Source of the DNA: a candidate division WOR-3 bacterium
GTDB taxonomy: Bacteria; Hydrothermota; Tepidihabitantia; Tepidihabitantales; Tepidihabitantaceae
Length of the DNA: 64,000 nucleotides
Assembly: GCA_039801085.1 (NCBI GenBank)
Contig: JBDRTY010000001.1
Location: forward strand, 310,852-374,851
Direction of reading: 5' to 3'
Shown here: positions 1-64,000 of the stretch, piece after piece
How positions within the stretch are numbered: position 1 is the stretch's first letter
Layout: each line of letters starts with the position of its first letter
Position numbers and translations under genes: made by a program
The notes under the pieces: model-generated
The model's database searches: none
What the model was told of the DNA's origin: nothing
What the model saw: only the letters and a program-made list of their open reading frames with translations

Positions 1-5
1 CATCC

Positions 6-656
6 GTGGGTTATTTCAGTTTTACTGCCAATAATCACTCGGTAGTCTTTTATACCAACTCTGCTGCCTTCAACGGTCAGAGCGCTACCGCCTCCAACCA
101 GCTCCGCTGCGGCACCCTATCCAAGGCAGGTGGAAGCTTTACCATTGACCATCCGCTTGACCCCTACGGCAAGATCCTCAATCACTACTTTATTGAGGGT
201 CCGGAGATGCGCAATCTCTATGATGGTGAGGTTGTGCTGGATGCATCGGGTCGTGCCACTGTCCATCTGCCAGAATACTTCAGCGCCCTGAACCGCAGAC
301 CGCGAATCCAGCTGACCGGTGTCGGGACTTCCAATGTCTATGTTGCTGTGGACATCAGAGGAAATACCTTTGTAATCGGCGGCAAGCCGGGTACCAAGGT
401 CTACTGGCAGGTGACCGGTGAGCGGCAGGATGTCTCGGCTGAGGTGATCCGGCGGCTGATGCCGGTGGAGCAGAAAAAGGCTGGTGAACTTGCCGGCAGG
501 ATGCTGGATGACGAGTTCCTCTCCGGCTGTATGGAGCAGCTGGAGCGCGAAGGCAAGGCGCAGGGTATTGATTTCCGCACTGCTGCGGGCAGACAGCGCT
601 ATGAGCAGATGAAGAATCCGCCGCAACTGGAAAGGAAGATAATGGAGGAGCGATGA
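6..656 (+). CDS. Hypothetical protein. It may continue upstream of the window. Its stop overlaps the next start (ATGA).
   Basis: 216-aa ORF in frame 3 with coding-like composition. No motif I recognise. Confidence 0.4.
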   Translation: MGYFSFTANNHSVVFYTNSAAFNGQSATASNQLRCGTLSKAGGSFTIDHPLDPYGKILNHYFIEGPEMRNLYDGEVVLDASGRATVHLPEYFSALNRRPRIQLTGVGTSNVYVAVDIRGNTFVIGGKPGTKVYWQVTGERQDVSAEVIRRLMPVEQKKAGELAGRMLDDEFLSGCMEQLEREGKAQGIDFRTAAGRQRYEQMKNPPQLERKIMEER

Positions 657-901
657 AACCGTTTATCTCTCTTCTGGGAGTCATCCTGCTGGCTTTGATA
701 GTTTCTGCCCAGCCCTACCGGTGTGACTGGCAGGTGGTGGCAGCAGGTGGCGGTATACTTGCCGGTGATTACCGCTGTGGTGCCACCATCGGTCAGACTG
801 CAACCGGCAGGATGAGCGGAACCAACCTGCTGGCGCTCATCGGCTTCTGGCAGCCGGAGCCGGCAGTCGGGCTGGAGGAAAGACAGCAGTTTGACCAGTA
901 G
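653..901 (+). CDS. Small secreted protein (signal peptide). It ends at a TAG that is in frame with the downstream T9SS C-terminal-domain ORF.
   Basis: N-terminal hydrophobic signal MKPFISLLGVILLALIVSAQ. Same frame (frame 2) as 905..1192. Confidence 0.4.
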   Translation: MKPFISLLGVILLALIVSAQPYRCDWQVVAAGGGILAGDYRCGATIGQTATGRMSGTNLLALIGFWQPEPAVGLEERQQFDQ

Positions 902-904
902 GCG

Positions 905-1192
905 GTGTCGCCGCTGGTGACCCGGCTTTACCAGCCCGCACCCAACCCGTTTCTCCGCCGGACGGTCGTCTGCTACTCGCTGGCACAGGCGGGTCCGGTC
1001 AGTCTGCAGATCCTTGACCTTTCCGGCAGAGTGGTGCGGACACTGGTGAACGCAATCCAGAAGCCGGGTGTTTACCGTCTGGTCTGGGATGGACAGGACG
1101 GTTCAGGCAGAGCGCTTGCCGGCGGGGTCTACTTCTGCCAGTTCTGTGCCGGTGCTCACCGCCAGACGGTGAAACTGCTCTTCGGACGCTGA
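905..1192 (+). CDS. T9SS (Por secretion) C-terminal sorting domain, probably the C-terminus of the 653..901 gene
   Basis: Sequence PNPF...VSLQILDLSGRVVRTL...GVYRLVWDGQD..GGVYFCQF...KLLF matches the canonical ~80-aa T9SS CTD pattern. It is separated from the upstream ORF only by TAG plus one codon, in the same frame. Confidence 0.5.
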   Translation: MSPLVTRLYQPAPNPFLRRTVVCYSLAQAGPVSLQILDLSGRVVRTLVNAIQKPGVYRLVWDGQDGSGRALAGGVYFCQFCAGAHRQTVKLLFGR

Positions 1193-1202
1193 GACTGAGT
1201 CA

Positions 1203-1244
1203 GAAGCTCAAGCGGGGCGGGGAGAACCCGTCCCGCTTTTTTAT
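1203..1244 (+). terminator. Rho-independent terminator (GC hairpin followed by a T-run)
   Basis: agcggggcgggg-agaa-cccgtcccgct followed by ttttttat. Confidence 0.5.
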
Positions 1245-1296
1245 AAATACTTAAAAGGTGAATTTTAATACTAAGTTGATTTTCTGCAATGACTTA

Positions 1297-1321
1297 GGGG
1301 CTAGCCCCGGGCATGCCCCTC
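1297..1321. repeat. GC-rich palindromic intergenic element (GGGGCTAGCCCC + GGGCATGCCC). A second copy lies at 15022..15050.
   Basis: The 19-nt string agccccgggcatgcccctc is identical at 1303..1321 and 15031..15049. Both sit at gene ends. Confidence 0.5.
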
Positions 1322-1397
1322 AGCGGCTGGGGAGAGGGGATCCGGCTGAAAATCTGGTATGAGGTACTGTCGAGATTGCCGGTCCAAAGCAGGGATA

Positions 1398-1988
1398 TCA
1401 GCGGGCAGAGATGCCGGCACGCTGTGCCGATTTGACGAGGATGTCATATTCAATATTGACCTTTGACCCCGGACGCAGGTGCTTCAGGGTGGTGTTTTCC
1501 CAGGTGTGGGTGATGATGCTCGCGGTGAATTCGTTCTGCCGGCAGTGCTGGATCGTCAGGCTGACCCCGTCAACCGCAATTGAGCCCTTTTCCACCAGAT
1601 ACCGGCGGTTTTCGGGCCGGACCGCAATCACCAGCCGGATGGCACCGGTGCCACGCTGAACGGACTTTACCCTTGCGACTTCGTCAATATGGCCAAGCAG
1701 GATATGACCGCCGAGCCGGTCGCCAGCCTTAAGCGCCCGCTCCAGGTTGACCTGCGCTCCAGTCCGCAGACTGCCCAGTGTGGTCTGGCTGAGTGTCGGA
1801 GCGGTCGCCTCGGTTTCAAAACCGGTTGCCGTTACTCTGGTTACGGTGAGGCAGCAGCCGTTGACCGCAACACTTTCACCCGGTTTGAGTTCGGCGGCAA
1901 AGGGTGCAGTGATCTCAAGATAACGGCGGGCACCGGCAGCGGTAATCCGGCGGACCTTACCCTGCGCCTCAACTAAACCGGTAAACAT
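1398..1988 (-). CDS. ribE: Riboflavin synthase alpha subunit
   Basis: MFTGLVE start and NGCCLTV motif, with the two-repeat lumazine-binding architecture. The canonical start is the internal M. It overlaps ribD by ~20 nt. Confidence 0.8.
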   Translation of the reverse strand: MFTGLVEAQGKVRRITAAGARRYLEITAPFAAELKPGESVAVNGCCLTVTRVTATGFETEATAPTLSQTTLGSLRTGAQVNLERALKAGDRLGGHILLGHIDEVARVKSVQRGTGAIRLVIAVRPENRRYLVEKGSIAVDGVSLTIQHCRQNEFTASIITHTWENTTLKHLRPGSKVNIEYDILVKSAQRAGISAR

Positions 1989-3069
1989 AACCCTCGGTAA
2001 GGATGTCATCACCCAGTTCAACATGGCGGACATCGCGCAGGGTGATGGCAGTATTCAGGCTGCGCGGTCTGAGCCCGGCGCTGAACAGTTTTCCCGGTCC
2101 AAGTATCCTCGGTGCCTGAAAGATATACGCCTTGTCCACAACCCCGGCCTCCAGGGCAGAGGAGGCGACGGTCGCTCCCCCTTCAATCAGGACCGAGGCG
2201 ATCTGCCGGTGGTAAAGCTCATTTAATATGTCCTGCCAGTTCAGCCGGTTCCGGCGGTCGAGCCGGACCCGGACAACCTCCGCACCTTTGCCTTCGAGCA
2301 TCCGGATCCGGTTCTGCTGCCGGCAGGCAGTGAAGACCAGCACCGGTCCGGGTTCGGCAAAGAGCCGACTGTCAGGCGGAATCCGGAGGCTGGAGTCCAG
2401 AACGATCCGGTGGAGCCGTTTTTCGCCGTTCAGCCGGCAGGTGAGGCGCGGATTGTCCTTGATTACCGTATTGACCCCGACCAGGACCGCATCTGCCATC
2501 AGGCGCAGAAACTGCCCCACCGCCCGCGCCCGTTCGCCGGTGATCCACTGCGATTCGCCTTCATCGGTTGCCATCATGCCGTCCAGGGTCGCTGCCACCT
2601 TGAGCATGACGAAGGGGCGGTGTTCGCTCATATAGGTGATATAGGCTTCGTTGAGCCGGCGTGCCGCCTTTGCCAGCAGTCCGACCTCAACCGTAATTCC
2701 CTGACGGCGCAGACAGCGGACACCGGCACCGTTGACCTTCGGGTTCGGGTCAAGCATGGCGGCAATCACTTTTCTGATGCCGGCACGGAGCAGGGCATCG
2801 GTGCAGGCAGGGGTTTTGCCCTCAAAACAGCAGGGTTCCATTGTAACATAGAGAGTTGCGCCTTTTGCCCTTGAGCCGGCAGCCCGCAGCGCTTCCACCT
2901 CCGCATGGGCAGAGCCGAACCGGCGGTGATAACCCCGGCCGACAATTTTACCCTCCTTTACCAGCACCGCACCGACCATCGGGTTGGGGGAGACCAGACC
3001 GCAGCCCTGAAACGCCAGCTCCAGCGCCTCAAGCATGAAACGGCGGTCGGCTTCAGTCCAGCGGGGCAT
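1969..3069 (-). CDS. ribD: Bifunctional riboflavin biosynthesis protein RibD (pyrimidine deaminase/reductase)
   Basis: HAEVEAL and MEPC..C zinc-binding deaminase motifs, followed by a C-terminal reductase domain. Confidence 0.85.
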   Translation of the reverse strand: MPRWTEADRRFMLEALELAFQGCGLVSPNPMVGAVLVKEGKIVGRGYHRRFGSAHAEVEALRAAGSRAKGATLYVTMEPCCFEGKTPACTDALLRAGIRKVIAAMLDPNPKVNGAGVRCLRRQGITVEVGLLAKAARRLNEAYITYMSEHRPFVMLKVAATLDGMMATDEGESQWITGERARAVGQFLRLMADAVLVGVNTVIKDNPRLTCRLNGEKRLHRIVLDSSLRIPPDSRLFAEPGPVLVFTACRQQNRIRMLEGKGAEVVRVRLDRRNRLNWQDILNELYHRQIASVLIEGGATVASSALEAGVVDKAYIFQAPRILGPGKLFSAGLRPRSLNTAITLRDVRHVELGDDILTEGYVYRFS

Positions 3070-3074
3070 AAACT

Positions 3075-3368
3075 TTACCGATAGTCAATCTGGAAGTCGT
3101 CGTATTCGTGCAGGTATTCGCCCCACTCCAACTTGACATTTTCCACAATCGCCCCCGGCGGTCCCTGATGCAGTTTTGCCACCAGTTTTTCCAGCTTTTC
3201 CCGTTCGCCTTCGGCATTGACCTCAACCCTGCCGTCAGGCAGGTTGCGCACCCGTCCGGTCAGACCGAGCGTCCGCGCCTCCTTCAGGACAAACATCCGG
3301 AAGAAGACCCCCTGAACCCTGCCGGCGACATAGGCGGAAAGTGAAGCCTTGTTTCCCGTTGCGCTCAT
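3075..3368 (-). CDS. acyP: Acylphosphatase
   Basis: VQGVFFR...GLTGRVRNLPDGRVEV signature. 97 aa. Confidence 0.75.
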   Translation of the reverse strand: MSATGNKASLSAYVAGRVQGVFFRMFVLKEARTLGLTGRVRNLPDGRVEVNAEGEREKLEKLVAKLHQGPPGAIVENVKLEWGEYLHEYDDFQIDYR

Positions 3369-3452
3369 GATTCAAGCATAGGTAAAAACTGCCGGTTGTC
3401 AATAAAGGGCAGTCCTGTTTTACCCGGAGGATTTTTCTGATAGAATATTCCT

Positions 3453-3872
3453 GTGAGCACGGGTAAGAACCGATGGTGGCGGCTGGTGGCGGTTTTGCTC
3501 CTGGTCATTGCCGGCAGTGTTCTGGTGATCCTGCCGCACTGGCTGCGGTTCGGCAGGAGAGCAGTAACACCGCTTGTGCTCCAGGGCAGGGGCAGACTGC
3601 CCGGCGGTCCGGCACCGGACACCCTGCTTCTGCTTTACCGGCTGTCACTGGTGTCGGATCCGGAGCTGGGTTCTGACATCTTCCGGCTCGGGCTGGTGGA
3701 GAGTCTGGATTTCGATACGCTGGGGAATGTCCGGGTGGTGCTGGGACTGACAACGCCCTACTGCCCGTTTATTGAGCCGCTGGGCAGGGCGGTGCTCGAG
3801 ACGCTGGTGAATACACCCGGAATCAACGGTGTGACGGTCAGGGTTGACCCGCAAATCCGGGTGCGGCGATGA
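3453..3872 (+). CDS. DUF59/MIP18-family Fe-S cluster assembly-like protein with an N-terminal TM segment
   Basis: C-terminal LGLTTPYCPF...V.V.P motif typical of the DUF59 (SufT/PaaD-like) family. Confidence 0.5.
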   Translation: MSTGKNRWWRLVAVLLLVIAGSVLVILPHWLRFGRRAVTPLVLQGRGRLPGGPAPDTLLLLYRLSLVSDPELGSDIFRLGLVESLDFDTLGNVRVVLGLTTPYCPFIEPLGRAVLETLVNTPGINGVTVRVDPQIRVRR

Positions 3873-4507
3873 GTCCCGGGCTTTTCGTCCGGGCGGTAAT
3901 GCTCGGTCTGTCTGCCGGCACATCCTGTCTCGGTTTCTGTCTGCCGGTGGTGCTGCCGGTGCTTGCCGGTTCGGACCGGGCCGGTTTTTATCCGGCAGCG
4001 GTCCGGCTGTTATCATTTCTGGCGGGCAGGCTGGTCGCCTATCTCCTTTTCGGTATTCTTGCCGGTCTTGCCGGCGCCCGGCTGAGCGGACCTGTTTTCC
4101 TGCGGACAGCAGCACTGCCGGTTATCTATCTCCTGCTGGGCGGATTGATGATAATTTACGGCATTACCGTCTTTGATCCGTTCACCCGGCTCAGGTTCTG
4201 CCGGCTGATTCAGCCCCAGCTCAATTCGGGCCGGTTTCCTTTTCTCCTCGGGCTGCTGGCAGGGGCAAGTCCCTGTCCGCCGTTTCTGCTCGCACTGGCA
4301 ACTGTTCTTGATTACGCCGGCGTGCTCAGCGGGGCGCTGTTCTTTCTGGTTTTCTTTCTGGCGACCTCGGTCTACTTTCTACCGCTGTTATTTGCCGGTT
4401 TTCTTGTCCGTTGGGATCCGCCCCGGAGCGCTGCCCGCATCGTGGCGGTGGTTACCGGATTTTACTTCGTGGTGCTCGCATTGCGCACACTGTTGAGCGT
4501 ATTTTGA
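3869..4507 (+). CDS. Polytopic membrane protein, DsbD/CcdA-like (thiol-disulfide transporter family) candidate
   Basis: About six hydrophobic helices, with Cys in SCLGFCLP and GASPCPPF motifs. Start overlaps the upstream gene (ATGA). Confidence 0.4.
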   Translation: MSPGLFVRAVMLGLSAGTSCLGFCLPVVLPVLAGSDRAGFYPAAVRLLSFLAGRLVAYLLFGILAGLAGARLSGPVFLRTAALPVIYLLLGGLMIIYGITVFDPFTRLRFCRLIQPQLNSGRFPFLLGLLAGASPCPPFLLALATVLDYAGVLSGALFFLVFFLATSVYFLPLLFAGFLVRWDPPRSAARIVAVVTGFYFVVLALRTLLSVF

Positions 4508-4610
4508 GTCCATTTCTCAGTTGCGTGAATTTATTTGACAAGAGAGAGAGAGAGTATAATTAAAATTAAGACGCAGCCGGATGCCAGCCCCGGCTGTGAA
4601 AGGAGATGCG

Positions 4611-4772
4611 ATGTTTGCAAGCTGGAAGGCGCTGATTGTCGCAACGGCATTCAGCGTGACTGTCATCGGGATTGCGTTTGCTGATGACAATCCCGACTCC
4701 GAAGGGTTGTGGCTATTTACCATGCAAAATGGTATGTGTGCTAACCGATGCTCAGTTTTGTCGCCTATGTAA
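4611..4772 (+). CDS. Small secreted/TM peptide (hypothetical)
   Basis: AAAGGAG lies 6 nt upstream of the ATG. Hydrophobic N-terminus. Sits in the AT-rich segment. Confidence 0.25.
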   Translation: MFASWKALIVATAFSVTVIGIAFADDNPDSEGLWLFTMQNGMCANRCSVLSPM

Positions 4773-5095
4773 GCATCATTACGACCAATGAACCGGCAGC
4801 CCGCTATGCTGCGGGTTATACCGGACCCGGGGGATTGTGCGACTTTCCGCCTTATTACTGGAGATGCAAATTCAGCCGTTTTGGACCGAATGGCAGTTAT
4901 TACATTCCGCGCGATTCCCGGTATCGCTGGCGGTTTTATGCCAAGCGGCAGGACCAGCTTACACAGCGATGGTATTACAGTGACTGGAGCAAAGAGATGG
5001 AATATTCTGAAGTCCGGCTGTTTGATGCTGATACTTTGAATATCTACCGCGACCGGCCGCCCGAGCCCATTCCGCCCTTCAGCTCTGAAGAGTAG
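4748..5095 (+). CDS. Hypothetical W/Y/R-rich small protein
   Basis: 115-aa ORF directly upstream of the 5107 gene. The competing 208-aa minus-strand ORF looks non-coding. Confidence 0.25.
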   Translation: MLSFVAYVSIITTNEPAARYAAGYTGPGGLCDFPPYYWRCKFSRFGPNGSYYIPRDSRYRWRFYAKRQDQLTQRWYYSDWSKEMEYSEVRLFDADTLNIYRDRPPEPIPPFSSEE

Positions 5096-5106
5096 ACTAA
5101 GGGAAG

Positions 5107-6675
5107 ATGCAGAGCAGGAAGTGGTGCGGACTGCTGATTGCAATCGGTTCTGCCGTGCTGCAACCTGCTCTGCATCCGGGTTATTATGTGTTTGCTCAGG
5201 TTTGGGTCCGAACCTATGACGGTCCTGCTAACGGGATGGATAACTGTTATTCCTTAGCTCTCGATTCCTCAGGCTGTCTATTGTTAACCGGTTATGTGAC
5301 ACTAGTTGATCAGGGAGAAACTGTTCCGGCTTACTGCACGATGAAATACACCGGTAGCGGTGAAAGGCAATGGGTGAAGTTTTTCCCCCGCGGGTTCGGA
5401 TTGACGATTACAGCCGATTCTGAGGGTAATGCGATTGTTGCCGGCGACAGTTTCGTGCTCAAATATTCATCTGAAGGAGAACAGTTATGGGTTCGACATT
5501 GCGGTCCGGCTTTCTGGGGTAGTGACGTTGCCGTGGATACACGAAGAAACGTATATGTGACTGGTTATTATCTGGACACAAGGTATGCAATTACAATAAA
5601 ATATGATGCCAATGGTAATGAGGAGTGGATACGGGTTGATTCTGCCGGAAACTGGTTTGTCAGCATGGCGGTTGATTCACTAAATAATGTTTACTGCGGA
5701 GGATACAGTTACGCCGATGGCAGATGGGCATATCGCATTGTAAAATATAAATCCAGTGGCGAGCGGGAATGGGGGATCAGCGAGGAGTTGTTGAACGGAG
5801 TAATAAATAAAGTAAGACTGAGTGACTGCAGTGATTTATATGTAGTCGGCAGTCTGCTGAATGAATCCGGTCCCTATGCAGCAGCCACGGTCAAGTATGA
5901 CAGTAATGGTGTGAGACAATGGGTAAGATTTTTTGAGGGTCCGGGTTATGATGTGGGGCAGACACTGGCGGTTGACCGGAATGGCAACTGTTATGTCGCG
6001 ATTGGGACTGCCGAAAGGCCGGGGATGGTCACCAATTTTGACATTGTGCTGGTGAAATATGCTGCCGATGGTACTGAAATATGGCAGCGGAGATATACTG
6101 GCTATGGGGGAGATGATTATCCGTTTGCGATCGGTGTCGATGCTCAGAAGAATATCTATGTCTGCGGATACAGCGATAGCCGCCGGAGCGACACGGTTCT
6201 GAGGAGCGACTATCTGTTGCTGAAATATGATTCTCTGGGGAATCTGCAGTGGGAGGCTCGTTATTACGAAGGTGAGAACTGGGGATGGGCATATGACCTT
6301 GAGATTGATCCGACTGAAAGTTGTGTATACACTGCCGGCTATGTAACCAAGAAGAAAAATGGCTGTTTTGATTATGACTGGTGCACAATTAAATATCTGG
6401 CTTCCGGACCCGGCATCACCGAAAACGAGCCGGTGGTAAACAGCACTCCGATCATGGTGGTTTCCAATCCAGCCCGTTCTTGCTTCCGGATTCGTTCCCG
6501 ACTCGGACTTTCAAGTCTCGGGTTCTATGATATCACCGGCAGGCTGATTATGAGTTATCCGGTCAGAGGGCAGGTTGATCTGACCTGCTATTTAATCGGG
6601 GTTTGTCCGGGTGTTTATCTGATTAAAGGAGTTACCGCCGAAGGTGTATTGACCAGTAAGCTGATCGTCCGTTAA
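5107..6675 (+). CDS. SBBP (beta-propeller repeat) protein with a T9SS C-terminal sorting domain
   Basis: Repeated ~50-aa units (VYVTGYY...KYD.NG...W) typical of PF06739. C-terminal CTD ends ...GVYLIKGVTAEGVLTSKLIVR. Signal peptide present. Lower GC than the flanking DNA. Confidence 0.6.
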   Translation: MQSRKWCGLLIAIGSAVLQPALHPGYYVFAQVWVRTYDGPANGMDNCYSLALDSSGCLLLTGYVTLVDQGETVPAYCTMKYTGSGERQWVKFFPRGFGLTITADSEGNAIVAGDSFVLKYSSEGEQLWVRHCGPAFWGSDVAVDTRRNVYVTGYYLDTRYAITIKYDANGNEEWIRVDSAGNWFVSMAVDSLNNVYCGGYSYADGRWAYRIVKYKSSGEREWGISEELLNGVINKVRLSDCSDLYVVGSLLNESGPYAAATVKYDSNGVRQWVRFFEGPGYDVGQTLAVDRNGNCYVAIGTAERPGMVTNFDIVLVKYAADGTEIWQRRYTGYGGDDYPFAIGVDAQKNIYVCGYSDSRRSDTVLRSDYLLLKYDSLGNLQWEARYYEGENWGWAYDLEIDPTESCVYTAGYVTKKKNGCFDYDWCTIKYLASGPGITENEPVVNSTPIMVVSNPARSCFRIRSRLGLSSLGFYDITGRLIMSYPVRGQVDLTCYLIGVCPGVYLIKGVTAEGVLTSKLIVR

Positions 6676-6722
6676 TCCAGAATATACCTTGTCAATTATT
6701 TTCCTGCGGGTATAATGAACTT

Positions 6723-8021
6723 GTGAGTGTTGAACTGGCACCCTTGGCGGACCGGATGCGGCCCAAGGAGCTGGACAGCATTGTCGGACAGGAGCATCTG
6801 CTGGGCAGAGACAAGCCGTTCCGGCGGATGCTGGAGCGGGGCGAACTGCACTCGATGATCTTCTGGGGTCCGCCCGGTTCCGGGAAGACGACCCTCGCCC
6901 TGGCAATTGCCCAATACACGGCTGCGGACTTCATTCAGATTTCCGCCGTTTCCTCCGGTGTCGCCGATATCCGCAAGGCGGTCAAACGGGCACAGGACAA
7001 CCGGCAGCTGTTCCGGCGCCGGACAATTCTCTTCATCGACGAGATTCACCGGTTCAACAAGGCACAGCAGGATGCGCTGTTGCCTTATGTCGAGTCCGGT
7101 GTGATTACGCTGATCGGTGCCACAACCGAGAACCCCTCATTTGAAGTGATTGCCCCGCTGCTTTCCCGGTGCCGGGTTTATGTGCTGAATCAGCTGCGCC
7201 CTGAGGAGCTGAAGGTGCTGATGCGCCGGGCGCTGGAGTCAGAGCAGGGGCTGGCAGGGCTCAAGCCCGAGGTCGGAGATGATGTCCTTGACTATTTTAC
7301 CGTCATCGCTCAGGGTGATGCGCGGGTGGCGCTGACCGCACTGGAGCTGGCGGTGATCTCCACCGAGCCGGATGAAACCGGAAAGCGCAGGGTGACGTGG
7401 GAGCTGGCACAGGAGATCGTCCAGCGGAAGTTTCTGCTTTATGACAAGGGGGGAGAGGAGCATTACAACCTGATTTCCGCCCTGCACAAGTCGCTCCGGG
7501 ATTCGGACCCGGACGGAGCGCTCTACTGGCTGGCACGGATGCTCGAGGCCGGCGAGGACCCGCTCTATATCGCCCGCCGACTGGTCAGGTTTGCCTCGGA
7601 AGACATCGGGCTGGCAGATCCGGATGCCCTGCTCGTTGCCAATGCCGCCAAGGAGGCGGTGGATTTTATCGGGATGCCGGAGGGTAATACCGCACTGGCG
7701 CAGGCGGTGATCTATCTGGCGCTGGCGCCGAAGTCCAATGCGGTCTATCAGGCATACCTGCGGGCAAAACAGGATGCACTCAACAGCCTCACCGAACCGG
7801 TTCCCCTGCATCTGCGCAATCCGGTGACCCCGCTGATGGAGAATCTGGGTTACGGCAAAGGATATAAGTATGCCCATGATTTTCCCGATGCCCGGGTGGA
7901 GCAGGAGCACCTGCCGGATTCACTCCGGGGCAGAAGATACTATTTTCCCACCGGCCGGGGATTTGAGGCGGAACTGAAAAAACGGCAGCGGCGGCCGGAC
8001 CGGGAAGAAGGTACTGATTGA
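6723..8021 (+). CDS. rarA: Replication-associated recombination protein A (AAA ATPase)
   Basis: Walker A GPPGSGKTT, and the LxxxIVGQEHLLG N-terminal motif of MgsA/RarA. 432 aa. Confidence 0.9.
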   Translation: MSVELAPLADRMRPKELDSIVGQEHLLGRDKPFRRMLERGELHSMIFWGPPGSGKTTLALAIAQYTAADFIQISAVSSGVADIRKAVKRAQDNRQLFRRRTILFIDEIHRFNKAQQDALLPYVESGVITLIGATTENPSFEVIAPLLSRCRVYVLNQLRPEELKVLMRRALESEQGLAGLKPEVGDDVLDYFTVIAQGDARVALTALELAVISTEPDETGKRRVTWELAQEIVQRKFLLYDKGGEEHYNLISALHKSLRDSDPDGALYWLARMLEAGEDPLYIARRLVRFASEDIGLADPDALLVANAAKEAVDFIGMPEGNTALAQAVIYLALAPKSNAVYQAYLRAKQDALNSLTEPVPLHLRNPVTPLMENLGYGKGYKYAHDFPDARVEQEHLPDSLRGRRYYFPTGRGFEAELKKRQRRPDREEGTD

Positions 8022-8170
8022 CAGCTGGCAAAATATCCCGATAATTAGCTATCGGCACCAGAGAGGACTTTTATCTTACCAAGCTGGAATGGCTCGGACC
8101 GCTGCTTGTCCGGGGGCTGAAGCTGCTGACCTCAGTTGAGGCACTGGGACAGGAGTTTTCCTTTTCCCAG

Positions 8171-8494
8171 ATGATGATCCTCCTGACCCTTTTGCGGCTG
8201 AACCGGACGAGTATGAACCAGCTTGTCCAGACACTGGGGCTCTCGCGGGCAAATGCGAGCGGTCTGGTGGACCGGCTGGTGAGAAAGGGGCTGATCGAGC
8301 GCCGGCGTTCCGAGCAGGACCGGCGGCTGGTGCTGATTCAGCTGACTTCAGAGGGACAGCGGTTGGCACACCACCTTGCCCGGCAGAACCGGCAGGGGCT
8401 GCGCCGGATGATGAAGCGGATTCCCGAAGCCGATCTCAAGGTGTTCATTCAGACCCTGGAGCAGCTGGCGCTCGGCCTGGCGGACGGCGACTGA
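8171..8494 (+). CDS. MarR-family transcriptional regulator. The real start is probably upstream via a non-ATG codon (frame open from 8045).
   Basis: Winged-helix core LSRANASGLVDRLVRKGLIERRRSEQDRR. The upstream in-frame stretch LEWLGPLLVRGLKLL...EALGQEFSFSQ looks like a MarR N-terminus. Confidence 0.7.
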   Translation: MMILLTLLRLNRTSMNQLVQTLGLSRANASGLVDRLVRKGLIERRRSEQDRRLVLIQLTSEGQRLAHHLARQNRQGLRRMMKRIPEADLKVFIQTLEQLALGLADGD

Positions 8495-8504
8495 TCTTTT
8501 TTTC

Positions 8505-8539
8505 TTGACTGATAGTTAACATTATTTACAATTAACTAT
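8505..8539 (+). promoter_or_regulatory. Sigma70-like promoter (TTGACT-N16-TACAAT) overlapped by the inverted repeat ATAGTTAA-N12-TTAACTAT. Candidate MarR operator for the exporter operon.
   Basis: -35 at 8505..8510, -10 at 8527..8532. Palindrome arms at 8512..8519 and 8532..8539. It lies between marR and the MMPL gene. Confidence 0.5.
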
Positions 8540-8584
8540 GTTTACATTTTATATTATTAACGGTAAACCGGGGGTAAACTGCTG

Positions 8585-10837
8585 ATGCGGTGGCTGCCGA
8601 GGCTGGTATACCGGTATTCGGTCTGGATTACAGCCGGAGTCGGGCTACTGACGCTGGTGCTGGGCTATTTCCTCAAGGAGCTGAAGATTGATGCGGAAGT
8701 CACCAGGATGATGCCTGCCGGTGAGGCGGGAGTTGAGGTGCTGCGGGTGGTGGACCGGGAGTTTGGCGGTTCGGAGCAGGCAATTGTGGTTATTGAGTCC
8801 GAAAGTCTCTTCAGTCCGACGGTGCTTTCCGGTATCGAAAGACTGGTAGAACAACTGTCAGCCATTAGTACGGTCAATCAGGTGACCGCGCTGAATAATC
8901 TGCAGGATGTCCGCGGAAGCGGTGATGAGGTGGTGATATCCCGGCTGATTGATTCCATTCCGTCAACCCGGGCGGGTCTGGAGTCACTGCGTGCCCGGGT
9001 ACTTGCTGACCGGCGTTACCGGGGCAGGCTGGTAGCAGAGGATGGGAAGGCAGCGCTGATTCTGGTCCGGCTCAGACCTGATGTGGACAAGGCGCAGGCG
9101 ATCCGGCAGATTGAGACGGCAGTTAAACAGGCACACTTTCCGGGCCGGGTTTCCCTTGCGGGGTCACCGGCGCTGATGGAGTTTGTCCGGCGCTGGATGG
9201 TTGCTGATCTCTTGAAGCTGATTCCGCTGGTAGTGCTGGTGCTGCTCATGGTTCTGGGGGTGGCGAGCCGGACCTGGGGCGGAACACTGCTGCCACTGCT
9301 GGTCGTGCTGGTGGCGGTTGTCTGGACGATGGGGCTGGTCGGGCTGTTCCGCCAGCCGGTGACGATTGTAATGGTTGTGCTGCCACCGATTCTGCTTGCT
9401 GTCGGCAGCGCCTACGGGATTCACATTTTGGAACGCTGGCAGCAGGAGAGTCGCAATGGTCTGGACCGGCGGGAAGTGGTGGAGCGGGCGGTCGGCAGAA
9501 CCGGGGTGCCGGTCTTCCTGGCGATGGTTACCACTGCTGCGGGATTTGCTGCCAACCTGGTGATGAAGGTAGTAGCAATCAGGGTCTTTGCTCTGTTTGC
9601 TGTTGTCGGGATTGCGGTTTCCTTTGTGCTGGCGGTCGTCTTTCTGCCGGCACTGCTGATGCTGCTGCCGGTGAAGCCGGCAAGAGTCCGGTCAGAAACT
9701 CCTTCCCGGTCAGCCCGATGGCTGGGTCAGTTTGCTCAACGGATTATCCGGTTCAGAACCACGGTGCTGATAATCGCAGTGTTTGTATTCGTGATCGCTC
9801 TGCTGTCCGGGAGCCGGGTCAGACCGGAGACCGATTTTGTCCGCTATTTCAAATCCGGTTCCGAACCTGCCCGGGCAGCAGAGATTGTCAACCGGCAGTT
9901 CGGTGGTGAACTGCAGTTTGAGATTCTGGTCGAGGGTGATATTCAGGACCCGGCGGTATTAAGCCAGATGGAAAAATTCAGCAGTGACCTGGAGCAGATT
10001 GAGCATATCACTCATATCAGCTCAATCGTTGAGGTGCTGAAATCAACCAACCGGGCATTCAATCAGAACCGGCAGGATGCTGAGGTGCTGCCTCAAAACC
10101 GGGATGAGGTTGCTCAGTATCTTCTCCTGCTTTCCTTTTCCGGTTCCGACTACCTTGCCAGTCTGGTGACCCCCGATTACCGGCTTGCCCGGATCACCGC
10201 CCAGTTCAACGAGCACAGCAGTGCGGAGCTGGGGAGGGCGATTAGAGAGATCCGAGCGCTGATCAGAAGGGATTTCGGTCCGGAGGTCCGGGTCCGGCTG
10301 GGCGGTGTACCGCTGGCGATCTATGCCCTGCATGAAGGGATCGCCACAAGCCAGCTCTGGAGCATCATTGCTGCCCTGCTGGCGGTTGTGGCGCTGGTCG
10401 CAGTGATGTTCCGTTCACTGAGGCTGGGTCTGGCTGCGGTCCTGCCGGTCGGCTTTACCTTGGCAATGGCGTTCGGGCTGATGGGGCTTTTCGGGATCAG
10501 GGTGGATGTGGTGTCCGCAATGCTCGGTTCGATTGCGGTGGGTATCGGGATTGATTATTCCTGCCATCTGATCGCCCGATTCCGTGAAGAGTCAGGAGAA
10601 AAGGATATCAGGTCACGACTGACCCGGACCGTGCAGGCGGTCGGACCACCGATTCTCACCAATGCACTCGCGGTCGGGCTGGGCTTTGCGGTGCTCGGCG
10701 GTTCGTCGCTGATGATTGTGCAGAAATTCGGACTGCTGATTGCCGGGGCGATGCTTTTTTCCGGATTTGCCGCACTGCTGCTCGTGCCGGCAGTGCTGGC
10801 AGGGGTTTTAAAGACAAACCAAGGAGATAAAAAATGA
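8585..10837 (+). CDS. MMPL/RND-superfamily exporter (12 TM, two-domain)
   Basis: 750 aa with two blocks of hydrophobic helices separated by periplasmic domains. HpnN/MmpL-like architecture. Confidence 0.7.
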   Translation: MRWLPRLVYRYSVWITAGVGLLTLVLGYFLKELKIDAEVTRMMPAGEAGVEVLRVVDREFGGSEQAIVVIESESLFSPTVLSGIERLVEQLSAISTVNQVTALNNLQDVRGSGDEVVISRLIDSIPSTRAGLESLRARVLADRRYRGRLVAEDGKAALILVRLRPDVDKAQAIRQIETAVKQAHFPGRVSLAGSPALMEFVRRWMVADLLKLIPLVVLVLLMVLGVASRTWGGTLLPLLVVLVAVVWTMGLVGLFRQPVTIVMVVLPPILLAVGSAYGIHILERWQQESRNGLDRREVVERAVGRTGVPVFLAMVTTAAGFAANLVMKVVAIRVFALFAVVGIAVSFVLAVVFLPALLMLLPVKPARVRSETPSRSARWLGQFAQRIIRFRTTVLIIAVFVFVIALLSGSRVRPETDFVRYFKSGSEPARAAEIVNRQFGGELQFEILVEGDIQDPAVLSQMEKFSSDLEQIEHITHISSIVEVLKSTNRAFNQNRQDAEVLPQNRDEVAQYLLLLSFSGSDYLASLVTPDYRLARITAQFNEHSSAELGRAIREIRALIRRDFGPEVRVRLGGVPLAIYALHEGIATSQLWSIIAALLAVVALVAVMFRSLRLGLAAVLPVGFTLAMAFGLMGLFGIRVDVVSAMLGSIAVGIGIDYSCHLIARFREESGEKDIRSRLTRTVQAVGPPILTNALAVGLGFAVLGGSSLMIVQKFGLLIAGAMLFSGFAALLLVPAVLAGVLKTNQGDKK

Positions 10838-11562
10838 AAAGGATGCAAGCTCTCACTTTAATTCTACTGTGCCTCAGTGCCGTAGTAGCGGCAATGAGCG
10901 GCGATGAGGTGCTGAACCGGATGCGGCAGGCAACGACCGCCGCAGACCGCCGGATTGAGGCGGTAATGAGGATTACCGATAAGAACGGCCGGGTTCAGGA
11001 GCGGGTTCTGCGGATGGTGATGAAGGGTGATAATAAACTGCTGGTGCGGTTTCTTGAGCCGGCAGATTTGCGCGGGGTCAGCTTCATGAGCACATCTCCG
11101 GAAAATATGTGGGTTTATCTGCCATCACAGGGCAGGGTGCGCCGGATTTCCGGCAGTGCGGCTGAAGCCAGTTTCGGCGGTTCGGATTTCTCCTACCGGG
11201 AAATGGCAAACATCTCCTTCGGCTCCAGCCGGGTGCGGGGTGTGCCGGTTGAGACCGAGCTCAACGGTGTCCGGGCGTATCAGCTGCTGATTGATGACGG
11301 CGGGACCCAGAGCCGGCTCTGGGTGGAAAAGGAGCGGTTTCTGCCTCTGCAGGTAGAACAGCTGGACCGGGAGGGCGGGGTGCGCAAGCGCATCATCTTT
11401 GCCGAGTTCCAGCAGGAAAAAGGGGTCTGGATGCCCTGGCTCATCCGGCTGGAAAACAGGGCAAAGGGCAGTGTTACCGAACTGCGGCTGAGAGGTGCGG
11501 AACTGAACATCGGAATCCGGGACAGCTATTTTTCTGAGGAGAATATGAAGAAAGGAGGATGA
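10834..11562 (+). CDS. Outer-membrane lipoprotein-sorting (LolA-like) protein
   Basis: Signal peptide, 242 aa. This protein is a conserved partner of RND/MMPL exporters. Start overlaps the upstream stop. Confidence 0.5.
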   Translation: MKRMQALTLILLCLSAVVAAMSGDEVLNRMRQATTAADRRIEAVMRITDKNGRVQERVLRMVMKGDNKLLVRFLEPADLRGVSFMSTSPENMWVYLPSQGRVRRISGSAAEASFGGSDFSYREMANISFGSSRVRGVPVETELNGVRAYQLLIDDGGTQSRLWVEKERFLPLQVEQLDREGGVRKRIIFAEFQQEKGVWMPWLIRLENRAKGSVTELRLRGAELNIGIRDSYFSEENMKKGG

Positions 11563-11563
11563 G

Positions 11564-12871
11564 ATGGCGGTCTGGGCATTGATTTTCAGTCTGCTGTCTG
11601 CGGGTCAGGTTCCGGTTCAGGGCGAGCTGTCCAGCCGGGCGCTTTTCCGGATCGAGGATCGCGACAGCTCCCGTTTCAGTTTCTTTAATACTGCCGGCAG
11701 TCTGGTTTTTACGCCGCTGGCAAATGAAAGGCTGGAAACAAAGCTCGGGTTCACAATCCGGGCACAGGGGTTTCCGCTGATAAACAGTGCGACCCAGCTC
11801 AGTGAGGCGGACATCGTTGAACCGGTGAGTGTGCTTCTTGATGAGGCATATGTCCGGTTTTACGACCTGGTGCCGGGTTTGAGTTTTACCGCAGGCAGAC
11901 AGCGGGTGCACTGGGGCAGTGCGGATGTGATCAATCCGACCGACAACTTTACCACTCCGGACTATTCCGATCCGCTTGTCTGGGACCGCCGGCGACCGGT
12001 CTGGATGCTGCATCTGGGATATTCACCATTAAACGCACTGGGTATGGAGTTCGGTCTGAAACCGGTTTTCGAGCCTGCACTCAACCCGCCTGGTTCCTGG
12101 TATGATGCCAGGATTCTGCCGACCGCCCAGGAGTTGCGTTCCGCTCTGGTGGCACAGCTGATCGGCATGGGCTATGACCCGGTGCTTGCGGAGCAGATTG
12201 CGGGTCAGTTTGACATCCGCATCCGGGAGCTGATGAACCTGCCGGATCAGACACTGAAGGATCTCACCTGGGGTGGCAGGGTCAGGACCCATCTCGGCAG
12301 GTTTGATTTCTCGCTCAGCGGTCTGCGCGGATATGACTTTCTTCCTGAGGCACAGCCGGTTTTGACGACCGATTTTGCCCAGCAGCGACTGGATTTTGTG
12401 CTTAATGAGTTCTTTCCGCAGAAGACGGTTTTCGGTGCGGATCTGGCAACCGAGCTTGCCGGGATCGGGCTGTGGGCAGAGGCGGCATATGCCTTTTACG
12501 ATGACACCATGCTCAGTGACCGGCTGTCGGTAATCGGTGGCATAGACTACTCATTTGCCGGTTTTTATCTCAACCTCCAGTATCTGCACGGCGATTTTCC
12601 GCTTGCCCGGCTTCAGACTGAGCCGGTGCGGGACTTTCTGCTTGCCGGACTTGAGCACCGGTTCATTTCGGACCGGCTGCTGGTCCGGCTCGGCGGGGTC
12701 CTGGAGCTGGAAAAGCGCTCATTCGGGCTGATACCGCTGGTGCGAATTACACCGGTAAGCGGACTGAACCTGGAGCTGACCGGACTGGTGTTTTCCGGAA
12801 AAACCGGTTCCGCATTTGCACCTCTGGACCGGGTGCGGGAACTGGGTTTTGGAATCAGTTATCAGTTCTGA
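11564..12871 (+). CDS. Outer-membrane beta-barrel protein (DUF1302/alginate-export-like), exporter-associated
   Basis: Alternating amphipathic beta-strands and a C-terminal ...GISYQF ending in Phe. Third gene of the marR-MMPL cluster. Confidence 0.5.
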   Translation: MAVWALIFSLLSAGQVPVQGELSSRALFRIEDRDSSRFSFFNTAGSLVFTPLANERLETKLGFTIRAQGFPLINSATQLSEADIVEPVSVLLDEAYVRFYDLVPGLSFTAGRQRVHWGSADVINPTDNFTTPDYSDPLVWDRRRPVWMLHLGYSPLNALGMEFGLKPVFEPALNPPGSWYDARILPTAQELRSALVAQLIGMGYDPVLAEQIAGQFDIRIRELMNLPDQTLKDLTWGGRVRTHLGRFDFSLSGLRGYDFLPEAQPVLTTDFAQQRLDFVLNEFFPQKTVFGADLATELAGIGLWAEAAYAFYDDTMLSDRLSVIGGIDYSFAGFYLNLQYLHGDFPLARLQTEPVRDFLLAGLEHRFISDRLLVRLGGVLELEKRSFGLIPLVRITPVSGLNLELTGLVFSGKTGSAFAPLDRVRELGFGISYQF

Positions 12872-12889
12872 GTTTGCAGGAAGGGAGAG

Positions 12890-12960
12890 CTGGGGGACAG
12901 GGATTCGAACCCCGACTAGCTGGTCCAGAGCCAGCCGTCCTACCGTTAGACGATCCCCCA
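12890..12960 (-). tRNA. tRNA-Gln (anticodon CTG)
   Basis: Cloverleaf on the reverse complement: acceptor TGGGGGA/TCCCCCA, T-loop GGTTCGAATCC, anticodon loop CTCTGGA. Confidence 0.7.
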
Positions 12961-13029
12961 GTGCGATAAAAGATTAATTCTGGAGAGATCAAAGTCAAGT
13001 CAGTCCGGCATCCTTCTGAGGAGTGGTGA

Positions 13030-13057
13030 TTGACACCTGCTGATGATGCAATATAAT
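13030..13057 (+). promoter_or_regulatory. Sigma70-like promoter TTGACA-N16-TATAAT. It predicts a leaderless GTG start at 13066.
   Basis: -35 at 13030..13035, -10 at 13052..13057. Only 8 nt separate the -10 from the start codon. Confidence 0.45.
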
Positions 13058-13065
13058 GGCTAATC

Positions 13066-14295
13066 GTGCGATTTGCAAGATTATTATCCTTCCTGCTGCC
13101 GGTTTTCATTCTGCTGATACTTTTTTCCGCCTGTGCCCGGCATGAGGTCAAGCCGGCAGAGCGGTTCGTGACCGTCTTTGTTTCCTCTGGACTCACACCC
13201 GAGGGGCGGGCAGGAATGGCAAAACTGGTGGCGGAGATAAGAGGCAGAACACCGGTTATCTGGATTGACGGTGGCATCTCAGCAGACACCCGCGGACCGC
13301 TCCGGTTCAGCGATGGTGAACTGCTTACTGACCTGCCCTCGGCTGCGGGGTGCGATGTGGTCCTGCTGACTTCGGACTGGCTCGGGTTCGGGGTGAACCG
13401 GCTGAAACTGCTGGTGGACCGGGCACGGCTGCGGGTGCTGTGTGCCAATCTTGAGGACAGCCTGGGCATGCCGGTTGCCCATCCCTGGATGACCAGAAAT
13501 GCCGGCGGGATCAGTTTCGGTATCACCGCGCTCTATACCGACACCAGCGACTGGCGCCGGTATCAGCAGGGATTAAGGCTGATTTCCCCTGAATATGCGG
13601 CAAGGAAGATTTCCGGGCTTATTGCCCGCAATACCGATTTCCGGCTACTCATTCTGCCCGCAGGCGCCAGTGGTCAGTTCAGCGGTTATGACCTGACTTT
13701 AACCGCTGAGCCGGGCAGGGTTTTCCGTTATGATCTGGTATTCCTTGGTTCCCGGCTGAACAACCTGACAAAAACCGAGCTTGACCTGAATTCACTTGTG
13801 CCCGAACCCGCGGTTCAGCAGCGGATTGACTCCCTGCTTGCGGAATATGAAACCCGGGCACAGGCACCGGTTATCGAGAGCCGGGTAAAAATTCCGCCCC
13901 GGATTCTGCGCAAGGCGGTCATTGACGGGCTGATGGACCTGAGGCTGGCAGAGGTGATTGTCTATGATACGCTCCGGCTGGTCCGGGATACGATATTTCC
14001 CGGTATGATCACCCAACGCCGGCTGGCTGAGGTCTTTACCGAACCCGGCAGATGGGCGCTGGTCCAGCTGGAGGGGAGCGAAATCCGCCAGCTTGCCAGT
14101 CAGCCGGGATTGAAAATTGAGACCAGAAAAAATCTGCCCGGTGGCAGACTGATGGCACACAAGAGATACCGGGTAATGATGCCTGCGAGTCTGCTTGAGG
14201 CGCATCCGGAAATCTATACCCGCGGGTTTGAATTCACACTCCTGCCCCTTTATCAGTATGCGGCGGACATCCTGCAGGCACAGGGGAAGCGATGA
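13066..14295 (+). CDS. Lipoprotein with a 5'-nucleotidase C-terminal-like domain (hypothetical)
   Basis: Lipobox LFSAC. C-terminal segment GMITQRRLAEVFTEPGRWALVQLEGSEIRQL resembles the UshA C-terminal fold pattern. Confidence 0.45.
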   Translation: MRFARLLSFLLPVFILLILFSACARHEVKPAERFVTVFVSSGLTPEGRAGMAKLVAEIRGRTPVIWIDGGISADTRGPLRFSDGELLTDLPSAAGCDVVLLTSDWLGFGVNRLKLLVDRARLRVLCANLEDSLGMPVAHPWMTRNAGGISFGITALYTDTSDWRRYQQGLRLISPEYAARKISGLIARNTDFRLLILPAGASGQFSGYDLTLTAEPGRVFRYDLVFLGSRLNNLTKTELDLNSLVPEPAVQQRIDSLLAEYETRAQAPVIESRVKIPPRILRKAVIDGLMDLRLAEVIVYDTLRLVRDTIFPGMITQRRLAEVFTEPGRWALVQLEGSEIRQLASQPGLKIETRKNLPGGRLMAHKRYRVMMPASLLEAHPEIYTRGFEFTLLPLYQYAADILQAQGKR

Positions 14296-15014
14296 GCGGG
14301 TTCAACCTCCATTTCCGCTGGGGCAGGTTCATCTGGACCGTGCTGATCACCGTTTACTTTCTGATTTTTTTCACCAATTTCTTTCACGATGCGGCACCGG
14401 AACGGGCGATTCTGCCTACACTCTTTGCCTGGATTTTTGTCCTGTGGCTCGGAGTGGAGTACTACTTCGGTTCCCCATTCTTCCAGTCCGGAGTGGTTGA
14501 GCCCCACGGCTTCTGGCGGGCACTCTTCGCCTTCTATGTCTATCCGCTGCTCGGCTATCTGGGAGCGGACTATATCTGGTGGCGTTTGACCCAGATTCCC
14601 CTGCCACCCGCGGTTTTCGGAGTATTAGGGCTGCTGATTTTCGGTTTCGGAACCTGGCTCCGGCTGGCAACCCTTTTCGGCATTCTCCGCATCATCCAGC
14701 GCAAATCGGGCAGTGGTGAACTGCTCATACCGACAAAGAAGTTTCTGGGGCTGAAATTTCAGCGGCTCTGCCGGCATCCGCGCTATCTTGGCACTCTGAT
14801 TCAGCTGCTGGGTGCAGCGCTGGTGTTCAACTCCTGGGGAGGGGTGGTGCTGGTGCTGGGGCTGGGACTGCCGCTGATCTGGGCACAGGTGCGTTATGAG
14901 GAGCGGGTTCTTAAGGCAAATATGAGACCGGATTATGAGGCATATTCCAGGACCGTGCCGGTGCTCCTGCCGGCATTGAACCGCCATCCCCAGAAAACAG
15001 CACGGCAGGCATGA
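14292..15014 (+). CDS. Isoprenylcysteine carboxyl methyltransferase (ICMT/PEMT) family membrane methyltransferase
   Basis: Multi-TM protein with RHPRYLG and downstream E..L motifs. Start overlaps the upstream stop. Confidence 0.6.
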   Translation: MSGFNLHFRWGRFIWTVLITVYFLIFFTNFFHDAAPERAILPTLFAWIFVLWLGVEYYFGSPFFQSGVVEPHGFWRALFAFYVYPLLGYLGADYIWWRLTQIPLPPAVFGVLGLLIFGFGTWLRLATLFGILRIIQRKSGSGELLIPTKKFLGLKFQRLCRHPRYLGTLIQLLGAALVFNSWGGVVLVLGLGLPLIWAQVRYEERVLKANMRPDYEAYSRTVPVLLPALNRHPQKTARQA

Positions 15015-15021
15015 CCACAGA

Positions 15022-15050
15022 ACCGGGGCCAGCCCCGGGCATGCCCCTCT
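15022..15050. repeat. Second copy of the GC-rich palindromic element (see 1297..1321)
   Basis: ggggccagccccgggcatgcccctc lies immediately after the ICMT stop. Confidence 0.5.
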
Positions 15051-15194
15051 GATTAAAGTTTCGGATTAACTCTTTTATCTAAAATACCAATATACCGAAT
15101 GTTATGCATTAAATAAAACCGGCTGTGAAATCCTGCCCGGTTCCGGACTCTAACTGTATGAAGAAAGGAAAGAGCAAACTGAAAGGAGGAAGTT

Positions 15195-15563
15195 ATGAAC
15201 AGTAACACCCTGAAAAGGGTTCAGAAATGGCAGGTCAAGACCGAGCCGGAGCGGGTTTGTGAACTGCTTCGGGCACTCCGGTCCGGGATGGTGAAAAACA
15301 CCGAGCTGATGCAGGAGCTTTTGGTGGAGATTGAGACCCGGGTCCGGCAGGTGCTGAATGACGCCGGGGTGGTGACCATCCTTTATCCCTTCTATCTCAA
15401 CTTCGGAAGGGAGGTGTTTGCCCGCCGGCTGCGGTTTGCCGGACAGTCACTTTTGATTGAGGTTGATGTGCTGCTGGAGAAATGGGTGCGCCGGGGTCTG
15501 GACCGGCAGGTGCTTGAGCGGATCCGGGATGAGGTGTTCACCCTGACCGAGCCGGAGGATTAG
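15195..15563 (+). CDS. Hypothetical protein
   Basis: AAAGGAGG RBS 5 nt upstream. 122 aa. Ends with TAG. Confidence 0.5.
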   Translation: MNSNTLKRVQKWQVKTEPERVCELLRALRSGMVKNTELMQELLVEIETRVRQVLNDAGVVTILYPFYLNFGREVFARRLRFAGQSLLIEVDVLLEKWVRRGLDRQVLERIRDEVFTLTEPED

Positions 15564-15658
15564 CCGGTTTTGTCGGTGCCGGATTTGCCTGGATGGTGAT
15601 TCTGGATAAAATTCTGAATGTGAAGGCGGTAGATACGCAAATGACGGAGGTGACAGTT

Positions 15659-16645
15659 ATGCGTTTCAGGACCGTTCTGATCCTGACCGTCCTCTGCCTC
15701 GCTGGGTGCCGGCTGTTTCCGAATCGTCCGGAGGTGATTAACTATCAAACCGGCGGTCAGGTTGAGGACCTGTGTATTTATGGCAACCGGCTGTTTATCG
15801 CCAACGGTGATTCCGGGGTGCTGGTGCTGGATGTGACCGAGCCGACCGCACCCGTCAAGGTGGCGGAGCGGAAGTTCCCTTACTATCACTTCCGAGCCAT
15901 TCACGCCTGCGATACGCTTGTTTTTGCCGGCACCGATTCGGGCCATATCTTCCGGTTCATCCTCCGGGACACCGCGCTGATCCTGGTCAGTCTGCAGGAT
16001 TTCACCCTTACGGGTCCGATTGTCGGAATCACCTACACCAAGTACCCGAGCTTTGCCTATGTGCTGACCCCGAAGAAGCTGGCGGTCTTCATGCCCGAAC
16101 CCTGGCATTACAAGGAGAAACTGCTTTATTACAGCGATGCGGTGGACATTGATGGCCGGAATAACGAATATGATGTCAAGGTTGCCCAGCGGAATGACGG
16201 GGTCAGGGTTTTCTTCGCCCAGCTGGTGGCGGATACGCTGGTAATAAACCACACCGATTTTTTTTACGATTACGAGGGTATGGAGGGGATATTCCGCAAT
16301 GACGCCTACATTGGCCAGCGGGGTCTGTTTATCGCCGAGGGCGCAGACGGACTCTGGGGGGTGGGGATCGGACCTCCCAACGGTGGGGATACACTTTACC
16401 GCTTTGACACCCGCGGATTTGCCTATGACGGCTGTGCCAGCGGGGAGTATGTGTATGTGGCGGATGGCGGCGGGGTGAGTGTGCTCAAGATGAGCCTCAG
16501 CGAGAAACTGCGGGAGGTGTGCTATCTGGAACTGCCGGGATTGACGAGAAAACTGGTTGCCTACAATGACATTCCGGGCAACCGGTTCTACATCTTTGCC
16601 GCCTCCGGCGCCGGCGGACTGCACATCTTCAAACAGTGGCGATGA
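15659..16645 (+). CDS. Lipoprotein with LVIVD-type beta-propeller repeats
   Basis: GGAGGT RBS. Lipobox LCLAGC. Repeats GVLVLDVTEPTAPV and YVYVADGGGVSVLKMS. The overlapping 354-aa minus-strand ORF was rejected. Confidence 0.55.
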   Translation: MRFRTVLILTVLCLAGCRLFPNRPEVINYQTGGQVEDLCIYGNRLFIANGDSGVLVLDVTEPTAPVKVAERKFPYYHFRAIHACDTLVFAGTDSGHIFRFILRDTALILVSLQDFTLTGPIVGITYTKYPSFAYVLTPKKLAVFMPEPWHYKEKLLYYSDAVDIDGRNNEYDVKVAQRNDGVRVFFAQLVADTLVINHTDFFYDYEGMEGIFRNDAYIGQRGLFIAEGADGLWGVGIGPPNGGDTLYRFDTRGFAYDGCASGEYVYVADGGGVSVLKMSLSEKLREVCYLELPGLTRKLVAYNDIPGNRFYIFAASGAGGLHIFKQWR

Positions 16646-17571
16646 GCAGGCGGTTGCTTCTGGTGCTGAGCGGACTGATTATTTCCGCCTGCTGCTGCCG
16701 GATTGAAAGCGGACAGCAGAAATTCAACGACTACCTGATCCAGCTTCAGAATGTGGACTTGGAGGCGATCGGAAACACCCGGTTTGATCTGGTGATTATT
16801 GACTATTCCCGGGACGGGAGTGAGGAGGGGCGGTTCAGCCCTGATGCGATCCGGGCGCTGAAGACCAGCCCTGGTGGCAGTAAGCTGGTGATTGCCTATC
16901 TGAGCATTGGTGAGGCGGAATCCTACCGCTGGTACTGGGACAGCCTGTGGGATGCGGATCGGGACGGCCGTCCGGATCCGGGTGCGCCCTCCTGGCTTGG
17001 TGATGCCAATCCGGACTGGCCGGATAATTACAAGGTCCGCTACTGGGAGCAGGGCTGGCAGGAAATTATTTATCTTTACCTCGACAGGATCATTGACGCC
17101 GGTTTTGACGGTGTCCTGCTGGATGTGGTTGACGCCTATGAATACTGGGGTCCGGAGGGAGAGAGCGGGGCAGAGTTTGCACCGGCAGCTTCGGAAATGG
17201 TCCGGTTTGTCAGCGGGATTGCCTCCTATACCCGGCAGGTGCGCGGCCGAAGCGACTTTCTGGTCATTCCCAACGGCGGTGAAGGTCTGGGGGAGTTTGA
17301 TGAGTATCGCACCGTGGTCTCTGCCATTCTGCGCGAGGATGTCTGGTATTACGACAACAGCCCGCAGCCGCCAGAGGCAACTGCCGAGGTCATTGACCGG
17401 TTGAATCGGTTTCACTCTGAAGGGAAGCCGGTTCTCGTGCTTGATTATGTGACCGAACCGGTGCTCATTGACGATTTTTACGCCCGGGCGGAGTCGATGG
17501 GTTTCATTCCCTATGCCACGGTGCGGGCGCTGGACCGGTTGACAATCAATCCGGGACACGAGCCGGACTGA
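16636..17571 (+). CDS. Glycoside hydrolase family 114-like (TM1410/PelA-hydrolase-type endo-alpha-1,4-polygalactosaminidase) lipoprotein
   Basis: TIM-barrel GH114 pattern (DY...VIAY.S.GE, GFDGV.LD.VD.Y). Lipobox ISAC. Confidence 0.5.
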   Translation: MAMSRRLLLVLSGLIISACCCRIESGQQKFNDYLIQLQNVDLEAIGNTRFDLVIIDYSRDGSEEGRFSPDAIRALKTSPGGSKLVIAYLSIGEAESYRWYWDSLWDADRDGRPDPGAPSWLGDANPDWPDNYKVRYWEQGWQEIIYLYLDRIIDAGFDGVLLDVVDAYEYWGPEGESGAEFAPAASEMVRFVSGIASYTRQVRGRSDFLVIPNGGEGLGEFDEYRTVVSAILREDVWYYDNSPQPPEATAEVIDRLNRFHSEGKPVLVLDYVTEPVLIDDFYARAESMGFIPYATVRALDRLTINPGHEPD

Positions 17572-17667
17572 AGGCGGGGAAATACTTGACAAGGGGTATT
17601 TGTTGAAGCATATTTTATTAAGTGCCAAGTAAGCCGACGCCGTTAATCAGTGCTGTTAGGATAAGCT

Positions 17668-19279
17668 ATGGCTAGTTTACAAGATTTTTCATTGATAACA
17701 TCCGAAATCGCTTACTTAAAGAAAAGATACAGAATAAATGAGTTTTCCCGTGCGTTTATATATGCAGTATTAGAAAAACTATACGAAATCGATATAGATG
17801 AAATAGAAAATTATGTCATAGACGGCGCTTATGATTTTGGCATTGATGCTTATTATTGGGAAGATGCAAGAGCCGACGGAAGAAAAACTATAAATATTTT
17901 TCAATTTAAACATACTGAAAAATTCGAAAATGCGCAAAAAGCAGATGCCTTTCGAGAACGGGATGTTAATGATATTATTGTCAAACTTGAGAGAATCTGG
18001 CATAAAGATGGGTCATTACTGAAATCCCCCAACAGGCGGTTCACGCAGTTAGTCCAGGAGATGTGGGATGCTTTTAATAAAGGGGTAATACAAACGAAAG
18101 TTTGGCTGATTTCTAACTATATTAATTCGATTAGCGATAAGAATAAAATTAAGCATTTCGAAGTGACTGTGCGAGAAAAATTTAAAGCAGATCTTGAAGT
18201 ATGGTCGCTTGATGAATTGGTTTCATTGTTTATAAAAAAAGATTTTCGACCTGTGGATTTGAATTTGCAGTTGAGCGGCAGGCGGTATTTTGATACTACT
18301 ACCGGACAGGTTCGAGCTGTTGTTGGCGTAATTAATGCACATGAACTAATAAAAAAAGTTATCAACGAAAATGATGAATTGAGGGAGGAGATATTTAACG
18401 AAAATATAAGAGTATACTTAACCAGAAATACAAAGGTTAACAGCCAAATTTACAGGACAATAGAAGCCGAACGTGAAAATGCTAATTTCTTTTTCTATAA
18501 CAATGGAATAACAGTAATTTGCGATAGTTTGGTACATGCAAATACAGATAGCCCCGTAGTTGCATTAAAAAATTTTCAGATAGTCAATGGAGGACAAACG
18601 ATTCATGCTCTTTATGAGGCTTATAAAAACAATTTATCTGAGAACATTAAAAACATAGACTTGCTTCTAAGAATTTACGAAGTTAAAAATAGAGATATAG
18701 GACAAGCTATTGCGCGATACACTAACACGCAAAATCCCGTTAGAAGCAGAGATATAATGTCGAACGATCCCGTACAAATTAAAAAAAATAGATGCCGAGA
18801 AGGCGGGGCAAGTAATACTAGCTTTTTATCTGGAGAAGCCAGGAAGCGCTAAGAACAAGAAAAGGGAAATCTTTGGCGATTATTATCAAGAAATATTTGA
18901 TGAAAGCAAAATCGATGCTAAATATGTTCTACTGCCTTATCTGCTTTATGAAAAGATAAATCAAGATATAAGACGAATAAGACAGGAGGAGAAGAAATAT
19001 AAAAGTAATCCTAAAAAGTTGAATGCGTTAGCCAAAGATGAGTTTGTAAAACACGCAGGTTATTATTTATTATTGGGGTTAAAATTTTTTGCTAACAAAA
19101 AGGGGTTAGATTTGAATTTAGATAATACAGGCAAGATCTTTAAAAATTACAAAGATGTTAAAAAAGTTTTAAGAGATATTGTCAAACAACGTATAAGTAG
19201 GTTTCAGGAGAATTTAGTTGATTTGTTCAAAAGTGATGATTTAGTCGAAGAATTGAGGTGTAAGATCTACCAAATATAA
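17668..19279 (+). pseudogene. AIPR-family abortive-infection (phage resistance) protein, disrupted by a 1-nt frameshift in an A8 homopolymer (18781..18788)
   Basis: N-terminal DGAYDFGIDAYY, and the core NFQIVNGGQTIHALYEA (NGxQT). The C-terminal AIPR region IDAEKAGQVILAFYLEKPG...EIFGDYYQEIF continues in the -1 frame from the A-run through to 19279. Confidence 0.65.
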
Positions 19280-19297
19280 ATATAAATAATAGATACC

Positions 19298-20494
19298 ATG
19301 ATTCTAATTTCTATACTAGGAGTATTGGTAATTGTGTTATTTGTAATGTGGTTATCTCGAAGTTCTCAAAAAGCTGCACGTTCAAAAATACACCCCAAGG
19401 GCGAACGGCTAGTAGATGACAGTCACGGTATCTGCAAAAGTGCAAATTTACAATGCGCTGATGATAATGCAGTAGTAGCAGCTACCAATAACGGTTATAT
19501 AATAAATCCTCAAAGCACATTTCCGTTGACCATTTATAACGTTGATCGAGAAACTGCAATTATAATAAAAAAGCTACTTGATACAAAATGCTTTATTGGC
19601 AATGCGCAGGAACTGGTTCCTGTAATTCTTAAAACAAATCTTCGCTGTAAAGAGATCGAGGACTACATCAATACATTCAAACCGCAATATTTTCGTAAAA
19701 TTGAGGAATTGAAACAATCTTCGTCTGAATGGCAATCTGCATCTGAAAAAGATAAAGAGGACTTACTTGCATATTTTCGCGAACAGGCAATTGAATCTCT
19801 GGATATTAGACCATACTGTGACTTGGAGGTATTATTTGAATGTGAACCAGAGGATTTTACCATTGACGACGCTTTGCTTGAGCGATACGGCTATGATGTA
19901 CTACAGGTATATTTAAAATATGCAGGTGATATTAACAAAGTGCGAATCCTACCAGCCGGTCACTTTGAACGTAAAAAATTTGACAGGTTAGTAGAGTTGG
20001 GATTAGCAATAAATGGATATGAAATTGATTCGAAAGCACTTTTAAGCTCGCTGACACTTAAACAGCTTAACGAAATTGCAGCCAGTTTGCAGGAGAAGCC
20101 ATTTAGTCGCAAAAGCAAGGCAATAGAATTTCTAGCGTCACTGCCCGACGTGAGGGGAAAAGTTGGTACTGTGATTGCTCTTAGAGAAGTTTTCCAATTG
20201 CGACCGCTACCGCCAGAATTCTCGCACATAGACCTGAAGAAAATATCTGATATATGGTGTTATGTTTCTGAGATTGCCGAGCTGATAACACATACTTATC
20301 ATATGGGGAATTATGCAAAACAGGACATGCAGAATAATCTTAGTTTGTCCGTAAATATTAGCGAGTGGAAGATTTTGACTGCAGGTGATTCATCGTGCCC
20401 ATATTGCAAGCGTGCTGCGCTCAAAGTATATCCGGCAAATCAGTACCCTAGAGTTCCTTTGCACATAGGATGTAGATGTACAGTAATAAATTGA
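19298..20494 (+). CDS. Hypothetical membrane-anchored protein with a C-terminal Cys/His motif (CPYC...PLHIGCRC), in an operon with the AIPR gene
   Basis: Starts 18 nt after the AIPR stop. One N-terminal TM helix. The C-terminus resembles the conserved motif of phage Mu-F/SPP1 gp7 family proteins. AT-rich like the AIPR gene. Confidence 0.5.
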   Translation: MILISILGVLVIVLFVMWLSRSSQKAARSKIHPKGERLVDDSHGICKSANLQCADDNAVVAATNNGYIINPQSTFPLTIYNVDRETAIIIKKLLDTKCFIGNAQELVPVILKTNLRCKEIEDYINTFKPQYFRKIEELKQSSSEWQSASEKDKEDLLAYFREQAIESLDIRPYCDLEVLFECEPEDFTIDDALLERYGYDVLQVYLKYAGDINKVRILPAGHFERKKFDRLVELGLAINGYEIDSKALLSSLTLKQLNEIAASLQEKPFSRKSKAIEFLASLPDVRGKVGTVIALREVFQLRPLPPEFSHIDLKKISDIWCYVSEIAELITHTYHMGNYAKQDMQNNLSLSVNISEWKILTAGDSSCPYCKRAALKVYPANQYPRVPLHIGCRCTVIN

Positions 20495-20625
20495 CATATA
20501 AGTTTTTTAAATAATTTCAGAAAAAGATATATTCAAGATGCTAAAATTATTCGGCATGGTATCTTCATGATGCCTGTGATTGGGATCACTTACTACGGGT
20601 CAAAGATTGATAAGGTTTTGTCAGG

Positions 20626-20988
20626 ATGAGAGCGAATACCCGCCGGGTGGTGGCGTTTATCGCCGGGAAGCTGATTGCCGGCAGCGGGGCGTGGGCAATC
20701 TATGACTGTGAAGAGGCGCGGAGCTGGCGGTTTTCCGGCAGTGTTTCACCGGAGCAGATCCTTGTTTATGACCCGGAGCAGAGGTGTATGATCAGCGGTT
20801 ATGGTGAGGAGGGCTGTTACTCAATTTATCACCACGGTAACCGGCACCATATTGAGCTGAAGATTGAGGGCAGTGGCTTTGAGGGATATGACTACGGTTC
20901 GAGGTCCCGTTTTTCCGGAAGTGTGGAGGGCAGTTCGGTCGTGATCCTTGACGGTCAGGAGCGGAAGTATTATTACTTTACAATTTAA
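20626..20988 (+). CDS. Hypothetical small protein with an internal duplication
   Basis: Two units, WRFSGSVSPEQILVYDPEQR and SRFSGSVEGSSVVILDGQER. High GC. Confidence 0.4.
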   Translation: MRANTRRVVAFIAGKLIAGSGAWAIYDCEEARSWRFSGSVSPEQILVYDPEQRCMISGYGEEGCYSIYHHGNRHHIELKIEGSGFEGYDYGSRSRFSGSVEGSSVVILDGQERKYYYFTI

Positions 20989-20991
20989 TTT

Positions 20992-23613
20992 TCAGGGTTC
21001 GGTGACAACAATCAGCCGGTCGGGTTTGATGTCTTTGAGGGTCACGGTCTTGCCCGGGGCAAACCGGACCTGAACCGTGACCGGCCGGTCCGAGCTGCCC
21101 AGGCCGAAGTGGGCTAAAAGGGAGTTCTGGCTGGTGGTGCCTTTCCCACCCTCAATCTCGCGGATATAACGCTTTCTGCCCTGAATCACCGTGACCCGGG
21201 CGCCAATACCGCAGGCGTTGTGTTTTGTGCCGACTACCCGGACCTTGAGCCAGTGGTTGCCGTTTTTCGTGTCGTTGCGGAAGAGGCGCAGGCCGGAGCC
21301 GGAGCCAACCACCAGATCGAGATCGCCGTCGTTGTCAAAATCAGCCAGGGCACAGCCCCAGCCGTTGAAGACCCGGGTGCCGGAAAGATAGGTGGCTTCC
21401 GCAAAGGGGTAGTTGCCGAAGAGGTTCTGCCAGCCGGCAGTCGCCTGGCGCGGTGCGGGGTTGAGCTGGTTGAGGTAGAGGAAGGAGCGCCGGTTTTCAT
21501 AAACGGAGGTGATGTAGAGGTCGAGATCGCCGTCGTTGTCTAGGTCGCCAAATGCCGGATCAGAGTGGGTCTCTTCGTAGCGGATGCCAAGCCGGGCGCG
21601 GCGGTCAAGGAAGCGGGGCTTCGCCTTCGGTCCGCGGTTTTCGTAGAGCAGGGAGCGGTCGGAGAATTCTATGTAGCGGGGATGGGCAAGGTTGGCACAG
21701 AAGAGGTCGAGGTCGCCGTCGTTGTCAAAATCTGCCCAGACCGAGCCGATGGTATGGCCAAACCAGCCGGAAATCTCATTGCCGGCAATCCCCAGTTTCG
21801 GGGCAAGGTTGGTGAAGGTGGAGTCGCCGTTGTTGTGCCAGAGGAGGTTCTGGCAGAGGCGGTAGTTGGCAACATGGCAGTCCGGATCACCGTCGTCATC
21901 GTAATCACCCCAGTTGACACCTCTGCCCGCAAGGTCCTCACCATAGGGCGGAGTGATGCCGGCACGGGTGGTGATGTCCTGAAATCTGCCCTGCTGGTTT
22001 TGATAGAGCCGGTCCGGATACCAGGTGTGTTTTTCCCAGTTTTCGTAGTTGGCACAGTAGAGGTCGAGCCAGCCGTCAAGGTCAAAGTCGGCAGCAGCAC
22101 AGCCTTCGGTCGGATAGGGGTCCGAGGGGTTGCCGAGCGATTCGGTGGCGTTGCGGAATCTGCCGCAGTGGTTGAGGAGGAGCCAGTCCTGAGTGTCCGC
22201 ACCGCAGATGTAGAGATCGAGCCAGCCATCGTTGTTAAAGTCGGCAAAGATGCCACCCCTGCCCCGGATGCCCGTAAGTCCCGCTGAATCGGTGAGTTCG
22301 GTGAAGTGTCTGCCGGAGTCGTTGCGGAAGAGGCGGGAGCCGTTGAGCAGGAGGTCTTCAAAGCCGTCATTGTTAAAATCGCCCCAGGCAACCCGGGATT
22401 CCCGGCAGCCGGCAAGTCCGGCCGAGTCGGTGATGTCGGTGAAGACCGGTCCGGTGTAGGAGAGTTGCTGGCGGGCAAGCATAAGCTGCCGGGCAGGGGG
22501 GATGCCGAGCCGCTGGAGCGCGGTGTCTGCCCGGGCAGACCAGTAGTTGCGAGAGTCGCCGAGTACGAGCGCGGTCAGGTAGCAGAGCCGGGCGCTGTCG
22601 GGCCTGCCCAGCCGGGAGTAGGCATCGCCGAGCAGGGACCAGAAGGGTGCAGGGGTGAATTCGTTTTCGGTGTCCCAGGAGAATTGTTGCAGGGCTTCGT
22701 AAAGCACGGGCAGTGCCTCCCGGGGGCGGTCCTGAAGGATGAGCGCCTCAGCGAGCGCGGCACGGGCAAGTCCGGCAAGGGGCGGGTATTCGAGCTGCCA
22801 CTGGGCAGGGGGTTTGTTTTTCGGCTTTTTCGCTCTGGGCGCCAGCTGGAGCGCACGGCGGGCATACTGTTCCGCAAGCCGGGGCCGGAATCGGAGCCGG
22901 TTGTAGAGGGCAGCGGCATAGCGGTAGCGGAAGGGGTCCAGGGAGTCGTCTTTGAGCATCTCCCCGGTGAAGTGGGCAAGACCGAGGGTGTCGTTCAGGG
23001 CGTAGAGTGAGCTCAGGAGATAGATGTAGAAGGTCTGGCGCCATTCGGTCCTGGGATAGCGGGCAAGGAAGCGGGAGATGACCAGGACTTTGGCGGTGTC
23101 GTTGGTCCAGACCGGATAGAGGGAGTCGTAGAAGGCAGAGCCGATGAGTTCATAAACCGGGGCTGAGTCCGGATATTTGAATGCCAGGACGCTGAAGGCG
23201 CGCCGGGCACGGAGGGAGTCTTCGCCGAGGACAAAGCCGGCGTGGGCAAGGAGGAGGTTGCGGTAGGTGGTGTCAATGAAGTAGCCGCCGGCTTCAGCGC
23301 GGATGAGCTGGCGGACCGAGTCGAGCCGGGCGGAGTCCGGGCGGTGAAGGTTGCAGAGCGCCTGCCATCTGCCAATGACCGCCGAGTCGTCGTCGGGCCT
23401 TGCTTTCAGCACCTTTTCCCAGAAGTAGAGGCTGGAGTCGTACCGGCGCCAGTGATCATAGACCCGGGCAAGGTCTTTGAGCAGTGCCGGGTTTTGCGGC
23501 TGGCGCTGGAGCCGGGCGTAGTAATAATCGGTGGCAGCCGGATAGTCCTGCCGGGCAAGAAAGTCCTGCAGTGCCGGCCGGGCGGTGAGGATGAGGAGTG
23601 AAATCAGGAGCAT
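20992..23613 (-). CDS. TPR + FG-GAP/VCBS-repeat + ASPIC/UnbV-domain protein (CRTAC1-like)
   Basis: N-terminal TPR-like helices. Seven repeats of ADFNNDGWLDLY / DFDNDGDLDL type. C-terminal UnbV/ASPIC-like segment. Confidence 0.6.
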   Translation of the reverse strand: MLLISLLILTARPALQDFLARQDYPAATDYYYARLQRQPQNPALLKDLARVYDHWRRYDSSLYFWEKVLKARPDDDSAVIGRWQALCNLHRPDSARLDSVRQLIRAEAGGYFIDTTYRNLLLAHAGFVLGEDSLRARRAFSVLAFKYPDSAPVYELIGSAFYDSLYPVWTNDTAKVLVISRFLARYPRTEWRQTFYIYLLSSLYALNDTLGLAHFTGEMLKDDSLDPFRYRYAAALYNRLRFRPRLAEQYARRALQLAPRAKKPKNKPPAQWQLEYPPLAGLARAALAEALILQDRPREALPVLYEALQQFSWDTENEFTPAPFWSLLGDAYSRLGRPDSARLCYLTALVLGDSRNYWSARADTALQRLGIPPARQLMLARQQLSYTGPVFTDITDSAGLAGCRESRVAWGDFNNDGFEDLLLNGSRLFRNDSGRHFTELTDSAGLTGIRGRGGIFADFNNDGWLDLYICGADTQDWLLLNHCGRFRNATESLGNPSDPYPTEGCAAADFDLDGWLDLYCANYENWEKHTWYPDRLYQNQQGRFQDITTRAGITPPYGEDLAGRGVNWGDYDDDGDPDCHVANYRLCQNLLWHNNGDSTFTNLAPKLGIAGNEISGWFGHTIGSVWADFDNDGDLDLFCANLAHPRYIEFSDRSLLYENRGPKAKPRFLDRRARLGIRYEETHSDPAFGDLDNDGDLDLYITSVYENRRSFLYLNQLNPAPRQATAGWQNLFGNYPFAEATYLSGTRVFNGWGCALADFDNDGDLDLVVGSGSGLRLFRNDTKNGNHWLKVRVVGTKHNACGIGARVTVIQGRKRYIREIEGGKGTTSQNSLLAHFGLGSSDRPVTVQVRFAPGKTVTLKDIKPDRLIVVTEP

Positions 23614-23654
23614 CAGAGGATAAATTTAGGGGTAAAATTTCAGGAAGTCAATAG

Positions 23655-24773
23655 TTAAAGCAGGGGCAGTTCGTAGAGCCGGTAGCGCTTGTAGATCCTG
23701 CCACCGATCGCCAGGTCAAACTGGTTGATCGGGTCGTTGTCCTCGAGGTTCCAGCCGAGTTCGCACCATTTGTAACCTTTGCGTGCGGCATTGCGCTCAG
23801 TCTCGTAATAAAGCACCGCAATGATGCCGGTGTTGCGGAACTCCTTTTTGACCCCGCCAATCAACGCCCGAACACCATCAATCCTTTTGCGGTAATAGAG
23901 CAGTTTGACCAGCTCCAGCGGTCCGAGCCTGCCATTGAGGTGTCTGAGCACCTGATTCCAGTCCGGAATGGTGACCGTGACTCCGACCGGCTGACCGTCA
24001 ATTTCCGCAAAGAGCACCAGGTCCGGATCAGCAAGCTGTTTCAGCTTGCGGGCGGTCAGGTCCATCTCCTTGTCGGTCATGGGCACAAAGCCCCAGTTTT
24101 TCTCCCAGGCGGAGTTGTAGATGTCCTTGAGAAACTGGATGTCCCGCTCAAACCGCTTCATATCAAAGGGACGGACCCTGACGCCGGTGCGGCGCTTGAT
24201 CGCATTGATCATCCGCTCAATCCGCTCCGGAATGCCGTCGGCTGCCAGTTTCAGGAGGGCATAAAGGTCCTTTGCCTTGTGGAAGCCGTAGCGCTCGGCG
24301 AACTCCAGGTAGTATTTATGCGTGTAAGGCATCATGATCGTCGGCGGTTGAGCAAAACCTTCCAGCAGGAAGGCACATTCGTCGTTGAGGCTGGGGTTGA
24401 CCGGTCCGCGCAGCCGTTCCATTCCCTGATTTTTCACCCATTCGCGGGCGGTATCCCACAGTTTTTCGGCAACCAGGTAGTCTTCAATACATTCAAAGAA
24501 GCCGAAGAAGCCGGTCTTTTCCTGATGAAAGCGGTTGTGGTTGTCGTCAATAATCGCCGCAATTCTGCCGACCGGCGTTGCATTCTGCCGGGCAAGGAAC
24601 AGTTCGCGCCGGGCATGCTCCCAGAACGGGTTTTTTGCGGTGTCAAGGGTCTCATGGACCTCGGAAATCAGGGGCGGCACCCAGTAGGGGTTGCCCTGAT
24701 AGACTTTCCAGGGGAGGCGGATGAAGTCAGTCAGGTCTTTTTTGCTCCGGACCGGTTCAATTGAAATTCCCAT
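23655..24773 (-). CDS. Hypothetical protein, possibly a GNAT-fold N-acyltransferase family member
   Basis: 372 aa with good coding composition. Only a weak resemblance to two-domain GNAT/FemAB-like proteins. Confidence 0.35.
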   Translation of the reverse strand: MGISIEPVRSKKDLTDFIRLPWKVYQGNPYWVPPLISEVHETLDTAKNPFWEHARRELFLARQNATPVGRIAAIIDDNHNRFHQEKTGFFGFFECIEDYLVAEKLWDTAREWVKNQGMERLRGPVNPSLNDECAFLLEGFAQPPTIMMPYTHKYYLEFAERYGFHKAKDLYALLKLAADGIPERIERMINAIKRRTGVRVRPFDMKRFERDIQFLKDIYNSAWEKNWGFVPMTDKEMDLTARKLKQLADPDLVLFAEIDGQPVGVTVTIPDWNQVLRHLNGRLGPLELVKLLYYRKRIDGVRALIGGVKKEFRNTGIIAVLYYETERNAARKGYKWCELGWNLEDNDPINQFDLAIGGRIYKRYRLYELPLL

Positions 24774-24901
24774 TGATCATCCTTGGTTTCCTGAATGCCC
24801 TACCAAAAAATGATAATATGAAAAATTGTGAAAGTCAAATTGCTGAGTGCATATTTTGATTTGGTCAGCGGTTTGATTATTGTTAAGAAAAGGAGTGATA
24901 A

Positions 24902-26488
24902 ATGGTCAGAATATTACCACTGGCTTTGATGCTCGCAGCCGGGCTGGCAATGCCACCCGCACCGGGTTTTCAGGGACCGATGCCGGTCTTTCCGCCCGGG
25001 GTCGAGGTTCCCGGTCCGAATAAACTGAAGGGTTATGATTTCTGCGAGACGGTGACGATCCTGATGCAGTTTCCGGACAACCGGGCAGACACGGTTGAGC
25101 ATTCACCTGCCAGGTTTGATTCCATGCTGTATTCGACCGGGGTCTACAATAATGCGCCCTACCGGGCAGGGAGTCTGAACGATTTCTTTCTGGAGAACTC
25201 TTATGGTCGGTATTCGGTGCGGGGCGGGGTTGCCGGCAATCGGTGGTTTCTGTCCCGGTACAATTATTCCCGGTATTATGACGGTAATTACATGCTTTCC
25301 ACCGGCGGTCAGCTTGCCCGGGAGAATCTCGAGCAGGTGGATTCGTTTGTTGATTTCCGGGAGTATGACATTGATGGGGACGGGCATGTTGATGCGCTGT
25401 TTATGGTTCATGCCGGGGCGGACGGCGCGGATAATGGGGATGTGAATTGTTGCTGGTCGCATGCGATTCCCGGTTTTAATTACCGGACGAATGATGGGGT
25501 GGTCATTGACGGGGTGACGAATGTGCCGGAGTTTGCCATGGTGACCGAAACCCGGGATACAACGCTGTGTTGTATTGCGGTGATGTGTCATGAGCTGGGG
25601 CATCTGGTCGGGCTGCCGGATCTGTATGACTATTCCCGTTACAGCTGGGGTGTGGGCTATTGGGGGCTGATGGGCTATGGTGCCTGGGGTGCGGGCGGTA
25701 ATACGCCGTGGAGTCCGGCGCATATGGAGGCGTGGAGTAAGGTTGAGGCCGGTTTTGTGCAGCCGGTGGTGATTGCCCGCGATACTTTCGGGCTGCGGAT
25801 TGTGGATGTGGAGACCCATCCGGTGGTCTATAAGGTCTGGCGTCAGGGGAGGAGTTGTGATACCTGTTTTCTGCTGGAGAATCGGCAGAGGAAGGGGTTT
25901 GATGCGCTGCTGCCCGGGTCCGGGCTTTTGATCTGGCACATTGACCCGTATTACAGCGCCTATCATAATCGGGTGGATCTGGAGGAGGATTCGACTAATC
26001 ATCTGGACCGGGGTAACGGGGTGAGGCCGGATCCGCATGTCTATCATGAGGCGCTGGGCGATACCTCAGATCCGCTGCCCGGGATCTGGAACCGCACGAG
26101 TTTTGATAACTGGTCCAATCCTTCGAGCCGGGCAAGGAACGGTCAGCCGACCTGGGTGAGTGTGAGGAATATCCGGGAGGTGGGGGATACGATTGTGTGC
26201 GATGTGAGTTTTGACTCAAGTCAGGTTGGAGTTGAGGAGCCGGAGCGCCGGGTGCCGGGGTTGAGGGTTGAGCCGGGGATATCCCGGTCCGGATTCAGAG
26301 TTGAGGTTGAGGGGGGAGGACCGGTTGCGGTGGCAGTTTTCAGTAGTGATGGCAGGAGGGTTTGGAGCGGAGTGGTGCCGGAGCGGGGCTGGTGGAAGGG
26401 GGTTGACAGTCAGGGGCGGAGGGTTGGGAGCGGTGTTTATCTGGTGCGCGCCGGGAGTTTGACCCGGAGGGTGGTGTTGGAGCGATAG
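24902..26488 (+). CDS. M6-family (immune inhibitor A-like) zinc metallopeptidase with a T9SS C-terminal domain
   Basis: HExxH as CHELGH, with TIGR03296-like flanking motifs (MVHAGADGA, WSHA). Signal peptide. C-terminal CTD ...GVYLVRAGSLTRRVVLER. Confidence 0.65.
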   Translation: MVRILPLALMLAAGLAMPPAPGFQGPMPVFPPGVEVPGPNKLKGYDFCETVTILMQFPDNRADTVEHSPARFDSMLYSTGVYNNAPYRAGSLNDFFLENSYGRYSVRGGVAGNRWFLSRYNYSRYYDGNYMLSTGGQLARENLEQVDSFVDFREYDIDGDGHVDALFMVHAGADGADNGDVNCCWSHAIPGFNYRTNDGVVIDGVTNVPEFAMVTETRDTTLCCIAVMCHELGHLVGLPDLYDYSRYSWGVGYWGLMGYGAWGAGGNTPWSPAHMEAWSKVEAGFVQPVVIARDTFGLRIVDVETHPVVYKVWRQGRSCDTCFLLENRQRKGFDALLPGSGLLIWHIDPYYSAYHNRVDLEEDSTNHLDRGNGVRPDPHVYHEALGDTSDPLPGIWNRTSFDNWSNPSSRARNGQPTWVSVRNIREVGDTIVCDVSFDSSQVGVEEPERRVPGLRVEPGISRSGFRVEVEGGGPVAVAVFSSDGRRVWSGVVPERGWWKGVDSQGRRVGSGVYLVRAGSLTRRVVLER

Positions 26489-26496
26489 GAGGAGGA

Positions 26497-29367
26497 ATGG
26501 TCAGGATTAGCGGGTTGCTGTTGATATTCAGTGTTTTGGGGTTTGCGGTTGAGCCGCCGGAATACGGGCTGGATTCGGTTGCGCGGAGGGCGCTGGAGGA
26601 GGCGCTGGAGGTTCAGGGGATGCGGGAGGAGGAGCTGGGGTTTTTTAAGTTGTGGGCGGTTGACAGTTTTTTCCGGCTGCGGGTGGTGGAGCGGCTGCTT
26701 TCCGGTCCGCTGGAGGTTTTGCCTTATGTTGAGGGGCAGGCCGAGGTTGTGCGGGCGCGGTGTCGGAATCGGGCAGGGCTGGTGCGGCATCTTTATAATG
26801 AGGTCGATGTCGGGCTGGAGCGCCGGGATTCGCTGCGGGTGGCAGGGGAGGTTGCCAGGGAGCTGGAGCGGAGGGGCGGTTGTGTCGGGGTTGAGGGTGC
26901 GGTGAATGTCATTGCCGCCGGGTTTGCGGTGGGGAGGCGGTATCTGGAGCGGGCGGTGGCAGGGATTTCCCAGGAGGAGCTGGATGTTCTGGTTGGCGAG
27001 GCGCCCGGTTTTTGGCGGGATGAGGATGATACGCTGGAGCGGGGTTTTGCCGGACGGCTGCATGAGGAGTTCGGCCGGGTTTATGATACGAGCCGGGAGG
27101 TTAAGTCCGAGACGCTTTTGGCATATGCCCGTAAGATCGATCGCCGGGCGCTGGCACTTGCCGGGCTGGCGGTGGTGGGCGCGGTGGAGCGGGCGGTGGC
27201 GGTTTTGAGGGCTGTGCCCAGGGATTCAGGGGGGAGTTTTACGGTTGAGGGGGTGAGAGGAGGGGTGGTTTTTTGTCAGGAGAGTGAGTGGGGGAGGGTT
27301 GTTGTCGGCGGTGTGGGTGATAATGTTTATGAGGCGCCGGCAGCGGTAGTTATTGATCTCGGGGGTAATGATATCTATTATAACCGGGCAGGCGGGGCGG
27401 TCGGCATTCTGGATCACCCGTTCGGGGTGGTGATTGACCTTGAGGGTGATGACCATTATCTTTCCGAGAGGCTTTTTTCCCAGGGGGCGGCGCTTTTCGG
27501 GTGCGGGGTGCTTTTTGATCTTGCCGGGGATGATGTGTATCGCGGTGGTCACTATAGTCAGGGGGCAGGTGTGTTCGGGACCGGTGTGGTTTATGATGGG
27601 GGAGGAAGTGATATTTATGATGCGGGTTTTTTTGCCCAGGGAGCGGGTCATTACGGGGTCGGAGTGGTGGTTGATGAGGCAGGGAATGACAGTTACCGTT
27701 CTTTCTGTTATTGTCAGGGGTTTGCCGGGACCTGGGGGTACGGGCTGCTCGCAGAGCTGGGGGGGAATGATCTTTATTATGCGGGCGGAAAATATAAGCA
27801 TGAGCCGCTTTTGCCCAGGGAGTACCGGTCGTTTGCCCAGGGTTATGCGATCGGGGTGAGGCCGGATGCCGGCGGGGGGATCGGTTTTCTGTGTGATTTT
27901 CAGGGGAATGATTTTTATAATGCCGAGGTCTATGCCCAGGGGACGAGTTACTGGTATTCACTCGGGATGCTTTATGACCAGGAGGGTTTTGACCATTATA
28001 CCGCTGCCCAGTATTCGCAGGGCGCAGGGATTCACCTGTCAGTGGGCGCACTGGTGGATGAGGAGGGGAATGATTCGTATTTTTCCCGGCTTGGTCCGAG
28101 TCAGGGGGAGGGGCATGATCTTTCAGTCGGGGTGCTGGTGGACCGTAAGGGGGATGACGGTTATTATGCGTCTGGCGGGCAGGGGATCGGGCTGACGAAT
28201 TCGGTTGGGCTGTTTGTTGACCAGGATGGTAATGACTGGTATATGGCATCAGAGTCGCTGATCAGTCAGGGCTCGGCGAACTGGGCACGGGGGTTCGGCG
28301 GGATCGGGCTGTTTCTGGATTTGGCAGGGAGGGACTGGTATCCGGGGAGGAATGTGGCAGGAGATCAGAACCGGTGGACCAAGGGGACCTACGGGTCAGG
28401 AGTTGATCTGCCCCGGCCGGCAACGGTGGTTGACTGGGAGCCGGATGTTGACACTTCCGAGGCGAGCATTGATTCGGTGATCACCGCACCGGTGGAGAGT
28501 GTGTTTAAGACCGCATCGATCTGGGCGGTGGGGAATGCCCGGAAGAGGGTGCTGCGGGCAAGAAAGGAGCTGATCCGGCTGGGGAGAAAAGCAGTGGAGT
28601 ATGTCGTTGAGCATAAGCTGGATACCAAGGACGGGCTGGAGTCGGAGGCGATTGCCGCATTGATGAGGGCGCTGCCCGATACCGCCAAGCCTTATCTTTT
28701 CCGGGGGCTGCGGGATGAGCGGTTTCTCGCCCGGCAGAATTCGGCTTACTGGCTGGGGGAGATGGGCAGTAATGCCCGGGATGCGGTGGATTCAATTCTG
28801 CTGGCACTCAAAGAGAAGCGGATTACACCCAGACGGGCGGTTTATGCGCTGGGGTCAATCGGTGATTCGCTGGTGGTGCCGGAGATTCTTTATCTCCTGA
28901 GGGATACAATGGAGGTTTCCCGGATCGTGACCGCAGAGGCGTGCGGTAAGCTGAAGAATCCGGTGGCGATTGAGCCGCTGATCGCAACTCTGAATGATCC
29001 GCTGTTTACCGTGCGGAGTGCCGCCGAGGCGGGGCTGGTCGCCATCGGGGAGCCGAGCGTTGACCCGCTGCTCCGGAGTCTGGCGGAACAGAAGGTGCCG
29101 GCATTGGGGCACAGTATCCGGGCGCTGGGGCAGATCGCGGTAAAACTTGACAGCGTTCAGGCAGAACCGGTAAGGCAGAAGTGCCGGAACCGGCTTGTCT
29201 CCTGTCTCCGGCATCCGGCACCGTTTGTCCGGCTGTGTACCGTGGAGGCGCTGGGCCGGATGCTGGACAGTGAAACCCGGGCGCGGCTGCGGGCAGAAAT
29301 GGAGAGGGAAACCGACCTGTTTGTGCTTAATGCCTACCGGCAGGTGCTGAGTGCTCCCGGAAAGTAA
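26497..29367 (+). CDS. Large secreted repeat protein: about 12 tandem 22-aa G(N/D)D-x-Y...QG-x-G repeats (beta-helix-like), plus C-terminal HEAT/PBS-lyase repeats
   Basis: Repeats GNDIYY, GDDHYL, GDDVYRG, GSDIYDA, GNDSYRS, GNDLYYAG, GNDFYNA, GFDHYTA, GNDSYFS, GDDGYYAS, GNDWYMA, GRDWYPG. HEAT-like AVYALGSIGD..., ACGKLKNPVAIEPLIATLND. Confidence 0.55.
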   Translation: MVRISGLLLIFSVLGFAVEPPEYGLDSVARRALEEALEVQGMREEELGFFKLWAVDSFFRLRVVERLLSGPLEVLPYVEGQAEVVRARCRNRAGLVRHLYNEVDVGLERRDSLRVAGEVARELERRGGCVGVEGAVNVIAAGFAVGRRYLERAVAGISQEELDVLVGEAPGFWRDEDDTLERGFAGRLHEEFGRVYDTSREVKSETLLAYARKIDRRALALAGLAVVGAVERAVAVLRAVPRDSGGSFTVEGVRGGVVFCQESEWGRVVVGGVGDNVYEAPAAVVIDLGGNDIYYNRAGGAVGILDHPFGVVIDLEGDDHYLSERLFSQGAALFGCGVLFDLAGDDVYRGGHYSQGAGVFGTGVVYDGGGSDIYDAGFFAQGAGHYGVGVVVDEAGNDSYRSFCYCQGFAGTWGYGLLAELGGNDLYYAGGKYKHEPLLPREYRSFAQGYAIGVRPDAGGGIGFLCDFQGNDFYNAEVYAQGTSYWYSLGMLYDQEGFDHYTAAQYSQGAGIHLSVGALVDEEGNDSYFSRLGPSQGEGHDLSVGVLVDRKGDDGYYASGGQGIGLTNSVGLFVDQDGNDWYMASESLISQGSANWARGFGGIGLFLDLAGRDWYPGRNVAGDQNRWTKGTYGSGVDLPRPATVVDWEPDVDTSEASIDSVITAPVESVFKTASIWAVGNARKRVLRARKELIRLGRKAVEYVVEHKLDTKDGLESEAIAALMRALPDTAKPYLFRGLRDERFLARQNSAYWLGEMGSNARDAVDSILLALKEKRITPRRAVYALGSIGDSLVVPEILYLLRDTMEVSRIVTAEACGKLKNPVAIEPLIATLNDPLFTVRSAAEAGLVAIGEPSVDPLLRSLAEQKVPALGHSIRALGQIAVKLDSVQAEPVRQKCRNRLVSCLRHPAPFVRLCTVEALGRMLDSETRARLRAEMERETDLFVLNAYRQVLSAPGK

Positions 29368-29405
29368 AGTTTGCATCACCACGGTCTTCGGAGTAAAATT
29401 CAGCG

Positions 29406-30080
29406 ATGCGCATGCTGACATTAACTTTAATGGTGTTCAGTCTGGCGGCGGCGGTTAACATTCTGCCCAACCCCTCATTTGAGGTCTGGCTGGATACGCT
29501 GGGCGTGAACATGCCGCTGGGCTGGTTGACCTCAGAGCTTACCCATCCGGGTTCGGCACAGAAGGATACCATCAGTCATTCCGGTTTCTACGCGCTGAAG
29601 CTGACTGGCGGGGATACGGTGGCGTTTGCCACTTCGGTTACGGTTGTCCGGAGTGGACTGAGTTATGAGTTCAGCGGTTATGCCAATGTGCCCGGAATCG
29701 TCAGCGGCGGGTTTGTGCTTCAGTTTCTGACCCTGAGTGGCGGTCTGATCGGTACACCGCAGTTGATCCCGGTCTATTATTCCAGTGGTTACCGGCGCTA
29801 TTCCCGCTGGATCACCGCACCCGATTCGGCATTTTTTCTTACGGTGTCGTGCATCGCTCTGCCCGGCGGTTTGGTTTATTTCGATGATGTTACGGTCGAT
29901 GACACCTCACTTCTCGGCATTAGGCAGCCGGCACCAAACAGACCATCTCGCCTCCGGATAAGCAAGCTGGTGGCACCGGTTCCCTTCGGCAGTGCACCGG
30001 AAGTCCGGCTTTATGATGTCCTGGGCCGCCGGGTTTACGGGCGGAAACGGACCGGAGTCTATTTTCTCATCTCCGAGTGA
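29406..30080 (+). CDS. Small secreted protein with a CBM4/9-like N-terminal region (NILPNPSFE) and a short T9SS-like C-terminus
   Basis: Signal peptide. Ends ...EVRLYDVLGRRVYGRKRTGVYFLISE. Confidence 0.4.
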   Translation: MRMLTLTLMVFSLAAAVNILPNPSFEVWLDTLGVNMPLGWLTSELTHPGSAQKDTISHSGFYALKLTGGDTVAFATSVTVVRSGLSYEFSGYANVPGIVSGGFVLQFLTLSGGLIGTPQLIPVYYSSGYRRYSRWITAPDSAFFLTVSCIALPGGLVYFDDVTVDDTSLLGIRQPAPNRPSRLRISKLVAPVPFGSAPEVRLYDVLGRRVYGRKRTGVYFLISE

Positions 30081-30127
30081 GCGCATACGGGGATTGACAT
30101 CGGTAATTTGGTGATTATCATTGACCC

Positions 30128-32029
30128 GTGATTAAGGTTGTTGTCCAAGGAGAGGAACGGCAGGTTGAACCGGGTTTGACTGCCGGTGCCCTGCTTGCTG
30201 ATGAGCGGGCGCTGGCGGCGCGGGTGAACGGCCGGCTGGTGGATCTTTCCTTCCGGATTGAGGAGGATGCCACAATCGAGCCGGTGTATTTTGAGTCCCG
30301 GGAGGGCAGGGAGATCTTCTGGCATTCGGCTTCGCATCTGATGGCGCAGGCGGTGAAGCAGCTTTATCCCGAGGCAAAGGTGACGATCGGTCCGGCGGTG
30401 CCCGAGGGGTTTTATTATGATTTTGATGTTCCTGAGCCGTTTACCGAGAAGGATCTGGAGAGAATTGAGGCAAGGATGCGCGAGCTGGCGACACAAAAGA
30501 TTCCGATTGTCCACAGGTATCTGCCCCGGAAGGAGGCGCTGAAGCTTTTCTCCGGGCGGAATGAGACTTATAAGCTGGAGATTATTAACGAGATCCCGGA
30601 TGAGCAGATATCGGTCTATGAGCAGGGGGATTTTGTTGATCTGTGCCGGGGACCGCATGTTCCAGATACCGGCAGGATTAAGGCGGTTAAGCTTCTGAGT
30701 GTTGCCGGTGCCTACTGGCGCGGTGATGAGCGGAACCGGATGCTTTCCCGGATTTACGGGGTCGCCTTTCCGGATGAGGCGCTGCTTAAGGAGCATCTGG
30801 AGCGGCTGGAGGAGGCAAAACGGCGCGATCACCGGAGGCTGGGACCGGCGCTGGGGCTGTTCAGTTTTCATGAGGAGGCGGGTGCCGGGCTGGTGTTCTG
30901 GCATCCAAAAGGGGCAACAGTTCGCCGGCTGATTCAGGAGTACTGGGAGAGGGAGCATTTAGCTGCCGGCTATCAGCTGGTGGTGACACCGCATATCGCC
31001 CGGAGTCAGCTGTGGCATCAGTCCGGACATTATGATTATTACCGGGAGAATATGTATATTCTGCCAGTGGAGAATGAGGAGTATGTGCTGAAGCCGATGA
31101 ATTGTCCCGGGCATATTCTGATTTACCGGACCAGGGTCCATTCCTATCGGGAGCTGCCGTTGCGGATGGCTGAATGGGGCACAGTTTACCGCTATGAGCG
31201 TTCCGGTGTGCTGCACGGGATGATGCGGGTAAGGGGGTTTACTCAGGATGATGCCCATATCTTCTGCACCCGGGAGCAGGTGGAGGAGGAGATTTACGGT
31301 GTGGTGGCGCTGGCACTGAAGATGCTGCGGCAGTTCGGGTTTGAGCGGTTCTCGGTATCCCTGTCGGTCCGGGACCCGAAGCATCCGGAGAGGTATCTGG
31401 GTACGGATGAGCAGTGGCAGGTGGCAGAGGGTTCGCTCGTTAAGGCGCTGGAGCGGGTGGGGCTGGATTTCGTCCGGGCTGAGGGGGAGGCGGTGTTTTA
31501 CGGTCCGAAGATCGATATCCATCTCGCCGATTCGCTGGGCCGGGAGTTTCAGTGTTCTACCTGTCAGTTTGATTTCAATCTGGGTGGCAAGTTTGATGTG
31601 TATTATATGGATCAGTATGGTCAGCATCTGCCGGTCTATCTGGTGCACCGGACCGTCCTGGGTTCAATCGAGCGGTTTATGGGGATCCTGGTTGAGCATT
31701 ACGGCGGGGCGTTTCCGGTCTGGCTGGCACCGGTGCAGGCGCGGGTGATGACCGTGACCGAGAAGGAGAACGGCTATGCGCAGGAGGTTTACGAGGCACT
31801 GCGAAAGGCTGATGTCAGAGTTGAAATTGATCTGAATAATGATAAAATTAACTACAAAATTGGTGAGGCAGAGCGGGAGAAGATTCCCTTTATGCTGGTG
31901 GTCGGGGCACGCGAAGCCGAGGCAAGGACCGTCGCACTCCGCCGCCGGGGTAAGGGGAATCTGGGCGCAATGCCGCTGGAGAAGGTAATAGCACTAATCA
32001 AGGAGGAAGAATCTGGAAGGACACGGTGA
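30128..32029 (+). CDS. thrS: Threonine--tRNA ligase
   Basis: TGS N-terminal domain, class II aaRS motifs, HxxxH, C-terminal anticodon-binding domain. 633 aa. Confidence 0.9.
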   Translation: MIKVVVQGEERQVEPGLTAGALLADERALAARVNGRLVDLSFRIEEDATIEPVYFESREGREIFWHSASHLMAQAVKQLYPEAKVTIGPAVPEGFYYDFDVPEPFTEKDLERIEARMRELATQKIPIVHRYLPRKEALKLFSGRNETYKLEIINEIPDEQISVYEQGDFVDLCRGPHVPDTGRIKAVKLLSVAGAYWRGDERNRMLSRIYGVAFPDEALLKEHLERLEEAKRRDHRRLGPALGLFSFHEEAGAGLVFWHPKGATVRRLIQEYWEREHLAAGYQLVVTPHIARSQLWHQSGHYDYYRENMYILPVENEEYVLKPMNCPGHILIYRTRVHSYRELPLRMAEWGTVYRYERSGVLHGMMRVRGFTQDDAHIFCTREQVEEEIYGVVALALKMLRQFGFERFSVSLSVRDPKHPERYLGTDEQWQVAEGSLVKALERVGLDFVRAEGEAVFYGPKIDIHLADSLGREFQCSTCQFDFNLGGKFDVYYMDQYGQHLPVYLVHRTVLGSIERFMGILVEHYGGAFPVWLAPVQARVMTVTEKENGYAQEVYEALRKADVRVEIDLNNDKINYKIGEAEREKIPFMLVVGAREAEARTVALRRRGKGNLGAMPLEKVIALIKEEESGRTR

Positions 32030-32033
32030 GCAG

Positions 32034-32564
32034 GTGGTGAGGGAGGGACTTAAGGACCGGCCCAGGGCAAATGAGCAGATCAGAGTGCCGTATGTCCGGG
32101 TGATCGGGGTGGATAAGCGGCCGATCGGTATCCTGCCGACACGGGAGGCGATTGCCTTAGCCCGGCGGCAGAATCTGGATCTGGTGATGCTGGCGCCGAA
32201 TGAGGAGCCACCGGTCTGCGGGATCATGGACCTGGGACGGTACCTGTATGAGCAGAAGGCTCGACAGCGGGAGTCGAAGAAGAAGCAGCATCAGACCCAG
32301 GTGCGGCAGATACGGATGAAGATGAAGATTGACAAGCACGACTATGAGGTGAAGCTGAAGAAGATGCGCGAGTTTCTGGCAGATAAGGACCGGATCAAGC
32401 TCGTGCTCTGGCTGAGAGGACGGGAGGTGCTGCATACTGATCTGGCGATGCAGCTGATTGAACGGATCAAGCAGGACCTGGCAGATGTTGCCAAGGTGGA
32501 AGGACAGGTAAGACTTTTTGATGAAGGAAAGAAATCTATTCAGTTAATGCTGGTGCCAAAATGA
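32034..32564 (+). CDS. infC: Translation initiation factor IF-3 (GTG start)
   Basis: IRVPYVRVIGVDKRPIGIL...ALARRQNLDLV. Conserved position downstream of thrS. Confidence 0.85.
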   Translation: MVREGLKDRPRANEQIRVPYVRVIGVDKRPIGILPTREAIALARRQNLDLVMLAPNEEPPVCGIMDLGRYLYEQKARQRESKKKQHQTQVRQIRMKMKIDKHDYEVKLKKMREFLADKDRIKLVLWLRGREVLHTDLAMQLIERIKQDLADVAKVEGQVRLFDEGKKSIQLMLVPK

Positions 32565-32758
32565 AGATGAAATTGAAAACACTGAGTTCGTTGAAGAAGC
32601 GGGTGAAAAAGACCGCAACCGGGAAGTTTGTCCATGCCCACAGCGGGACCAGTCATAATAACAGCGCCAAGACCAGCCGGCAGAAGCGGTTGCTCCATCG
32701 TCCGGCAGTGGCAGATGAGACGAAGGTTAAGGCGTTAAAACGGCTTATGCCCTACTGA
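32561..32758 (+). CDS. rpmI: 50S ribosomal protein L35
   Basis: MKMKLKTLSSLKKRVKKTATGKF. 65 aa. Confidence 0.85.
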   Translation: MKMKLKTLSSLKKRVKKTATGKFVHAHSGTSHNNSAKTSRQKRLLHRPAVADETKVKALKRLMPY

Positions 32759-32771
32759 AAAGGAGTGTCGA

Positions 32772-33131
32772 ATGGCACGAGTCAAGACCGGACCGGCAAC
32801 AAGGAAACGGCGGAAGAAGTGGCTTAAGCAGGCAAAGGGTTACTGGGGTGGGAAGTCCCGGCTTTACAAGAGCGCCCGGCTGCAGGTGATGCACGGGCTG
32901 ATCAGCGCCTACCGGGACCGCAAGCAGAAGAAGCGGGTTTTCCGTTCGCTGATGATTACCCGGATTAATGCGGCGCTGGAGCCGTATGAGCTGAGTTACA
33001 GCCGGTTTATCAACGGATTGAAGAAAGCCGGCGTCACGCTGGATCGCAGTGTCCTTTCAGAGGTTGCGATTCAGGCGCCGGAGGATTTTGCCCGGCTGGT
33101 AGAGCTGGCAAAGCAGAACCTCGCCAGTTAA
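32772..33131 (+). CDS. rplT: 50S ribosomal protein L20
   Basis: MARVKTGPATRKRRKKWLKQAKGYWGGKSRLYK. Confidence 0.9.
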   Translation: MARVKTGPATRKRRKKWLKQAKGYWGGKSRLYKSARLQVMHGLISAYRDRKQKKRVFRSLMITRINAALEPYELSYSRFINGLKKAGVTLDRSVLSEVAIQAPEDFARLVELAKQNLAS

Positions 33132-33162
33132 TACCCGGATTCAGTCGCCGTAAAATAAAAAG

Positions 33163-33237
33163 TCGGGGCGACCCGATTTGAACGGGCGACCCCCAGCACC
33201 CCAAGCTGGTGCGCTAAACCAACTGCGCCACGCCCCG
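33163..33237 (-). tRNA. tRNA-Pro (anticodon GGG)
   Basis: Reverse complement gives acceptor CGGGGCG/CGCCCCG, anticodon loop TTGGGGT, T-loop TTCAAAT. Confidence 0.75.
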
Positions 33238-33305
33238 TGTCATCATTTTAGAAAAGAACCGGGTCCAAGTCAAGTTTTGGTCGCTGTGCCCGGTATTTCC
33301 TGAGT

Positions 33306-33740
33306 CTACTCCAGCGGTACTGCCCAGACATAAATTGAATCCAGCGTGAGTTTGGGCAGGCGGCAGATAAACTGAACCTGCCAGCCGGCGAGCTCATGCG
33401 GCTGGGCATCAGGAGCAAAATAGCGGATGATCAGCCGGCGGTTAGCCGAGTCCAGTCCCGCATAGGAGAAGCGGAATTCAAGCGGCGATTTGACATCATA
33501 GCGCTGGCGCACGAGCTGGCGCAGGAGATTTTCATTTGCTTCAATGTCGTGACGCAGTACCGAGATCTGGGGCTGGAGCGGATGGTCCGGGGGCAGGGGC
33601 TGATGGTAATGAGGGTAATAGCCGGTAATGACCGGTGGCGGGTTTGATGAGGAAAGTCTGATAATCCGGGACTGGCGGGGACAGTAAACCGTTAATGCGG
33701 GTATGAGCATTAGCAGGATTTTGCAGGTGCGCATATTCAA
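33306..33740 (-). CDS. Hypothetical small secreted protein
   Basis: Signal peptide MNMRTCKILLMLIPALTVYC. 144 aa. Confidence 0.4.
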   Translation of the reverse strand: MNMRTCKILLMLIPALTVYCPRQSRIIRLSSSNPPPVITGYYPHYHQPLPPDHPLQPQISVLRHDIEANENLLRQLVRQRYDVKSPLEFRFSYAGLDSANRRLIIRYFAPDAQPHELAGWQVQFICRLPKLTLDSIYVWAVPLE

Positions 33741-33774
33741 AGTTTAGGGTTGAGTTGGGGTCTGTCAACCCGAT

Positions 33775-33802
33775 TTGACCGGCAGATAGCCGGTTTTATA
33801 AT
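33775..33802 (+). promoter_or_regulatory. Sigma70-like promoter TTGACC-N16-TATAAT, with a small palindrome ACCGGC-AGATA-GCCGGT in the spacer
   Basis: -35 at 33775..33780, -10 at 33797..33802. Upstream of the DUF2229 gene pair. Confidence 0.4.
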
Positions 33803-33808
33803 CAGGGT

Positions 33809-34759
33809 GTGCCCAGTGTCGGGATTGCCCGGAGTCTGCACAGTTATCACCATTTTACTTTCTGGCGGGCGTTTTTTGAGGCGCTGGGATGGGAGGTGAT
33901 GCTCAGCGGCAGGACCGACCGGCAGACGGTGGAGCAGGGGGTGAAGCTGGCGCCAGCCGAGCTGTGTCTGCCGGTGAAGGTTTTTCTGGGGCAGGTTGCC
34001 CGGCTGCTCGAGCAGGCGGAGTATGTGTTTGTGCCGCGGCTGGTCTGCCGGCAGTTGAGGGGAGATTTTTATTTCGGCTGTCCGAAGGCGATTGCCCTGC
34101 CGGATCTGGTGCGGGCGATTTTTCCACAGCAAAAGGGACGCATTCTGGAGCTGGTGATTGATCAGCAGACTCAGCGCGATGAGGATGGTTTTGTCCGGTG
34201 TGCAAAGGCACTCGGTATGGACCGGCAGCGTGCTCACCGCGCCTTCCAGCAGGCAAAAATGGCTGAGGCAGGAAAATTGCGGGGACAGGGTGCCAGCCCG
34301 GCAGATTGCTTTCCGCCGGAGCGGTTGAGTTTAATGCGGGAGGCGGGCAGGGGAAAAATTGGCGTTATCGGTCATCCGTATCTGGTTTATGATGAGCATA
34401 TCAGTCTTGGGCTGCTCAGGATGATTGCGGAACTGGAGGCTGTGCCGGTGATTCCTGAAGTCGGGGAGGAGGAGCTGATTCAGGAGGCGGGCAGGGGAAG
34501 GGCGTTGAACTGGTATTATGAACTGGAGCTGATCGCGGGGGCACGGAAGATTGTCCGGGATGAGCAGGTTGACGGGTTGCTGCTGGTTTCCAGTTTTGCC
34601 TGCGGTACCGCACCGGTGGTGAATGAGCTGATCCGGCGCGAGGTGGCGGTCCGAGCCGGTCTGCCGATGCTGACGCTGCTTTTTGATGAGCACAGTGGTG
34701 AAACCGGTCTGCGCACCAGGCTGGAGGCGTTTGGGGAGCTGATTAAGGCGCGAAGATGA
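33809..34759 (+). CDS. DUF2229 / 2-hydroxyacyl-CoA dehydratase D-component-like protein (activase-associated family), first of two paralogs
   Basis: N-terminal pattern G.ARSL..Y..FTFWRAFFEALGWEV.LS..T......EQG.KLAP.ELCLPVKV. Confidence 0.45.
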   Translation: MPSVGIARSLHSYHHFTFWRAFFEALGWEVMLSGRTDRQTVEQGVKLAPAELCLPVKVFLGQVARLLEQAEYVFVPRLVCRQLRGDFYFGCPKAIALPDLVRAIFPQQKGRILELVIDQQTQRDEDGFVRCAKALGMDRQRAHRAFQQAKMAEAGKLRGQGASPADCFPPERLSLMREAGRGKIGVIGHPYLVYDEHISLGLLRMIAELEAVPVIPEVGEEELIQEAGRGRALNWYYELELIAGARKIVRDEQVDGLLLVSSFACGTAPVVNELIRREVAVRAGLPMLTLLFDEHSGETGLRTRLEAFGELIKARR

Positions 34760-35871
34760 GGGTTGCCTTTCCGTATATGGGTGATATCCGGCTGGTGCTG
34801 GAGCCGATTTTGCGCAAGCTGGGGGCAGAGGTGGTGGTGCCACCGGAGCCGAACCGGGAAACAGTTGCCCGGGGTGCCCAGCTGGCACCGGAGACGATCT
34901 GTCTGCCATTTAAGGTGACGCTGGGTAATATCCTGCAGGCACTGGAGCTGGGGGCAGATACGCTGGCATATGTCAGCGGTTCCTGGTCCTGCCGGTTTGG
35001 TTATTACGGCAGACTGCAGGCGGATATCTGCCGGGAGCTGGGCTACCGGTTCCGGCTGCTGGAGCTGCGTCGGGACCGGATGAAAGAGATTGTGCAGGAG
35101 ATACTCCAGTTGAGTGACAACAGTCTGCTCCGGGCAACAGGACGGGCATGGCAGGCGTTCCGGCTGGGCTGGTTCAAGGCGACAACGCTGGAGAGGGCTT
35201 ATGAATTGAGCCGGCAGGTGCTGCCCCAGGCGGAAAACAGGCAGGAGTGCCGCCGGCTGCTGAAAACGGTTATTGCCGAGATTGCGACGGCAGATAAGGT
35301 CCGGGAGCTTAAGCAGATTCGGGACCGGCTGGCAACCCGTTTTGCCCGGGTCAGAAGAAATGGGAGGGGTTCGGTTCTGCGGGTGAAACTGATTGGCGAA
35401 AGTTACTGCACGATTGAGCCGTTTGTCAATTTTGACTTAATCAACCGGCTCGGGGAGATGGGGGTCTGGGTTGAGCCGTTTCTCACCGGTCCGCGCTGGC
35501 TCGGTTTTCACGGGTTCCGGCTGCGGAAAGGGGAGGTGCGCAGGGCACAGCGGCTGGCAAAGAGTTACTGGCGATACTGTGTCGGTGGTGAGGATGCCAA
35601 TTCGGTCGGGCATCTGATTATGGCTGCCCGCGCCGGTTATGACGGGGTGATTCATGTCCATCCGTTTGCCTGCATGCCGAGCACGGTGGTTCAGCCGGCA
35701 CTGACAGCAGCCAGCCGGGATTATGATATTCCGTTTCTGTCCATTTCGGTGGATGAGCATACCGCCGAGGCCGGATTCCTTACCCGGGTTGAGGCGTTCA
35801 TTTCGCTCCTGGAGCGCCGTAAAATTTCAGGGAAAGGAGGTGCCGGATATGTATCTGGTGCGGGTCAGTAA
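34756..35871 (+). CDS. DUF2229 / 2-hydroxyacyl-CoA dehydratase D-component-like protein, second paralog
   Basis: Same N-terminal pattern (MRVAFPYMGDIRLVLEPILRKLGAEVVV...APETICLPFKV). Start overlaps the upstream stop. Confidence 0.45.
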   Translation: MRVAFPYMGDIRLVLEPILRKLGAEVVVPPEPNRETVARGAQLAPETICLPFKVTLGNILQALELGADTLAYVSGSWSCRFGYYGRLQADICRELGYRFRLLELRRDRMKEIVQEILQLSDNSLLRATGRAWQAFRLGWFKATTLERAYELSRQVLPQAENRQECRRLLKTVIAEIATADKVRELKQIRDRLATRFARVRRNGRGSVLRVKLIGESYCTIEPFVNFDLINRLGEMGVWVEPFLTGPRWLGFHGFRLRKGEVRRAQRLAKSYWRYCVGGEDANSVGHLIMAARAGYDGVIHVHPFACMPSTVVQPALTAASRDYDIPFLSISVDEHTAEAGFLTRVEAFISLLERRKISGKGGAGYVSGAGQ

Positions 35872-36190
35872 ATCGTTCAGCGCCGCCCATCGGATTGTTG
35901 ACCAGGGTGGCAAGTGTGAGCAGCTTCATGGTCATAATTACCGTGTGGAGGTAGTAGTCGGTTCTGAAAGGTTGAATCCGCCCGGGATGGTGGTGGATTT
36001 TAATGAACTGAAAGAAGCGGTGGCGCTTATTCTGCCGGACCATAAACTGCTGAATGAAGTTTTCGACTTCAATCCGACCGCGGAAAACCTTGCCCGCTAT
36101 TTTTATGAACAGTTGCAGAGCCGGTTTCCGGTGGTGCGGGTACGGGTCTGGGAAAATGATGAATGCTGGGCTGAGTACGAGCCGGATTAG
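35849..36190 (+). CDS. queD: 6-carboxy-5,6,7,8-tetrahydropterin synthase (6-pyruvoyl-tetrahydropterin synthase family)
   Basis: GGAAAGGAGG RBS. ...SFSAAHRI....KCEQLHGHNYRVEV (Cys-x-x-x-His-Gly-His motif). About 114 aa. Start overlaps the upstream gene's end. Confidence 0.75.
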   Translation: MYLVRVSKSFSAAHRIVDQGGKCEQLHGHNYRVEVVVGSERLNPPGMVVDFNELKEAVALILPDHKLLNEVFDFNPTAENLARYFYEQLQSRFPVVRVRVWENDECWAEYEPD

Positions 36191-37668
36191 TCGAGGATGA
36201 GCAGTTTTTGGCGCTGGTGGCGGTTGAGTTCAACTATGTAAGTTCCGGCTCTGGTGAATATGATTTCACTTACCGGGGCAGCGGTGGTGAATATGAGCAT
36301 GCCGGCAGAATTGTAAACCCGCACTGAAGCGGGGGGGGTGAGCGGAAAGCGATGACCGGTAAGCAGCCAAGCAGGTTTTTCAGGATAAACCGATTTTGTC
36401 CGGGCTGTCTGCCGAATCAATGTCTGTGTCAGTTGAACCGCCCGCCAGGCATTCACCAGTCCGTAGCCGAAACGGCTGTCTCTGCCGGCACTGCCCATGT
36501 CAATGGCACTGGCGGCAAGGATTGACCGGACATCGTTTGCACTTAATCCCGGGTCAAGGGCAAGGAGCAGAGCGGCAACGCCACTGACTTCGGGCGCTGC
36601 CATTGAGGTGCCACTGGCTTCGGCGTAGGAGCCTCCCAAGGTTGTTGAGAAGATACTGGTGCCAGGTGCCACCAGTTCCTGTTCCGGACCGTAATTGGAG
36701 AACCAGGCAAGTTCGGAGTTCTCGTTGGTAGCGCCGACGGCAACGCATTCACTGAGCCGGGCAGGATAGGTGATGGTTGATCTGCCGTCATTTCCTGATG
36801 CGGCAATCAGGAGGACGCCCCGGCTTGCCGCATACTGGCAGGCTTCGATGAGCACGGTTGAGGCAGCATCACCCCCGAGACTCATATTTATGATCCGGGC
36901 ACCATTATCAACCGCCCAGCGGATGCCCCGGGCAACATCACTCAGATTGCCACTGCCCGAGTCGTTTAGTACCCGGACCGCCAGGAGCTGAATCTGCGCC
37001 CAGCCAGCAACACCGATGAGATTGTCCCGGACGGCAGCAATGATGCCAGCAACATGGGTGCCGTGAAAGGCGTTTTCGATGCCCGGATTGTCCGGTTTCG
37101 GATCGTTATCATTATTGAGAAAATCGTAACCCAGCTCACCGGTGCGGAAGTTGGCGGCAAGGTCGGGATGGGTATAATCTACGCCATTGTCAACAACCGC
37201 TACCTTAAGTGTTCCACCGGTGACCACATCCCAGGCAAGGTCGGCATACATGATCCATTTGTCCCACTGGCGCAGCAGAAACTGGGGATCATTGGGTATA
37301 TTCAGGATGCGGGCAGGATAATCAGGTTCCACATACCGGATGCCGCGGAACTGGCTAAGTGCCGGCTGCACAAGTCGGCCTTGAGAGGAATCAATGGTAA
37401 TCACCAGAAAACGGGCGTTCGTGTCAATCAGCAGCATCCGGGCGCCAAGTTCCTGAATCTGCCTGATGATGGAAGTTAAGGCTTCGGGATAAAAGCCGAT
37501 GACGAGCCGGTCCCGGATTTCGGTGCCGGCCGGGAGATCGGGGGTAATGGTAGCAGTGGCAGTGAGTTGTTCCCGGATTATCGAGAGTCGGAGGATGTCA
37601 TCGGTGGTAATCGGCGGACAATCGGGACGGGGGATTAAGGTAAACAGCAGTAACAGCAGGTTGATCAT
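36187..37668 (-). CDS. S8 subtilisin-family serine peptidase with a T9SS C-terminal domain
   Basis: Catalytic triad contexts VAVVDNG, HGTHVAG, GTSMAAP. CTD ...GTYIVELNRHQRQKLLILD. Signal peptide. Confidence 0.7.
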   Translation of the reverse strand: MINLLLLLFTLIPRPDCPPITTDDILRLSIIREQLTATATITPDLPAGTEIRDRLVIGFYPEALTSIIRQIQELGARMLLIDTNARFLVITIDSSQGRLVQPALSQFRGIRYVEPDYPARILNIPNDPQFLLRQWDKWIMYADLAWDVVTGGTLKVAVVDNGVDYTHPDLAANFRTGELGYDFLNNDNDPKPDNPGIENAFHGTHVAGIIAAVRDNLIGVAGWAQIQLLAVRVLNDSGSGNLSDVARGIRWAVDNGARIINMSLGGDAASTVLIEACQYAASRGVLLIAASGNDGRSTITYPARLSECVAVGATNENSELAWFSNYGPEQELVAPGTSIFSTTLGGSYAEASGTSMAAPEVSGVAALLLALDPGLSANDVRSILAASAIDMGSAGRDSRFGYGLVNAWRAVQLTQTLIRQTARTKSVYPEKPAWLLTGHRFPLTPPASVRVYNSAGMLIFTTAAPVSEIIFTRAGTYIVELNRHQRQKLLILD

Positions 37669-38342
37669 CTTTCCAGCGTAAAGCGTGCCCAGTAGGTCCG
37701 AACCGTGCCGGAGGTATTGAGGAATACCAGATACCAGGTGCCACTGCTGGCAAACTGATAATTGAGGTTCACTTCAGGAGCATTCTGCTGCTCGTAAAGC
37801 GGGACATAGGAGCGTCCCTGACGGAACAGCTCAAAGTTCACCGGATCAAGCAGGGAGAAGCGGCTGATCGTGCCCGAAACTGCCCGGGCGTCCCCCAGAA
37901 CCTTTCTGCCGGAATCGGCACTGAACTCAATCCAGCGATAGTAGTTGTGGTTGAGGGTGATTTTGCCGTGGAAGATGCTCTGCTGGCCAATGGCGGCGAT
38001 CTGAAGATTTACCGTATCGCTTGTGCCCCGGTTGCCAGCGAGGTCGGCAGCAATGCAGTAAATTTTATGCCAGGAGCCGGGTTCGAGCGCACTGGTATTC
38101 CATTCAAAAGTTGCGGCAGCCGAACTTTCACTGGCGATCATAATGCCGTCAGCATAAAAATCGATGGCGGTAACACCGTTAGAGTCATATGCCTCGACCT
38201 GCACCGGTACCGTTCCGCTGACTATGGCGGAATCAGGAGGGGATAGGATGTGACAGCTGGGCGGAGTTGTGTCCAGCAGTTTAAACAGCAGATCACAGCC
38301 GGTGAGCAGCAGTATCAGCAGTATCCAGGGTTTAAATTTCAT
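37665..38342 (-). CDS. Lipoprotein with an Ig-like (Big-type) domain, hypothetical
   Basis: Lipobox LLTGC. VSGTVPVQVEAYDSNGVTAIDFYADG pattern. Overlaps the downstream gene's start. Confidence 0.4.
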   Translation of the reverse strand: MKFKPWILLILLLTGCDLLFKLLDTTPPSCHILSPPDSAIVSGTVPVQVEAYDSNGVTAIDFYADGIMIASESSAAATFEWNTSALEPGSWHKIYCIAADLAGNRGTSDTVNLQIAAIGQQSIFHGKITLNHNYYRWIEFSADSGRKVLGDARAVSGTISRFSLLDPVNFELFRQGRSYVPLYEQQNAPEVNLNYQFASSGTWYLVFLNTSGTVRTYWARFTLER

Positions 38343-39714
38343 ATTCAGCGCCCTTTTCCGGGATGGTGATTTCCGGAATACCGAGCTGATGCAGCGGTTC
38401 TATAATTGCCTGCGCTGCCTGAGGTTCGGCATGGACGATAAATATCCGGCGGAGGCGCCGGAGGTTCATATTTTTAACATATTCAAGCAGGGCGTTGCGG
38501 TCGGCATGGGCGCTGAATTCGTTCATGACTTCAATTTCTGCCCGCACCGGAAATTCCTCGCCGAAGATCTTTACCACCGGCTGATGCTCCACGAGGCGCC
38601 GGCCCAGGGTGTGCTGCGCCTGAAAGGAGACGATGAGAATCAGATTTTTCGGATCGGTGATAGAGTGTTTTAAATGATGCAGTACCCGGCCGGCTTCACA
38701 CATACCCGAAGGGGAGATAATGATACAGGGTTCATGGAGCTGATTCAGTTTTTTTGATTCATTGACATCTTCTATATAACGCAACCCCGGGAAATCAAAA
38801 GGTCCGTCATATTCGCCATTAACAAGAGTCTGGGTTTCAGTGTCAAAATAGGCAGTACTGTTGCGGTAGACTTCCGTCACCTGACTGGCAAGCGGTGAGT
38901 CAACAAAAACCGGAAGGTCCGGAATTGCGGACTCCTGACGGAGCAGTTTCAGATTGTAGACAATTTCCTGTGCCCGTTCAACCGCAAACGCGGGGATGAT
39001 AATTCTTCCCCCGCGTTCTACCGTCCGGTTGATGATGGCGGCAAGCCGGTTGCGGACATCACGATAGTCGCCATGGAGCCGGTCACCATAGGTTGCCTCC
39101 ATGATCAGAATATCCGCTTCAGTTACCTGGACCGGGTCACGGATGATGGGCATCTTTTTGCGGCCCAGGTCGCCGGTAAAGAGTATCCGCTGGTTTTCTA
39201 CCTCAATGTCAATAAGTGATGAGCCGAGAATATGACCGGCATCGTGGAAATGAACGGTAAATGGTCCGAGTTTCTCCCTGCGGGCATAGCTGATTCCCTG
39301 GAGGCGGGTCAGGGCATGTTCAGCATCGGCGGTGGTATAGATCGGTTCCTTGGGCGGTTCGCCGCGTTCCCGGCGTTTTTTGTTCAGATATTTGATGTCA
39401 CCTTCCTGGATTTTGGCGGCATCCAGCAGCAGAAGCCGGCTGAGTGCCACCGAGGGTTTGGTCATCAGTACCTTTCCCCGGTAGCCGTTTTTGATCAGGT
39501 TGGGCAGGTTGCCGATATGGTCGATATGGGCATGACTGATGCAACAGTAGTCAATCTGACGGGCGTCAAAAGGCAGATGGCGGTTAATTTCTTCCGCCTC
39601 CTGCCGGTGTCCCTGAAACAGCCCGCATTCCAGAAGCAGTGATTTGCCGCCGGATTTCAGAATGTGCTGTGACCCGGTGACCGTGCCGACTCCGCCCCAG
39701 AACTGAATTTTCAT
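38332..39714 (-). CDS. MBL-fold metallo-hydrolase with beta-CASP/RNA-specificity domain (RNase J/CPSF-like ribonuclease)
   Basis: HxHxDH as ISHAHIDHIG, plus downstream beta-CASP motifs. 460 aa. Confidence 0.7.
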   Translation of the reverse strand: MKIQFWGGVGTVTGSQHILKSGGKSLLLECGLFQGHRQEAEEINRHLPFDARQIDYCCISHAHIDHIGNLPNLIKNGYRGKVLMTKPSVALSRLLLLDAAKIQEGDIKYLNKKRRERGEPPKEPIYTTADAEHALTRLQGISYARREKLGPFTVHFHDAGHILGSSLIDIEVENQRILFTGDLGRKKMPIIRDPVQVTEADILIMEATYGDRLHGDYRDVRNRLAAIINRTVERGGRIIIPAFAVERAQEIVYNLKLLRQESAIPDLPVFVDSPLASQVTEVYRNSTAYFDTETQTLVNGEYDGPFDFPGLRYIEDVNESKKLNQLHEPCIIISPSGMCEAGRVLHHLKHSITDPKNLILIVSFQAQHTLGRRLVEHQPVVKIFGEEFPVRAEIEVMNEFSAHADRNALLEYVKNMNLRRLRRIFIVHAEPQAAQAIIEPLHQLGIPEITIPEKGAEYEI

Positions 39715-40550
39715 CTGACGAGGCTCCGCACGGTGCGCATGTTTTCCAGATCGTCCTTGATGCTGGTACGGGGGGTTTCCATGATGCCGGGCAGTTTTCT
39801 GAGCAGCGGATGGTTAACGATTTCGCTGAATCCGGCAAGACCGATTTCACCTTTGCCGATGTGCCAGTGGCGGTCAACTCGAGAACCGAATGGTGTTTTG
39901 GAATCATTGAGGTGAATCAGGTAAAGCCGGCTGAAGCCGATTGCCCGGTCAAACTGCCGCAGAGTTTCGTCAATTGCCGGGCGGGTACGCCAGTCATAAC
40001 CCGCTTCAAACGAATGGGCGGTGTCAAGGGTAACCCCGAGCCGGTCCCGGTCTTCAACCTGCTCGATGATCTCAGCAATCTGTTCAAACCGGTAACCGAT
40101 TTCCGAGCCCATGCCGGCGGTGTTTTCCAGCAGGAGCTTTACCCGGTTCGGGACAAGTCGGAAAATCCGGTTGATGTTTTCAGCCACCCGCTGCAGTGCG
40201 GATTTTTCCTCCGTTCCCATTGCCTTGCCGACATGAACGACCAGAAAATCAATACCAAGGGTTTCGCACCTTTTCAGGTCATCAGCAATTGTCGTGATTG
40301 ATCGTTTTTTCAACTCCGGATCAGTAGCAGCAAGATTGGGGAGATATGGGGCATGGGCGAAGACAGGGCTTATTTCCGATTTCCTGATTTCCTCGCGGAA
40401 TCTTGCGACATCTTCTTCTTTCAGGGGTGAGGCACTCCAGCCCCGGGGAGAACGGGTAAAGAGCTGGACGGTATCACAATTCAACTCCTCAGCCCGTGCC
40501 CTGACATTGGCGAAACCGCCGGCGATCGAGATGTGAAACCCGAAGCGCAT
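39711..40550 (-). CDS. nfo: Endonuclease IV (AP endonuclease, deoxyribonuclease IV)
   Basis: MRFGFHISIAGG start, TIM-barrel Nfo motifs (HAPYLPNLA, LLENTAG). I prefer the internal M as start. The ORF is open to 40595. Confidence 0.8.
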   Translation of the reverse strand: MRFGFHISIAGGFANVRARAEELNCDTVQLFTRSPRGWSASPLKEEDVARFREEIRKSEISPVFAHAPYLPNLAATDPELKKRSITTIADDLKRCETLGIDFLVVHVGKAMGTEEKSALQRVAENINRIFRLVPNRVKLLLENTAGMGSEIGYRFEQIAEIIEQVEDRDRLGVTLDTAHSFEAGYDWRTRPAIDETLRQFDRAIGFSRLYLIHLNDSKTPFGSRVDRHWHIGKGEIGLAGFSEIVNHPLLRKLPGIMETPRTSIKDDLENMRTVRSLVR

Positions 40551-40608
40551 TTTTATGATGCTACCCTGCTGACGGTTTAAGTCAATGATATTCACGGGTT
40601 AGGTTTGC

Positions 40609-40636
40609 TTGACACTTGTGAAATGCGGTCTATAAT
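40609..40636 (+). promoter_or_regulatory. Near-consensus sigma70 promoter TTGACA-N16-TATAAT driving tRNA-Arg
   Basis: -35 at 40609..40614, -10 at 40631..40636. The tRNA starts 10 nt downstream. Confidence 0.6.
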
Positions 40637-40645
40637 CCACTATGC

Positions 40646-40719
40646 ACCCCTGTAGCTCAGCAGGATAGAGCAGCGGTTTCCTAAACCGCAGGTCGCCCGT
40701 TCGAGTCGGGCCAGGGGTA
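40646..40719 (+). tRNA. tRNA-Arg (anticodon CCT)
   Basis: Acceptor ACCCCTG/CAGGGGT, D-arm GCTC..GAGC, anticodon loop TTCCTAA, T-loop TTCGAGT. Confidence 0.75.
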
Positions 40720-40771
40720 GAGGTGTATGATGAAACAGAAGTTTTACAGAAAATAAAAACCGGGAGAAAAG

Positions 40772-41473
40772 GTGAGAATCAAGCATCGGGTCAGCAAGGA
40801 TGAGTTGAAAGAGGATAAATTCCAGGAGTTCGTCGAAAAGGCGGCGGAGTTTTATTATGAGAATCCGCGCCGGTTCTGGATCGGAGTTGCGGTCGGAATT
40901 CTGGTGATTGCTGGTGTCATTCTCCTGATTCAAAACCGGCCGAAACCGGTTCGGAGTGCCGAAGCAGAGCTGAGGCTGATGGATGCCCTTTCCAATCTCT
41001 ATCAGGGCAAGTATGATTACGCGGAGATGGCACTCAAGGAGCTGACAGCAAAATTTCCCCGTGATTATGCCGGCATCAAAGCCCATTTCTATCTGGGCAC
41101 ACTCTATTTCGGGTCTCAGGAGCCGCGACTGGCGGAGGCAAAGCGGGAGTTCGGAATTTTTTTGAAAAAGGCAAAAAATGATCTGCTGTTGACCCCGGCC
41201 GCCCAGTACGGAATTGCCGCCTGTGAGGAGCAGGCAGGAAATTATCTGCAGGCAGCCAGGCTTTATGAGTCAGTCTACCGTAAATATAAGGAGCTGCCGC
41301 TGGCACATGAGGCGGTGCTGGCAGCCGGGCGCTGTTTCCGGCTTGCTAATAAGCTTGATGAGGCGGAAAAGCTGTACAGTGACTATCTGGAAAAAGACAA
41401 GCCGGCAGCAATGAAGGCAGAGGATGTCAGGGTTCAGCTCGGTTACATCCGGGCACTCAAGAACCGGTTATAA
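40772..41473 (+). CDS. TPR-repeat membrane protein (YfgM-like ancillary translocon/chaperone family candidate). GTG start.
   Basis: One TM helix followed by TPR-like helical repeats. 233 aa. Confidence 0.45.
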   Translation: MRIKHRVSKDELKEDKFQEFVEKAAEFYYENPRRFWIGVAVGILVIAGVILLIQNRPKPVRSAEAELRLMDALSNLYQGKYDYAEMALKELTAKFPRDYAGIKAHFYLGTLYFGSQEPRLAEAKREFGIFLKKAKNDLLLTPAAQYGIAACEEQAGNYLQAARLYESVYRKYKELPLAHEAVLAAGRCFRLANKLDEAEKLYSDYLEKDKPAAMKAEDVRVQLGYIRALKNRL

Positions 41474-42934
<1,461 letters not shown>

Positions 42935-42964
42935 TTCAGCCTGCGCAGGTTGGGACTGATTATT

Positions 42965-44317
42965 TTATGTCACCGGTGCCTTTGGTATAAACCCTTCCTT
43001 CATCATCCACTGGGTAAGTTCCCGCGCCTGCTTTATCTTTGCGGTGGCGGTTTTCATCAGTTCCTCGCGGGTCATCGTGACCCGGGCAACTCCCTGCTCG
43101 ATCGCCTTCATACCGACCGCCACCGCCTCGCGTGGAAATACCTCCCAGTCATCCATCGTCGGGATGAGATAATCTTCTCTTAAACCGCGGTCTTCGGCGA
43201 CCTTTGCCAGTTCGAGTGCTGCTGCAATGCACATCTCGTCGGTAATTGTTCGGGCGTTGACATCGAGCGCACCGCGGAAGATCCCAGGGAAGCCCAGCGA
43301 ATTATTCACCTGATTGGGGAAGTCGCTTCTGCCCGTGGCAACGACCCGGGCACCAGCTTCAATCGCCTCCCAGGGCCAGATTTCGGGAATCGGATTGGCG
43401 CAGACAAAGACGATTGCGTCCTTTGCCATTGCTTTGATCCACTCCGGTTTGACCACACCCGGTCCTGGTGTGGAAAGGGCAATCAGGACATCGGCGCCTT
43501 TCATCGCATCAGCAATTGTACCACGGACATTTTCATCATTGGTAATCTGACACATATGCCACTTTTCCTTGAATTCTTCCTGCAGTTCGGTTCTTCCTTT
43601 ATGCAGGGTGCCCTTGGAGTCGCACATGATGATATTACCCGGAGTAACTCCGCCTTTGATGATAACCCGGGCGATTGCGATATTGGATGCGCCGGCACCG
43701 AGCATCGCCACCTTGACTTTTTTGATGTCCTTGCCGACGATCTTTAAGGCATTAACCAGACCGGCATAGGTTACCGCTGCCGTCCCCTGCTGGTCATCGT
43801 GCCAGACTGGAACATCAAGTTCGGCGCGCAGGGTGTCAAGGATCCGGAAGCATTTCGGCTGGGCGATATCCTCGAGGTTGAATCCGCCAAAGGATGGTTC
43901 CAGCAGTTTGGCAGTCCGGATGAACTCATCCGGGTCCTTGGTACGGAGGGCAATTGGAACCGCATCAACTCCACCGAGGTACTTGAAGAGCAGTGCCTTG
44001 CCTTCCATTACCGGCATGGAGGCTTCGGGACCGATGTCCCCCAGTCCAAGTACGCGGGTGCCGTCGGTGAGCACGCAGATGGTGTTTGCCCGGTTGGTAT
44101 GGACAAAGGAAAGGTTTACATCTCTCTGGATTTCCTTGCAGGGTGCAGCAACACCCGGTGTATACCAGATTGCAAAGTCATTAAAGTCCCGAATACAGCA
44201 CTTGGGAGCAATCTGGTATTTTCCCCGATAAAAGGGATGAAGTTTCAAGGCATCTTCTGCCGGCTTTTTTGCCTTGGTAATCAGCTGTTCAATTTCAGCC
44301 GGGGTAAGTTTTTTCAT
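42965..44317 (-). CDS. NAD(P)-dependent malic enzyme (short form, no PTA domain)
   Basis: FYRGKYQIAPKC...WYTPGVAAPC...GTRVLGLGDIGP...GAGASNIAIA motifs. Confidence 0.85.
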   Translation of the reverse strand: MKKLTPAEIEQLITKAKKPAEDALKLHPFYRGKYQIAPKCCIRDFNDFAIWYTPGVAAPCKEIQRDVNLSFVHTNRANTICVLTDGTRVLGLGDIGPEASMPVMEGKALLFKYLGGVDAVPIALRTKDPDEFIRTAKLLEPSFGGFNLEDIAQPKCFRILDTLRAELDVPVWHDDQQGTAAVTYAGLVNALKIVGKDIKKVKVAMLGAGASNIAIARVIIKGGVTPGNIIMCDSKGTLHKGRTELQEEFKEKWHMCQITNDENVRGTIADAMKGADVLIALSTPGPGVVKPEWIKAMAKDAIVFVCANPIPEIWPWEAIEAGARVVATGRSDFPNQVNNSLGFPGIFRGALDVNARTITDEMCIAAALELAKVAEDRGLREDYLIPTMDDWEVFPREAVAVGMKAIEQGVARVTMTREELMKTATAKIKQARELTQWMMKEGFIPKAPVT

Positions 44318-44337
44318 TTTTGACTCCTTTTTTAAAA

Positions 44338-45564
44338 CTAAACCGTTTTTGCCTTTGCGGTTGGTGATTTAACCGTAATTATTACAATACCGGCAGCAAT
44401 ACAGAGCAGGGCGGTAATGAGGAAGGCGACATTGTAGTTGCCGGTAATTTCCTTGATCCGGGGTGCAAAAATGTTGGATAACAGTCCACCAACACCATAG
44501 GCGGTGAACACCAGCCCGTAGTTAATCCCCGAATTCTTTGTTCCATAAAAATCGGCGGTCACCGCCGGGTAAATTGCCAGATAGCCGCCGAAGCTGGAAC
44601 CGACCAGGGCAATGCCGATCCAGAAAATGAAGGGCAGGGAGGGGATCAGAAAATAACCGAGAATGGCAATGGCGTTGATGAGAAACATCAGGAAGAGTGC
44701 CCGGGTCCTGCCCAGACTGTCGGAGATTCTGCCCCAGAAGATTCTGCCCAGGGCGTTAAAGATTGCCAGCACGCTGACACCGAGCGCCGCGGTCTCCTTG
44801 CTGAATCCGCCCAGTTCCTGTGCGATGGGGGAGGTCTGGCCGATAATCATCAGACCGGCAGCACAGCCGGCAAAATAAGTGAGCCAGATGAGCCAGAACT
44901 GAATGGTAGCAAGCATCTGCCCGGCAGTATAATCGGTGCGCACGGGGGTACCGGCAGCCGGCTGGGGTGGATTCCAGCCCGTAGGCTTGTAACCGGCAGG
45001 CGGGTTGCGCAGGATAAGGGCACCGATGAGGATCAGGATCAAATACACCACACCGAGATACCGGAAGGTGGCAAACGGGCCGATTGCGTCAATCATCGCC
45101 CGGGCGAGCGGTCCGACGATCAGTGCTCCTGCGCCAAAACCGGCTACCGCCAGTCCGGTAATCAGTCCCCGCTTGTCCGGAAACCATTTGACACCGGCAG
45201 AGATCGGACAGACATAGGCAAAGCCGATGCCGATTCCGGAAATGATGCCATAGGCGATAACGAGCATGACGATGCTCGAAGCGAAACTGGCAAGAATCAT
45301 ACCCAGAGCAAGCAGGATACCCCCAATGATGGCAACGATGCGAGGACCAAACCGATCCTGCAGTCTGCCTCCGACAACGGTTGCCAGTGCAAAGAAAATC
45401 AGAACAAAGGAGAAGGGCAGCGATGCCTGAGTTGAGCCGATGTTCAGTGCGGACTCAAGAGGTTTGCGGAATACGCTCCAGGCATAAATTGCACCCAAGC
45501 ACAGCTGAATCAGCAGTGCTCCAACAACAATCAGCCAGCGGTTGAAGGTTCTTTTATCAGTCAT
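44338..45564 (-). CDS. MFS transporter, oxalate/formate antiporter (OFA) family
   Basis: 12 TM. N-terminal RWLIVVGALLIQLCLGAIYAWSVF typical of the OFA family. Confidence 0.7.
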   Translation of the reverse strand: MTDKRTFNRWLIVVGALLIQLCLGAIYAWSVFRKPLESALNIGSTQASLPFSFVLIFFALATVVGGRLQDRFGPRIVAIIGGILLALGMILASFASSIVMLVIAYGIISGIGIGFAYVCPISAGVKWFPDKRGLITGLAVAGFGAGALIVGPLARAMIDAIGPFATFRYLGVVYLILILIGALILRNPPAGYKPTGWNPPQPAAGTPVRTDYTAGQMLATIQFWLIWLTYFAGCAAGLMIIGQTSPIAQELGGFSKETAALGVSVLAIFNALGRIFWGRISDSLGRTRALFLMFLINAIAILGYFLIPSLPFIFWIGIALVGSSFGGYLAIYPAVTADFYGTKNSGINYGLVFTAYGVGGLLSNIFAPRIKEITGNYNVAFLITALLCIAAGIVIITVKSPTAKAKTV

Positions 45565-45638
45565 TGCGCAACCTCCCTTGATATTTGCGGACCCGGGCAG
45601 GAGCGCCGGACAAGCAAGACGCTCCTGCCCGTGGTATT

Positions 45639-47540
45639 TTACTCATCTAAGGTCGAGATGTCGCCGACCGGTTTGCCCAGAGCTTCAGCTTTCAGCAGCC
45701 GGCGCATGATTTTGCCCGAGCGGGTCTTGGGCAGTTTGTCCCGGAATTCAATTGATTCGGGCCGGGCGATCGGTCCGATTTCCTGAGCGACCCATTTCTT
45801 GAGTTCATCAGCCAGCGCGTCTGACGGCTGATAGCCGACTTTGAGAGTAACATAGGCTTTGGGTACATCACCCTTTACCTCATCCGGAATGCCGATGACC
45901 GCAGCCTCGGCAACCGCTGGATGGGCAACCAGTGCGGATTCGATTTCTGCAGTTCCCAGCCGGTGTCCGGCAACATTGAGCACCTCATCAGCGCGCCCGC
46001 GGAACCAGAAGTAACCGTCCTCGTCCCGGGTGCAGGAATCACCGGTGAGATACTTGCCCGGATACCGGGACCAGTATGCCTGAATATAACGGTCCGGATC
46101 CTTGTAGAGAGTCCGCAGCATCGAGGGCCAGGGGCGGGTGATTACCGCAAATCCGTTTTCGCCGGGTTTGATCGGGTTGCCTTCCTGAGATACAACATCA
46201 GCGGAGAAGCCGGGGAGCGGTTTCGTGGCGGACCCGGGTTTTAGTGGCGTGATCGGCAGGGGCGAGATTACAAACGAGCCGGTCTCGGTTTGCCACCAGG
46301 TATCCATGATTTGAAGCCGGTCGCCGCCGATGTGCTTACGGTACCAGCGCCAGGCTTCGGGGTTGATCGGTTCACCGACCGAACCGAGCAGACGCAGGGA
46401 TGACAGGTTGTGCTTCGCTGGATACTCTTCACCAAAACGCATGAACATCCGGATGGCGGTAGGAGAGGTATAGAGAATGGTTACCTTTTCCTGTTCGATG
46501 ATTGACCACCACCGGTCCGGGGCAGGGTAGTCCGGTGCACCTTCATAGAGGATGGAGGTTGCGCCCAGCATCAGTGGAGCATAGACGATATAGGAATGAC
46601 CCGTGACCCAGCCGATATCAGCAGCGCACCAGTAGATGTCCTGGGGTTTGATGTCAAAGACAAATTTCAGCGTAGTATAGGTACCGACCGCATAACCACC
46701 GTGGACATGGACAACGCCCTTGGGCTTGCCGGTTGTGCCCGAAGTGTAGAGGATGTAAAGCATATCTTCGGAATCTAACTGCTCAGTGGGACATTCTTCA
46801 GGTTCGTCAGCGGTCAGTTCGTGCCACCAGAGGTCGCGCCCCGGTTTCATTTCTACCGGATTGCCCGCGCGCTTGAATACGATACAGTGTTCAATTGACG
46901 GGCATTCTGCCAGCGCTGGATCGGCATTGGCTTTCAGGGTAACCAGTTTGCCCCGGCGATAGGCACCATCAGCGGTAATGAGAATTTTTGCTTCAGCATC
47001 CTGAATCCGGTCCCGGAGTGAGGCGGCAGAAAAGCCGGAGAAGACCACCGAATGGATTGCGCCGATCTTGGCACAGGCGAGCATCGCCACCGGCAGTTGC
47101 GGTATCATTGGTAGAAAGATTGTTACGCGGTCGCCCTTCTTAATCCCCAGTTTTTTAAGCGCATTGGCGAGTTTGTTAACTTCCTTATAAAGTTTTTCAT
47201 AGGTCCAGAGTTCCCGCTCGCCCGGCTCAGAATGATAGATGTAGGCAATTTTATTTTTTACATCAGTTTTCATATGCCGGTCGACGCAGTTGTGGGCGAT
47301 GTTGAATTTTCCGTCGACAAACCATTTGTAAAACGGGGCTTTTGATTCATCCAGCACTCTGGTCCATGGTTTGAACCATTCCAGCTCCTTCGCCATTTCT
47401 CCCCAGTACCACTCGAGATCCTGGGCACGTTTCAGCAGTTCGTCCAGTGTCTTGATACCGTGTTTCTTCATAAACGCCATAATATTGGAGTTTGCCACCA
47501 ACTCCTGCGGCGGTTCGTAGAATTTCGGCTCTTCTGCCAT
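45639..47540 (-). CDS. acs: Acetyl-CoA synthetase (AMP-forming acetate--CoA ligase)
   Basis: [13 protein letters not shown]-binding motif [12 protein letters not shown]-terminal [16 protein letters not shown]. 633 aa. Confidence 0.85.
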
Positions 47541-47611
47541 GTTGTTTCCTCCTTTTTATAAAATTGTCCGGAGTTTTCAGTATATTGGCAGCCGGATTGA
47601 TGTCAAGAATT

Positions 47612-48517
47612 TCAAAATTGAACTGTAACCGGTGCCCAGTTGTAGCCGGAGTCCCGGCTGAGCAGGAGAGTCAGTTCGTCGCCACCGATGATTCCAACCA
47701 GACCATCGGTAAAGAAGCGGATGGTAAACAGGTCCCTGGTGGTCCCGCTGTTAATCCTCTCCCAGGTTTCGCCACCATCAAGGGTATGAATTACTGTGCC
47801 CTGGGCACCGACACAGAAGCCCGCCATGGTGTCATGACGCATGTCCAGCGAATAAAGTGGTGGTAGCACGAAATCAATTGGCAGTGGACGCCAGATTTCA
47901 CCACCGTTAGGGGTGAAAAACACTCTGCCGGAATTGGTAGTGGCAAATCCGACTACATCGTCTGCCGGAAAGTGAACTGCGGTAAAGTGCGTATTGGTAA
48001 CCAGTCCATTTACATTGCCGGTCTGGGAAAACCAGACTGAACCGCCGGTGGTGGTTTTCAGGATTGTGCCGTTAAGCCCCACCGCATAGCCGGTCAGCTC
48101 GTCTGCCGGAAAGTGGATGTCCATGATTTTTTCCTCAGTGGCAGTCGGCAGTTTTTCCCAGGTTCTCCCATAATCTGCGGTTCGAAGCACAGTCCCGCGG
48201 TCGCCGGCTACGAATCCGACTTCCGGCGAGACGGGAAATTTGATGGAACGCAGGTCAACCGTTACAGGGGCAGGAAGCTGTTTCCAGTTTCTACCTTCAT
48301 CTTCGGTTTTCAGGAGCGTTCCTCTATCACCACAGGCATAGCCAATCATCGCCTGCCCCGGGAAGCAGACACTGTAGAGATTGACCGTAGTCGGGACAGT
48401 GAGCCGGACCCAGGTGGCGCCACCGTCAACCGTTTTCAGCAGCAGACCGTTATCGCCGGCGGCAAAGGCAATCATCGTATCCTCCAGCGTAAAGACCGAA
48501 TTAATCCGGTTCGGCAT
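47612..48517 (-). CDS. BNR/Ycf48-like beta-propeller protein
   Basis: Repeated T.DGG.TW / T.D.G.TW and GT.L.T motifs across ~300 aa. Confidence 0.5.
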   Translation of the reverse strand: MPNRINSVFTLEDTMIAFAAGDNGLLLKTVDGGATWVRLTVPTTVNLYSVCFPGQAMIGYACGDRGTLLKTEDEGRNWKQLPAPVTVDLRSIKFPVSPEVGFVAGDRGTVLRTADYGRTWEKLPTATEEKIMDIHFPADELTGYAVGLNGTILKTTTGGSVWFSQTGNVNGLVTNTHFTAVHFPADDVVGFATTNSGRVFFTPNGGEIWRPLPIDFVLPPLYSLDMRHDTMAGFCVGAQGTVIHTLDGGETWERINSGTTRDLFTIRFFTDGLVGIIGGDELTLLLSRDSGYNWAPVTVQF

Positions 48518-48704
48518 GGATATACAATATAAAAACCTGATTTTTTGTCAATAACTTGTAATTGGCATGCTGAAGATATAACTTGACTTTGGGCAGGGCA
48601 GGGTTAAGTTTTAACTGCGACAGCATAAGGACCGTCCCGCAATGCGGTCGGCGGGAAAGTCCCAAGTAGTTAGGAAAGAGCTAATAAAGACCGAGGAGGA
48701 GTTA

Positions 48705-51323
48705 ATGAAACACAAGGTCGCGATACTGGCTCTGGTCAGCGTGCTGGCACTGGCACTGGCTGCCGGTCCGGAGGTGACCACGAGCGATGTGAGTCAAGGT
48801 GAACCGCAGAAGGTAAAACTGTATTACGGCACTTATGGGTCAAATGATTATGTCTGGGGAACGGTGAAGACCCAGCTTCCAACCGATGCCTGGCTTTACC
48901 ACAGCGAGATGCCGGGCAGAATGATGGACAATACCTGTGCAACTGACGGCAACTATGTGTATGTGCTTGCTGGATACGGCACAAGCAACGCACTCTACCG
49001 CCATCAGGTCGGGTCAACCACCTGGCAGACGCTGGCACCCTGTCCAATGGATATCTGTAATGGTGGGGCTGCCATCATCGGTGATACACTTTATTACTGC
49101 AGCGGGTATTCTTACACTGTTGGTGCTACCGTTGATACGATGTTCAAATACTGCATCAGCACCAATACCTGGACGAGCGGACCCGGACCATTTACAGGCA
49201 CAACCTATAACTGGCAGCCGCTGGTGCTTGCCTGTGGGGGCAAGCTGTATTACATCAGCGGTTGCAATCAGCCCGGAGCTACCAGTCCGACCCGTGAGGT
49301 CTACTGTTATACACCGGGCAGTGGCTGGTCCCGGGTTGCGGATATGAATCAGGGACGGGTGTTTGCCATGGGCTGTGTCTATCATGATACCATCTGGGTT
49401 ACCGGCGGAAACGTTGACAATGTGGCAATTACCCATTCTGAATTTTATGACCCGGTTTCCAATACTTGGACAGTAAACAATTCCATATTCCCGCAACTCC
49501 CGATTGCCACCTGGGCAGCCGCAAGCGGTGTCGTTGGGCAGACGATGTTTGTCGCCTCAGGTGTGCGGGAGATGGTTGCGCTGATGGACACCTGCCAGTA
49601 TTTTGATTTCGGAACCCGGACTTGGACGGTCACACCTGATGTCCTCCTGCCGGTTTACCGCGGCACGGGTGTTGGCAATGCTGACGGCAAGGCGGTGGTT
49701 TATGGCGGTTCGATCGGCGGGTTTACACCGACGGATACCTGTCAGTATGAGGTGCTGGCAACCGGTAATGCAAATGATGTGGGTGTGATTCAGATTGTGG
49801 CGCCCGGGAGTGTGATTGTGCCGGGTAATGTGACACCGAGAGCGAAAATCAAGAACTTCGGCACCAATGCCCAGTCCAACATTCCAGTTTACTGCTGGAT
49901 TGATTCGGCCGGAACAAGAGTCTACGAGCAGAGTGCTACCTATGCCGGACCGCTGGCACCTGGTGCGACCGCGGATGTGGACTTTTCACCTCAGTGGCGG
50001 GCGGTAGGTGGAACCTACAATGTTACCATGTTTACCGACCTCCCCGGCGATGAATCGCGGGCTAACGATACCCTGCGCGGGACAACTCAGGTGATGCAGT
50101 ATTCAATCGACTGGTATCAGAGCGATACCATCCAGCCTGACCGGGTAAGCCGGACCGCCTGTGTTAATGATGCTCAGGGCAGGCTGCATGTCATCTGCGG
50201 TAACTGCTTTGTTCATACATCACATCCTTCGGATATGATTTATGATACCGTAACTCATACCTGGTCAACCGGACTGACTCATCCCGCTGGCGGTGGTGTG
50301 GGTGTTCACAATCACGATGCAGTGCGGATCAATGATGTAATCTGGGTTGGTGGCGGCAGTTCCGGCTCGGGTTTCTACAACAACCTTACGAAACTGGATC
50401 TTGGTGCCAATACCTGGACTTCTGCAACCGCGATGCCGCAGTCCAATCTGCTTTACTACGCGTTTGGCGAGTATGCGGACTCCGGCTGGGTTTACTGCTT
50501 CGGCGGTTCACCGGATGGTACCGGCGGACCGATCAACAACTGTTACCGGTATGACCCGAACACTAATGCCTGGACCGCAATGGCGAATATGCCTGAAGCG
50601 CGGCGCAATCCCATGGTTGCCCGGGTTGGTGATACCATCTATGTGATTGGCGGTATGTCAACCAATGATTACACATCAACCCGCGGGACGGTGTGGAAGT
50701 ACTCGGTACTCGGCAATACCTGGACCGTGGCAACTGATTCCATGCCGGACCGGCTGGGCTGGGGCAGGGCGGTTACCTACTCCTATTCTGGCGGAACCTT
50801 TATCTATGTGTTCGGCGGCTATCGGGCGGGCACGATTGTTAATACCTGCTGGCGGTATGATGTCAACAGCCACACCTGGACTCAGGACCGGGCGCTGTTG
50901 ACCGCAACCCGTTCGCACGGCGGTTCAATCTCAGGTAACTTCATCTGGGTGGCAGGCGGTTATAACACATCTCCTGGAATTCTGCCCAATGTCCAGAAGG
51001 GTGTTATTGCCCTGACCGGCGTTGAGGAAGGCAAGCCGACTGTCAACTGGGAAGGGATTGAGAGCGTCAGGCCGACGCTGGTCCGTGATTTCTGCCGGAT
51101 CAGTTACAGCTTGCCGGCGCGCAGCAATGTCAATCTGAGTGTATATGATGCGACCGGCTCACTGGTGCGCACGCTGGTTGACGGCACGGTAGCTGCAGGA
51201 AATCAGACGGTGACCTGGGACCGCCGGGATGCGGCGGGCAGGCGGGTTGCTGCCGGGACCTACTTCTACCGGCTGACCATCAACGGCAACTCGGTTTCCG
51301 CCAAGGCGTTGCTTCTGCAGTAA
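48705..51323 (+). CDS. Kelch-repeat protein with a CARDB-like domain and a T9SS C-terminal domain
   Basis: GAGGAGG RBS. Signal peptide. Kelch-like units (GGKLYYISG, DTIYVIGG, WVGGG). CARDB-like VGVIQIVAPGSVIVPGNVTPRAKIKNFG. CTD ...GTYFYRLTINGNSVSAKALLLQ. Confidence 0.6.
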   Translation: MKHKVAILALVSVLALALAAGPEVTTSDVSQGEPQKVKLYYGTYGSNDYVWGTVKTQLPTDAWLYHSEMPGRMMDNTCATDGNYVYVLAGYGTSNALYRHQVGSTTWQTLAPCPMDICNGGAAIIGDTLYYCSGYSYTVGATVDTMFKYCISTNTWTSGPGPFTGTTYNWQPLVLACGGKLYYISGCNQPGATSPTREVYCYTPGSGWSRVADMNQGRVFAMGCVYHDTIWVTGGNVDNVAITHSEFYDPVSNTWTVNNSIFPQLPIATWAAASGVVGQTMFVASGVREMVALMDTCQYFDFGTRTWTVTPDVLLPVYRGTGVGNADGKAVVYGGSIGGFTPTDTCQYEVLATGNANDVGVIQIVAPGSVIVPGNVTPRAKIKNFGTNAQSNIPVYCWIDSAGTRVYEQSATYAGPLAPGATADVDFSPQWRAVGGTYNVTMFTDLPGDESRANDTLRGTTQVMQYSIDWYQSDTIQPDRVSRTACVNDAQGRLHVICGNCFVHTSHPSDMIYDTVTHTWSTGLTHPAGGGVGVHNHDAVRINDVIWVGGGSSGSGFYNNLTKLDLGANTWTSATAMPQSNLLYYAFGEYADSGWVYCFGGSPDGTGGPINNCYRYDPNTNAWTAMANMPEARRNPMVARVGDTIYVIGGMSTNDYTSTRGTVWKYSVLGNTWTVATDSMPDRLGWGRAVTYSYSGGTFIYVFGGYRAGTIVNTCWRYDVNSHTWTQDRALLTATRSHGGSISGNFIWVAGGYNTSPGILPNVQKGVIALTGVEEGKPTVNWEGIESVRPTLVRDFCRISYSLPARSNVNLSVYDATGSLVRTLVDGTVAAGNQTVTWDRRDAAGRRVAAGTYFYRLTINGNSVSAKALLLQ

Positions 51324-51342
51324 CCGCTTCCCCGGATAAGAG

Positions 51343-51378
51343 CGAAGGGGCTGCCTTTCGGCAGCCCCTTCTGTTTTT
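51343..51378 (+). terminator. Rho-independent terminator
   Basis: aaggggctgcc-tttc-ggcagcccctt followed by ctgttttt. Abuts tRNA-Asn on the opposite strand. Confidence 0.6.
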
Positions 51379-51379
51379 A

Positions 51380-51452
51380 CTCCAGCGGCAGGGCTCGAAC
51401 CTGCGACCCTCCGGTTAACAGCCGGATGCTCTACCCATTGAGCTACGCTGGA
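51380..51452 (-). tRNA. tRNA-Asn (anticodon GTT)
   Basis: Reverse complement gives acceptor TCCAGCG/CGCTGGA, anticodon loop CTGTTAA, T-loop TTCGAGC. Confidence 0.75.
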
Positions 51453-51492
51453 ATCTGATAAAATATATCAAAGAGAAAAATACAAATCAAGT

Positions 51493-54333
51493 TCAGCGCA
51501 CAAGAGCAAATCTGGCGATTGACCGTCCAAATGTGGTTTCCAGCACCGCCAGATAGATTCCGGAGCCGGCAGGTTTCCCGGACTCATTCAACCCGTCCCA
51601 GCAGGCATTAATTCCTTCCAGTTCTTCAGAAGCAAAGTATCGTCCCGGAGTCGGCATTCTGGCGGTGTTGAGCTGAACCGTTTTTACCCTGACACCGCTG
51701 GTAGTGTAGATGGTGATCCGGGCGTCCGGAGTGACCCGGCTGAGATTAAGGGCAAAGTAAACCTTCAGGTTTTCCCCGGTAACAAACGGGTTGGGGTAAA
51801 TGAGTGCGATCCGGTCCTGCGGGCTGGGCTGTGTCCTGGGTGATGGCGGGAATCTGCTGAACGCGGAGTCAACACGGGGCACCCCATAACCGAAGGTGCA
51901 GCTTTTCACTGCCCGGCTGGCGGTTGTGTAAAGCGCCACCCGGATTGATTCCGCATTCCATTCGGGGTGTGCCTCCTTGAGCAGGGCACAGCAGCCGGCG
52001 ATCAGGGCGGTGGCACAGGAGGTACCGACGCTGCCTTCAAGGAAGTTTTCCGAATCCGGTGCCGCAACCGCAACGGTATCTGCCAGCGCTACCAGATCGG
52101 GTTTGATTCTGCCGTCAGCGGTCGGTCCGGTACCGGTTCCGCGCCAGGGGGTAAGGTTCTTCTCAACCCCACCGCAGGTGATGACGCCTTCGGCATCGCC
52201 AGGTGCGGTGATATACGGCCGGGGCCAGGGATATTCGGTTGTGTCACGGTTGCCCATCGCGGTGACGATTACCAGCCCGCGGCGTGCTGCCAGCTCGCAG
52301 GCAATTGAGATCGGTGCGGTTCTGCCGTCAAAATGCTCGTCCCGGTACCAGCCCCGATAGCCGAGCGATGTGGAAACAATATCCGCACCGCACTTTTCCG
52401 CCCACTCCAGCGCCTGAATATAGGTATCCTCCTCCATGTTATATTCATATCCCCGGTTGCCGGAAGTCTTGTAATATTCGGTTTTGGCGACAATCAGGTC
52501 GACTCCGGGTGCGATGCCCATCATGGAATAGGGCTGATAACCGGCGATCAGTGAAGCCATTCTGGTGCCGTGATTGGGCTGGTCATAGGAGAACTTCAGT
52601 GTGTCCGAATCTTCCCAGACCGCGATTTCATCACCCCGGCGGAACCAGAGGATGGAACTGTTGTCCGGGGCAGCCACTGGGGAATAGCAGAAACCGAGCG
52701 TATCAACCGGTTCTGTATCACGCCAGCTCATTCCCAAGTCCGGAGTTGTCCGCTGATAGAGCATACCGCCGGATTCGTAAACAAGGGTCAGACCATTGCT
52801 GGTGTGGCTCAGGGTATAATCCCCGAAGGAGCTGGCGGAGTCAATGGTCAGCGGAGAGGACCAGGTGGCGCCGAAGTCCGTTGAGCGGAGCAGATTCAAT
52901 TTTGTCCGGACCGGGTTGCTTTGATCCTGATAAACAAGGAGGCGCAGAGAATCGTGATTTTTTATGGTAAACAGTCTGATGTGTCCGGCACTGCCGGCAA
53001 TCAGTTCTCCATCGGGATTGAAGCTGACACCGCCATCAGTGGAATAAAACTGCCGGACCCGGCCGGTATTTTTCTCCCGGACAAGGAGGTTGATTCTGCC
53101 CTCAGGTCCGGCGCTGAGCTGGGGCTCGGTGAGCGGCTGGTCATGGGTGATTTCGGTATAGAGCAGCCAGTTTGGGGCAGGAGTGGTAATGAGCGCCTTG
53201 CGAAGGGAGATTACGGAATCGCTTTTCAGCCAGGCGGCATAAAGGGTGTCGGCGTAAATTGCCAAACTTGGATGCCTGCCTGTGCCGAGTGTCTGCCGGT
53301 TCTGCCAGCGGTCATTAATGAAATAACCGAGATAACAGGTGGGCGCAGCACCGGGATGCAGATCAACCTCATTAAACGCCAGATAAAATACCGAATCCCG
53401 GCAGTCCAGCTGCAGATTTTCATAAGTGTAGTAATAAGGCCGGGAAACTGCCACCGGCTGCGGCTGGCTCCAGTTTTCTCCCCGGTCAGCAGAAAATGTG
53501 AAGAAGACCGCCCGTGCGGGCAGACCGTAGGTGTAATTGAAACTGTCAGCAACAAAGGCAAGCAGGGTGAGACTGCCGTTGTCGCCCAGTGCCGGGTCCT
53601 TGACCAGACCAAGGTAGCGCAGTCGGGGTATAACTTCAGCTTCTGCTCCTGCATGCCGGATATAAAAATTGTCACCGGACAGAAAGTCATACTGCCGCCA
53701 GATCCGCAGCCGCCGGACCGCCTGGTTCTTGAGCTTCAGCCCGGTGTCAAAGAGCGCCAGTTTCACACCGGTGCCGAACCATCCCTGATAAAAAAGTTTC
53801 GGCACTCCCAGCATCTGCGCCTGATCCCAGGCAGCACCGTAGAACCGGTGGGCATCAGCGGTGTCAAGGGACCGGTAGTTGCGATGTGATTCCGGCTGGG
53901 TAAGCGGGACGGTCAGGTCAAAGGCGGTTTCAGTTTTCCGGGCAACAGGACGGATATCATAAACATAGGGAAGCTGGTAAATTCTCGATACCAGCTCCGG
54001 TGGCATTTCAAAGCTGGCAGCATTCAGCCAGCGGGACACGGTGCGCAGCCGGGCGCCCAGCGCCTCAATTTCCCGAATGTAATCCTGCCGGACCGGCAGG
54101 TCATCAAAGTCAAAGCCGGCAACCGGTTCCCGTGCCCGGCGCTGGAGCTGGGACAGGGATGCGGTCCGGTAGAGGTCAGCAAGCGCCTGCTGATACTGGG
54201 ACTGATTGAATATTCCCTTGTCCGTGAAAAAAACCCAGACCCGGCTGGGGGAGATTTCCGGCGGTGCGGATTTCACCGGAATGCGCACCAGTTCAACTGT
54301 CGCCGGAAGGAAAAGCAGCAGGAAAAGATGCAT
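51493..54333 (-). CDS. S8 subtilisin-family peptidase with a ~400-aa BNR/sialidase-like beta-propeller insertion inside the catalytic domain, and a T9SS C-terminal domain
   Basis: Asp context GVKLALFDTG near residue 190. His (HGTRMASLIAG) and Ser (GTSCATALIAG) only after residue ~600. BNR motifs STDGGVSF and STDFGATWS lie in between. CTD ...GIYLAVLETTFGRSIARFALVR. Confidence 0.6.
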   Translation of the reverse strand: MHLFLLLFLPATVELVRIPVKSAPPEISPSRVWVFFTDKGIFNQSQYQQALADLYRTASLSQLQRRAREPVAGFDFDDLPVRQDYIREIEALGARLRTVSRWLNAASFEMPPELVSRIYQLPYVYDIRPVARKTETAFDLTVPLTQPESHRNYRSLDTADAHRFYGAAWDQAQMLGVPKLFYQGWFGTGVKLALFDTGLKLKNQAVRRLRIWRQYDFLSGDNFYIRHAGAEAEVIPRLRYLGLVKDPALGDNGSLTLLAFVADSFNYTYGLPARAVFFTFSADRGENWSQPQPVAVSRPYYYTYENLQLDCRDSVFYLAFNEVDLHPGAAPTCYLGYFINDRWQNRQTLGTGRHPSLAIYADTLYAAWLKSDSVISLRKALITTPAPNWLLYTEITHDQPLTEPQLSAGPEGRINLLVREKNTGRVRQFYSTDGGVSFNPDGELIAGSAGHIRLFTIKNHDSLRLLVYQDQSNPVRTKLNLLRSTDFGATWSSPLTIDSASSFGDYTLSHTSNGLTLVYESGGMLYQRTTPDLGMSWRDTEPVDTLGFCYSPVAAPDNSSILWFRRGDEIAVWEDSDTLKFSYDQPNHGTRMASLIAGYQPYSMMGIAPGVDLIVAKTEYYKTSGNRGYEYNMEEDTYIQALEWAEKCGADIVSTSLGYRGWYRDEHFDGRTAPISIACELAARRGLVIVTAMGNRDTTEYPWPRPYITAPGDAEGVITCGGVEKNLTPWRGTGTGPTADGRIKPDLVALADTVAVAAPDSENFLEGSVGTSCATALIAGCCALLKEAHPEWNAESIRVALYTTASRAVKSCTFGYGVPRVDSAFSRFPPSPRTQPSPQDRIALIYPNPFVTGENLKVYFALNLSRVTPDARITIYTTSGVRVKTVQLNTARMPTPGRYFASEELEGINACWDGLNESGKPAGSGIYLAVLETTFGRSIARFALVR

Positions 54334-54341
54334 TAATTATA

Positions 54342-54415
54342 TACCCCGCGCAGGAATTGAACCTGCAACCCACGGATTAAGAATCCGTTGCTCTGCCAGG
54401 TTGAGCTAGCGGGGC
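54342..54415 (-). tRNA. tRNA-Lys (anticodon CTT)
   Basis: Acceptor GCCCCGC/GCGGGGT, anticodon loop TTCTTAA, T-loop TTCAATT. Confidence 0.75.
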
Positions 54416-54435
54416 ACAAATTACCATTTTTCATC

Positions 54436-54509
54436 TGCGCCCGGCGCGACTCGAACGCGCAGCCTACGGGTTCGAAGCCCGGCGCTCTATCCAGTTGAGC
54501 TACGGACGC
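54436..54509 (-). tRNA. tRNA-Arg (anticodon TCG). Identity is less certain because of one anticodon-stem mismatch.
   Basis: Acceptor GCGTCCG/CGGGCGC (one G-U pair), anticodon loop CTTCGAA, T-loop TTCGAGT. Confidence 0.6.
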
Positions 54510-54519
54510 ATGCATTCAG

Positions 54520-54595
54520 GGTGAGTGAGGGGACTCGAACCCCCAACATCCTGAGCCACAGTCAGGTGCTCTAACCGAATTGAGCTACACTCACC
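54520..54595 (-). tRNA. tRNA-His (anticodon GTG) with a genomically encoded G-1
   Basis: Extra 5' G paired to C73. Acceptor GTGAGTG/CACTCAC, anticodon loop CTGTGGC. Confidence 0.75.
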
Positions 54596-54709
54596 GTGCG
54601 ACTCAATTTTTCTTCAGTATAGCAATTTCCCGACCGTTTGTCCACTCTTGCATTGCGGGAATTCGATGGTAATATCTTCGGCGGGAAAATCAAAGAAAGG
54701 AGTAAGTTG

Positions 54710-55711
54710 ATGAGTCAGACCAGGCCAATGAGGAAGATACTGGTGACCGGCGCAGTCGGTCAGATCGGCTCCGAGCTGACGCTGGCGCTCCGTCAGCGCT
54801 ACGGAGCGGAGAATGTGATCGCCACCGGCAGAAAGACCCAGCCGAGCAGGGAGCTCCTGGAGTCCGGGCCATTCTACTTTATCGATGTAGCAAAGCGGGA
54901 GACGATTGAGGAGGTGGTGAGAAAGCACAACATTGACACCATCTTTCACCTGGCGGCGATTCTGTCCGCTGCCGGCGAAAAGAACCCCCAGCTCGCCTGG
55001 GATGTGAATATCAACGGGCTCTACAATGTGCTCGAGGTGGCACGCGAACACAATATGGCGCGGGTGATTGTGCCCAGCTCAATTGCGGTCTTCGGACCTG
55101 AGACCCCGCGCCAGAATACCCCGAACGAGACGATTCTCAAGCCGAGAACAATGTATGGAATCACCAAGGTAGCGGGTGAACTGCTGGGTGATTACTACTT
55201 CCGGCGTTTCGGTCTGGATGTGCGCGGACTGCGCTATCCGGGCATCATCTCCAATGTCACCCTGCCGGGTGGCGGTACCACCGATTATGCAGTTGAGATC
55301 TTCTACGCCGCAATCAAATTCCGGCGCTACAAGTGTTTCCTCCGGGAAGATACCCGGTTGCCGATGATGTACATGCCTGACTGCATCAAGTCAACAATCA
55401 TGCTTGCTGAGGCACCGCTGGAAAAGCTCAAGCACCACTGCGACTTCAATGTCACCGCCATGAGCTTCTCGGCGGGTGAGCTTGCTGCCGAGATCAGAAA
55501 GCACATCCCGGATTTTGAAGTCACCTACGAACCCGATTTCCGTCAGCAGATCGCCGACTCCTGGCCCGAGTCGATTGACGATTCGGCTGCCCGGGAGGAG
55601 TGGGGCTGGAAACCGGATTATGACCTGCCGGCAATGGTTAAGGACATGCTTGAGGTGCTGGGCAGAAGGCATAAGGAGGGGAAACTGGGCTGGCCCCCGG
55701 AAGGGGCATAG
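54710..55711 (+). CDS. NAD-dependent epimerase/dehydratase-family protein, L-threonine 3-dehydrogenase-like (extended SDR)
   Basis: AAGGAG RBS. GAVGQIGSEL Rossmann motif and YGITK catalytic motif. Confidence 0.55.
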   Translation: MSQTRPMRKILVTGAVGQIGSELTLALRQRYGAENVIATGRKTQPSRELLESGPFYFIDVAKRETIEEVVRKHNIDTIFHLAAILSAAGEKNPQLAWDVNINGLYNVLEVAREHNMARVIVPSSIAVFGPETPRQNTPNETILKPRTMYGITKVAGELLGDYYFRRFGLDVRGLRYPGIISNVTLPGGGTTDYAVEIFYAAIKFRRYKCFLREDTRLPMMYMPDCIKSTIMLAEAPLEKLKHHCDFNVTAMSFSAGELAAEIRKHIPDFEVTYEPDFRQQIADSWPESIDDSAAREEWGWKPDYDLPAMVKDMLEVLGRRHKEGKLGWPPEGA

Positions 55712-55720
55712 CTCTGACTG

Positions 55721-56494
55721 ATGGAGGACATCCGCAAACAGCGGCCTGAGGGTTCGATTCCGATTGACAAGGTCGGGGTCAAGAACCTGCGCTATCCGAT
55801 CGTCCTTCTGGACAGGGCGCACAAGCGTCAGCACACGATCGCCACGATCAGCATGTTTGTTGACCTGCCCAAGGAGCAGCGCGGTACCTTCATGGGCAGG
55901 TTTGTTGAGATCCTCAACCGCTATCACCGGGAGATTGATGTCCACAGGCTGGGCACAATTCTCAGGGAGATGCGGGAACGGCTCGGCGCCAACTCCGCCC
56001 ATCTGGAGATGGAGTTTCCCTACTTTGTGGAGAAGTGTGCACCGGTATCCGGGGTCCGTTCCCAGATGGACTACCGGTGCTGGATCAGCGCCAGCCTGAG
56101 CGACCGGTTTATGCTCCGGCTCGGGGTGGCGGTGCCGGTAACGACCCTGTGTCCCTGTTCAAGGGAGATGTCCGGCAGAGGCGGGCACAACCAGCGGGCA
56201 GAGATCCGGGCGGTCGTGGAGTTCAAGGGGTTTGTCTGGATTGAGGACCTGATTGATCTTCTCGAGGAGTGCGGCTCAAGCGAGGTGTATTCACTGCTGG
56301 AGCGGGAGGATGAGAAGCACCTCACCGCTCAGGCGCTGGACAACCCGGCGTTTGTTGAGGATGTGGTGCGCAAGGTGGCACAGCGGCTTGATGCCCATCC
56401 CCAGATCACCGGTTATGAGGTGGAGGTGGAGAGTTTTGAATCCATCCACCACCACGAAGCCTATGCCTATATCAACCGCTTCCGCTCGGGATGA
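55721..56494 (+). CDS. folE2: GTP cyclohydrolase FolE2/MptA (type IB)
   Basis: IPIDKVGVKNLRYPI...TIATISMFVDLP...CPCS motifs characteristic of FolE2 (DUF198). Confidence 0.7.
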   Translation: MEDIRKQRPEGSIPIDKVGVKNLRYPIVLLDRAHKRQHTIATISMFVDLPKEQRGTFMGRFVEILNRYHREIDVHRLGTILREMRERLGANSAHLEMEFPYFVEKCAPVSGVRSQMDYRCWISASLSDRFMLRLGVAVPVTTLCPCSREMSGRGGHNQRAEIRAVVEFKGFVWIEDLIDLLEECGSSEVYSLLEREDEKHLTAQALDNPAFVEDVVRKVAQRLDAHPQITGYEVEVESFESIHHHEAYAYINRFRSG

Positions 56495-57090
56495 AGACCC
56501 TGCTCGTTGACTGCTACCTCAAGGATGCCGAGTCCCGGCTCGTTTATTACCGGCAGATGATTCAGCCCTGGTCCGAGATTTCTGAGATAAAGCTCGCGGA
56601 GCTGAAACCGGGGCTTGACTTTACTCAATACGATGCGGTGGTGCTCACCGGTTCCCAGTGGATGCTTTCGGAAAGGGATGTGCCCGAACCGGTTAAGGCG
56701 GTGCTCCGCCAGCTGCTCCTGCCGGTGCTCGGCATCTGCTTCGGTCACCAGCTCCTTGCCCGCTCCTTCGGTGCGGAGGTCAAAAGCGGGCCGGAATTCA
56801 TCGACCGGATGGAGCGGATCCGGTTTCAGCCCTGGCGCCTGTTTGCCGGGCTGGCGCCGGAGGCGGAGATGCGGGAGAGCCACCGGGAATATGTCACCCC
56901 GGAATCGCTCGAACGGATGGGCTGGGAGATCGGTGCGGTTTCTTCTTCCTGTCCGGTTGAGGCGATAAGGCATCCCCGGCTCCCGCTCTACGGTGTTCAG
57001 TTCCATCCGGAGCGGTCAGAAATAAATGGCGAAATACTGTTCCGCAACTTCTACGAGATCGTCAAATCAGTCCGCACCGGCCAGGGCTGA
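56491..57090 (+). CDS. Class I glutamine amidotransferase-like protein
   Basis: GICFGHQLL (catalytic Cys) and VQFHPE (His/Glu). Start overlaps the folE2 stop. Confidence 0.6.
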   Translation: MKTLLVDCYLKDAESRLVYYRQMIQPWSEISEIKLAELKPGLDFTQYDAVVLTGSQWMLSERDVPEPVKAVLRQLLLPVLGICFGHQLLARSFGAEVKSGPEFIDRMERIRFQPWRLFAGLAPEAEMRESHREYVTPESLERMGWEIGAVSSSCPVEAIRHPRLPLYGVQFHPERSEINGEILFRNFYEIVKSVRTGQG

Positions 57091-57094
57091 CGCA

Positions 57095-57803
57095 GACACA
57101 GCAAAGAGATTTCTCCGCTCCGGTTGAGATGATCCTTTCTGTCATTCCGAGTGGAGCGAAGCGGAATCGAGGAATCCCTTTTTTCTTCTTCCGTCATTCC
57201 GAGCCTGTTGAGGAATCTCCTTCAAGAGATTTCTCGACTCCGCCCTTCGGGCTCCGCTCGAAATGACCGAAAGGGAAGTCATTCCGCGCCTGTCGAGGAA
57301 TCGCTTTTAAGGGATTTCTCCACTGCGGTCGAAATGACGAAAAGGGAAGTCATTCCGGGCTTGTCGAGGAATCTCTTTTAAGCGATTTCTCCACTCCGCC
57401 TCGCTCTGCTCGGCTCCGGTCGAAATGACCGAAAAAAAATGTGCCTGCGGCTTCGCTCCGGTCGAAATGACCCTTACTTGTCATTCCGGGTGGAGCGAAG
57501 TGGAAGCGGTGAATCTCCTTTTTCTCAGACTGAGAGGGATTTCTCGACTGCGCTCGAAATGACCCAAACAGGTTACTGCGGTCGGATAGACCTCTGCGGG
57601 TCGTTCCATGCCTTTCTTTTATTGTCATTCCGAGTGAAGCGAAGCGGAATCGAGGAATCTCTCTTTTCTTCTTCCGTCATTCCGCGCCTGTCGAGGAATC
57701 TTCTTCAAGAGATTTCTCGACTCCGCCCTTCGGGCTCCGCTCGAAATGACCGTTTTATTATTGTGTCATTCCGGGCGAGGCGTCAGCCGAGTCGAGGAAT
57801 CGG
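57095..57803. repeat. Tandem array (about 9 units) of degenerate imperfect-palindromic repeats (gtcattccg...cgaggaatc...gatttctc...cgaaatgac), 40-80 nt each, separated by ~10-nt a/g-rich linkers
   Basis: Unit starts at 57141, 57193, 57278, 57349, 57480, 57624, 57676, 57765. Each unit's two arms are near-reverse-complements (gtcattYcg / cgRaatgac, cgaggaatc / gatttctcg). Confidence 0.7.
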
Positions 57804-57823
57804 TAAATCAGTGCAAAATGCAA

Positions 57824-57864
57824 AATCTGTCAAGCTGTTGACAGATTCAAATGCTGCTTATAAT
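57824..57864 (+). promoter_or_regulatory. Sigma70-like promoter (TTGACA-N15-TATAAT), with a perfect 10-bp inverted repeat AATCTGTCAA-gctg-TTGACAGATT over the -35. Candidate operator.
   Basis: IR arms at 57824..57833 and 57838..57847. -35 at 57838..57843, -10 at 57859..57864. Confidence 0.5.
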
Positions 57865-57884
57865 TACTGTGAGCCGATGAGTTT

Positions 57885-57909
57885 CTACTCTACTCTACTC
57901 TACTCTACT
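57885..57909 (+). repeat. (CTACT)5 pentanucleotide microsatellite in the 5' leader
   Basis: ctactctactctactctactctact lies ~20 nt downstream of the -10. The paralogous locus has 10 copies. Confidence 0.8.
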
Positions 57910-58056
57910 CTACTCCTTATTACTCCAATATCTTAACCCCTCGGGTGAGGTGCGGGCAGGCAGGCGGTGCTGCTGGCGGCAGTCTGCTGCCAGCGGTTGG
58001 AAGTCAGCAGGCAACCTGATAGATTTAAATCATTAAAAGCGGAAAGGAGGTTGAGG

Positions 58057-59658
58057 ATGAAAAAGGCAAGTTTGTTCAGGTTGCTGATTTTAAGCACCGC
58101 AGTGCTCGCGGGGGCGATGTTAGCACAGGAGTGGGAAAGGCTGGAAGATGTGCCGGTTCCGGTTCAGCGCTGGGCATGTCTGACATATTCCTACAGCGAG
58201 TATGGTTCAAGGTCCTATGACACGGTCTGGGGTGTCTTTCCGGCACCTGCCTACGGCAAAACCTGGTTCCTTTATTACGACTGTGTTGACGGCCACTGGC
58301 ATTATCCCGCTGATTCGGTGATCAACCGGGATATGAAACAGACCGCTTTGACCTTTCAATGGCTGGAAGAGGGAGTTGTTTATCTTGTGGGGCAGACATT
58401 GGACGGAGACAACCTCTTCTGGTATCCGTTGAATGAAGGGCGCTGGCATTCAGAGCCGATAACTGCCTTTGCTCTTGGTCCCCGTCCCGGGCTGGCATAT
58501 AAAGCAAATCCCGGCTACAACCAGCAGCTTGAGCCGATACCGGGCTGGCTTTACTGTCTTGCCGGTGGTGGTCAGCAGTTCTGGCGCTACTGGCTGCCGA
58601 GCAGTTATCCGCCGGTGACGGTGGATGGCATCTACCCGGCTCAGGGTGCCCTGATTGCAGATCAGACACCGGTGTTCATCTGGCAGGAGGAAGGGGCAGC
58701 GATTGAATACCGGCTGGTGGTGGCGACCGATCCACAGTTTAGTAACACGGTGATCAATGTCATCACCACGGTGCCGCAGTATTAGGTGGAGACCAGACTG
58801 GCAAATGGCGACTATTACTGGCAGACCGCATCCCGGAGTGCAGGCAGTGGCTGGAAGACCGGACCGGTGCACAGCTTCCGGCTTCAGGGTGGCTGGGAGC
58901 GGCTGGCAGATATCCCGACGCGGGTTGGTGATGGCGGGGCGCTTGCCTACTGCGGGAAGTTCTTCGGCACATCTTCAGACATCTTCATTGCCTTTGTCGG
59001 GGGCGGCGACACCGTCTGCTACGCCTATGTGGACGAGTATAATCGCTGGGTGCGGCTGTATAGTGAAGAGTATGTGCCTCCGCAGAACATCGGCGCAGCT
59101 CTGAGTGCGCATCGGGGGCTTTATATGGACCGAGGGACTCCTTATGCTATTTGGGGGATTGGTGATAACTATTTTCGATTTTATGAGTGGGGGAGATGGA
59201 CTCAAGGAGCTCCAGCGCTCCCAGAAGATATCGGGCCGGGTGCATCTTTAGCTGTGGGGCGGTACCATTTACAACCTTATGGCGCTTATCTTTACTTCAT
59301 TCCCGGGTCCGATCCAAGAAATGGAACACCAAGAGTCTCCTTCTGGCGAAAGCTGGTCTTTGCTTATGACGGGCAGACAAAGGTACAGAAGTCGGGTGGA
59401 ATGGGTGATGAGGGGTTGTATAGCAATCAGATGATTCTGGCTGGTGGTAAAGGGGTGATAGCTTATGTGCTGGACCGACCGGCGAATGTGCGGATAGCGG
59501 TTTTTGATGCTGCGGGCAGAAGGGTTGCTCTGCCATATGCTGGCAGGCAGGATGGAGGTCACCATCTGGTCCGCTGGCATTTCAAGGGTGCCGGAGCGTA
59601 TTTTGTCCTTGTTGACATTGACGATGAAAGGCATAAATTCAAGGTGGTTGTGCGGTAG
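58057..59658 (+). pseudogene. T9SS-secreted surface protein (paralog of 61698..63545) with an in-frame TAG at 58783..58785 inside a conserved Fn3-like segment
   Basis: GAAAGGAGG RBS. Signal peptide MKKASLFRLLILSTAVLAG is identical to the paralog. ORFs 57967..58785 and 58786..59658 share frame 1. CTD ...GAYFVLVDIDDERHKFKVVVR. Confidence 0.55.
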
Positions 59659-59716
59659 AACAAAGGTAAAGGCGGCGGGGCGGAATTGCCCCGCCGCACA
59701 AAGGGGCAGAGGGTTG

Positions 59717-61060
59717 ATGGCTTATTTCCTTTTAATTTTCCTTTGTCCTGCGACTGTCTTCGGACAGGTGGTGGAGCTGGACACAGTATTGACTTTCCCT
59801 CAGCGGATTCTGAATGGTTTTTATGTCTCCGAGTTGAATAAATTATACATTTCCAGCCGTAACAAGATTTATGTGGTTGACTGTTCAACCTGTCAGATGG
59901 GTGAGATTCCGATCAGCTGGGGAGGTGATAATCATTTTGCTTATAATCAGCAGGGCAGGAAATTGTATGTGAAGGACCAGGGATACAGTGACAGTGTGGC
60001 GGTGATTGATGTGCTGGGCGATACGGTTATTAAATGGATTTCAATCAGCGGTATTCAGGCAAGGAACTTGGCTTATGCCAGGAATACTAACCGGCTGTAT
60101 TTCGGTGGTGTGCGGCTTTGTGTAGTGAACTGTGATAATGACAGCATTATCAGGGAGATTGCTCCTCCTCTTTCCGGTTACTATTTCGCGGCGGCGGACT
60201 GGGATGCTGAGCAAATGAAGCTTTATGTGTCATTAGCGAGATGGGGGTATCCGCCGATGATGGCGGTCTATGATACGAGTGAGTCGCTGGTGGCGCTGTT
60301 GCGGGTTCCGATTGTTGAGCCGTTTGCCCTGCAGTTTCATCATCAGCTGGGCAAGGCATATTTTGCCGGCTATGCCATGGATTGTGCGGGTGTGATTGAC
60401 ACGAAAAACGACACCTTTGTTCGCTGGTTTCCGATTCTGGTTGTGTATTCCGGCCTGGTTCCCTATGCGCTGGATACGATTGACGACAAGTTCTACTGTG
60501 CAGCTGCGCGTCAGCATTGGCCCGACACGCTGTATGTGATTGACTGTGTGACCGACTCCATCGTCAAAAAGCTCCTGGAGGCGGGCTGGGGACCTTTGTC
60601 GGTGCGCTGGGCGGCCTGGAGCAACCGGCTGTATTTCACCGGTGGTCCGCGTGGTGAGACGCTGAAGGTCCTGGACTGCCGGACCGATTCGGTGATTGAC
60701 CGGGTGTATCTGGAGGAGTATAGCCTCTTCGGGCCGCCGGACATTGAGCTGGACCCGGTCCGGCACCGCATCTTTGCGATTGGCTGTGACAGCGCGCTGT
60801 ATGTTCTGCGCGAGCTGGAGCAGGGGGTTGAGGAGGAGCGGAGCAACAATCCGGGGCGGTCAGCGCCCACAGTGGTGCGGGGTGTGCTGTATCTGCCGGA
60901 GCGGGCAGGAGCGGCAGGTAAGCCGGTGCTGGTGGACATCACCGGCAGGCGGGTGCGGGAGCTTGTGCCCGGTGCCAATGATGTGCGGGGTCTGGTACCA
61001 GGGGTGTATTTTGTCCGCAGCAATGCCGGCGTGGAACGCAAAGTAGTGATTGCACGGTAG
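59717..61060 (+). CDS. YVTN-family beta-propeller repeat protein with a T9SS C-terminal domain
   Basis: Signal peptide MAYFLLIFLCPATVFGQ. Repeated KLYVS/NRLYF(T)G units. CTD ...GVYFVRSNAGVERKVVIAR. Confidence 0.55.
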   Translation: MAYFLLIFLCPATVFGQVVELDTVLTFPQRILNGFYVSELNKLYISSRNKIYVVDCSTCQMGEIPISWGGDNHFAYNQQGRKLYVKDQGYSDSVAVIDVLGDTVIKWISISGIQARNLAYARNTNRLYFGGVRLCVVNCDNDSIIREIAPPLSGYYFAAADWDAEQMKLYVSLARWGYPPMMAVYDTSESLVALLRVPIVEPFALQFHHQLGKAYFAGYAMDCAGVIDTKNDTFVRWFPILVVYSGLVPYALDTIDDKFYCAAARQHWPDTLYVIDCVTDSIVKKLLEAGWGPLSVRWAAWSNRLYFTGGPRGETLKVLDCRTDSVIDRVYLEEYSLFGPPDIELDPVRHRIFAIGCDSALYVLRELEQGVEEERSNNPGRSAPTVVRGVLYLPERAGAAGKPVLVDITGRRVRELVPGANDVRGLVPGVYFVRSNAGVERKVVIAR

Positions 61061-61423
61061 GAAAGGGATTTCTCCACTGCGCTCGAAATGACATAAACAG
61101 GTTACTGCGGTCGGATAGACCTCTGCGGGTCGTTCCATGGCTTTGCTTTCTTGTCATTCCGAGTGAAGCGAAGCGGAATTGAGGAATCCCTTTTTTCTTC
61201 TTCCGTCATTCCGCGCCTGTCGAGGAATCTCCTTCAAGAGATTTCTCGACTCCGCCCTTCGGGCTCTGCTCGAAATGACCGAAAGAGAAGTCATTCCGCG
61301 CCTGTCGAGGAATCTCTTTTAAGCGATTTCTCCACTCCGCCTCGCTCTGCTCGGCTCCGGTCGAAATGACCGTTTTATTATTGTGTCATTCCGCGCGAGG
61401 CGTCAGCCGAGTCGAGGAATCGG
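61061..61423. repeat. Second, shorter copy of the tandem palindromic-repeat array (4-5 units), homologous to 57525..57803
   Basis: Unit starts at 61153, 61205, 61290, 61385. Also shares the unique ~60-nt segment caaacaggttactgcggtcggatagacctctgcgggtcgttccatg. Confidence 0.7.
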
Positions 61424-61443
61424 TAAATCAGTGCAAATTGCAA

Positions 61444-61485
61444 AATCTGTCAAGCTGTTGACAGAATTCAAATTCTGCTTATAAT
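61444..61485 (+). promoter_or_regulatory. Paralogous promoter/operator: AATCTGTCAA-gctg-TTGACAGAAT, then TTGACA-N16-TATAAT
   Basis: -35 at 61458..61463, -10 at 61480..61485. One-base insertion in the right IR arm and spacer relative to copy 1. Confidence 0.5.
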
Positions 61486-61505
61486 TACTGTGAGCCGATG
61501 AGTTT

Positions 61506-61555
61506 CTACTCTACTCTACTCTACTCTACTCTACTCTACTCTACTCTACTCTACT
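61506..61555 (+). repeat. (CTACT)10 pentanucleotide microsatellite in the 5' leader
   Basis: Ten perfect tandem CTACT copies. The flanks are identical to the (CTACT)5 locus. Confidence 0.8.
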
Positions 61556-61697
61556 CCTTATTACTCCAATATCTTAACCCCTCGGGTGAGGTGCGGGCAG
61601 GCAGGCGGTGCTGCTGGTGGCAATCTGCTGCCAGTGGTTGGAAGTCAGCAGGCAACCTGATAGATTTAAATCATTAAAAGCGGAAAGGAGGTTGAGG

Positions 61698-63545
61698 ATG
61701 AAAAAGGCAAGTTTGTTCAGGTTGCTGATTTTAAGCACCGCAGTGCTCGCGGGTATTGCGTTTGGAAGATGGGAGCCGCTTGATCCGGTTGGCGATGGTG
61801 AAGTGGTTGGTCCTGGCGGCTGTGCGGCACGGGGTAGGGGCTACACCTTCGTTGCAATAGGGGATGGGAGGAGGAAGGTATATGCATTTGATCATGAGGG
61901 TGAAATGTGGGATGAAATAGAAGTACCGATGCCCGAGGCAATTGATTATGCCGGCGCGATGGCATATGAACTTGGATATGGACGTCATTTGTATGTTGTG
62001 ACTGATGAAAGCGGAGGAAAACTTCAGGTGTATCGTTTTTATGAAAATGAAGACTTGGAAGGCGAGTGGTTGCCACCGATTCCATTACCGGAATCAATCG
62101 GTCCTGGTGTGGCACTGGCCTTTGTTCCCTGTGTGAGGGCAGACACAACCCATATTGGTGACCTTTACCTTCTGGTGGGAAAATGCACCCGACATTTTTA
62201 CCGGCGTTCATTTGACTGGATCGCCGAGCTTGATGCCCTCGGTCCGGGCAATGATGCGGAAATAACGGTGCAGGATATCTGTCTTGACTGGCTCCCTGAT
62301 CCCTGGTGGGATTCATACCGGTTACAGGTGTCATCCAATGCAGATTTTACCAGCCTGGTGCTGGATACGGTGATATCGGTTGGTGAATTCAAACCAGCAG
62401 GTGCGGTATTCCCCTCTGCAACCGGCACTTATTACTGGCGGGTCCGGGGTATTAAAGACGGGCATCACTCGGACTGGTCCGAAGCTCAAAGTTTCACTTT
62501 AGCCCAGCAGAATACCTCTCTCAATTACGAGATTATTCCTGCCGATGGGTTGCTGATAAGCGGTGATGAGCTGGTATTTGACTGGCAGCCTCAGAGTGAT
62601 GCGGAATCCTACCGGCTGCAGGTGGCGCTATCCCCGGATTTTTCCGAGCCGGTGATTGATGTTATTACCGATGTGAGTGAATGGGTGGCAGAGCAACCGC
62701 TTGAGACTGGCACATACTACTGGCGGGTGTGCTGCCGGAGAGCAAATGGCTGGGACAGCTGGACTCAACCGATTGAGTTTCAGGTTGAATACGGCTGGCA
62801 GCGACTGCCGGACATTCCATCTGACACCCCGGTTGGAGCCGGTGGTGCGATGTGCTATGTTAAGGCCAGGGATGGTGATACTATGGCACTCTATGTGCTG
62901 GTGGGGAATGGCAGCAGTCAGTTCTGGCGGTTCAATCTCAGTGAGGGTGGAGTCTGGCAGGAGCGGGCTGAAACCCCTTATCCGCAGACCGGCGGCGCAG
63001 CAATTACATCATATCAGAGGTGGCAGCAATCAAGCGACCTGTGGGCGATTTTTGGCGATTTGGTGGAATTCAGGCGTACTTTCAAAATAAATCATAACGG
63101 TTGGGCGAGAATTGATCATCCTCTTCCCCGGGTTTGCGAATACGGTTCATCGATTGTTCGCAACGAGCCTGATTACCATCTTGTTTTAGTCGTTGCCGGT
63201 GAATATCCTGAGGACAGCACCAACTTTTATGCCTGGGTGCCGGATACGGCTAAGGACGGAGAGGAGGGTGCGCAGGCGCGGTCGGCGGGCTTTGGTCCAG
63301 CCGATGTCCGGTTTGGGCGCACCGGCTCTGATCTGTGGCTGAATTACACGCTCTCGGAGCCGGCAGCAGTGGATATCGGTCTGTTTAACCCTGCGGGTCA
63401 GAAGGTGGCAAGTTTATATTCAGGGTGGCAAAGCGCCGGTTGTCATCAGCACCGATACAGACCCGGTTCGCTGATAAAGGGGGTTTGCTTTATCAGGGTT
63501 GACATTGCGGGCAGAAGCACTACTATCAAGCTAACCGCATGGTAG
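61698..63545 (+). CDS. T9SS-secreted surface protein with two Fn3-like modules (intact paralog of 58057..59658)
   Basis: GAAAGGAGG RBS and the same signal peptide. Repeated YRLQVS..DF......TGTYYWRV modules. CTD ...GVCFIRVDIAGRSTTIKLTAW. A GC hairpin follows at 63560..63584. Confidence 0.6.
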   Translation: MKKASLFRLLILSTAVLAGIAFGRWEPLDPVGDGEVVGPGGCAARGRGYTFVAIGDGRRKVYAFDHEGEMWDEIEVPMPEAIDYAGAMAYELGYGRHLYVVTDESGGKLQVYRFYENEDLEGEWLPPIPLPESIGPGVALAFVPCVRADTTHIGDLYLLVGKCTRHFYRRSFDWIAELDALGPGNDAEITVQDICLDWLPDPWWDSYRLQVSSNADFTSLVLDTVISVGEFKPAGAVFPSATGTYYWRVRGIKDGHHSDWSEAQSFTLAQQNTSLNYEIIPADGLLISGDELVFDWQPQSDAESYRLQVALSPDFSEPVIDVITDVSEWVAEQPLETGTYYWRVCCRRANGWDSWTQPIEFQVEYGWQRLPDIPSDTPVGAGGAMCYVKARDGDTMALYVLVGNGSSQFWRFNLSEGGVWQERAETPYPQTGGAAITSYQRWQQSSDLWAIFGDLVEFRRTFKINHNGWARIDHPLPRVCEYGSSIVRNEPDYHLVLVVAGEYPEDSTNFYAWVPDTAKDGEEGAQARSAGFGPADVRFGRTGSDLWLNYTLSEPAAVDIGLFNPAGQKVASLYSGWQSAGCHQHRYRPGSLIKGVCFIRVDIAGRSTTIKLTAW

Positions 63546-63604
63546 CGGAGATAAAACCGGGAGGGGCGGATCCGTCCCCTCCCGACATTCAGGAAGACTG
63601 GGCA

Positions 63605-64000
63605 ATGAGGATTGTATTGTTGCTCTCTTTATTAACCGCTTCAGCAGATGCCGGTCTGGTGCTGGATACGATTCTGCCGGTTCCGGACCCGGTAGAATTT
63701 ATGTATCTGGTTCCGGCCTTCAACAAGCTGTATGCAGGTGGGCGGAGTGCCCGTATCTATGTGTTTAACTGTGAAGATGAGGAGCTTACTGGTATTATTT
63801 CGCCTTCGGGATTTGGCGAGGTTTATCCCTATCCGGCATGGGCAGCGCAACACAACAAGTTATACTTTCCAGTCTCTCACAACCCCATTTCTGATGAGAG
63901 CTGTGCCTTGGCCGTAGTGGATGTTACTACCGACTCCCTTCTAAAGGTGATTGAATTAAATACACGTTATTGGGGTAGCTCTTACTTTCCGATTGCCTGG
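63605..64000 (+). CDS. Secreted beta-propeller-like protein, YVTN-type (5' part; continues past the window end)
   Basis: AGGAAG RBS-like 8 nt upstream. Signal peptide MRIVLLLSLLTASADA. Open frame to the window end with KLYAGG / KLYFPV repeat signatures. No in-frame stop, so it is absent from the ORF track. Confidence 0.45.
   Translation, partial: MRIVLLLSLLTASADAGLVLDTILPVPDPVEFMYLVPAFNKLYAGGRSARIYVFNCEDEELTGIISPSGFGEVYPYPAWAAQHNKLYFPVSHNPISDESCALAVVDVTTDSLLKVIELNTRYWGSSYFPIAW

What the first reader, a model, noticed from the sequence alone, without database searches (positions are those of the whole stretch)
653..1192. Second case of an in-frame TAG, separating a signal-peptide ORF from its T9SS C-terminal sorting domain
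- 653..901 (signal peptide + ~60 aa) and 905..1192 (complete T9SS CTD) share frame 2, with TAG at 899..901.
- A CTD has no function without an N-terminal secretion signal, and vice versa. The two ORFs are most parsimoniously one gene.
- Two independent in-frame TAGs both fall in T9SS cargo genes in 64 kb. This could reflect a shared mechanism (leaky amber suppression or readthrough) rather than coincidence.
- TAG is not globally reassigned: queD (36188..36190) and the 15195 gene end naturally at TAG.
Basis: partly seen in the sequence, partly recalled or inferred. Interest (0 to 1): 0.5.

Follow-up and report, generated by a model that had tools for sequence, protein, structure and literature searches.

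The report
Nonsense-mutated small secreted-protein gene
One small secreted-protein gene of an uncultured WOR-3 bacterium is cut in two by a single C-to-T change that turns a glutamine codon into a stop, which is an ordinary strain-specific knockout and not a sign of an unusual genetic code.

Summary
ORFs 653..898 and 902..1189 share a frame and are separated only by TAG 899..901. More than 50 WOR-3 proteins of 175-185 aa span both halves, so they were one gene: signal peptide, a ~50-aa conserved domain, a linker and a T9SS C-terminal sorting domain (CTD).

The stop is a single C>T change. Two conspecific MAGs (97.6-100% identical DNA) and a sister species carry CAG (Gln) there, and every other near-identical protein is intact with Q83.

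Nothing supports a shared readthrough or suppression mechanism:
- Eleven window genes end at TAG, including the second split gene itself.
- None of the ~44 full-length copies among 47 family loci in other genomes has an in-frame TAG.
- The window has no tRNA(CUA), and no unusual RNA structure follows either TAG.
- CAG is the commonest one-step precursor of a stop codon in this genome.
- A third exported-protein gene (4611..5095) is broken by a +2 frameshift, so the lesions are not TAG-specific.

An independent per-run assembly (SRR27170999) carries the same TAG, so it is not an assembler artefact. Verdict: an ordinary nonsense allele of low interest.

The parts
1..656 (+). 3' end of the upstream partner gene. 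It is 893 aa in the conspecific locus L001 and looks fibre- or adhesin-like. Its TGA overlaps the ATG of the small gene (ATGA).
   Evidence: (weak, sub-threshold UspA1_rep, LbR_Ice_bind and DUF5907 hits). In 32 of 34 family loci a long ORF ends 2-30 nt before the small gene.
644..650 (+). Shine-Dalgarno GGAGGAG, 2 nt upstream of ATG 653.
   Evidence: Read directly from the sequence.
653..898 (+). 5' part of the gene: 82 codons covering the signal peptide (about residues 1-20), the conserved Cys-containing N-domain (PYRCDWQVV..GGG..YRCGATIGQTATG..LLALIGFWQPE) and the linker.
   Evidence: It equals NCBI protein MEO0020822.1 (ABIK48_01420, 82 aa). The N-domain has no Pfam or NCBIfam family. It has 155 representative relatives.
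899..901 (+). In-frame TAG. Relatives have CAG (Gln83) here, so this is a single C>T transition at position 899.
   Evidence: DNA alignment with L001, L002 and L004, protein alignments, and the same TAG in the Logan contig L056 from run SRR27170999.
902..1192 (+). 3' part of the gene: 96 codons encoding the T9SS type A C-terminal sorting domain (an Ig-like beta-sandwich), then TGA at 1190..1192.
   Evidence: PF13860 at E 2.4e-9 and TIGR04183 above its cutoff. The AF2 model of intact P0001 has pLDDT above 90 for residues 85-179. Foldseek hits include PorU, PorZ, the RgpB CTD, the NucA CTD and FlgD. PGAP annotated it separately as the 95-aa MEO0020823.1.
1210..1238 (+). Intrinsic-terminator-like hairpin (12 pairs) followed by a T run. 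It marks the end of the transcription unit after the CTD part.
   Evidence: It is conserved in L001.
58057..58782 (+). Second case, 5' part: a DUF4962-like T9SS cargo gene, 242 codons with signal peptide MKKASLFRLLILSTAVLAGA.
   Evidence: It equals MEO0020874.1 (ABIK48_01715, 242 aa).
58783..58785 (+). Second in-frame TAG. L006 has CAG here, and the alignment column is Q in all 11 homologs.
58786..59658 (+). Second case, 3' part with the CTD. It ends at a natural TAG (59656..59658), exactly where all homologs end.
4611..5095 (+). Third broken gene: a signal-peptide protein that is 160 aa in L001. The window has a +2 nt insertion (TT>TTTT at about 4756-4757) that leads to TAA at 4770..4772.
   Evidence: Intact homologs of 156-163 aa exist.

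Best explanation
The locus is a strain-specific loss-of-function allele of one small gene.

What the intact gene encodes: a protein of about 179 aa, found as a multi-copy family in candidate division WOR-3. It has a Sec signal peptide, a ~50-aa conserved Cys-containing domain ending in GFW, a short linker and a T9SS type A C-terminal sorting domain. It is always placed directly after, and probably translationally coupled to, a large fibre-like protein gene.

What happened here: one C>T transition changed codon 83 from CAG (Gln) to TAG, exactly at the linker-CTD boundary.

Inferred consequence (not shown): TAG is read as an ordinary stop. The cell makes an 82-aa precursor, about 62 aa after signal-peptide cleavage. 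This product reaches the periplasm but lacks the CTD, so it cannot be handed to the type IX secretion system. The CTD ORF has no usable ribosome-binding site and no signal peptide, so it is not made as a useful product. At most, basal near-cognate decoding of UAG by tRNA-Gln(CUG) would restore trace amounts of wild-type protein.

The second TAG (58783) arose the same way. Together with a frameshifted third gene, it shows that this strain has accumulated knockouts in dispensable exported or surface proteins.
For: Shown:
- More than 50 continuous homologs span the stop.
- Conspecific L001 (97.6-100% identical over window 1..5906) and sister-species loci L002 and L004 have CAG, with identical flanking sequence.
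- The six full-length members of the 90% protein cluster (177-179 aa) are intact with Q83. The window's own 82-aa and 95-aa halves are deposited as separate CDSs on a 934,845-bp contig.
- The same TAG appears in an independent Logan assembly of SRR27170999, 100% identical over 568 nt.
- The second site is CAG in L006, and Q in all 11 homologs.
- The SNP spectrum against relatives is symmetric, with no excess of C>T.
- TAG ends 11 genes in the window. Three of three checked are conserved as TAG in L006, and the second split gene ends at TAG where all homologs end.
- A non-TAG lesion (+2 frameshift) breaks a third exported-protein gene in a stretch otherwise 100% identical to L001.
- In another MAG (ABIK22) the ortholog of the second gene appears split into 186 + 335 aa by an apparent frameshift at a different place. 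A family member in GCA_037481955.1 carries apparently two frameshifts in its CTD.
- CAG>TAG is the largest single class (about 41%) of transition-derived nonsense targets in this codon usage.
- The terminator lies after the TGA, not after the TAG.
Against: - No read pileup or expression data are available, so allele frequency and actual termination at this TAG are inferred.
- The Logan contig may derive from the same reads as the MAG. It excludes an assembler or polishing artefact but not a systematic sequencing error.
- Both TAGs replace Gln. That is also what a supE-like Gln-inserting suppressor would tolerate.
- The DNA downstream of the TAG shows no decay: it is identical to L001 from about position 987 to 1252. 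The lesion is therefore recent, or the downstream part is still under selection.
- Only 64 kb of the genome could be searched for suppressor tRNAs.
Confidence: 0.85

Rival explanations
1. Sequencing or consensus error: the organism really has CAG at 899 (and at 58783), and the T is an artefact of sequencing, polishing or strain mixing in the MAG consensus.
For: This is a MAG. Related MAGs have obvious assembly breaks of their own: L001 has ribD split at an apparent assembly junction and L006 has the epimerase gene split. All other deposited alleles carry Q. The Logan contig breaks at window position 733, inside a strain-variable patch, which suggests co-occurring strains.
Against: An independent per-run assembly made by a different pipeline (Logan, SRR27170999) reproduces the TAG and 568 nt around it exactly. 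The window shows no excess of C>T over T>C relative to its relatives. All three gene-breaking lesions hit exported-protein genes and none of the ~45 other genes. Selection would produce that pattern; random error would not.
Confidence: 0.07
2. Functional amber suppression or leaky readthrough: this strain decodes UAG as Gln at a useful rate, through a supE-like tRNA-Gln(CUA) or enhanced near-cognate decoding, so both T9SS cargo genes remain expressed as full-length proteins.
For: Both in-frame TAGs replace Gln codons. The sequence downstream of both is undecayed. A tRNA-Gln(CUG), the natural precursor of supE-type suppressors and the near-cognate reader of UAG, lies at 12889..12960. In yeast, tRNA-Gln inserts Gln at premature stops, favoured by flanking Gln codons (PMC13192750), and the first site is preceded by CAG CAG TTT GAC CAG.
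Against: - The window contains no tRNA(CUA).
- TAG is a normal and conserved terminator of 11 genes here. Three are CTD genes, where readthrough would append 60, 11 or 2 residues to a signal that, from general T9SS knowledge, must be C-terminal.
- The in-frame TAG is absent from conspecific MAGs and from ~44 other full-length family members.
- Both TAGs are followed by G, and neither has significant downstream RNA structure (z = -0.29 and +0.26).
- Gln-to-amber is simply the most likely mutational route.
- A frameshift lesion co-occurs, and suppression cannot rescue it.
Confidence: 0.04
3. A neo-functional split: the 82-aa signal-peptide plus N-domain protein is a working gene product without the CTD, and the lesion was selected as a change of localisation (periplasmic or released instead of T9SS-sorted) rather than a plain knockout.
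For: The stop falls exactly at the linker-CTD boundary and leaves the whole conserved N-domain intact. Many relatives of the N-domain are stand-alone proteins of 85-100 aa that end shortly after GFW, with other short tails.
Against: All close relatives and the ~44 full-length WOR-3 paralogs and orthologs retrieved keep the CTD. The lesion is unique to this strain. Other genomes lose the CTD through messy frameshifts typical of decay. No evidence of selection could be obtained.
Confidence: 0.04

Closest known systems
Nonsense (amber) pseudogene alleles segregating within bacterial populations, e.g. inactivated surface or secreted protein genes
   Same: A single transition (CAG>TAG) relative to intact conspecific alleles. 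The lesion is strain-specific, lies in a dispensable exported-protein gene, and is accompanied by frameshift lesions in similar genes.
   Different: Nothing material. The only uncertainty is that the data come from a MAG without read-level allele frequencies.
T9SS type A CTD cargo proteins (TIGR04183 / PF18962 / PF13860-like CTDs; e.g. P. gingivalis RgpB, PorZ, PorU, F. johnsoniae NucA)
   Same: A signal peptide plus a C-terminal Ig-like beta-sandwich that passes the TIGR04183 cutoff and matches the CTDs of PorU, PorZ, RgpB and NucA by fold.
   Different: The passenger is only ~60 aa, has no described family and is poorly predicted as a monomer. The host is candidate division WOR-3, not Bacteroidota. 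In this allele the CTD is cut off from the signal peptide by the stop.
supE-type amber suppression (tRNA-Gln CUA) and TAG-to-Gln recoding as reported for some phages (from my own knowledge, not checked here)
   Same: Both in-frame TAGs sit where relatives have Gln.
   Different: No tRNA(CUA) was found. TAG is used and conserved as a terminator. The in-frame TAGs are not conserved in any relative. The genes are chromosomal and syntenic with intact orthologs.

Membership tests
T9SS type A CTD cargo protein | C-terminal ~70-100-aa sorting domain matching TIGR04183 / PF18962 / PF13860 | tested here: met
   TIGR04183 scores 24.4 bits against a cutoff of 23, and PF13860 gives E 2.4e-9. PF18962 is sub-threshold (16.3 bits against 27). 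The AF2 beta-sandwich has pLDDT above 90, and Foldseek hits include PorU, PorZ, RgpB-CTD and NucA-CTD.
T9SS type A CTD cargo protein | N-terminal Sec signal peptide on the same polypeptide as the CTD | tested here: not met
   A signal-peptide-like N-terminus is present (MKPFISLLGVILLALIVSAQ, with A19 and Q20 invariant in 26 homologs). In this allele TAG 899..901 separates it from the CTD. The feature is met in the ~44 full-length relatives. No signal-peptide predictor was available.
T9SS type A CTD cargo protein | T9SS machinery (SprA/Sov, PorV, PorU, GldKLMN) encoded in the genome | not tested
   Only 64 kb were available and no component was looked for. Seven CTD-bearing genes in the window make a T9SS likely, but this is inference.
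Programmed stop-codon readthrough / natural amber suppression | The in-frame stop is conserved among orthologs | tested here: not met
   CAG in L001, L002, L004 and L006. None of the ~44 full-length copies among 47 GTDB loci has an in-frame TAG. All full-length cluster members have Q83.
Programmed stop-codon readthrough / natural amber suppression | A suppressor tRNA with anticodon CUA | tested here: inconclusive
   None of the 7 tRNAs in the window has it. The rest of the genome could not be fetched.
Programmed stop-codon readthrough / natural amber suppression | TAG is avoided as a terminator, or is backed up, in the same genome | tested here: not met
   TAG is the stop of 9 of 50 long ORFs (8 genuine terminators plus the internal TAG at 58783), and 11 genes checked by hand end at TAG. 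All three checked are conserved as TAG in L006. Readthrough extensions would be 1-60 codons.
Programmed stop-codon readthrough / natural amber suppression | A stimulatory context or downstream RNA structure | tested here: not met
   Folding 120 nt from each TAG gives z = -0.29 and +0.26 against shuffles. The base after each TAG is G.
Pyrrolysine decoding of UAG | pylT/pylS/pylBCD genes, with UAG at positions tolerant of or requiring Pyl | not testable with these tools
The homologous residue is Gln at both sites, which gives no hint of Pyl.
Nonsense-mutation pseudogene allele | Intact orthologs carry a sense codon one substitution away at the site; the lesion is lineage-specific; other lesion types occur in comparable genes | tested here: met
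   (CAG and Q83). (+2 frameshift at 4756). (apparent frameshift in the ABIK22 ortholog). (frameshifted family members L007 and L052).

The most novel reading that the evidence does not exclude
This WOR-3 strain carries a Gln-inserting amber suppressor (a supE-like tRNA-Gln CUA encoded outside the window) or unusually leaky UAG decoding. In that case both CAG>TAG alleles of T9SS cargo genes would still yield full-length protein at a reduced, possibly regulated level, acting as a natural 'dimmer' on surface proteins.
Probability: 0.04. Interest if true: 0.5.

Novelty: already known. Interest (0 to 1): 0.1.

Why it matters
It matters little for biology. It is a textbook nonsense allele in a dispensable exported-protein gene of an uncultured bacterium.

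Its practical value is for annotation. The deposited record calls the two halves as separate CDSs (82 aa 'hypothetical' and 95 aa 'FlgD Ig-like'), and they should be one pseudogene. In-frame TAGs in MAGs should not be read as recoding without checking conspecific genomes.

The by-products are mildly useful. They include a conserved WOR-3 two-gene cassette (fibre-like protein plus a tiny T9SS-sorted partner with an undescribed N-domain). They also include signs that T9SS cargo genes in this population vary through knockouts, mosaic patches and a variable pentanucleotide repeat.

Tried and rejected
- Exact-protein look-ups of the window's 82-aa, 95-aa and RibE products found no positions on record, so the source contig could not be fetched. 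The source was instead identified through cluster members.
- DNA patterns around both TAG sites, with N at the variable base, found nothing in genome contigs (one scan) or metagenome contigs (two scans). No further independent assemblies were obtained that way.
- Damage or error signature: I looked for an excess of C>T in the window against its relatives and found none.
- Dcm-type CCWGG deamination hotspot: the contexts are GCAGG and TCAGG, not CCAGG, so this was rejected by inspection.
- Readthrough-stimulating RNA structure: none.
- Re-initiation at GTG 905: only AGG lies 2 nt upstream, compared with the GGAGGAG before ATG 653, and the product would lack a signal peptide. Rejected by inspection.
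- AF2 did not give a confident model of the N-domain (pLDDT below 50 for residues 20-80), so no fold-based function could be assigned.
- Literature searches for WOR-3 with T9SS or 'type IX secretion' returned nothing. A search on nonsense polymorphisms in MAGs gave nothing relevant.
- PHROGs gave only one short, localised tail-protein hit for the upstream partner.

Full report
**1. The observation**

The sequence is as described. ATG 653 opens an 82-codon frame that ends at TAG 899..901. The same frame then runs 96 more codons to TGA 1190..1192.

- The upstream gene's TGA overlaps ATG 653 (ATGA), and a GGAGGAG Shine-Dalgarno lies at 644..650.
- The only terminator-like hairpin (12 pairs plus a T run) is at 1210..1238. 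It follows the second ORF, not the TAG.
- The second half matches FlgD_ig (PF13860, E 2.4e-9) and passes the curated cutoff of TIGR04183 'T9SS type A sorting domain'.
- The first half has no Pfam or NCBIfam family. It begins with a signal-peptide-like MKPFISLLGVILLALIVSAQ.

**2. One gene or two**

A search with the fused sequence returned 63 proteins. More than 50 are 175-185 aa long and cover both halves. All named hits are from candidate division WOR-3, and the best is P0001 (179 aa, 91% identity, 100% coverage, E 3e-107).

In the alignment the three closest relatives have Gln at the stop column (…QFDQ-Q-AVSPLVTR…). The AF2 model of intact P0001 shows where the stop falls:

- Residues 85-179 form a confident beta-sandwich (pLDDT above 90).
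- Residues 20-80 are not confidently modelled.

The stop at codon 83 therefore sits at the linker-CTD boundary. Foldseek against the PDB returns the CTD-bearing T9SS proteins PorU and PorZ, the RgpB CTD, the NucA CTD bound to the T9SS, and FlgD.

**3. What the TAG is**

The locus encoding P0001 (L001, GCA_039801125.1) is syntenic with the window and 97.6-100% identical to window 1..5906. It is therefore a conspecific genome.

- At the stop, L001 and the sister-species loci L002 and L004 read CAG where the window reads TAG. About 15 identical bases precede the site and about 60 follow it in L001.
- The 90%-identity protein cluster of P0001 has ten members. Six are intact at 177-179 aa with Q83.
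- Two members are the window's own halves: MEO0020822.1 (ABIK48_01420, 82 aa, 'hypothetical protein') and MEO0020823.1 (95 aa). Both lie on a 934,845-bp contig. That contig is the source of the window, and the depositor's pipeline called the halves as separate genes.
- One more member, a 91-aa Logan protein, led to a 1,211-nt contig assembled independently from run SRR27170999 (L056). It is 100% identical to window 733..1300, TAG included.

The T at 899 is therefore present in reads and is not an assembler or polishing artefact. I could not determine whether that run is the one the MAG was built from.

**4. The other TAG**

A scan for same-frame ORF pairs found only one other in-frame TAG on a coding strand, at 58783..58785 in gene 58057..59658.

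- Its fused product matches 535-aa and 523-aa 'DUF4962 domain-containing' WOR-3 proteins. The stop column is Q in all 11 homologs.
- The conspecific locus L006 (GCA_039801105.1, about 98% identical) reads TAT CAG GTG where the window reads TAT TAG GTG.

Both cases are therefore CAG>TAG transitions.

**5. Is a shared readthrough or suppression mechanism needed?**

Every test I could run says no.

- (a) TAG ends 9 of 50 long ORFs in a crude gene set (8 genuine terminators plus the internal TAG at 58783), against TGA 25 and TAA 16.
- (b) Eleven genes checked individually end at TAG. Three TAG terminators compared with L006 are conserved. The second split gene itself ends at TAG 59656, exactly where all homologs end. 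Reading through TAG would append 60, 11 and 2 residues behind the CTDs of three cargo genes. From general knowledge of T9SS, the CTD must be at the C-terminus.
- (c) None of the seven tRNAs in the window has anticodon CUA. tRNA-Gln at 12889..12960 has CTG.
- (d) Of 47 loci of this family in GTDB species representatives (all named ones WOR-3, often several copies per genome), none of the ~44 full-length copies has an in-frame TAG. One is frameshifted (L052). TAG is the usual terminator of the family.
- (e) There is no unusual RNA structure downstream of either TAG (z = -0.29 and +0.26).
- (f) The coincidence is weak:
  - CAG is 29.7 per 1000 codons, against TGG 17.3, CAA 3.9 and CGA 3.3.
  - CAG>TAG is therefore about 41%, and any TAG about 66%, of transition-derived nonsense targets.
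  - Seven genes in the window carry CTDs, an estimated fifth of the coding DNA (my arithmetic).
  - Nonsense alleles are expected to persist only in dispensable genes.
- (g) The SNP spectrum between the window and L001/L006 is symmetric: across the five aligned blocks, 31 C>T against 35 T>C. There is no deamination-like bias.

**6. The lesions are not TAG-specific**

In a stretch otherwise 100% identical to L001 (window 4252..5906), the window has two extra T's at about 4756-4757. They frameshift a signal-peptide protein gene (4611..5095) into TAA 4770..4772. That gene is 160 aa in L001 and has intact homologs of 156-163 aa at 60-66% identity.

Related genomes show the same kind of decay:

- In another MAG of the same series (locus tag ABIK22), the ortholog of the second gene appears split into 186 + 335 aa. 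An apparent frameshift at a different position is the cause.
- In GCA_037481955.1 a member of the small-protein family has apparently two frameshifts inside its CTD.

All three lesions in the window hit exported proteins, and none hits the ~45 other genes. That pattern is expected of real mutations filtered by selection. It is not expected of random sequencing error.

**7. Mechanism (inferred)**

- Termination at UAG gives an 82-aa precursor. This is signal peptide plus the complete N-domain and linker.
- Sec would export it, but without a CTD it cannot engage the T9SS.
- GTG 905 has no credible ribosome-binding site, and its product would lack a signal peptide. The CTD is therefore not produced usefully.
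- Trace restoration by near-cognate tRNA-Gln is conceivable. Gln insertion at premature stops is documented in yeast (PMC13192750). It would be a general property of decoding, not a feature of this locus.
- The downstream DNA is undecayed, which fits a recent mutation.

**8. What the gene is**

- In 32 of 34 family loci with enough flank, a long ORF (400-990 aa within the fetched DNA) ends 2-30 nt before the small gene.
- That partner carries weak UspA1-repeat and DUF5907 signals. In L007 it also carries a Peptidase_S74 intramolecular-chaperone domain, so it looks like a fibre or adhesin. No CTD was detected in it: my CTD profiles missed its 3' part in the window, and none was recorded for the L007 partner.
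- An exhaustive search with the 82-aa ORF found 155 representative relatives. Many are stand-alone 85-100-aa proteins ending shortly after GFW, and 6 of the 13 short ones inspected end in a short hydrophobic YLPLIL(R/K)-like tail.

The N-domain is thus the passenger and the CTD is one of several alternative sorting tags. Its function is unknown. A role as a T9SS-sorted partner or anchor of the upstream fibre protein is speculation.

**9. Comparison and verdict**

The closest known thing is an ordinary amber pseudogene allele segregating in a bacterial population. As a T9SS cargo gene it meets the CTD criterion, but in this allele it fails 'signal peptide and CTD on one polypeptide'. As a readthrough or suppression case it fails every criterion that could be tested. 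Only the genome-wide tRNA search remains open.

Novelty: already known. Interest: low (0.1). The residual novel reading, a Gln-inserting suppressor in this strain, gets about 4%.

Noticed in passing
window 4611..5095: A third broken gene. A signal-peptide protein (160 aa in conspecific L001; homologs of 156-163 aa) is frameshifted by two extra T's at about 4756-4757, in a region otherwise 100% identical to L001. The long minus-strand ORF 4517..5143 that covers it is probably spurious.
   Followed up: yes
window 57884..57915 and 61505..61556; L006 about 5835..5860: A perfect pentanucleotide repeat (TCTAC)n lies about 140 nt upstream of the start of 58057..59658 and about 50 nt upstream of the listed GTG start of its paralog 61608..63545 (both DUF4962/T9SS-CTD genes). 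Copy number is 6.4 and 10.4 in the window and about 5 in the conspecific L006. It is a candidate slipped-strand, phase-variable promoter or leader.
   Followed up: partly
window 57049..58112 and 61061..61753: Long blocks of repeated intergenic DNA (94-99% identical) precede the two DUF4962 paralogs and include their signal-peptide starts. A 53-nt element (TTGTCATTCCGAGTGRAGCGAAGCGGAATCGAGGAATC…) occurs four times. The paralog 61608..63545 seems to be absent from L006, which would mean an insertion or duplication polymorphism.
   Followed up: partly
window 717..884, 59111..59338, 60044..60256, 51575..51850: Dense patches of substitutions against conspecific MAGs, inside T9SS cargo genes that are otherwise 98-100% identical. 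This mosaic pattern suggests recombination or diversifying selection on surface proteins. No DGR-like template was looked for.
   Followed up: no
window 1..1192; loci L009-L054: A conserved WOR-3 two-gene cassette, often present in several copies per genome. It pairs a large fibre- or adhesin-like protein, in which no CTD was detected, with an immediately following ~178-aa protein. In that small protein a ~50-aa undescribed domain (no Pfam or NCBIfam family; AF2 pLDDT below 50) is fused to a T9SS CTD.
   Followed up: partly
proteins P0104, P0124, P0143, P0174, P0182, P0197, P0221: The N-domain (…IDW.V..GGG…Y.L.GTIGQP..G…Y.L..GFW) is widespread as stand-alone small secreted proteins. Six of the 13 short ones inspected end in a hydrophobic YLPLIL(R/K)-like tail. 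That may be a different C-terminal sorting signal.
   Followed up: no
L007 4001..4526 (GCA_037481955.1) and L052: Other members of the small-protein family have lost the CTD frame by frameshifts: apparently two in L007 and one in L052. In L007's genome a second paralog (P0058) carries an identical frameshifted 3' end, which suggests gene conversion of a decayed segment.
   Followed up: partly
NCBI proteins MEO0020822.1, MEO0020823.1 and MEO0020874.1 (locus tags ABIK48_01420 and ABIK48_01715): The public annotation of the source MAG lists the fragments of both interrupted genes as ordinary CDSs rather than as pseudogenes. Related MAGs have their own breaks: ribD is split at an apparent assembly junction in L001, and an epimerase gene is split in L006 where the window has an intact 357-aa ORF at 54638..55711.
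   Followed up: partly

Follow-up and report, generated by a model that had tools for sequence, protein, structure and literature searches.

The stretch of DNA analysed here (the window; 64,000 nucleotides) comes from a candidate division WOR-3 chromosome and carries, just downstream of a GH114 gene, an AT-rich island with two genes on the same strand. The first, gene 1, is a decayed homologue of AIPR/AbiU genes, and the second, gene 2, is intact and encodes a protein of 398 residues that combines a membrane anchor, a FAN1-like region and a domain known from phage heads. The features located in and beside the island are the following (positions in the window, strand, assignment and basis):

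17586..17614, + strand: promoter-like site TTGACA-17-CATATT, 10/12 (consensus scan)
17644..20600, no strand: strain-specific AT-rich insert, the variable cargo of a hotspot (GC content and strain comparison)
17668..18852, + strand: gene 1, AIPR/AbiU pseudogene, N-terminal ORF of 394 aa (Pfam AIPR, PADLOC AbiU)
18781..18788, + strand: A8 run at the lesion of gene 1, junction of a 28-codon deletion with a +1 frameshift (two-frame translation, alignment)
18788..19279, + strand: C-terminal AIPR remnant of gene 1, in the +1 frame (PADLOC AbiU)
19298..20494, + strand: gene 2, 398-aa membrane-anchored protein with FAN1-NTD/SAP and MuF domains (intact ORF, homologues, AF2 model)
19298..19381, + strand: N-terminal transmembrane anchor of gene 2, aa 1-28 (AF2 helix, hydrophobicity across the family)
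19460..20197, + strand: soluble N-domain and FAN1-like NTD/SAP region of gene 2, about aa 55-300
20231..20491, + strand: MuF (Mu F / SPP1 gp7)-like domain of gene 2, aa 312-398 (hhalign, PF04233, BFVD)

The island (17644-20600) has a GC content of 0.352, compared with 0.551 for the whole window. Values fall from 0.56-0.60 to 0.29-0.41 across approximately 17600-20600 and then rise again, and the lowest value for any 3-kb segment outside the island is 0.513. The GC3 of the AIPR gene and of gene 2 is 0.31 and 0.32, respectively, against 0.63-0.77 in the flanking host genes. These values are in agreement with an earlier note on this DNA, which had described a GC drop at about 17575-20600 and an AT-rich codon usage in both genes, and had taken the region for horizontally acquired accessory DNA. 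Three related WOR-3 contigs (L107, L108 and L109; 97-98% nucleotide identity) follow the window collinearly as far as position 17643 and then diverge, encoding a GIY-YIG/DUF4357/RAMA protein that gives partial matches to the PADLOC candidate PDC-S14. Since this site is occupied by another gene in related strains, it is a variable hotspot, and the island itself is foreign, horizontally acquired accessory DNA. Its right border (about 20580-20620) was placed by GC alone, and the 120-aa protein encoded downstream has an exact match in the same contig only. We found no adjacent tRNA, no integrase and no direct or inverted repeats above chance flanking the island, and an Rfam scan of the window returned only tRNAs. 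The promoter-like site at 17586..17614 lies in the flank that is conserved in L107, L108 and L109, which carry other cargo, and the consensus scan gave no more such sites in the region than expected by chance.

The N-terminal ORF of gene 1 matches Pfam AIPR (PF10592; E = 1e-36, profile positions 1-131 of 308 only) and PADLOC AbiU (E = 2.8e-40, positions 23-361 of 537). The hallmarks of the family for which the earlier note had assigned it to AIPR are both present, as IDGAYDFGIDA and VNGGQT, so that gene 1 keeps the DGxxDxxIDA and NGGQT motifs of AIPR/AbiU proteins. The single reading frame drawn from 17668 to 19279 is not: the span of 1612 nt is no multiple of three, the ORF is out of frame past codon 373, and a premature stop is reached at 18852. 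A block of 28 residues that is common to all seven aligned close homologues, and that holds the conserved GWYYERKKY motif, is missing. The remnant at 18788..19279 matches PADLOC AbiU at positions 393-534 of 537 (E = 2.7e-6) and aligns with the C-termini of intact AIPR proteins of 556-566 aa, with which gene 1 shares 54-58% identity; the N-terminal ORF, at 394 aa, falls short of the full length of an intact ORF (approximately 560 aa). Judging from its sequence, gene 1 is an AIPR/AbiU homologue that is now a pseudogene. A sequencing error as the origin of the frameshift was considered and rejected. An error in the homopolymer is ruled out as the cause because it cannot account for the missing 28-aa block, and the identical lesion is present in a second assembly (Logan L098), which may share its source sample. 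A match to an Abi family in an AT-rich island can, as seen here, be a dead gene.

The AF2 model of the gene 2 protein has a pLDDT of 89.7 and shows a helix at residues 2-28, in agreement with the N-terminal membrane helix proposed earlier; a hydrophobic segment is found at this end in 75 of the 88 full-length family members. After the anchor comes a basic linker that is disordered (aa 29-54; pLDDT below 50 at residues 27-54), and this suggests a cytoplasmic location for most of the protein. This orientation is probable from the distribution of charge, by the positive-inside rule. No recognisable catalytic domain was detected in the protein, and the family profile retrieved nothing significant from the PDB sequences. 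At the C-terminus, the predicted zinc ligands are C367, C370, H389, C392 and C394. The cysteine-rich motif noticed at this end is present, although it reads CPYC...PLHIGCRC, with VPLH..CRC in place of the PP.H..CRC first given. Reading the CxxC...H..CxC pattern as an HNH-like nuclease was set aside: the protein ends nine residues after H389 (398 residues in total), a tail that would be too short to accommodate the alpha-helix and metal ligand required by a beta-beta-alpha-Me site.

The C-terminal 87 residues share with phage MuF/SPP1 gp7 proteins a long helix with (A/T)HT(E/Y), a conserved W and the CxxC...PLHxGCRC pattern, and the resemblance to this group, first suggested from the motif, is supported by three lines of comparison. 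The domain aligns with that of L103, a phage MuF protein encoded beside a portal gene (hhalign, 93.7%, E = 1.8e-7); PF04233 is matched by 15 of 43 family members (best E = 7e-7); and the BFVD matches are nearly all minor capsid or head morphogenesis proteins, with low TM-scores (about 0.2) against the viral MuF models. The gene 2 protein itself has no Pfam match at E <= 1 and scores 14.7 bits against TIGR01641, for which the cutoff is 39.65. MuF proteins belong to the virion and make use of the portal-terminase system (PMC5512222). Compared with those described by PF04233 and TIGR01641, gene 2 lies outside phage head modules, and its product has two further parts, the membrane anchor and the FAN1-like region. 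In temperate phages, MuF polymorphic toxins have an N-terminal MuF domain, a C-terminal toxin and an immunity gene, and are located in prophages (Jamet et al., 2017, PMC5576092). Some members of the gene 2 family likewise pair MuF with variable enzymatic domains (VRR-NUC, SNase), whereas in the common form of the family MuF is C-terminal, and we found no toxin domain or immunity gene for gene 2, nor a conserved gene downstream or a prophage around it.

The central region of the protein has the fold of the NTD/SAP part of FAN1, which binds DNA, with SAP-like helices at about aa 240-290; the gene 2 protein is predicted to bind DNA. A Nitrospira member of the family (L010) is collinear with FAN1, VRR-NUC domain included, and its residues 476-672 match the nuclease region of human FAN1 (E = 4e-19). 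The FAN1-type C-terminal VRR-NUC domain is found in L010 and in a further relative, P0096, and fusions to VRR_NUC, HIRAN, SNase or TM2 domains occur in some family members. The gene 2 protein lacks the VRR-NUC catalytic domain and ends at the MuF domain, which sits where L010 has the stretch between SAP and nuclease. It differs from FAN1 also in being membrane anchored and encoded by a mobile, AT-rich gene.

We collected 84 homologues of gene 2, and the family profile matched 542 representatives at 50% clustering. They are spread patchily across phyla, and synteny is not conserved. Of 36 loci, 15 have a family member at least 5 GC points lower than its flanks and none has one that is higher, and in two cases (L011 and L079) the relative makes up a sharply bordered island of its own (22-33% GC) in a genome of 63-65% GC. 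The family is under purifying selection, with a pN/pS of 0.08-0.18 for the three groups of pairs that have diverged most (0.35-0.55 in pairs with only 10-12 differences), and all 17 invariant residues are kept in the copy of the window. When the 754 ORFs located 6 kb or less from a homologue were clustered all-against-all, no family-wide neighbour was found beyond near-identical genomes. Gene 2 belongs to an uncharacterised, stand-alone and horizontally mobile family. Neither it nor L010 has a match in PADLOC-DB v2 (at E <= 0.01 for gene 2), and we know of no described homologue that ties the family to defence.

We think it fairly likely that the island is strain-specific cargo composed of a decayed AIPR/AbiU gene and an unrelated, intact, stand-alone gene 2 that encodes a conflict protein. 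The family behaves like conflict genes in being AT-rich, inserted as single genes and variable between strains, with nuclease fusions in some members. Gene 2 would most likely act on its own as a membrane-tethered, DNA-binding conflict protein. Held in the inner membrane by its single N-terminal helix, the protein alone would, in the most plausible case, bind foreign DNA entering the cell, or obstruct its passage, on the inner side of the membrane; another possibility is that its MuF domain titrates phage portal or packaging components. Relatives with VRR-NUC or SNase domains would add cleavage. A more specific and tentative proposal, possible but rather doubtful, is that the family constitutes a new single-gene system against phages or foreign DNA, in which an inner-membrane FAN1-type protein with a captured MuF domain would intercept DNA or titrate portal and packaging components and its nuclease-bearing relatives would destroy DNA. 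In its mobile, AT-rich membrane-protein gene located in a hotspot, gene 2 resembles membrane superinfection-exclusion proteins and the single-gene PDC-S candidates of PADLOC, one of which (PDC-S14) is partially matched by the alternative allele of this hotspot. It differs from these in having no sequence relationship to PADLOC entries and no prophage context.

The FAN1-like NTD/SAP fold, and the family member collinear with FAN1 through its VRR-NUC domain, would also fit a cellular factor of DNA metabolism, either a FAN1-related accessory of repair or recombination or a tether between DNA and membrane, rather than a conflict gene. The immediate neighbours of gene 2 relatives are mostly housekeeping genes, and RmuC, XseA and FtsK genes are near in some loci. 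We regard this explanation as unlikely, given that gene 2 is strain-specific and replaced by other cargo at the site in related strains, that its composition is strongly deviant towards AT in many hosts, and that its patchy spread across phyla comes with no conserved synteny. Less probable still is that gene 2 is a selfish or toxic element, of addiction type or carried as mobile-element cargo, and possibly mobilised by HUH (RAYT/IS200-like) transposases. The sharply bordered single-gene islands are consistent with such an element, as is the sole small recurrent neighbour of the family, a RAYT/IS200-like ORF that recurs in approximately 4-5 lineages and, in at least four independent loci, lies no more than about 1.5 kb away. 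Some loci also have toxin-antitoxin modules, a recombinase fragment or an excisionase-like gene in their vicinity. Against it, the window contains no RAYT-like ORF, the island has neither flanking repeats nor a tRNA, and the family shows no conserved antitoxin or immunity partner and no recognisable toxin domain in its common form of 400 aa.

Homology of the C-terminal domain to phage MuF, together with the predominance of minor capsid and head morphogenesis proteins among the BFVD matches, could suggest that gene 2 is a head-morphogenesis (MuF/gp7) gene, leftover or domesticated, from the remains of a prophage and serves no function of its own in the host. This is very improbable in view of the genomic context and of the selection acting on the family. 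No portal, terminase or capsid genes were found beside the approximately 40 longer loci of the family, and tblastn gave no match in 50,697 phage and 72,556 plasmid records. The matches in IMG/VR cover the C-terminal domain only, the viral contigs sharing just the last 40-160 residues, and the conserved anchor and FAN1-like region are absent from L103, the one phage MuF protein examined.

The interpretation that fares worst is that of the earlier note, in which the AIPR gene and gene 2 are transcribed together and constitute an anti-phage system of two genes, with the MuF-like protein as sensor or decoy and AIPR as effector. Both genes lie on one strand of a single AT-rich island, next to each other; no terminator-like site was found between them, and there is a single promoter-like site upstream. 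The 18 nt said to separate them are correct for the out-of-frame remnant only, the real stop of gene 1 being 446 nt upstream of gene 2. Using both parts of the AIPR gene as tblastn queries, we found no AIPR gene in any of 97 loci encoding gene 2 relatives, 40 of which are non-redundant with at least 1.7 kb of upstream DNA; it is also absent from the two closest relatives (57% identity), and the downstream 120-aa ORF was not found in the 97 loci either. The note had let its module depend on whether the gene 2 protein is ever found near AIPR or other defence genes; although AIPR never accompanies it, genes for TIR, PIN, DpnII REase, AbiLi, SspH, PD-T4-7, RT, Cas1 and TA-like pairs occur near some relatives, and some of these adjoin them. 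From the other side, AIPR is described as commonly encoded in restriction-modification operons (PMC2292703). We examined three close AIPR relatives: two sit with a type III Mod gene on one side and a Res gene on the other, the third is solitary, and a gene 2 relative adjoins none of them. Gene 1 has no restriction-modification partner genes. With the AIPR copy frameshifted and deprived of a block that all its aligned homologues retain, a two-gene system is hardly credible. Given the nearly equal GC3 of the two genes, they may still have been acquired together from one donor.

Had the two genes formed a system, it would have represented a new architecture in defence; the evidence does not support it. 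The reading we favour, a decayed AIPR/AbiU gene beside an unrelated and intact conflict gene, directs attention to the gene 2 family, which is widespread (542 representatives) and yet carries no annotation. This family puts a domain of phage virions, MuF, into a cellular, membrane-anchored protein, joined there to a FAN1-like region. Its function might reveal how hosts re-use domains of phage head proteins, and might offer a first way into what the MuF domain does outside virions.

The AT-rich segment at 17644-20600 is a compositional island, as the earlier note had claimed. Its GC is 0.352, whereas the entire window averages 0.551 and the lowest value among other 3-kb windows is 0.513; a GC scan drops from 0.56-0.60 to 0.29-0.41 at ~17600-20600 and recovers afterwards. 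GC3 is 0.31 in the AIPR frame (gene 1) and 0.32 in the 398-aa ORF (gene 2), against 0.63-0.77 in flanking host genes. By GC the right border lies at ~20580-20620, and a search for tRNAs, integrases and flanking repeats found none marking either border. The 120-aa ORF at 20626-20988 resembles host genes in its GC3 (0.63). Its product, with a hydrophobic segment at the N-terminus and recurring F-SGSV motifs, gave no matches in Pfam, PADLOC or PHROG and has no homologue in the fetched loci; this ORF seems to belong to the host and to lie outside the island. The 100-350-aa antisense or alternative-frame ORFs of the GC-rich flanks (15560-17628, minus strand; 21191-23601, both strands) overlap real genes and were discarded as high-GC artefacts.

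For the upstream GH114 protein, a relative with 98% identity is annotated in MAGs of candidate division WOR-3, and three contigs carrying this relative (L107, L108 and L109) display 97-98% identity to the window. Their collinearity ends at base 17643, 24 nt upstream of the AIPR start codon, and is followed by complete divergence. The replacing cargo was read from L107, since L108 and L109 end inside the diverged sequence; at the AIPR position L107 carries a gene for a 263-aa protein with weak Pfam matches to GIY-YIG, DUF4357 and RAMA (at or below curated cut-offs) and partial matches to the PADLOC candidate entry PDC-S14. This makes the site a hotspot that varies between strains. The intergenic stretch after GH114 (window 17586-17643; L107 10930-11060) is conserved despite the different downstream gene, and includes one promoter-like site:

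17586-17614: promoter-like site TTGACA-17-CATATT, within the part common to related strains

Given that this site is kept in strains with different cargo, a single fixed promoter may drive exchangeable hotspot cargo.

Gene 1 had been described as one gene at 17668..19279, a span of 1612 nt that cannot be a single reading frame; the ORF from 17668 ends at 18852 (394 aa), and the remaining AIPR sequence, which extends to 19279, can be translated only by switching to the +1 frame at the A8 run (18781-18788). The Pfam AIPR match covers profile positions 1-131 of 308 (E 1e-36), and PADLOC AbiU (537 positions) matches the first frame over 23-361 and the second over 393-534. In an alignment of the joined frames to the seven nearest intact homologues (556-566 aa, 54-58% identical, mostly from Patescibacteria), a 28-residue block (KLQQEL..GWYYERKKYE.RD..I..), highly conserved and present in all seven, was absent right where the frame changes. 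The loss of 28 codons cannot come from a homopolymer sequencing error, which is ruled out as the origin of the lesion. The Logan assembly of SRR30574052, which may share its sample with the window, is 100% identical over 21 kb, lesion included. Judging from its sequence, gene 1 is an AIPR pseudogene.

R-M operons are a common setting for AIPR genes (PMC2292703), and the contexts of three close AIPR relatives fit this statement: two (L100, L101) are enclosed by the Mod and Res genes of type III systems, and the third (L099) stands alone near an Mrr-like gene. In these two regions (L100 3068-6692; L101 3009-9322) the intact AIPR gene is flanked by a type III R-M methylase gene (TypeIII_RM_meth/N6_N4_Mtase) and, in L101, by a ResIII helicase-nuclease gene; neither partner is in the window.

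Gene 2 is an intact 398-aa ORF (19298-20494), whose ATG at 19298 yields an N-terminus aligning with those of its homologues. The AlphaFold2 model, built from 43 family sequences (pLDDT 89.7, pTM 0.80; residues 27-54 alone disordered), displays a single N-terminal membrane helix (aa 2-28) followed by a basic linker. The C-terminal domain (aa 312-398) is MuF-like, of the phage head-morphogenesis type; PF04233 is matched by 15 of 43 family members (best E 7e-7), the window protein's own match being below curated thresholds. Using hhalign, the family profile matched the phage MuF of an IMG/VR contig (L103), encoded directly downstream of a portal gene, with 93.7% probability (E 1.8e-7). Foldseek hits among viral models were nearly all minor capsid, head morphogenesis or MuF-like proteins, with weak E-values and low TM-scores. 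In the family alignment the zinc site consists of four invariant residues (C370, H389, C392, C394) and the nearly invariant C367; N70, E119, Y123, T333, Y334 and W357 are also invariant.

Word-index search yielded 84 relatives of gene 2 and exhaustive profile search 542 (232 at E <= 1e-30), mostly of ~400 aa, all unnamed and spread over many phyla. The N-terminal hydrophobic segment is present in 75 of 88 full-length members, and a TM2 domain takes its place in others. Fusions are sporadic and include C-terminal VRR-NUC (Nitrospira L010, L042; P0096), N-terminal HIRAN (L044, L048, P0107) and N-terminal SNase (P0110) domains. The Nitrospira proteins (L010 9821-11863, L042 8147-10204) have ~270 extra C-terminal residues matching the FAN1 VRR-NUC region, and thus combine membrane anchor, FAN1-like region, MuF domain and nuclease. 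Since residues 476-672 of L010 match the human FAN1 nuclease region (E 4e-19), this variant is collinear with FAN1 in the order SAP ... VRR-NUC, the MuF domain lying between the two.

The membrane anchor, FAN1-type DNA-binding region and MuF zinc domain, with the occasional nuclease and HIRAN fusions of relatives, suggest that the protein binds DNA and is retained at the membrane's inner face. In virions, MuF proteins associate with the portal and deliver effectors into cells (PMC5512222). Considering this association together with the architecture and fusions, it is possible, if doubtful, that gene 2 acts against incoming DNA or phage packaging. A cellular DNA-metabolism role remains as an alternative.

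The proposal of a two-gene anti-phage module is not supported. A tblastn search with both AIPR parts found the gene in 0 of 97 gene 2 loci from genome and metagenome collections (67 non-redundant groups, 40 with at least 1.7 kb upstream), and it is absent near both closest relatives (57% identity). When the 754 ORFs lying up to 6 kb from homologues were clustered, no partner proved to be conserved family-wide. Immediate neighbours are mainly housekeeping genes; TIR, PIN, DpnII REase, AbiLi, SspH, PD-T4-7, RT, Cas1, Schlafen-AlbA2 and TA-like pairs are scattered. Schlafen AlbA_2 genes occur in L111 and L085, and an RmuC-family gene in two unrelated loci (L004 2695-3879; L054 11101-12327, immediately downstream). 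The neighbouring AIPR gene and gene 2 are best regarded as separate cargo items of one hotspot, one decayed, and not as a system.

In 15 of 36 loci the gene 2 homologue lies at least 5 GC points below its flanks, and in none does it exceed them; in two deltaproteobacterial MAGs (L011 9750-11100; L079 6900-8100) the homologue alone forms a sharply bounded ~1.25-kb island of 22-33% GC against 63-65%. The sole recurrent neighbour, absent from the window, is a RAYT/IS200-like ORF that carries an HUH motif (HxH ... Y..NP), at most ~1.5 kb away in at least four independent loci and directly upstream in L079:

L011 8223-8753: RAYT/IS200-like ORF
L079/L018 6332-6844: RAYT/IS200-like ORF
L034 12029-12499: RAYT/IS200-like ORF
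L044 ~4456-4866: RAYT/IS200-like ORF
L047 ~2349-2624: RAYT/IS200-like ORF

These ORFs might bear on the movement of the single-gene islands. Another alternative for gene 2 is a selfish element, perhaps linked to them. A prophage relic is unlikely; neighbour searches found no portal, terminase or capsid genes near homologues, 50,697 phage and 72,556 plasmid records held no relatives, and similarity in IMG/VR contigs is limited to the C-terminal domain.

Between close family pairs (the three most diverged pair groups) pN/pS is 0.08-0.18. Gene 2 stands alone, is mobile and evolves under constraint. The AIPR family is already known and its copy here is dead; gene 2 joins known domains into a new architecture with a putative function.

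What the first reader, a model, noticed from the sequence alone, without database searches (positions are those of the whole stretch)
26497..29367. 956-aa protein with ~12 tandem 22-aa G(N/D)D-x-Y...QG-x-G repeats plus HEAT repeats, adjacent to an InhA-like M6 protease
- The repeats are regular in spacing (20-23 aa) and well conserved. Each has a GxDxY core, an aromatic/QG segment and a G-rich turn. This suggests a beta-solenoid I cannot assign to a known repeat family.
- The C-terminal third switches to HEAT/PBS-lyase-type alpha repeats. There is no T9SS CTD.
- The gene starts 9 nt after the M6 protease with T9SS CTD (24902..26488). It may be its substrate, inhibitor or partner.
Basis: seen in the sequence. 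Interest (0 to 1): 0.5.

Follow-up and report, generated by a model that had tools for sequence, protein, structure and literature searches.

The report
Unannotated exported beta-helix–HEAT protein family
The gene encodes an exported three-part protein (helical domain, 12-13-turn calcium-type beta-helix, HEAT repeats) from a very large, unannotated family of mostly uncultured bacteria; the neighbouring M6 protease is a partner only in close relatives, while the HEAT module is the constant partner.

Summary

The N-domain plus solenoid core defines a huge family: 3598 clusters at 50% identity and 288 GTDB species. It occurs in WOR-3, Zixibacteria, Cloacimonadota, Latescibacterota and other phyla. 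All members are named "hypothetical" or "HEAT repeat protein".

The HEAT module is the conserved partner. It is fused or encoded by the next gene in 62 of 75 loci. Other lineages attach PDZ, parvulin PPIase, M14 or C45-like peptidase domains to the core instead.

M6 lies upstream only in relatives of at least 64% identity (9 of about 72 species loci).

Best inference: a Sec-exported, Ca2+-stabilised scaffold that binds proteins or peptides in the cell envelope. The function has not been tested.

The parts
26497..29367 (+). Whole gene, 956 aa: signal peptide + helical N-domain + beta-solenoid + HEAT array
   Evidence: ORF list and translation. 98%-identical protein P0001 from a candidate division WOR-3 MAG. 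The only copy in the window.
26497..26547 (+). Sec-type signal peptide, MVRISGLLLIFSVLGFA|VE (aa 1-17). The cleavage site is inferred.
   Evidence: Read from the sequence. A hydrophobic N-terminal segment is present in 322 of 366 family members. There is no twin-arginine motif.
26575..27213 (+). Helical N-domain (aa 27-239) with no known relative
   Evidence: Helices predicted by AlphaFold2, pLDDT mostly 80-97. No Pfam or NCBIfam hit at E<=10. No significant Foldseek or PDB-profile match. Homologous to the N-domain of the PDZ-fused forms by hhalign.
26632..26712 (+). The one N-domain motif conserved across the superfamily: ELGFxKxWAxDSFFRLxxVxxLLxxPL (aa 46-72)
   Evidence: Invariant L47, F49, K51, W53, D56, P71 and L72 in A1. 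The 'D-x-FRL ... P-L' part is kept in A3, A4 and A6.
27238..28407 (+). Right-handed beta-solenoid (aa 248-637): 12 coils of 26-28 aa plus a degenerate first coil. Repeat is G-h-h-h-D-x-x-G-(N/D)-D-x-Y ... Q-G-x-G.
27814..28206 (+). Most conserved part of the family: insertion aa 440-459 plus coils 7-10. Near-invariant Q448, R455, Q481, Y485, W486, Y506, Q508, H513, H540, D541, N568.
   Evidence: Per-coil conservation in 149 representatives (clusters at 50% identity). W486, H513, H540 and N568 occupy the same register position (+16) in successive coils.
28408..28491 (+). Acidic, low-confidence linker (aa 638-665)
   Evidence: pLDDT 32-40. Low conservation and low occupancy.
28492..29352 (+). 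HEAT/PBS-type alpha-solenoid (aa 666-952), a separate downstream gene in many relatives
24902..26488 (+). Upstream M6 metallopeptidase (528 aa): signal peptide, HELGH, weak T9SS-type tail. A clade-specific neighbour, probably co-transcribed.
   Evidence: TIGR03296 161 bits. Sequence. TIGR04183 14.5 bits, below cut-off. An 8-nt gap holds no room for a terminator, and none was found spanning the junction. Adjacent only in relatives of >=64% identity.
26489..26496 (+). Intergenic spacer GAGGAGGA (Shine-Dalgarno-like) between the M6 stop codon and the ATG
   Evidence: Read from the sequence.
29406..30080 (+). Downstream 224-aa exported protein of unknown family, conserved only in the closest clade
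   Evidence: No family hit. Found next to the target in only a handful of close-relative loci (neighbour cluster c16: 6 loci, window included).

Best explanation
Shown:
- The gene encodes a Sec-exported, three-module protein that is not a T9SS cargo.
- The core is a helical N-domain followed by a fixed-length right-handed beta-helix of 12-13 coils. This core defines a very large family with no annotation.
- The HEAT array is the core's constant companion. It is fused in WOR-3 and is encoded by the next gene, with its own signal peptide, in Zixibacteria-type relatives.
- M6 adjacency is confined to the window's own clade.

Inferred:
- Each coil carries an RTX-like turn, D-x-x-G-(N/D)-D-x-Y. By analogy with the Ca2+-bound beta-helix of MpAFP, this turn most likely binds one Ca2+ per coil, so the domain would fold only outside the cytoplasm.
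- The rigid helix, with its most conserved coils 7-10, and the HEAT solenoid together form a binding platform for protein or peptide clients in the cell envelope. It could be an adaptor, scaffold or holdase working with peptidases and foldases.
- This inference rests on what other lineages fuse to the same core in place of HEAT: PDZ domains, a parvulin PPIase, an M14 carboxypeptidase, or a C45-like amidase plus PDZ.
- In the window's clade the co-transcribed M6 protease would be one such local partner.
For: Structure:
- AlphaFold2 full-length model: pLDDT 82.4, pTM 0.77. Model of aa 1-660: pLDDT 82.6, pTM 0.88.
- MpAFP region IV is described as a Ca2+-bound beta-helix of thirteen RTX-like 19-aa repeats. 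It contains the peptide IDAGTGNDEIYIK (PMC3492233); compare VIDLGGNDIYYNR in this protein.
- Repeat invariance: D(-3) 96%, G 99%, D(+2) 100%, Y(+4) 100%.

Export:
- The protein has a signal peptide, as do 322 of 366 relatives.
- Split HEAT partners carry their own signal peptides.

Family size:
- 3598 clusters at 50% identity with E<=1e-3, and 1693 with E<=1e-30.
- 288 GTDB species genomes.

HEAT partnership:
- 45 loci fused plus 17 with HEAT as the next gene, out of 75 informative metagenome loci. Examples: L085 and L086.
- The split HEAT protein aligns end to end with the fused HEAT domain.

Accessory fusions to the same core:
- Peptidase_M14 (P0262), AAT/C45-like + PDZ (P0244), and PDZ (P0197, P0248, P0268).
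- The search with the PDZ-fused form P0197 returned 280 proteins at E<=1e-20; most of the top ~50 carry PDZ. Named members come from Planctomycetota, TA06, Nitrospirota, Tectomicrobia, a Bacteroidota MAG and others.
- A C-terminal parvulin domain replaces HEAT in P0467 and P0451.
- hhalign of the WOR-3 family against the PDZ family: probability 100%, E 1e-114, covering N-domain plus solenoid.

Peptidase or foldase neighbours in separate lineages:
- M6 in the window's WOR-3 clade.
- M23 in 3 loci.
- A SurA/PpiD-like gene and a tricorn-type S41 peptidase flank the gene in Cloacimonadota.
- An overlapping S58 peptidase plus an M10 peptidase in Tectomicrobia.
Against: - No experiment exists for any member, and no relative comes from a cultured organism in the lists seen.
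- Ca2+ binding is inferred only from a motif and a fold match. Pfam HemolysinCabind does not match.
- Gene neighbourhoods are otherwise heterogeneous, with many housekeeping genes and no universal partner apart from HEAT. Four of five further PDZ/parvulin-form loci showed no peptidase nearby.
- Much of the conservation in coils 7-10 lies at ladder positions of the repeat (Q at +11; W/H/H/N at +16). It may be structural rather than a binding site, and I could not inspect coordinates.
- PDZ, HEAT and parvulin domains are promiscuous modules, so guilt by fusion is suggestive only.
Confidence: 0.4

Rival explanations
1. The N-domain plus beta-helix core is itself an enzyme acting on proteins or peptides. 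It would be a new hydrolase or foldase family, with coils 7-10 (Y485, W486, Y506, H513, H540, D541, N568, R455, R598) forming the active site. PDZ or HEAT would deliver the substrate.
For: - Near-invariant polar and aromatic residues are concentrated on a few coils in 149 representatives (clusters at 50% identity).
- The coil number is fixed, and the insertion loops are conserved yet have low pLDDT, as expected for functional loops.
- In bacteria PDZ domains are usually attached to peptidases (established knowledge). Here PDZ is attached directly to this core in a large subfamily that has no other catalytic domain.
Against: - No known catalytic motif is present, and there is no sequence or fold match to any peptidase.
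- Some relatives carry a separate, complete peptidase domain (M14, C45-like). That fits an accessory role better.
- H513, H540 and N568 sit at one repeat-register position and may form a structural ladder.
Confidence: 0.15
2. It is a carbohydrate-active beta-helix enzyme (a polysaccharide lyase, epimerase or hydrolase, as in PL6, AlgE4/AlgG or GH28). It would use Ca2+ and a Tyr/His/Asp/Arg site to act on an envelope or extracellular polysaccharide.
For: - These enzymes are Ca2+-dependent beta-helices with His/Tyr/Asp or Arg/Lys catalytic residues (established knowledge).
- Conserved H, D, Y and R residues lie on adjacent coils.
- One clade has a Metallophos+CBM9 gene directly upstream.
Against: - Non-enzymatic beta-helices (antifreeze protein, TPS and autotransporter adhesins) score higher.
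- No Pfam Beta_helix, Pectate_lyase, NosD or CASH match even at E<=10.
- No polysaccharide-utilisation or biosynthesis genes recur nearby.
- The fusion partners are protein-directed modules, not carbohydrate-binding modules.
Confidence: 0.15
3. This is the first reader's reading: the protein is a dedicated substrate, inhibitor or chaperone of the adjacent M6 (InhA-like) protease.
For: - The gap is 8 nt with a Shine-Dalgarno-like spacer, and no terminator lies between the genes.
- The same M6-target order, with gaps of 1-18 nt, holds in all close relatives.
Against: - M6 is absent from the neighbourhood in every relative of <=61% identity and in all other phyla.
- The family is vastly larger than this pairing.
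- The conserved partner is HEAT.
Confidence: 0.1
4. It is a passive structural or adhesive surface protein (adhesin, S-layer-like or ice/mineral-binding), as are the best fold matches.
Against: - The repeat number is fixed, and each coil is individually conserved across phyla. Adhesin repeats, by contrast, vary in number.
- There is no T9SS, T1SS or T5SS export signal and no anchor.
- MpAFP's flat Thr/Asx ice-binding array (PMC3492233) has no evident counterpart in the repeat profile.
Confidence: 0.06

Closest known systems
MpAFP region IV (PDB 3p4g), the Ca2+-bound RTX-like beta-helix of the Marinomonas primoryensis ice-binding adhesin
   Same: - About 13 coils.
- Each coil has an h-D-x-G-x-G-N-D-x-h-Y-like turn. 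Compare IDAGTGNDEIYIK with VIDLGGNDIYYNR.
- Extracytoplasmic.
   Different: - Coil length is 27 aa here, against 19 aa.
- No sequence-level match.
- It is not part of a giant T1SS adhesin.
- It has extra conserved insertions and a helical N-domain.
- No ice-binding Thr/Asx face is evident.
- Ca2+ binding is untested.
RTX / HemolysinCabind nonapeptide repeats (GGxGxDxUx, Pfam PF00353)
   Same: A G-(N/D)-D-x-(aromatic/hydrophobic) core preceded by Gly/Asp. It is repeated in every coil of an exported beta-structure.
   Different: - The period is 27 aa, not 9/18.
- The Pfam model does not match even at E<=10.
- No C-terminal T1SS signal and no T1SS genes nearby.
- Sec signal peptide instead.
Right-handed parallel beta-helix proteins in general (TPS/autotransporter passengers, PL6/AlgE4/AlgG, tailspikes)
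   Different: - No family-level sequence similarity.
- Foldseek finds nothing at E<2.4.
- Different repeat motif and different domain context.
PBS-lyase-type HEAT proteins (CpcE/CpcF, E. coli YibA, designed alphaRep)
   Different: - Far below the CpcE/CpcF equivalog cut-offs (34 bits vs 330; 29 vs 220).
- Exported rather than cytoplasmic.
- Always coupled to the beta-helix core.
Periplasmic chaperone and adaptor proteins built from a binding core plus accessory modules (SurA/PpiD with parvulin domains; the TPR adaptor NlpI with the PDZ-protease Prc)
   Same: An analogy of design only. An exported core is combined with parvulin (P0467), PDZ (P0197 family) or a helical-repeat module (HEAT). Peptidase or SurA-like genes lie nearby in several lineages.
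   Different: - No sequence or fold relationship.
- The function of the core is untested.
- The analogy draws on my own knowledge of those systems.

Membership tests
RTX / HemolysinCabind (PF00353) | Match to the family profile | tested here: not met
   hmmscan of aa 250-660 against Pfam at E<=10 returned no family.
RTX / HemolysinCabind (PF00353) | Tandem nonapeptides GGxGxDxUx (period 9, 18 per beta-roll turn) | tested here: not met
   The period is 26-28 aa. Only the G-(N/D)-D-x-Y core resembles the nonapeptide.
RTX / HemolysinCabind (PF00353) | Ca2+ bound in each turn; folding depends on Ca2+ | not testable with these tools
   Needs purified protein or a structure with ions.
MpAFP-RIV-type Ca2+-bound beta-helix | Fold similarity to 3p4g | tested here: met
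   [not shown]
MpAFP-RIV-type Ca2+-bound beta-helix | 19-residue repeat and sequence homology | tested here: not met
   27-aa repeat. 3p4g is absent from the phmmer and hmmsearch PDB results at E<=1 (phmmer) and E<=10 (profile).
Right-handed parallel beta-helix fold (pectate-lyase-like) | Stacked coils of short beta-strands with fold matches to members | tested here: met
   [not shown]
CAZy-type beta-helix enzymes (PL1/3/6/9, GH28, AlgE/AlgG; Pfam Beta_helix, Pectate_lyase, NosD) | Profile match or catalytic motif | tested here: not met
   No Pfam or NCBIfam match.
HEAT / PBS-lyase HEAT-like repeats | Profile match above the gathering score | tested here: met
   HEAT_2 59.9 bits (cut-off 27.7), HEAT 31.2 (23.5), HEAT_PBS 24.2 (20.9).
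Phycobilin lyase CpcE/CpcF (NCBIfam equivalogs) | Score above the equivalog cut-off | tested here: not met
   34.1 bits against 330, and 28.7 against 220.
T9SS cargo | C-terminal sorting domain (Por_Secre_tail / TIGR04183) | tested here: not met
   No such hit on the 956-aa protein. The C-terminus is HEAT.
   M6 is upstream in 9 of about 72 GTDB loci, all of >=64% identity. It accounts for 10 of 87 non-redundant upstream neighbours.
The unnamed 'N-domain + 27-aa-repeat beta-helix' family found here | Homologous N-domain plus 12-13-coil solenoid, with conserved coils 7-10 | tested here: met
   Window protein against 34 and 149 relatives. hhalign probability 100% and E 1e-114 against the PDZ-fused branch over aa 29-650.
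The unnamed 'N-domain + 27-aa-repeat beta-helix' family found here | HEAT module fused or encoded by the next gene | tested here: met
   Fused in the window. 62 of 75 informative metagenome loci are fused or adjacent.

The most novel reading that the evidence does not exclude
The helical N-domain plus 27-residue-repeat Ca2+-type beta-helix is a previously unrecognised, widespread component of envelope proteostasis. It would be either a new beta-helix hydrolase or foldase, or a new class of periplasmic holdase or protease adaptor. Different phyla would couple it to HEAT, PDZ, parvulin or peptidase modules. It would be a near-core gene in WOR-3, Zixibacteria, Cloacimonadota and related uncultured phyla.
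Probability: 0.3. Interest if true: 0.7.

Novelty: new variant of a known kind. Interest (0 to 1): 0.45.

Why it matters
- A family with at least 3598 clusters at 50% identity, present in hundreds of species of poorly known phyla, has no Pfam, NCBIfam or PDB relative for two-thirds of its length. It is currently labelled only by its generic HEAT tail.
- Defining the core, its 27-aa Ca2+-type repeat and its obligate HEAT partner (a fusion/fission pair) gives annotators a new domain model.
- It also gives experimenters a tractable two-protein system to test.
- If the inferred link to PDZ, parvulin and peptidase modules reflects function, the family would add a new player to periplasmic protein quality control or secretion in the FCB group and beyond.
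- For the window itself, it corrects an attractive but over-specific reading: the protein is not, at family level, an M6 protease partner.

Tried and rejected
- Pfam and NCBIfam at E<=10 on the N-domain, solenoid and linker separately gave nothing meaningful.
- PDB sequence searches with the protein and with a 35-sequence profile returned only alphaRep/HEAT hits or helical-bias noise.
- Foldseek against the PDB with the aa 1-660 model found nothing below E 2.4, so the N-domain remains without a fold relative.
- The AFDB (afdb50) fold library was not available.
- I looked for a conserved gene neighbour other than HEAT. I clustered the neighbours of 85 and of 82 loci and ran Pfam censuses of 87 upstream and 81 downstream genes. 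None was universal.
- TatC upstream in 6 loci suggested Tat export. I rejected this because only 8 of 369 N-termini have an RR-like motif and the TatC-linked members have plain Sec signals.
- I considered a lipoprotein or T9SS cargo status for the window protein. There is no lipobox Cys and no CTD.
- Literature searches for the domain combination found nothing relevant.
- A second copy or other related ORFs in the window: none.
- Model coordinates are not exposed to scripts. I could not tell whether H513, H540, D541 and N568 are surface-exposed or buried, and I could not superpose them on AlgE4 or PL6 active sites.
Full report
**1. The observation**

The ORF at 26497..29367 (+) is real and encodes 956 aa. 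It contains 12 G-x-D-x-[YFW] cores at aa 290, 317, 344, 370, 396, 423, 470, 497, 524, 552, 578 and 611. A degenerate GDNVY sits at aa 274. In 5000 residue shuffles the motif occurs 0.72 times on average and never more than 6 times.

Successive cores are 26-28 aa apart, not 20-23. One 47-aa interval and one 33-aa interval hold conserved insertions.

Over 34 relatives x 12 repeats the register is G-h-h-h-D(-3)-x-x-G(0)-(N/D)-D(+2)-x-Y(+4) ... Q(+11)-G(+12)-x-G. Conservation is D(-3) 96%, G(0) 99%, D(+2) 100% and Y(+4) 100%.

Pfam finds only HEAT_2, HEAT and HEAT_PBS in the last third. No T9SS sorting domain is found.

The upstream gene 24902..26488 is an M6 peptidase (TIGR03296 161 bits, HELGH intact). 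It ends 8 nt before the ATG, and the spacer reads GAGGAGGA. Its T9SS tail is only a sub-threshold match (14.5 bits against a cut-off of 23).

**2. Anatomy**

AlphaFold2 with a 34-sequence alignment gives mean pLDDT 82.4 and pTM 0.77 for the whole protein. For aa 1-660 it gives 82.6 and 0.88. The modules are:
- an N-terminal hydrophobic helix (a signal peptide, MVRISGLLLIFSVLGFA|VE);
- an all-helical domain, aa 27-239;
- a beta-solenoid, aa 248-637, with two main strands and a short third element per repeat;
- a disordered acidic linker;
- a HEAT array, aa 666-952.

*Fold and sequence searches.*
- That antifreeze domain is a Ca2+-bound beta-helix of thirteen RTX-like 19-aa repeats and contains IDAGTGNDEIYIK (PMC3492233). 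This is close to VIDLGGNDIYYNR here.
- Foldseek against the PDB finds nothing below E 2.4.
- A 35-sequence profile finds no PDB sequence relative.
- Pfam and NCBIfam find nothing at E<=10 for the N-domain or the solenoid.
- The HEAT part resembles CpcF, YibA and alphaRep, but it is far below the CpcE/F equivalog cut-offs.

**3. The family**

The closest protein (98% identity) comes from a candidate division WOR-3 MAG. Full-length relatives of about 950-1000 aa are abundant (1646 hits).

One genome per GTDB species gave 288 confirmed loci. The 80 shown come from WOR-3, Cloacimonadota, Latescibacterota, Edwardsbacteria, Stahlbacteria and Eisenbacteria.

A phmmer search with the solenoid alone against 1.84 billion cluster representatives gave 3598 proteins at E<=1e-3 and 1693 at E<=1e-30.

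Architectures:
- Nearly all have about 200-300 aa before the solenoid.
- About half carry a C-terminal HEAT array.
- Many others end right after the solenoid (about 570-690 aa). Named members of this type come from Zixibacteria, WOR-3 and 'FCB group', 'Planctomycetota' and 'Deltaproteobacteria' MAGs. All are 'hypothetical', with no precomputed Pfam domain.

Conservation in 149 representatives (clusters at 50% identity) peaks in the insertion aa 440-459 and in coils 7-9. Near-invariant residues are Q448, R455, Q481, Y485, W486, Y506, Q508, H513, H540, D541, N568 and R598. The N-domain and HEAT are much less conserved.

W486, H513, H540 and N568 share one register position (+16) in consecutive coils. 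Q481 and Q508 sit at the repeat's Q(+11) position (Q 38% family-wide), so Q481 and Q508 probably belong to a structural ladder. Part of this conservation may therefore be ladder-type.

**4. The real partner**

In the short forms, the next gene encodes a 310-330-aa HEAT protein, at gaps of 3-15 nt (L085, L086). That protein has its own signal peptide. It aligns end to end with the fused HEAT domain of the window protein (29% over 294 aa, E 6e-27).

Among 82 further loci, HEAT was fused in 45 and encoded by the next gene in 17. It was not seen in 13, and 5 were cut by contig ends. So the HEAT module is a fusion/fission partner of the core. No other neighbour is conserved.

**5. The M6 question**

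M6 is directly upstream, at gaps of 1-18 nt, only in relatives with at least 64% identity. These are L001/L002, L005-L010, L013, L024 and L051: 9 of about 72 GTDB loci with readable upstream sequence. M6 makes up 10 of 87 non-redundant upstream genes.

Other clades have different genes in that position:
- Metallophos+CBM9 (gaps of 0-18 nt);
- an oxaloacetate-decarboxylase-like gene;
- an Obg-like GTPase, with a histone-deacetylase-like gene downstream;
- TatC, M23 and others.

Within the window's clade, co-transcription with M6 is likely: the gap is 8 nt, a Shine-Dalgarno-like spacer is present, and the 8-nt gap leaves no room for a terminator (none found spanning the junction).

**6. Clues to function**

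The same N-domain plus solenoid core (hhalign probability 100%, E 1e-114 over aa 29-650) is joined to other modules in other lineages:
- An N-terminal PDZ domain, in a large branch. The search seeded with the PDZ form P0197 returned 280 proteins at E<=1e-20; most of the top ~50 carry PDZ (the list also includes HEAT-type and core-only forms). Named members come from Planctomycetota, TA06, Nitrospirota, Tectomicrobia, a Bacteroidota MAG, Methylomirabilis, SAR324 and Schekmanbacteria.
- Two PDZ domains (P0438).
- A C-terminal parvulin PPIase in place of HEAT (P0467, P0451).
- An M14 carboxypeptidase (P0262).
- A C45-like AAT domain plus PDZ (P0244).

Peptidase or foldase genes flank the gene in unrelated lineages:
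- M6 in the WOR-3 clade.
- A SurA/PpiD-like gene and a tricorn-type S41 peptidase in Cloacimonadota.
- An overlapping S58 peptidase and a nearby M10 peptidase in Tectomicrobia.
- Four other PDZ/parvulin-form loci show no peptidase nearby.

Export looks general. 322 of 366 members have an N-terminal hydrophobic segment, and there are no Tat motifs.

**7. Interpretation**

*Shown:*
- An exported protein with three modules.
- A right-handed beta-helix with a new 27-aa repeat whose turn motif is RTX/MpAFP-like.
- A very large unannotated family.
- HEAT as the obligate partner.
- M6 as a clade-specific neighbour.

*Inferred:*
- One Ca2+ per coil stabilises the helix outside the cytoplasm.
- The helix, especially coils 7-10, and the HEAT solenoid form a platform that binds protein or peptide clients in the envelope. 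It would work with peptidases or foldases, and M6 is the local example in this clade.

I give this functional reading 0.4.

*Rivals:*
- The core is itself a new protein-directed enzyme (0.15).
- It is a carbohydrate-active beta-helix enzyme (0.15).
- It is a dedicated M6 partner (0.1).
- It is a passive adhesin or structural protein (0.06).

**8. Novelty and score**

The folds are known kinds. The 27-aa repeat, the N-domain with no detectable relative, the core-plus-HEAT fusion/fission pair and the size of the unannotated family are new as far as these libraries and the searchable literature show. I file it as a new variant of a known kind (a Ca2+-type beta-helix scaffold). Interest is 0.45: a solid 'dark' family worth a domain model and a biochemical test, but with no demonstrated function and no surprising mechanism yet.

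Noticed in passing
window 20992..23613 (-): An 873-aa protein with TPR repeats, six FG-GAP_3/VCBS repeats and a C-terminal UnbV_ASPIC domain. It is syntenic with the target in close WOR-3 relatives (L006, L009, L010, L013, L024).
   Followed up: partly
window 23655..24773 (-): A 372-aa protein with a weak GNAT acetyltransferase match, transcribed divergently from the M6 gene. It is conserved next to M6 in the closest relatives.
   Followed up: no
window 29406..30080 (+): A 224-aa exported protein with no family (only an 18-bit NTTRR-F1 hit). Its C-terminus ...VRLYDVLGRRVYGRKRTGVYFLISE looks like a short T9SS-type tail. It is conserved only in the nearest clade.
   Followed up: partly
window 30128..32564 (+): A thrS-infC pair (TIGR00418 703 bits; TIGR00168 181 bits). 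A strong sigma70-like promoter match (11 of 12) lies at 30094..30121, just upstream.
   Followed up: no
window 24902..26488 (+): Besides HELGH, the M6 peptidase carries a DIDGDGHVD loop. The orthologue in L005 hits EF-hand_5 (E 9.7e-5, 22.1 bits; below the 25.9-bit gathering score), which suggests a Ca2+ site.
   Followed up: no
window 54341..54594 (-), and 12889, 33162, 40646, 51379: Seven tRNA genes, including a tight Lys-Arg-His cluster. Rfam's gathering threshold lists six of them; tRNA-Pro(GGG) at 33162..33237 is found by ARAGORN only.
   Followed up: no
L006 and L053 (both MAG CAZPVT01): One WOR-3 MAG carries two paralogues of the family (75% and 65% identical to the window protein). Only L006 has M6 directly upstream. 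In L053 an M6 gene lies about 4 kb away.
   Followed up: no
L086:5289-6278 and L085:9086-10048: Split HEAT partner proteins have their own signal peptides. The L086 one (MKKLILILGIIACISLNAC...) looks like a lipoprotein signal, so the HEAT partner may be membrane-anchored in some lineages.
   Followed up: partly
L003:2483-5349: In the Latescibacterota-labelled relative, DUF58 and BatA/VWA genes (Bat-operon-like) lie 0.9-5.5 kb upstream of the Metallophos+CBM9-target pair. This was not seen in the other neighbourhoods examined.
   Followed up: no
L167:5030-12035: In a Tectomicrobia MAG, the PDZ-fused relative overlaps by 4 nt with an upstream Peptidase_S58 gene. A Peptidase_M10 gene follows two genes downstream.
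   Followed up: partly
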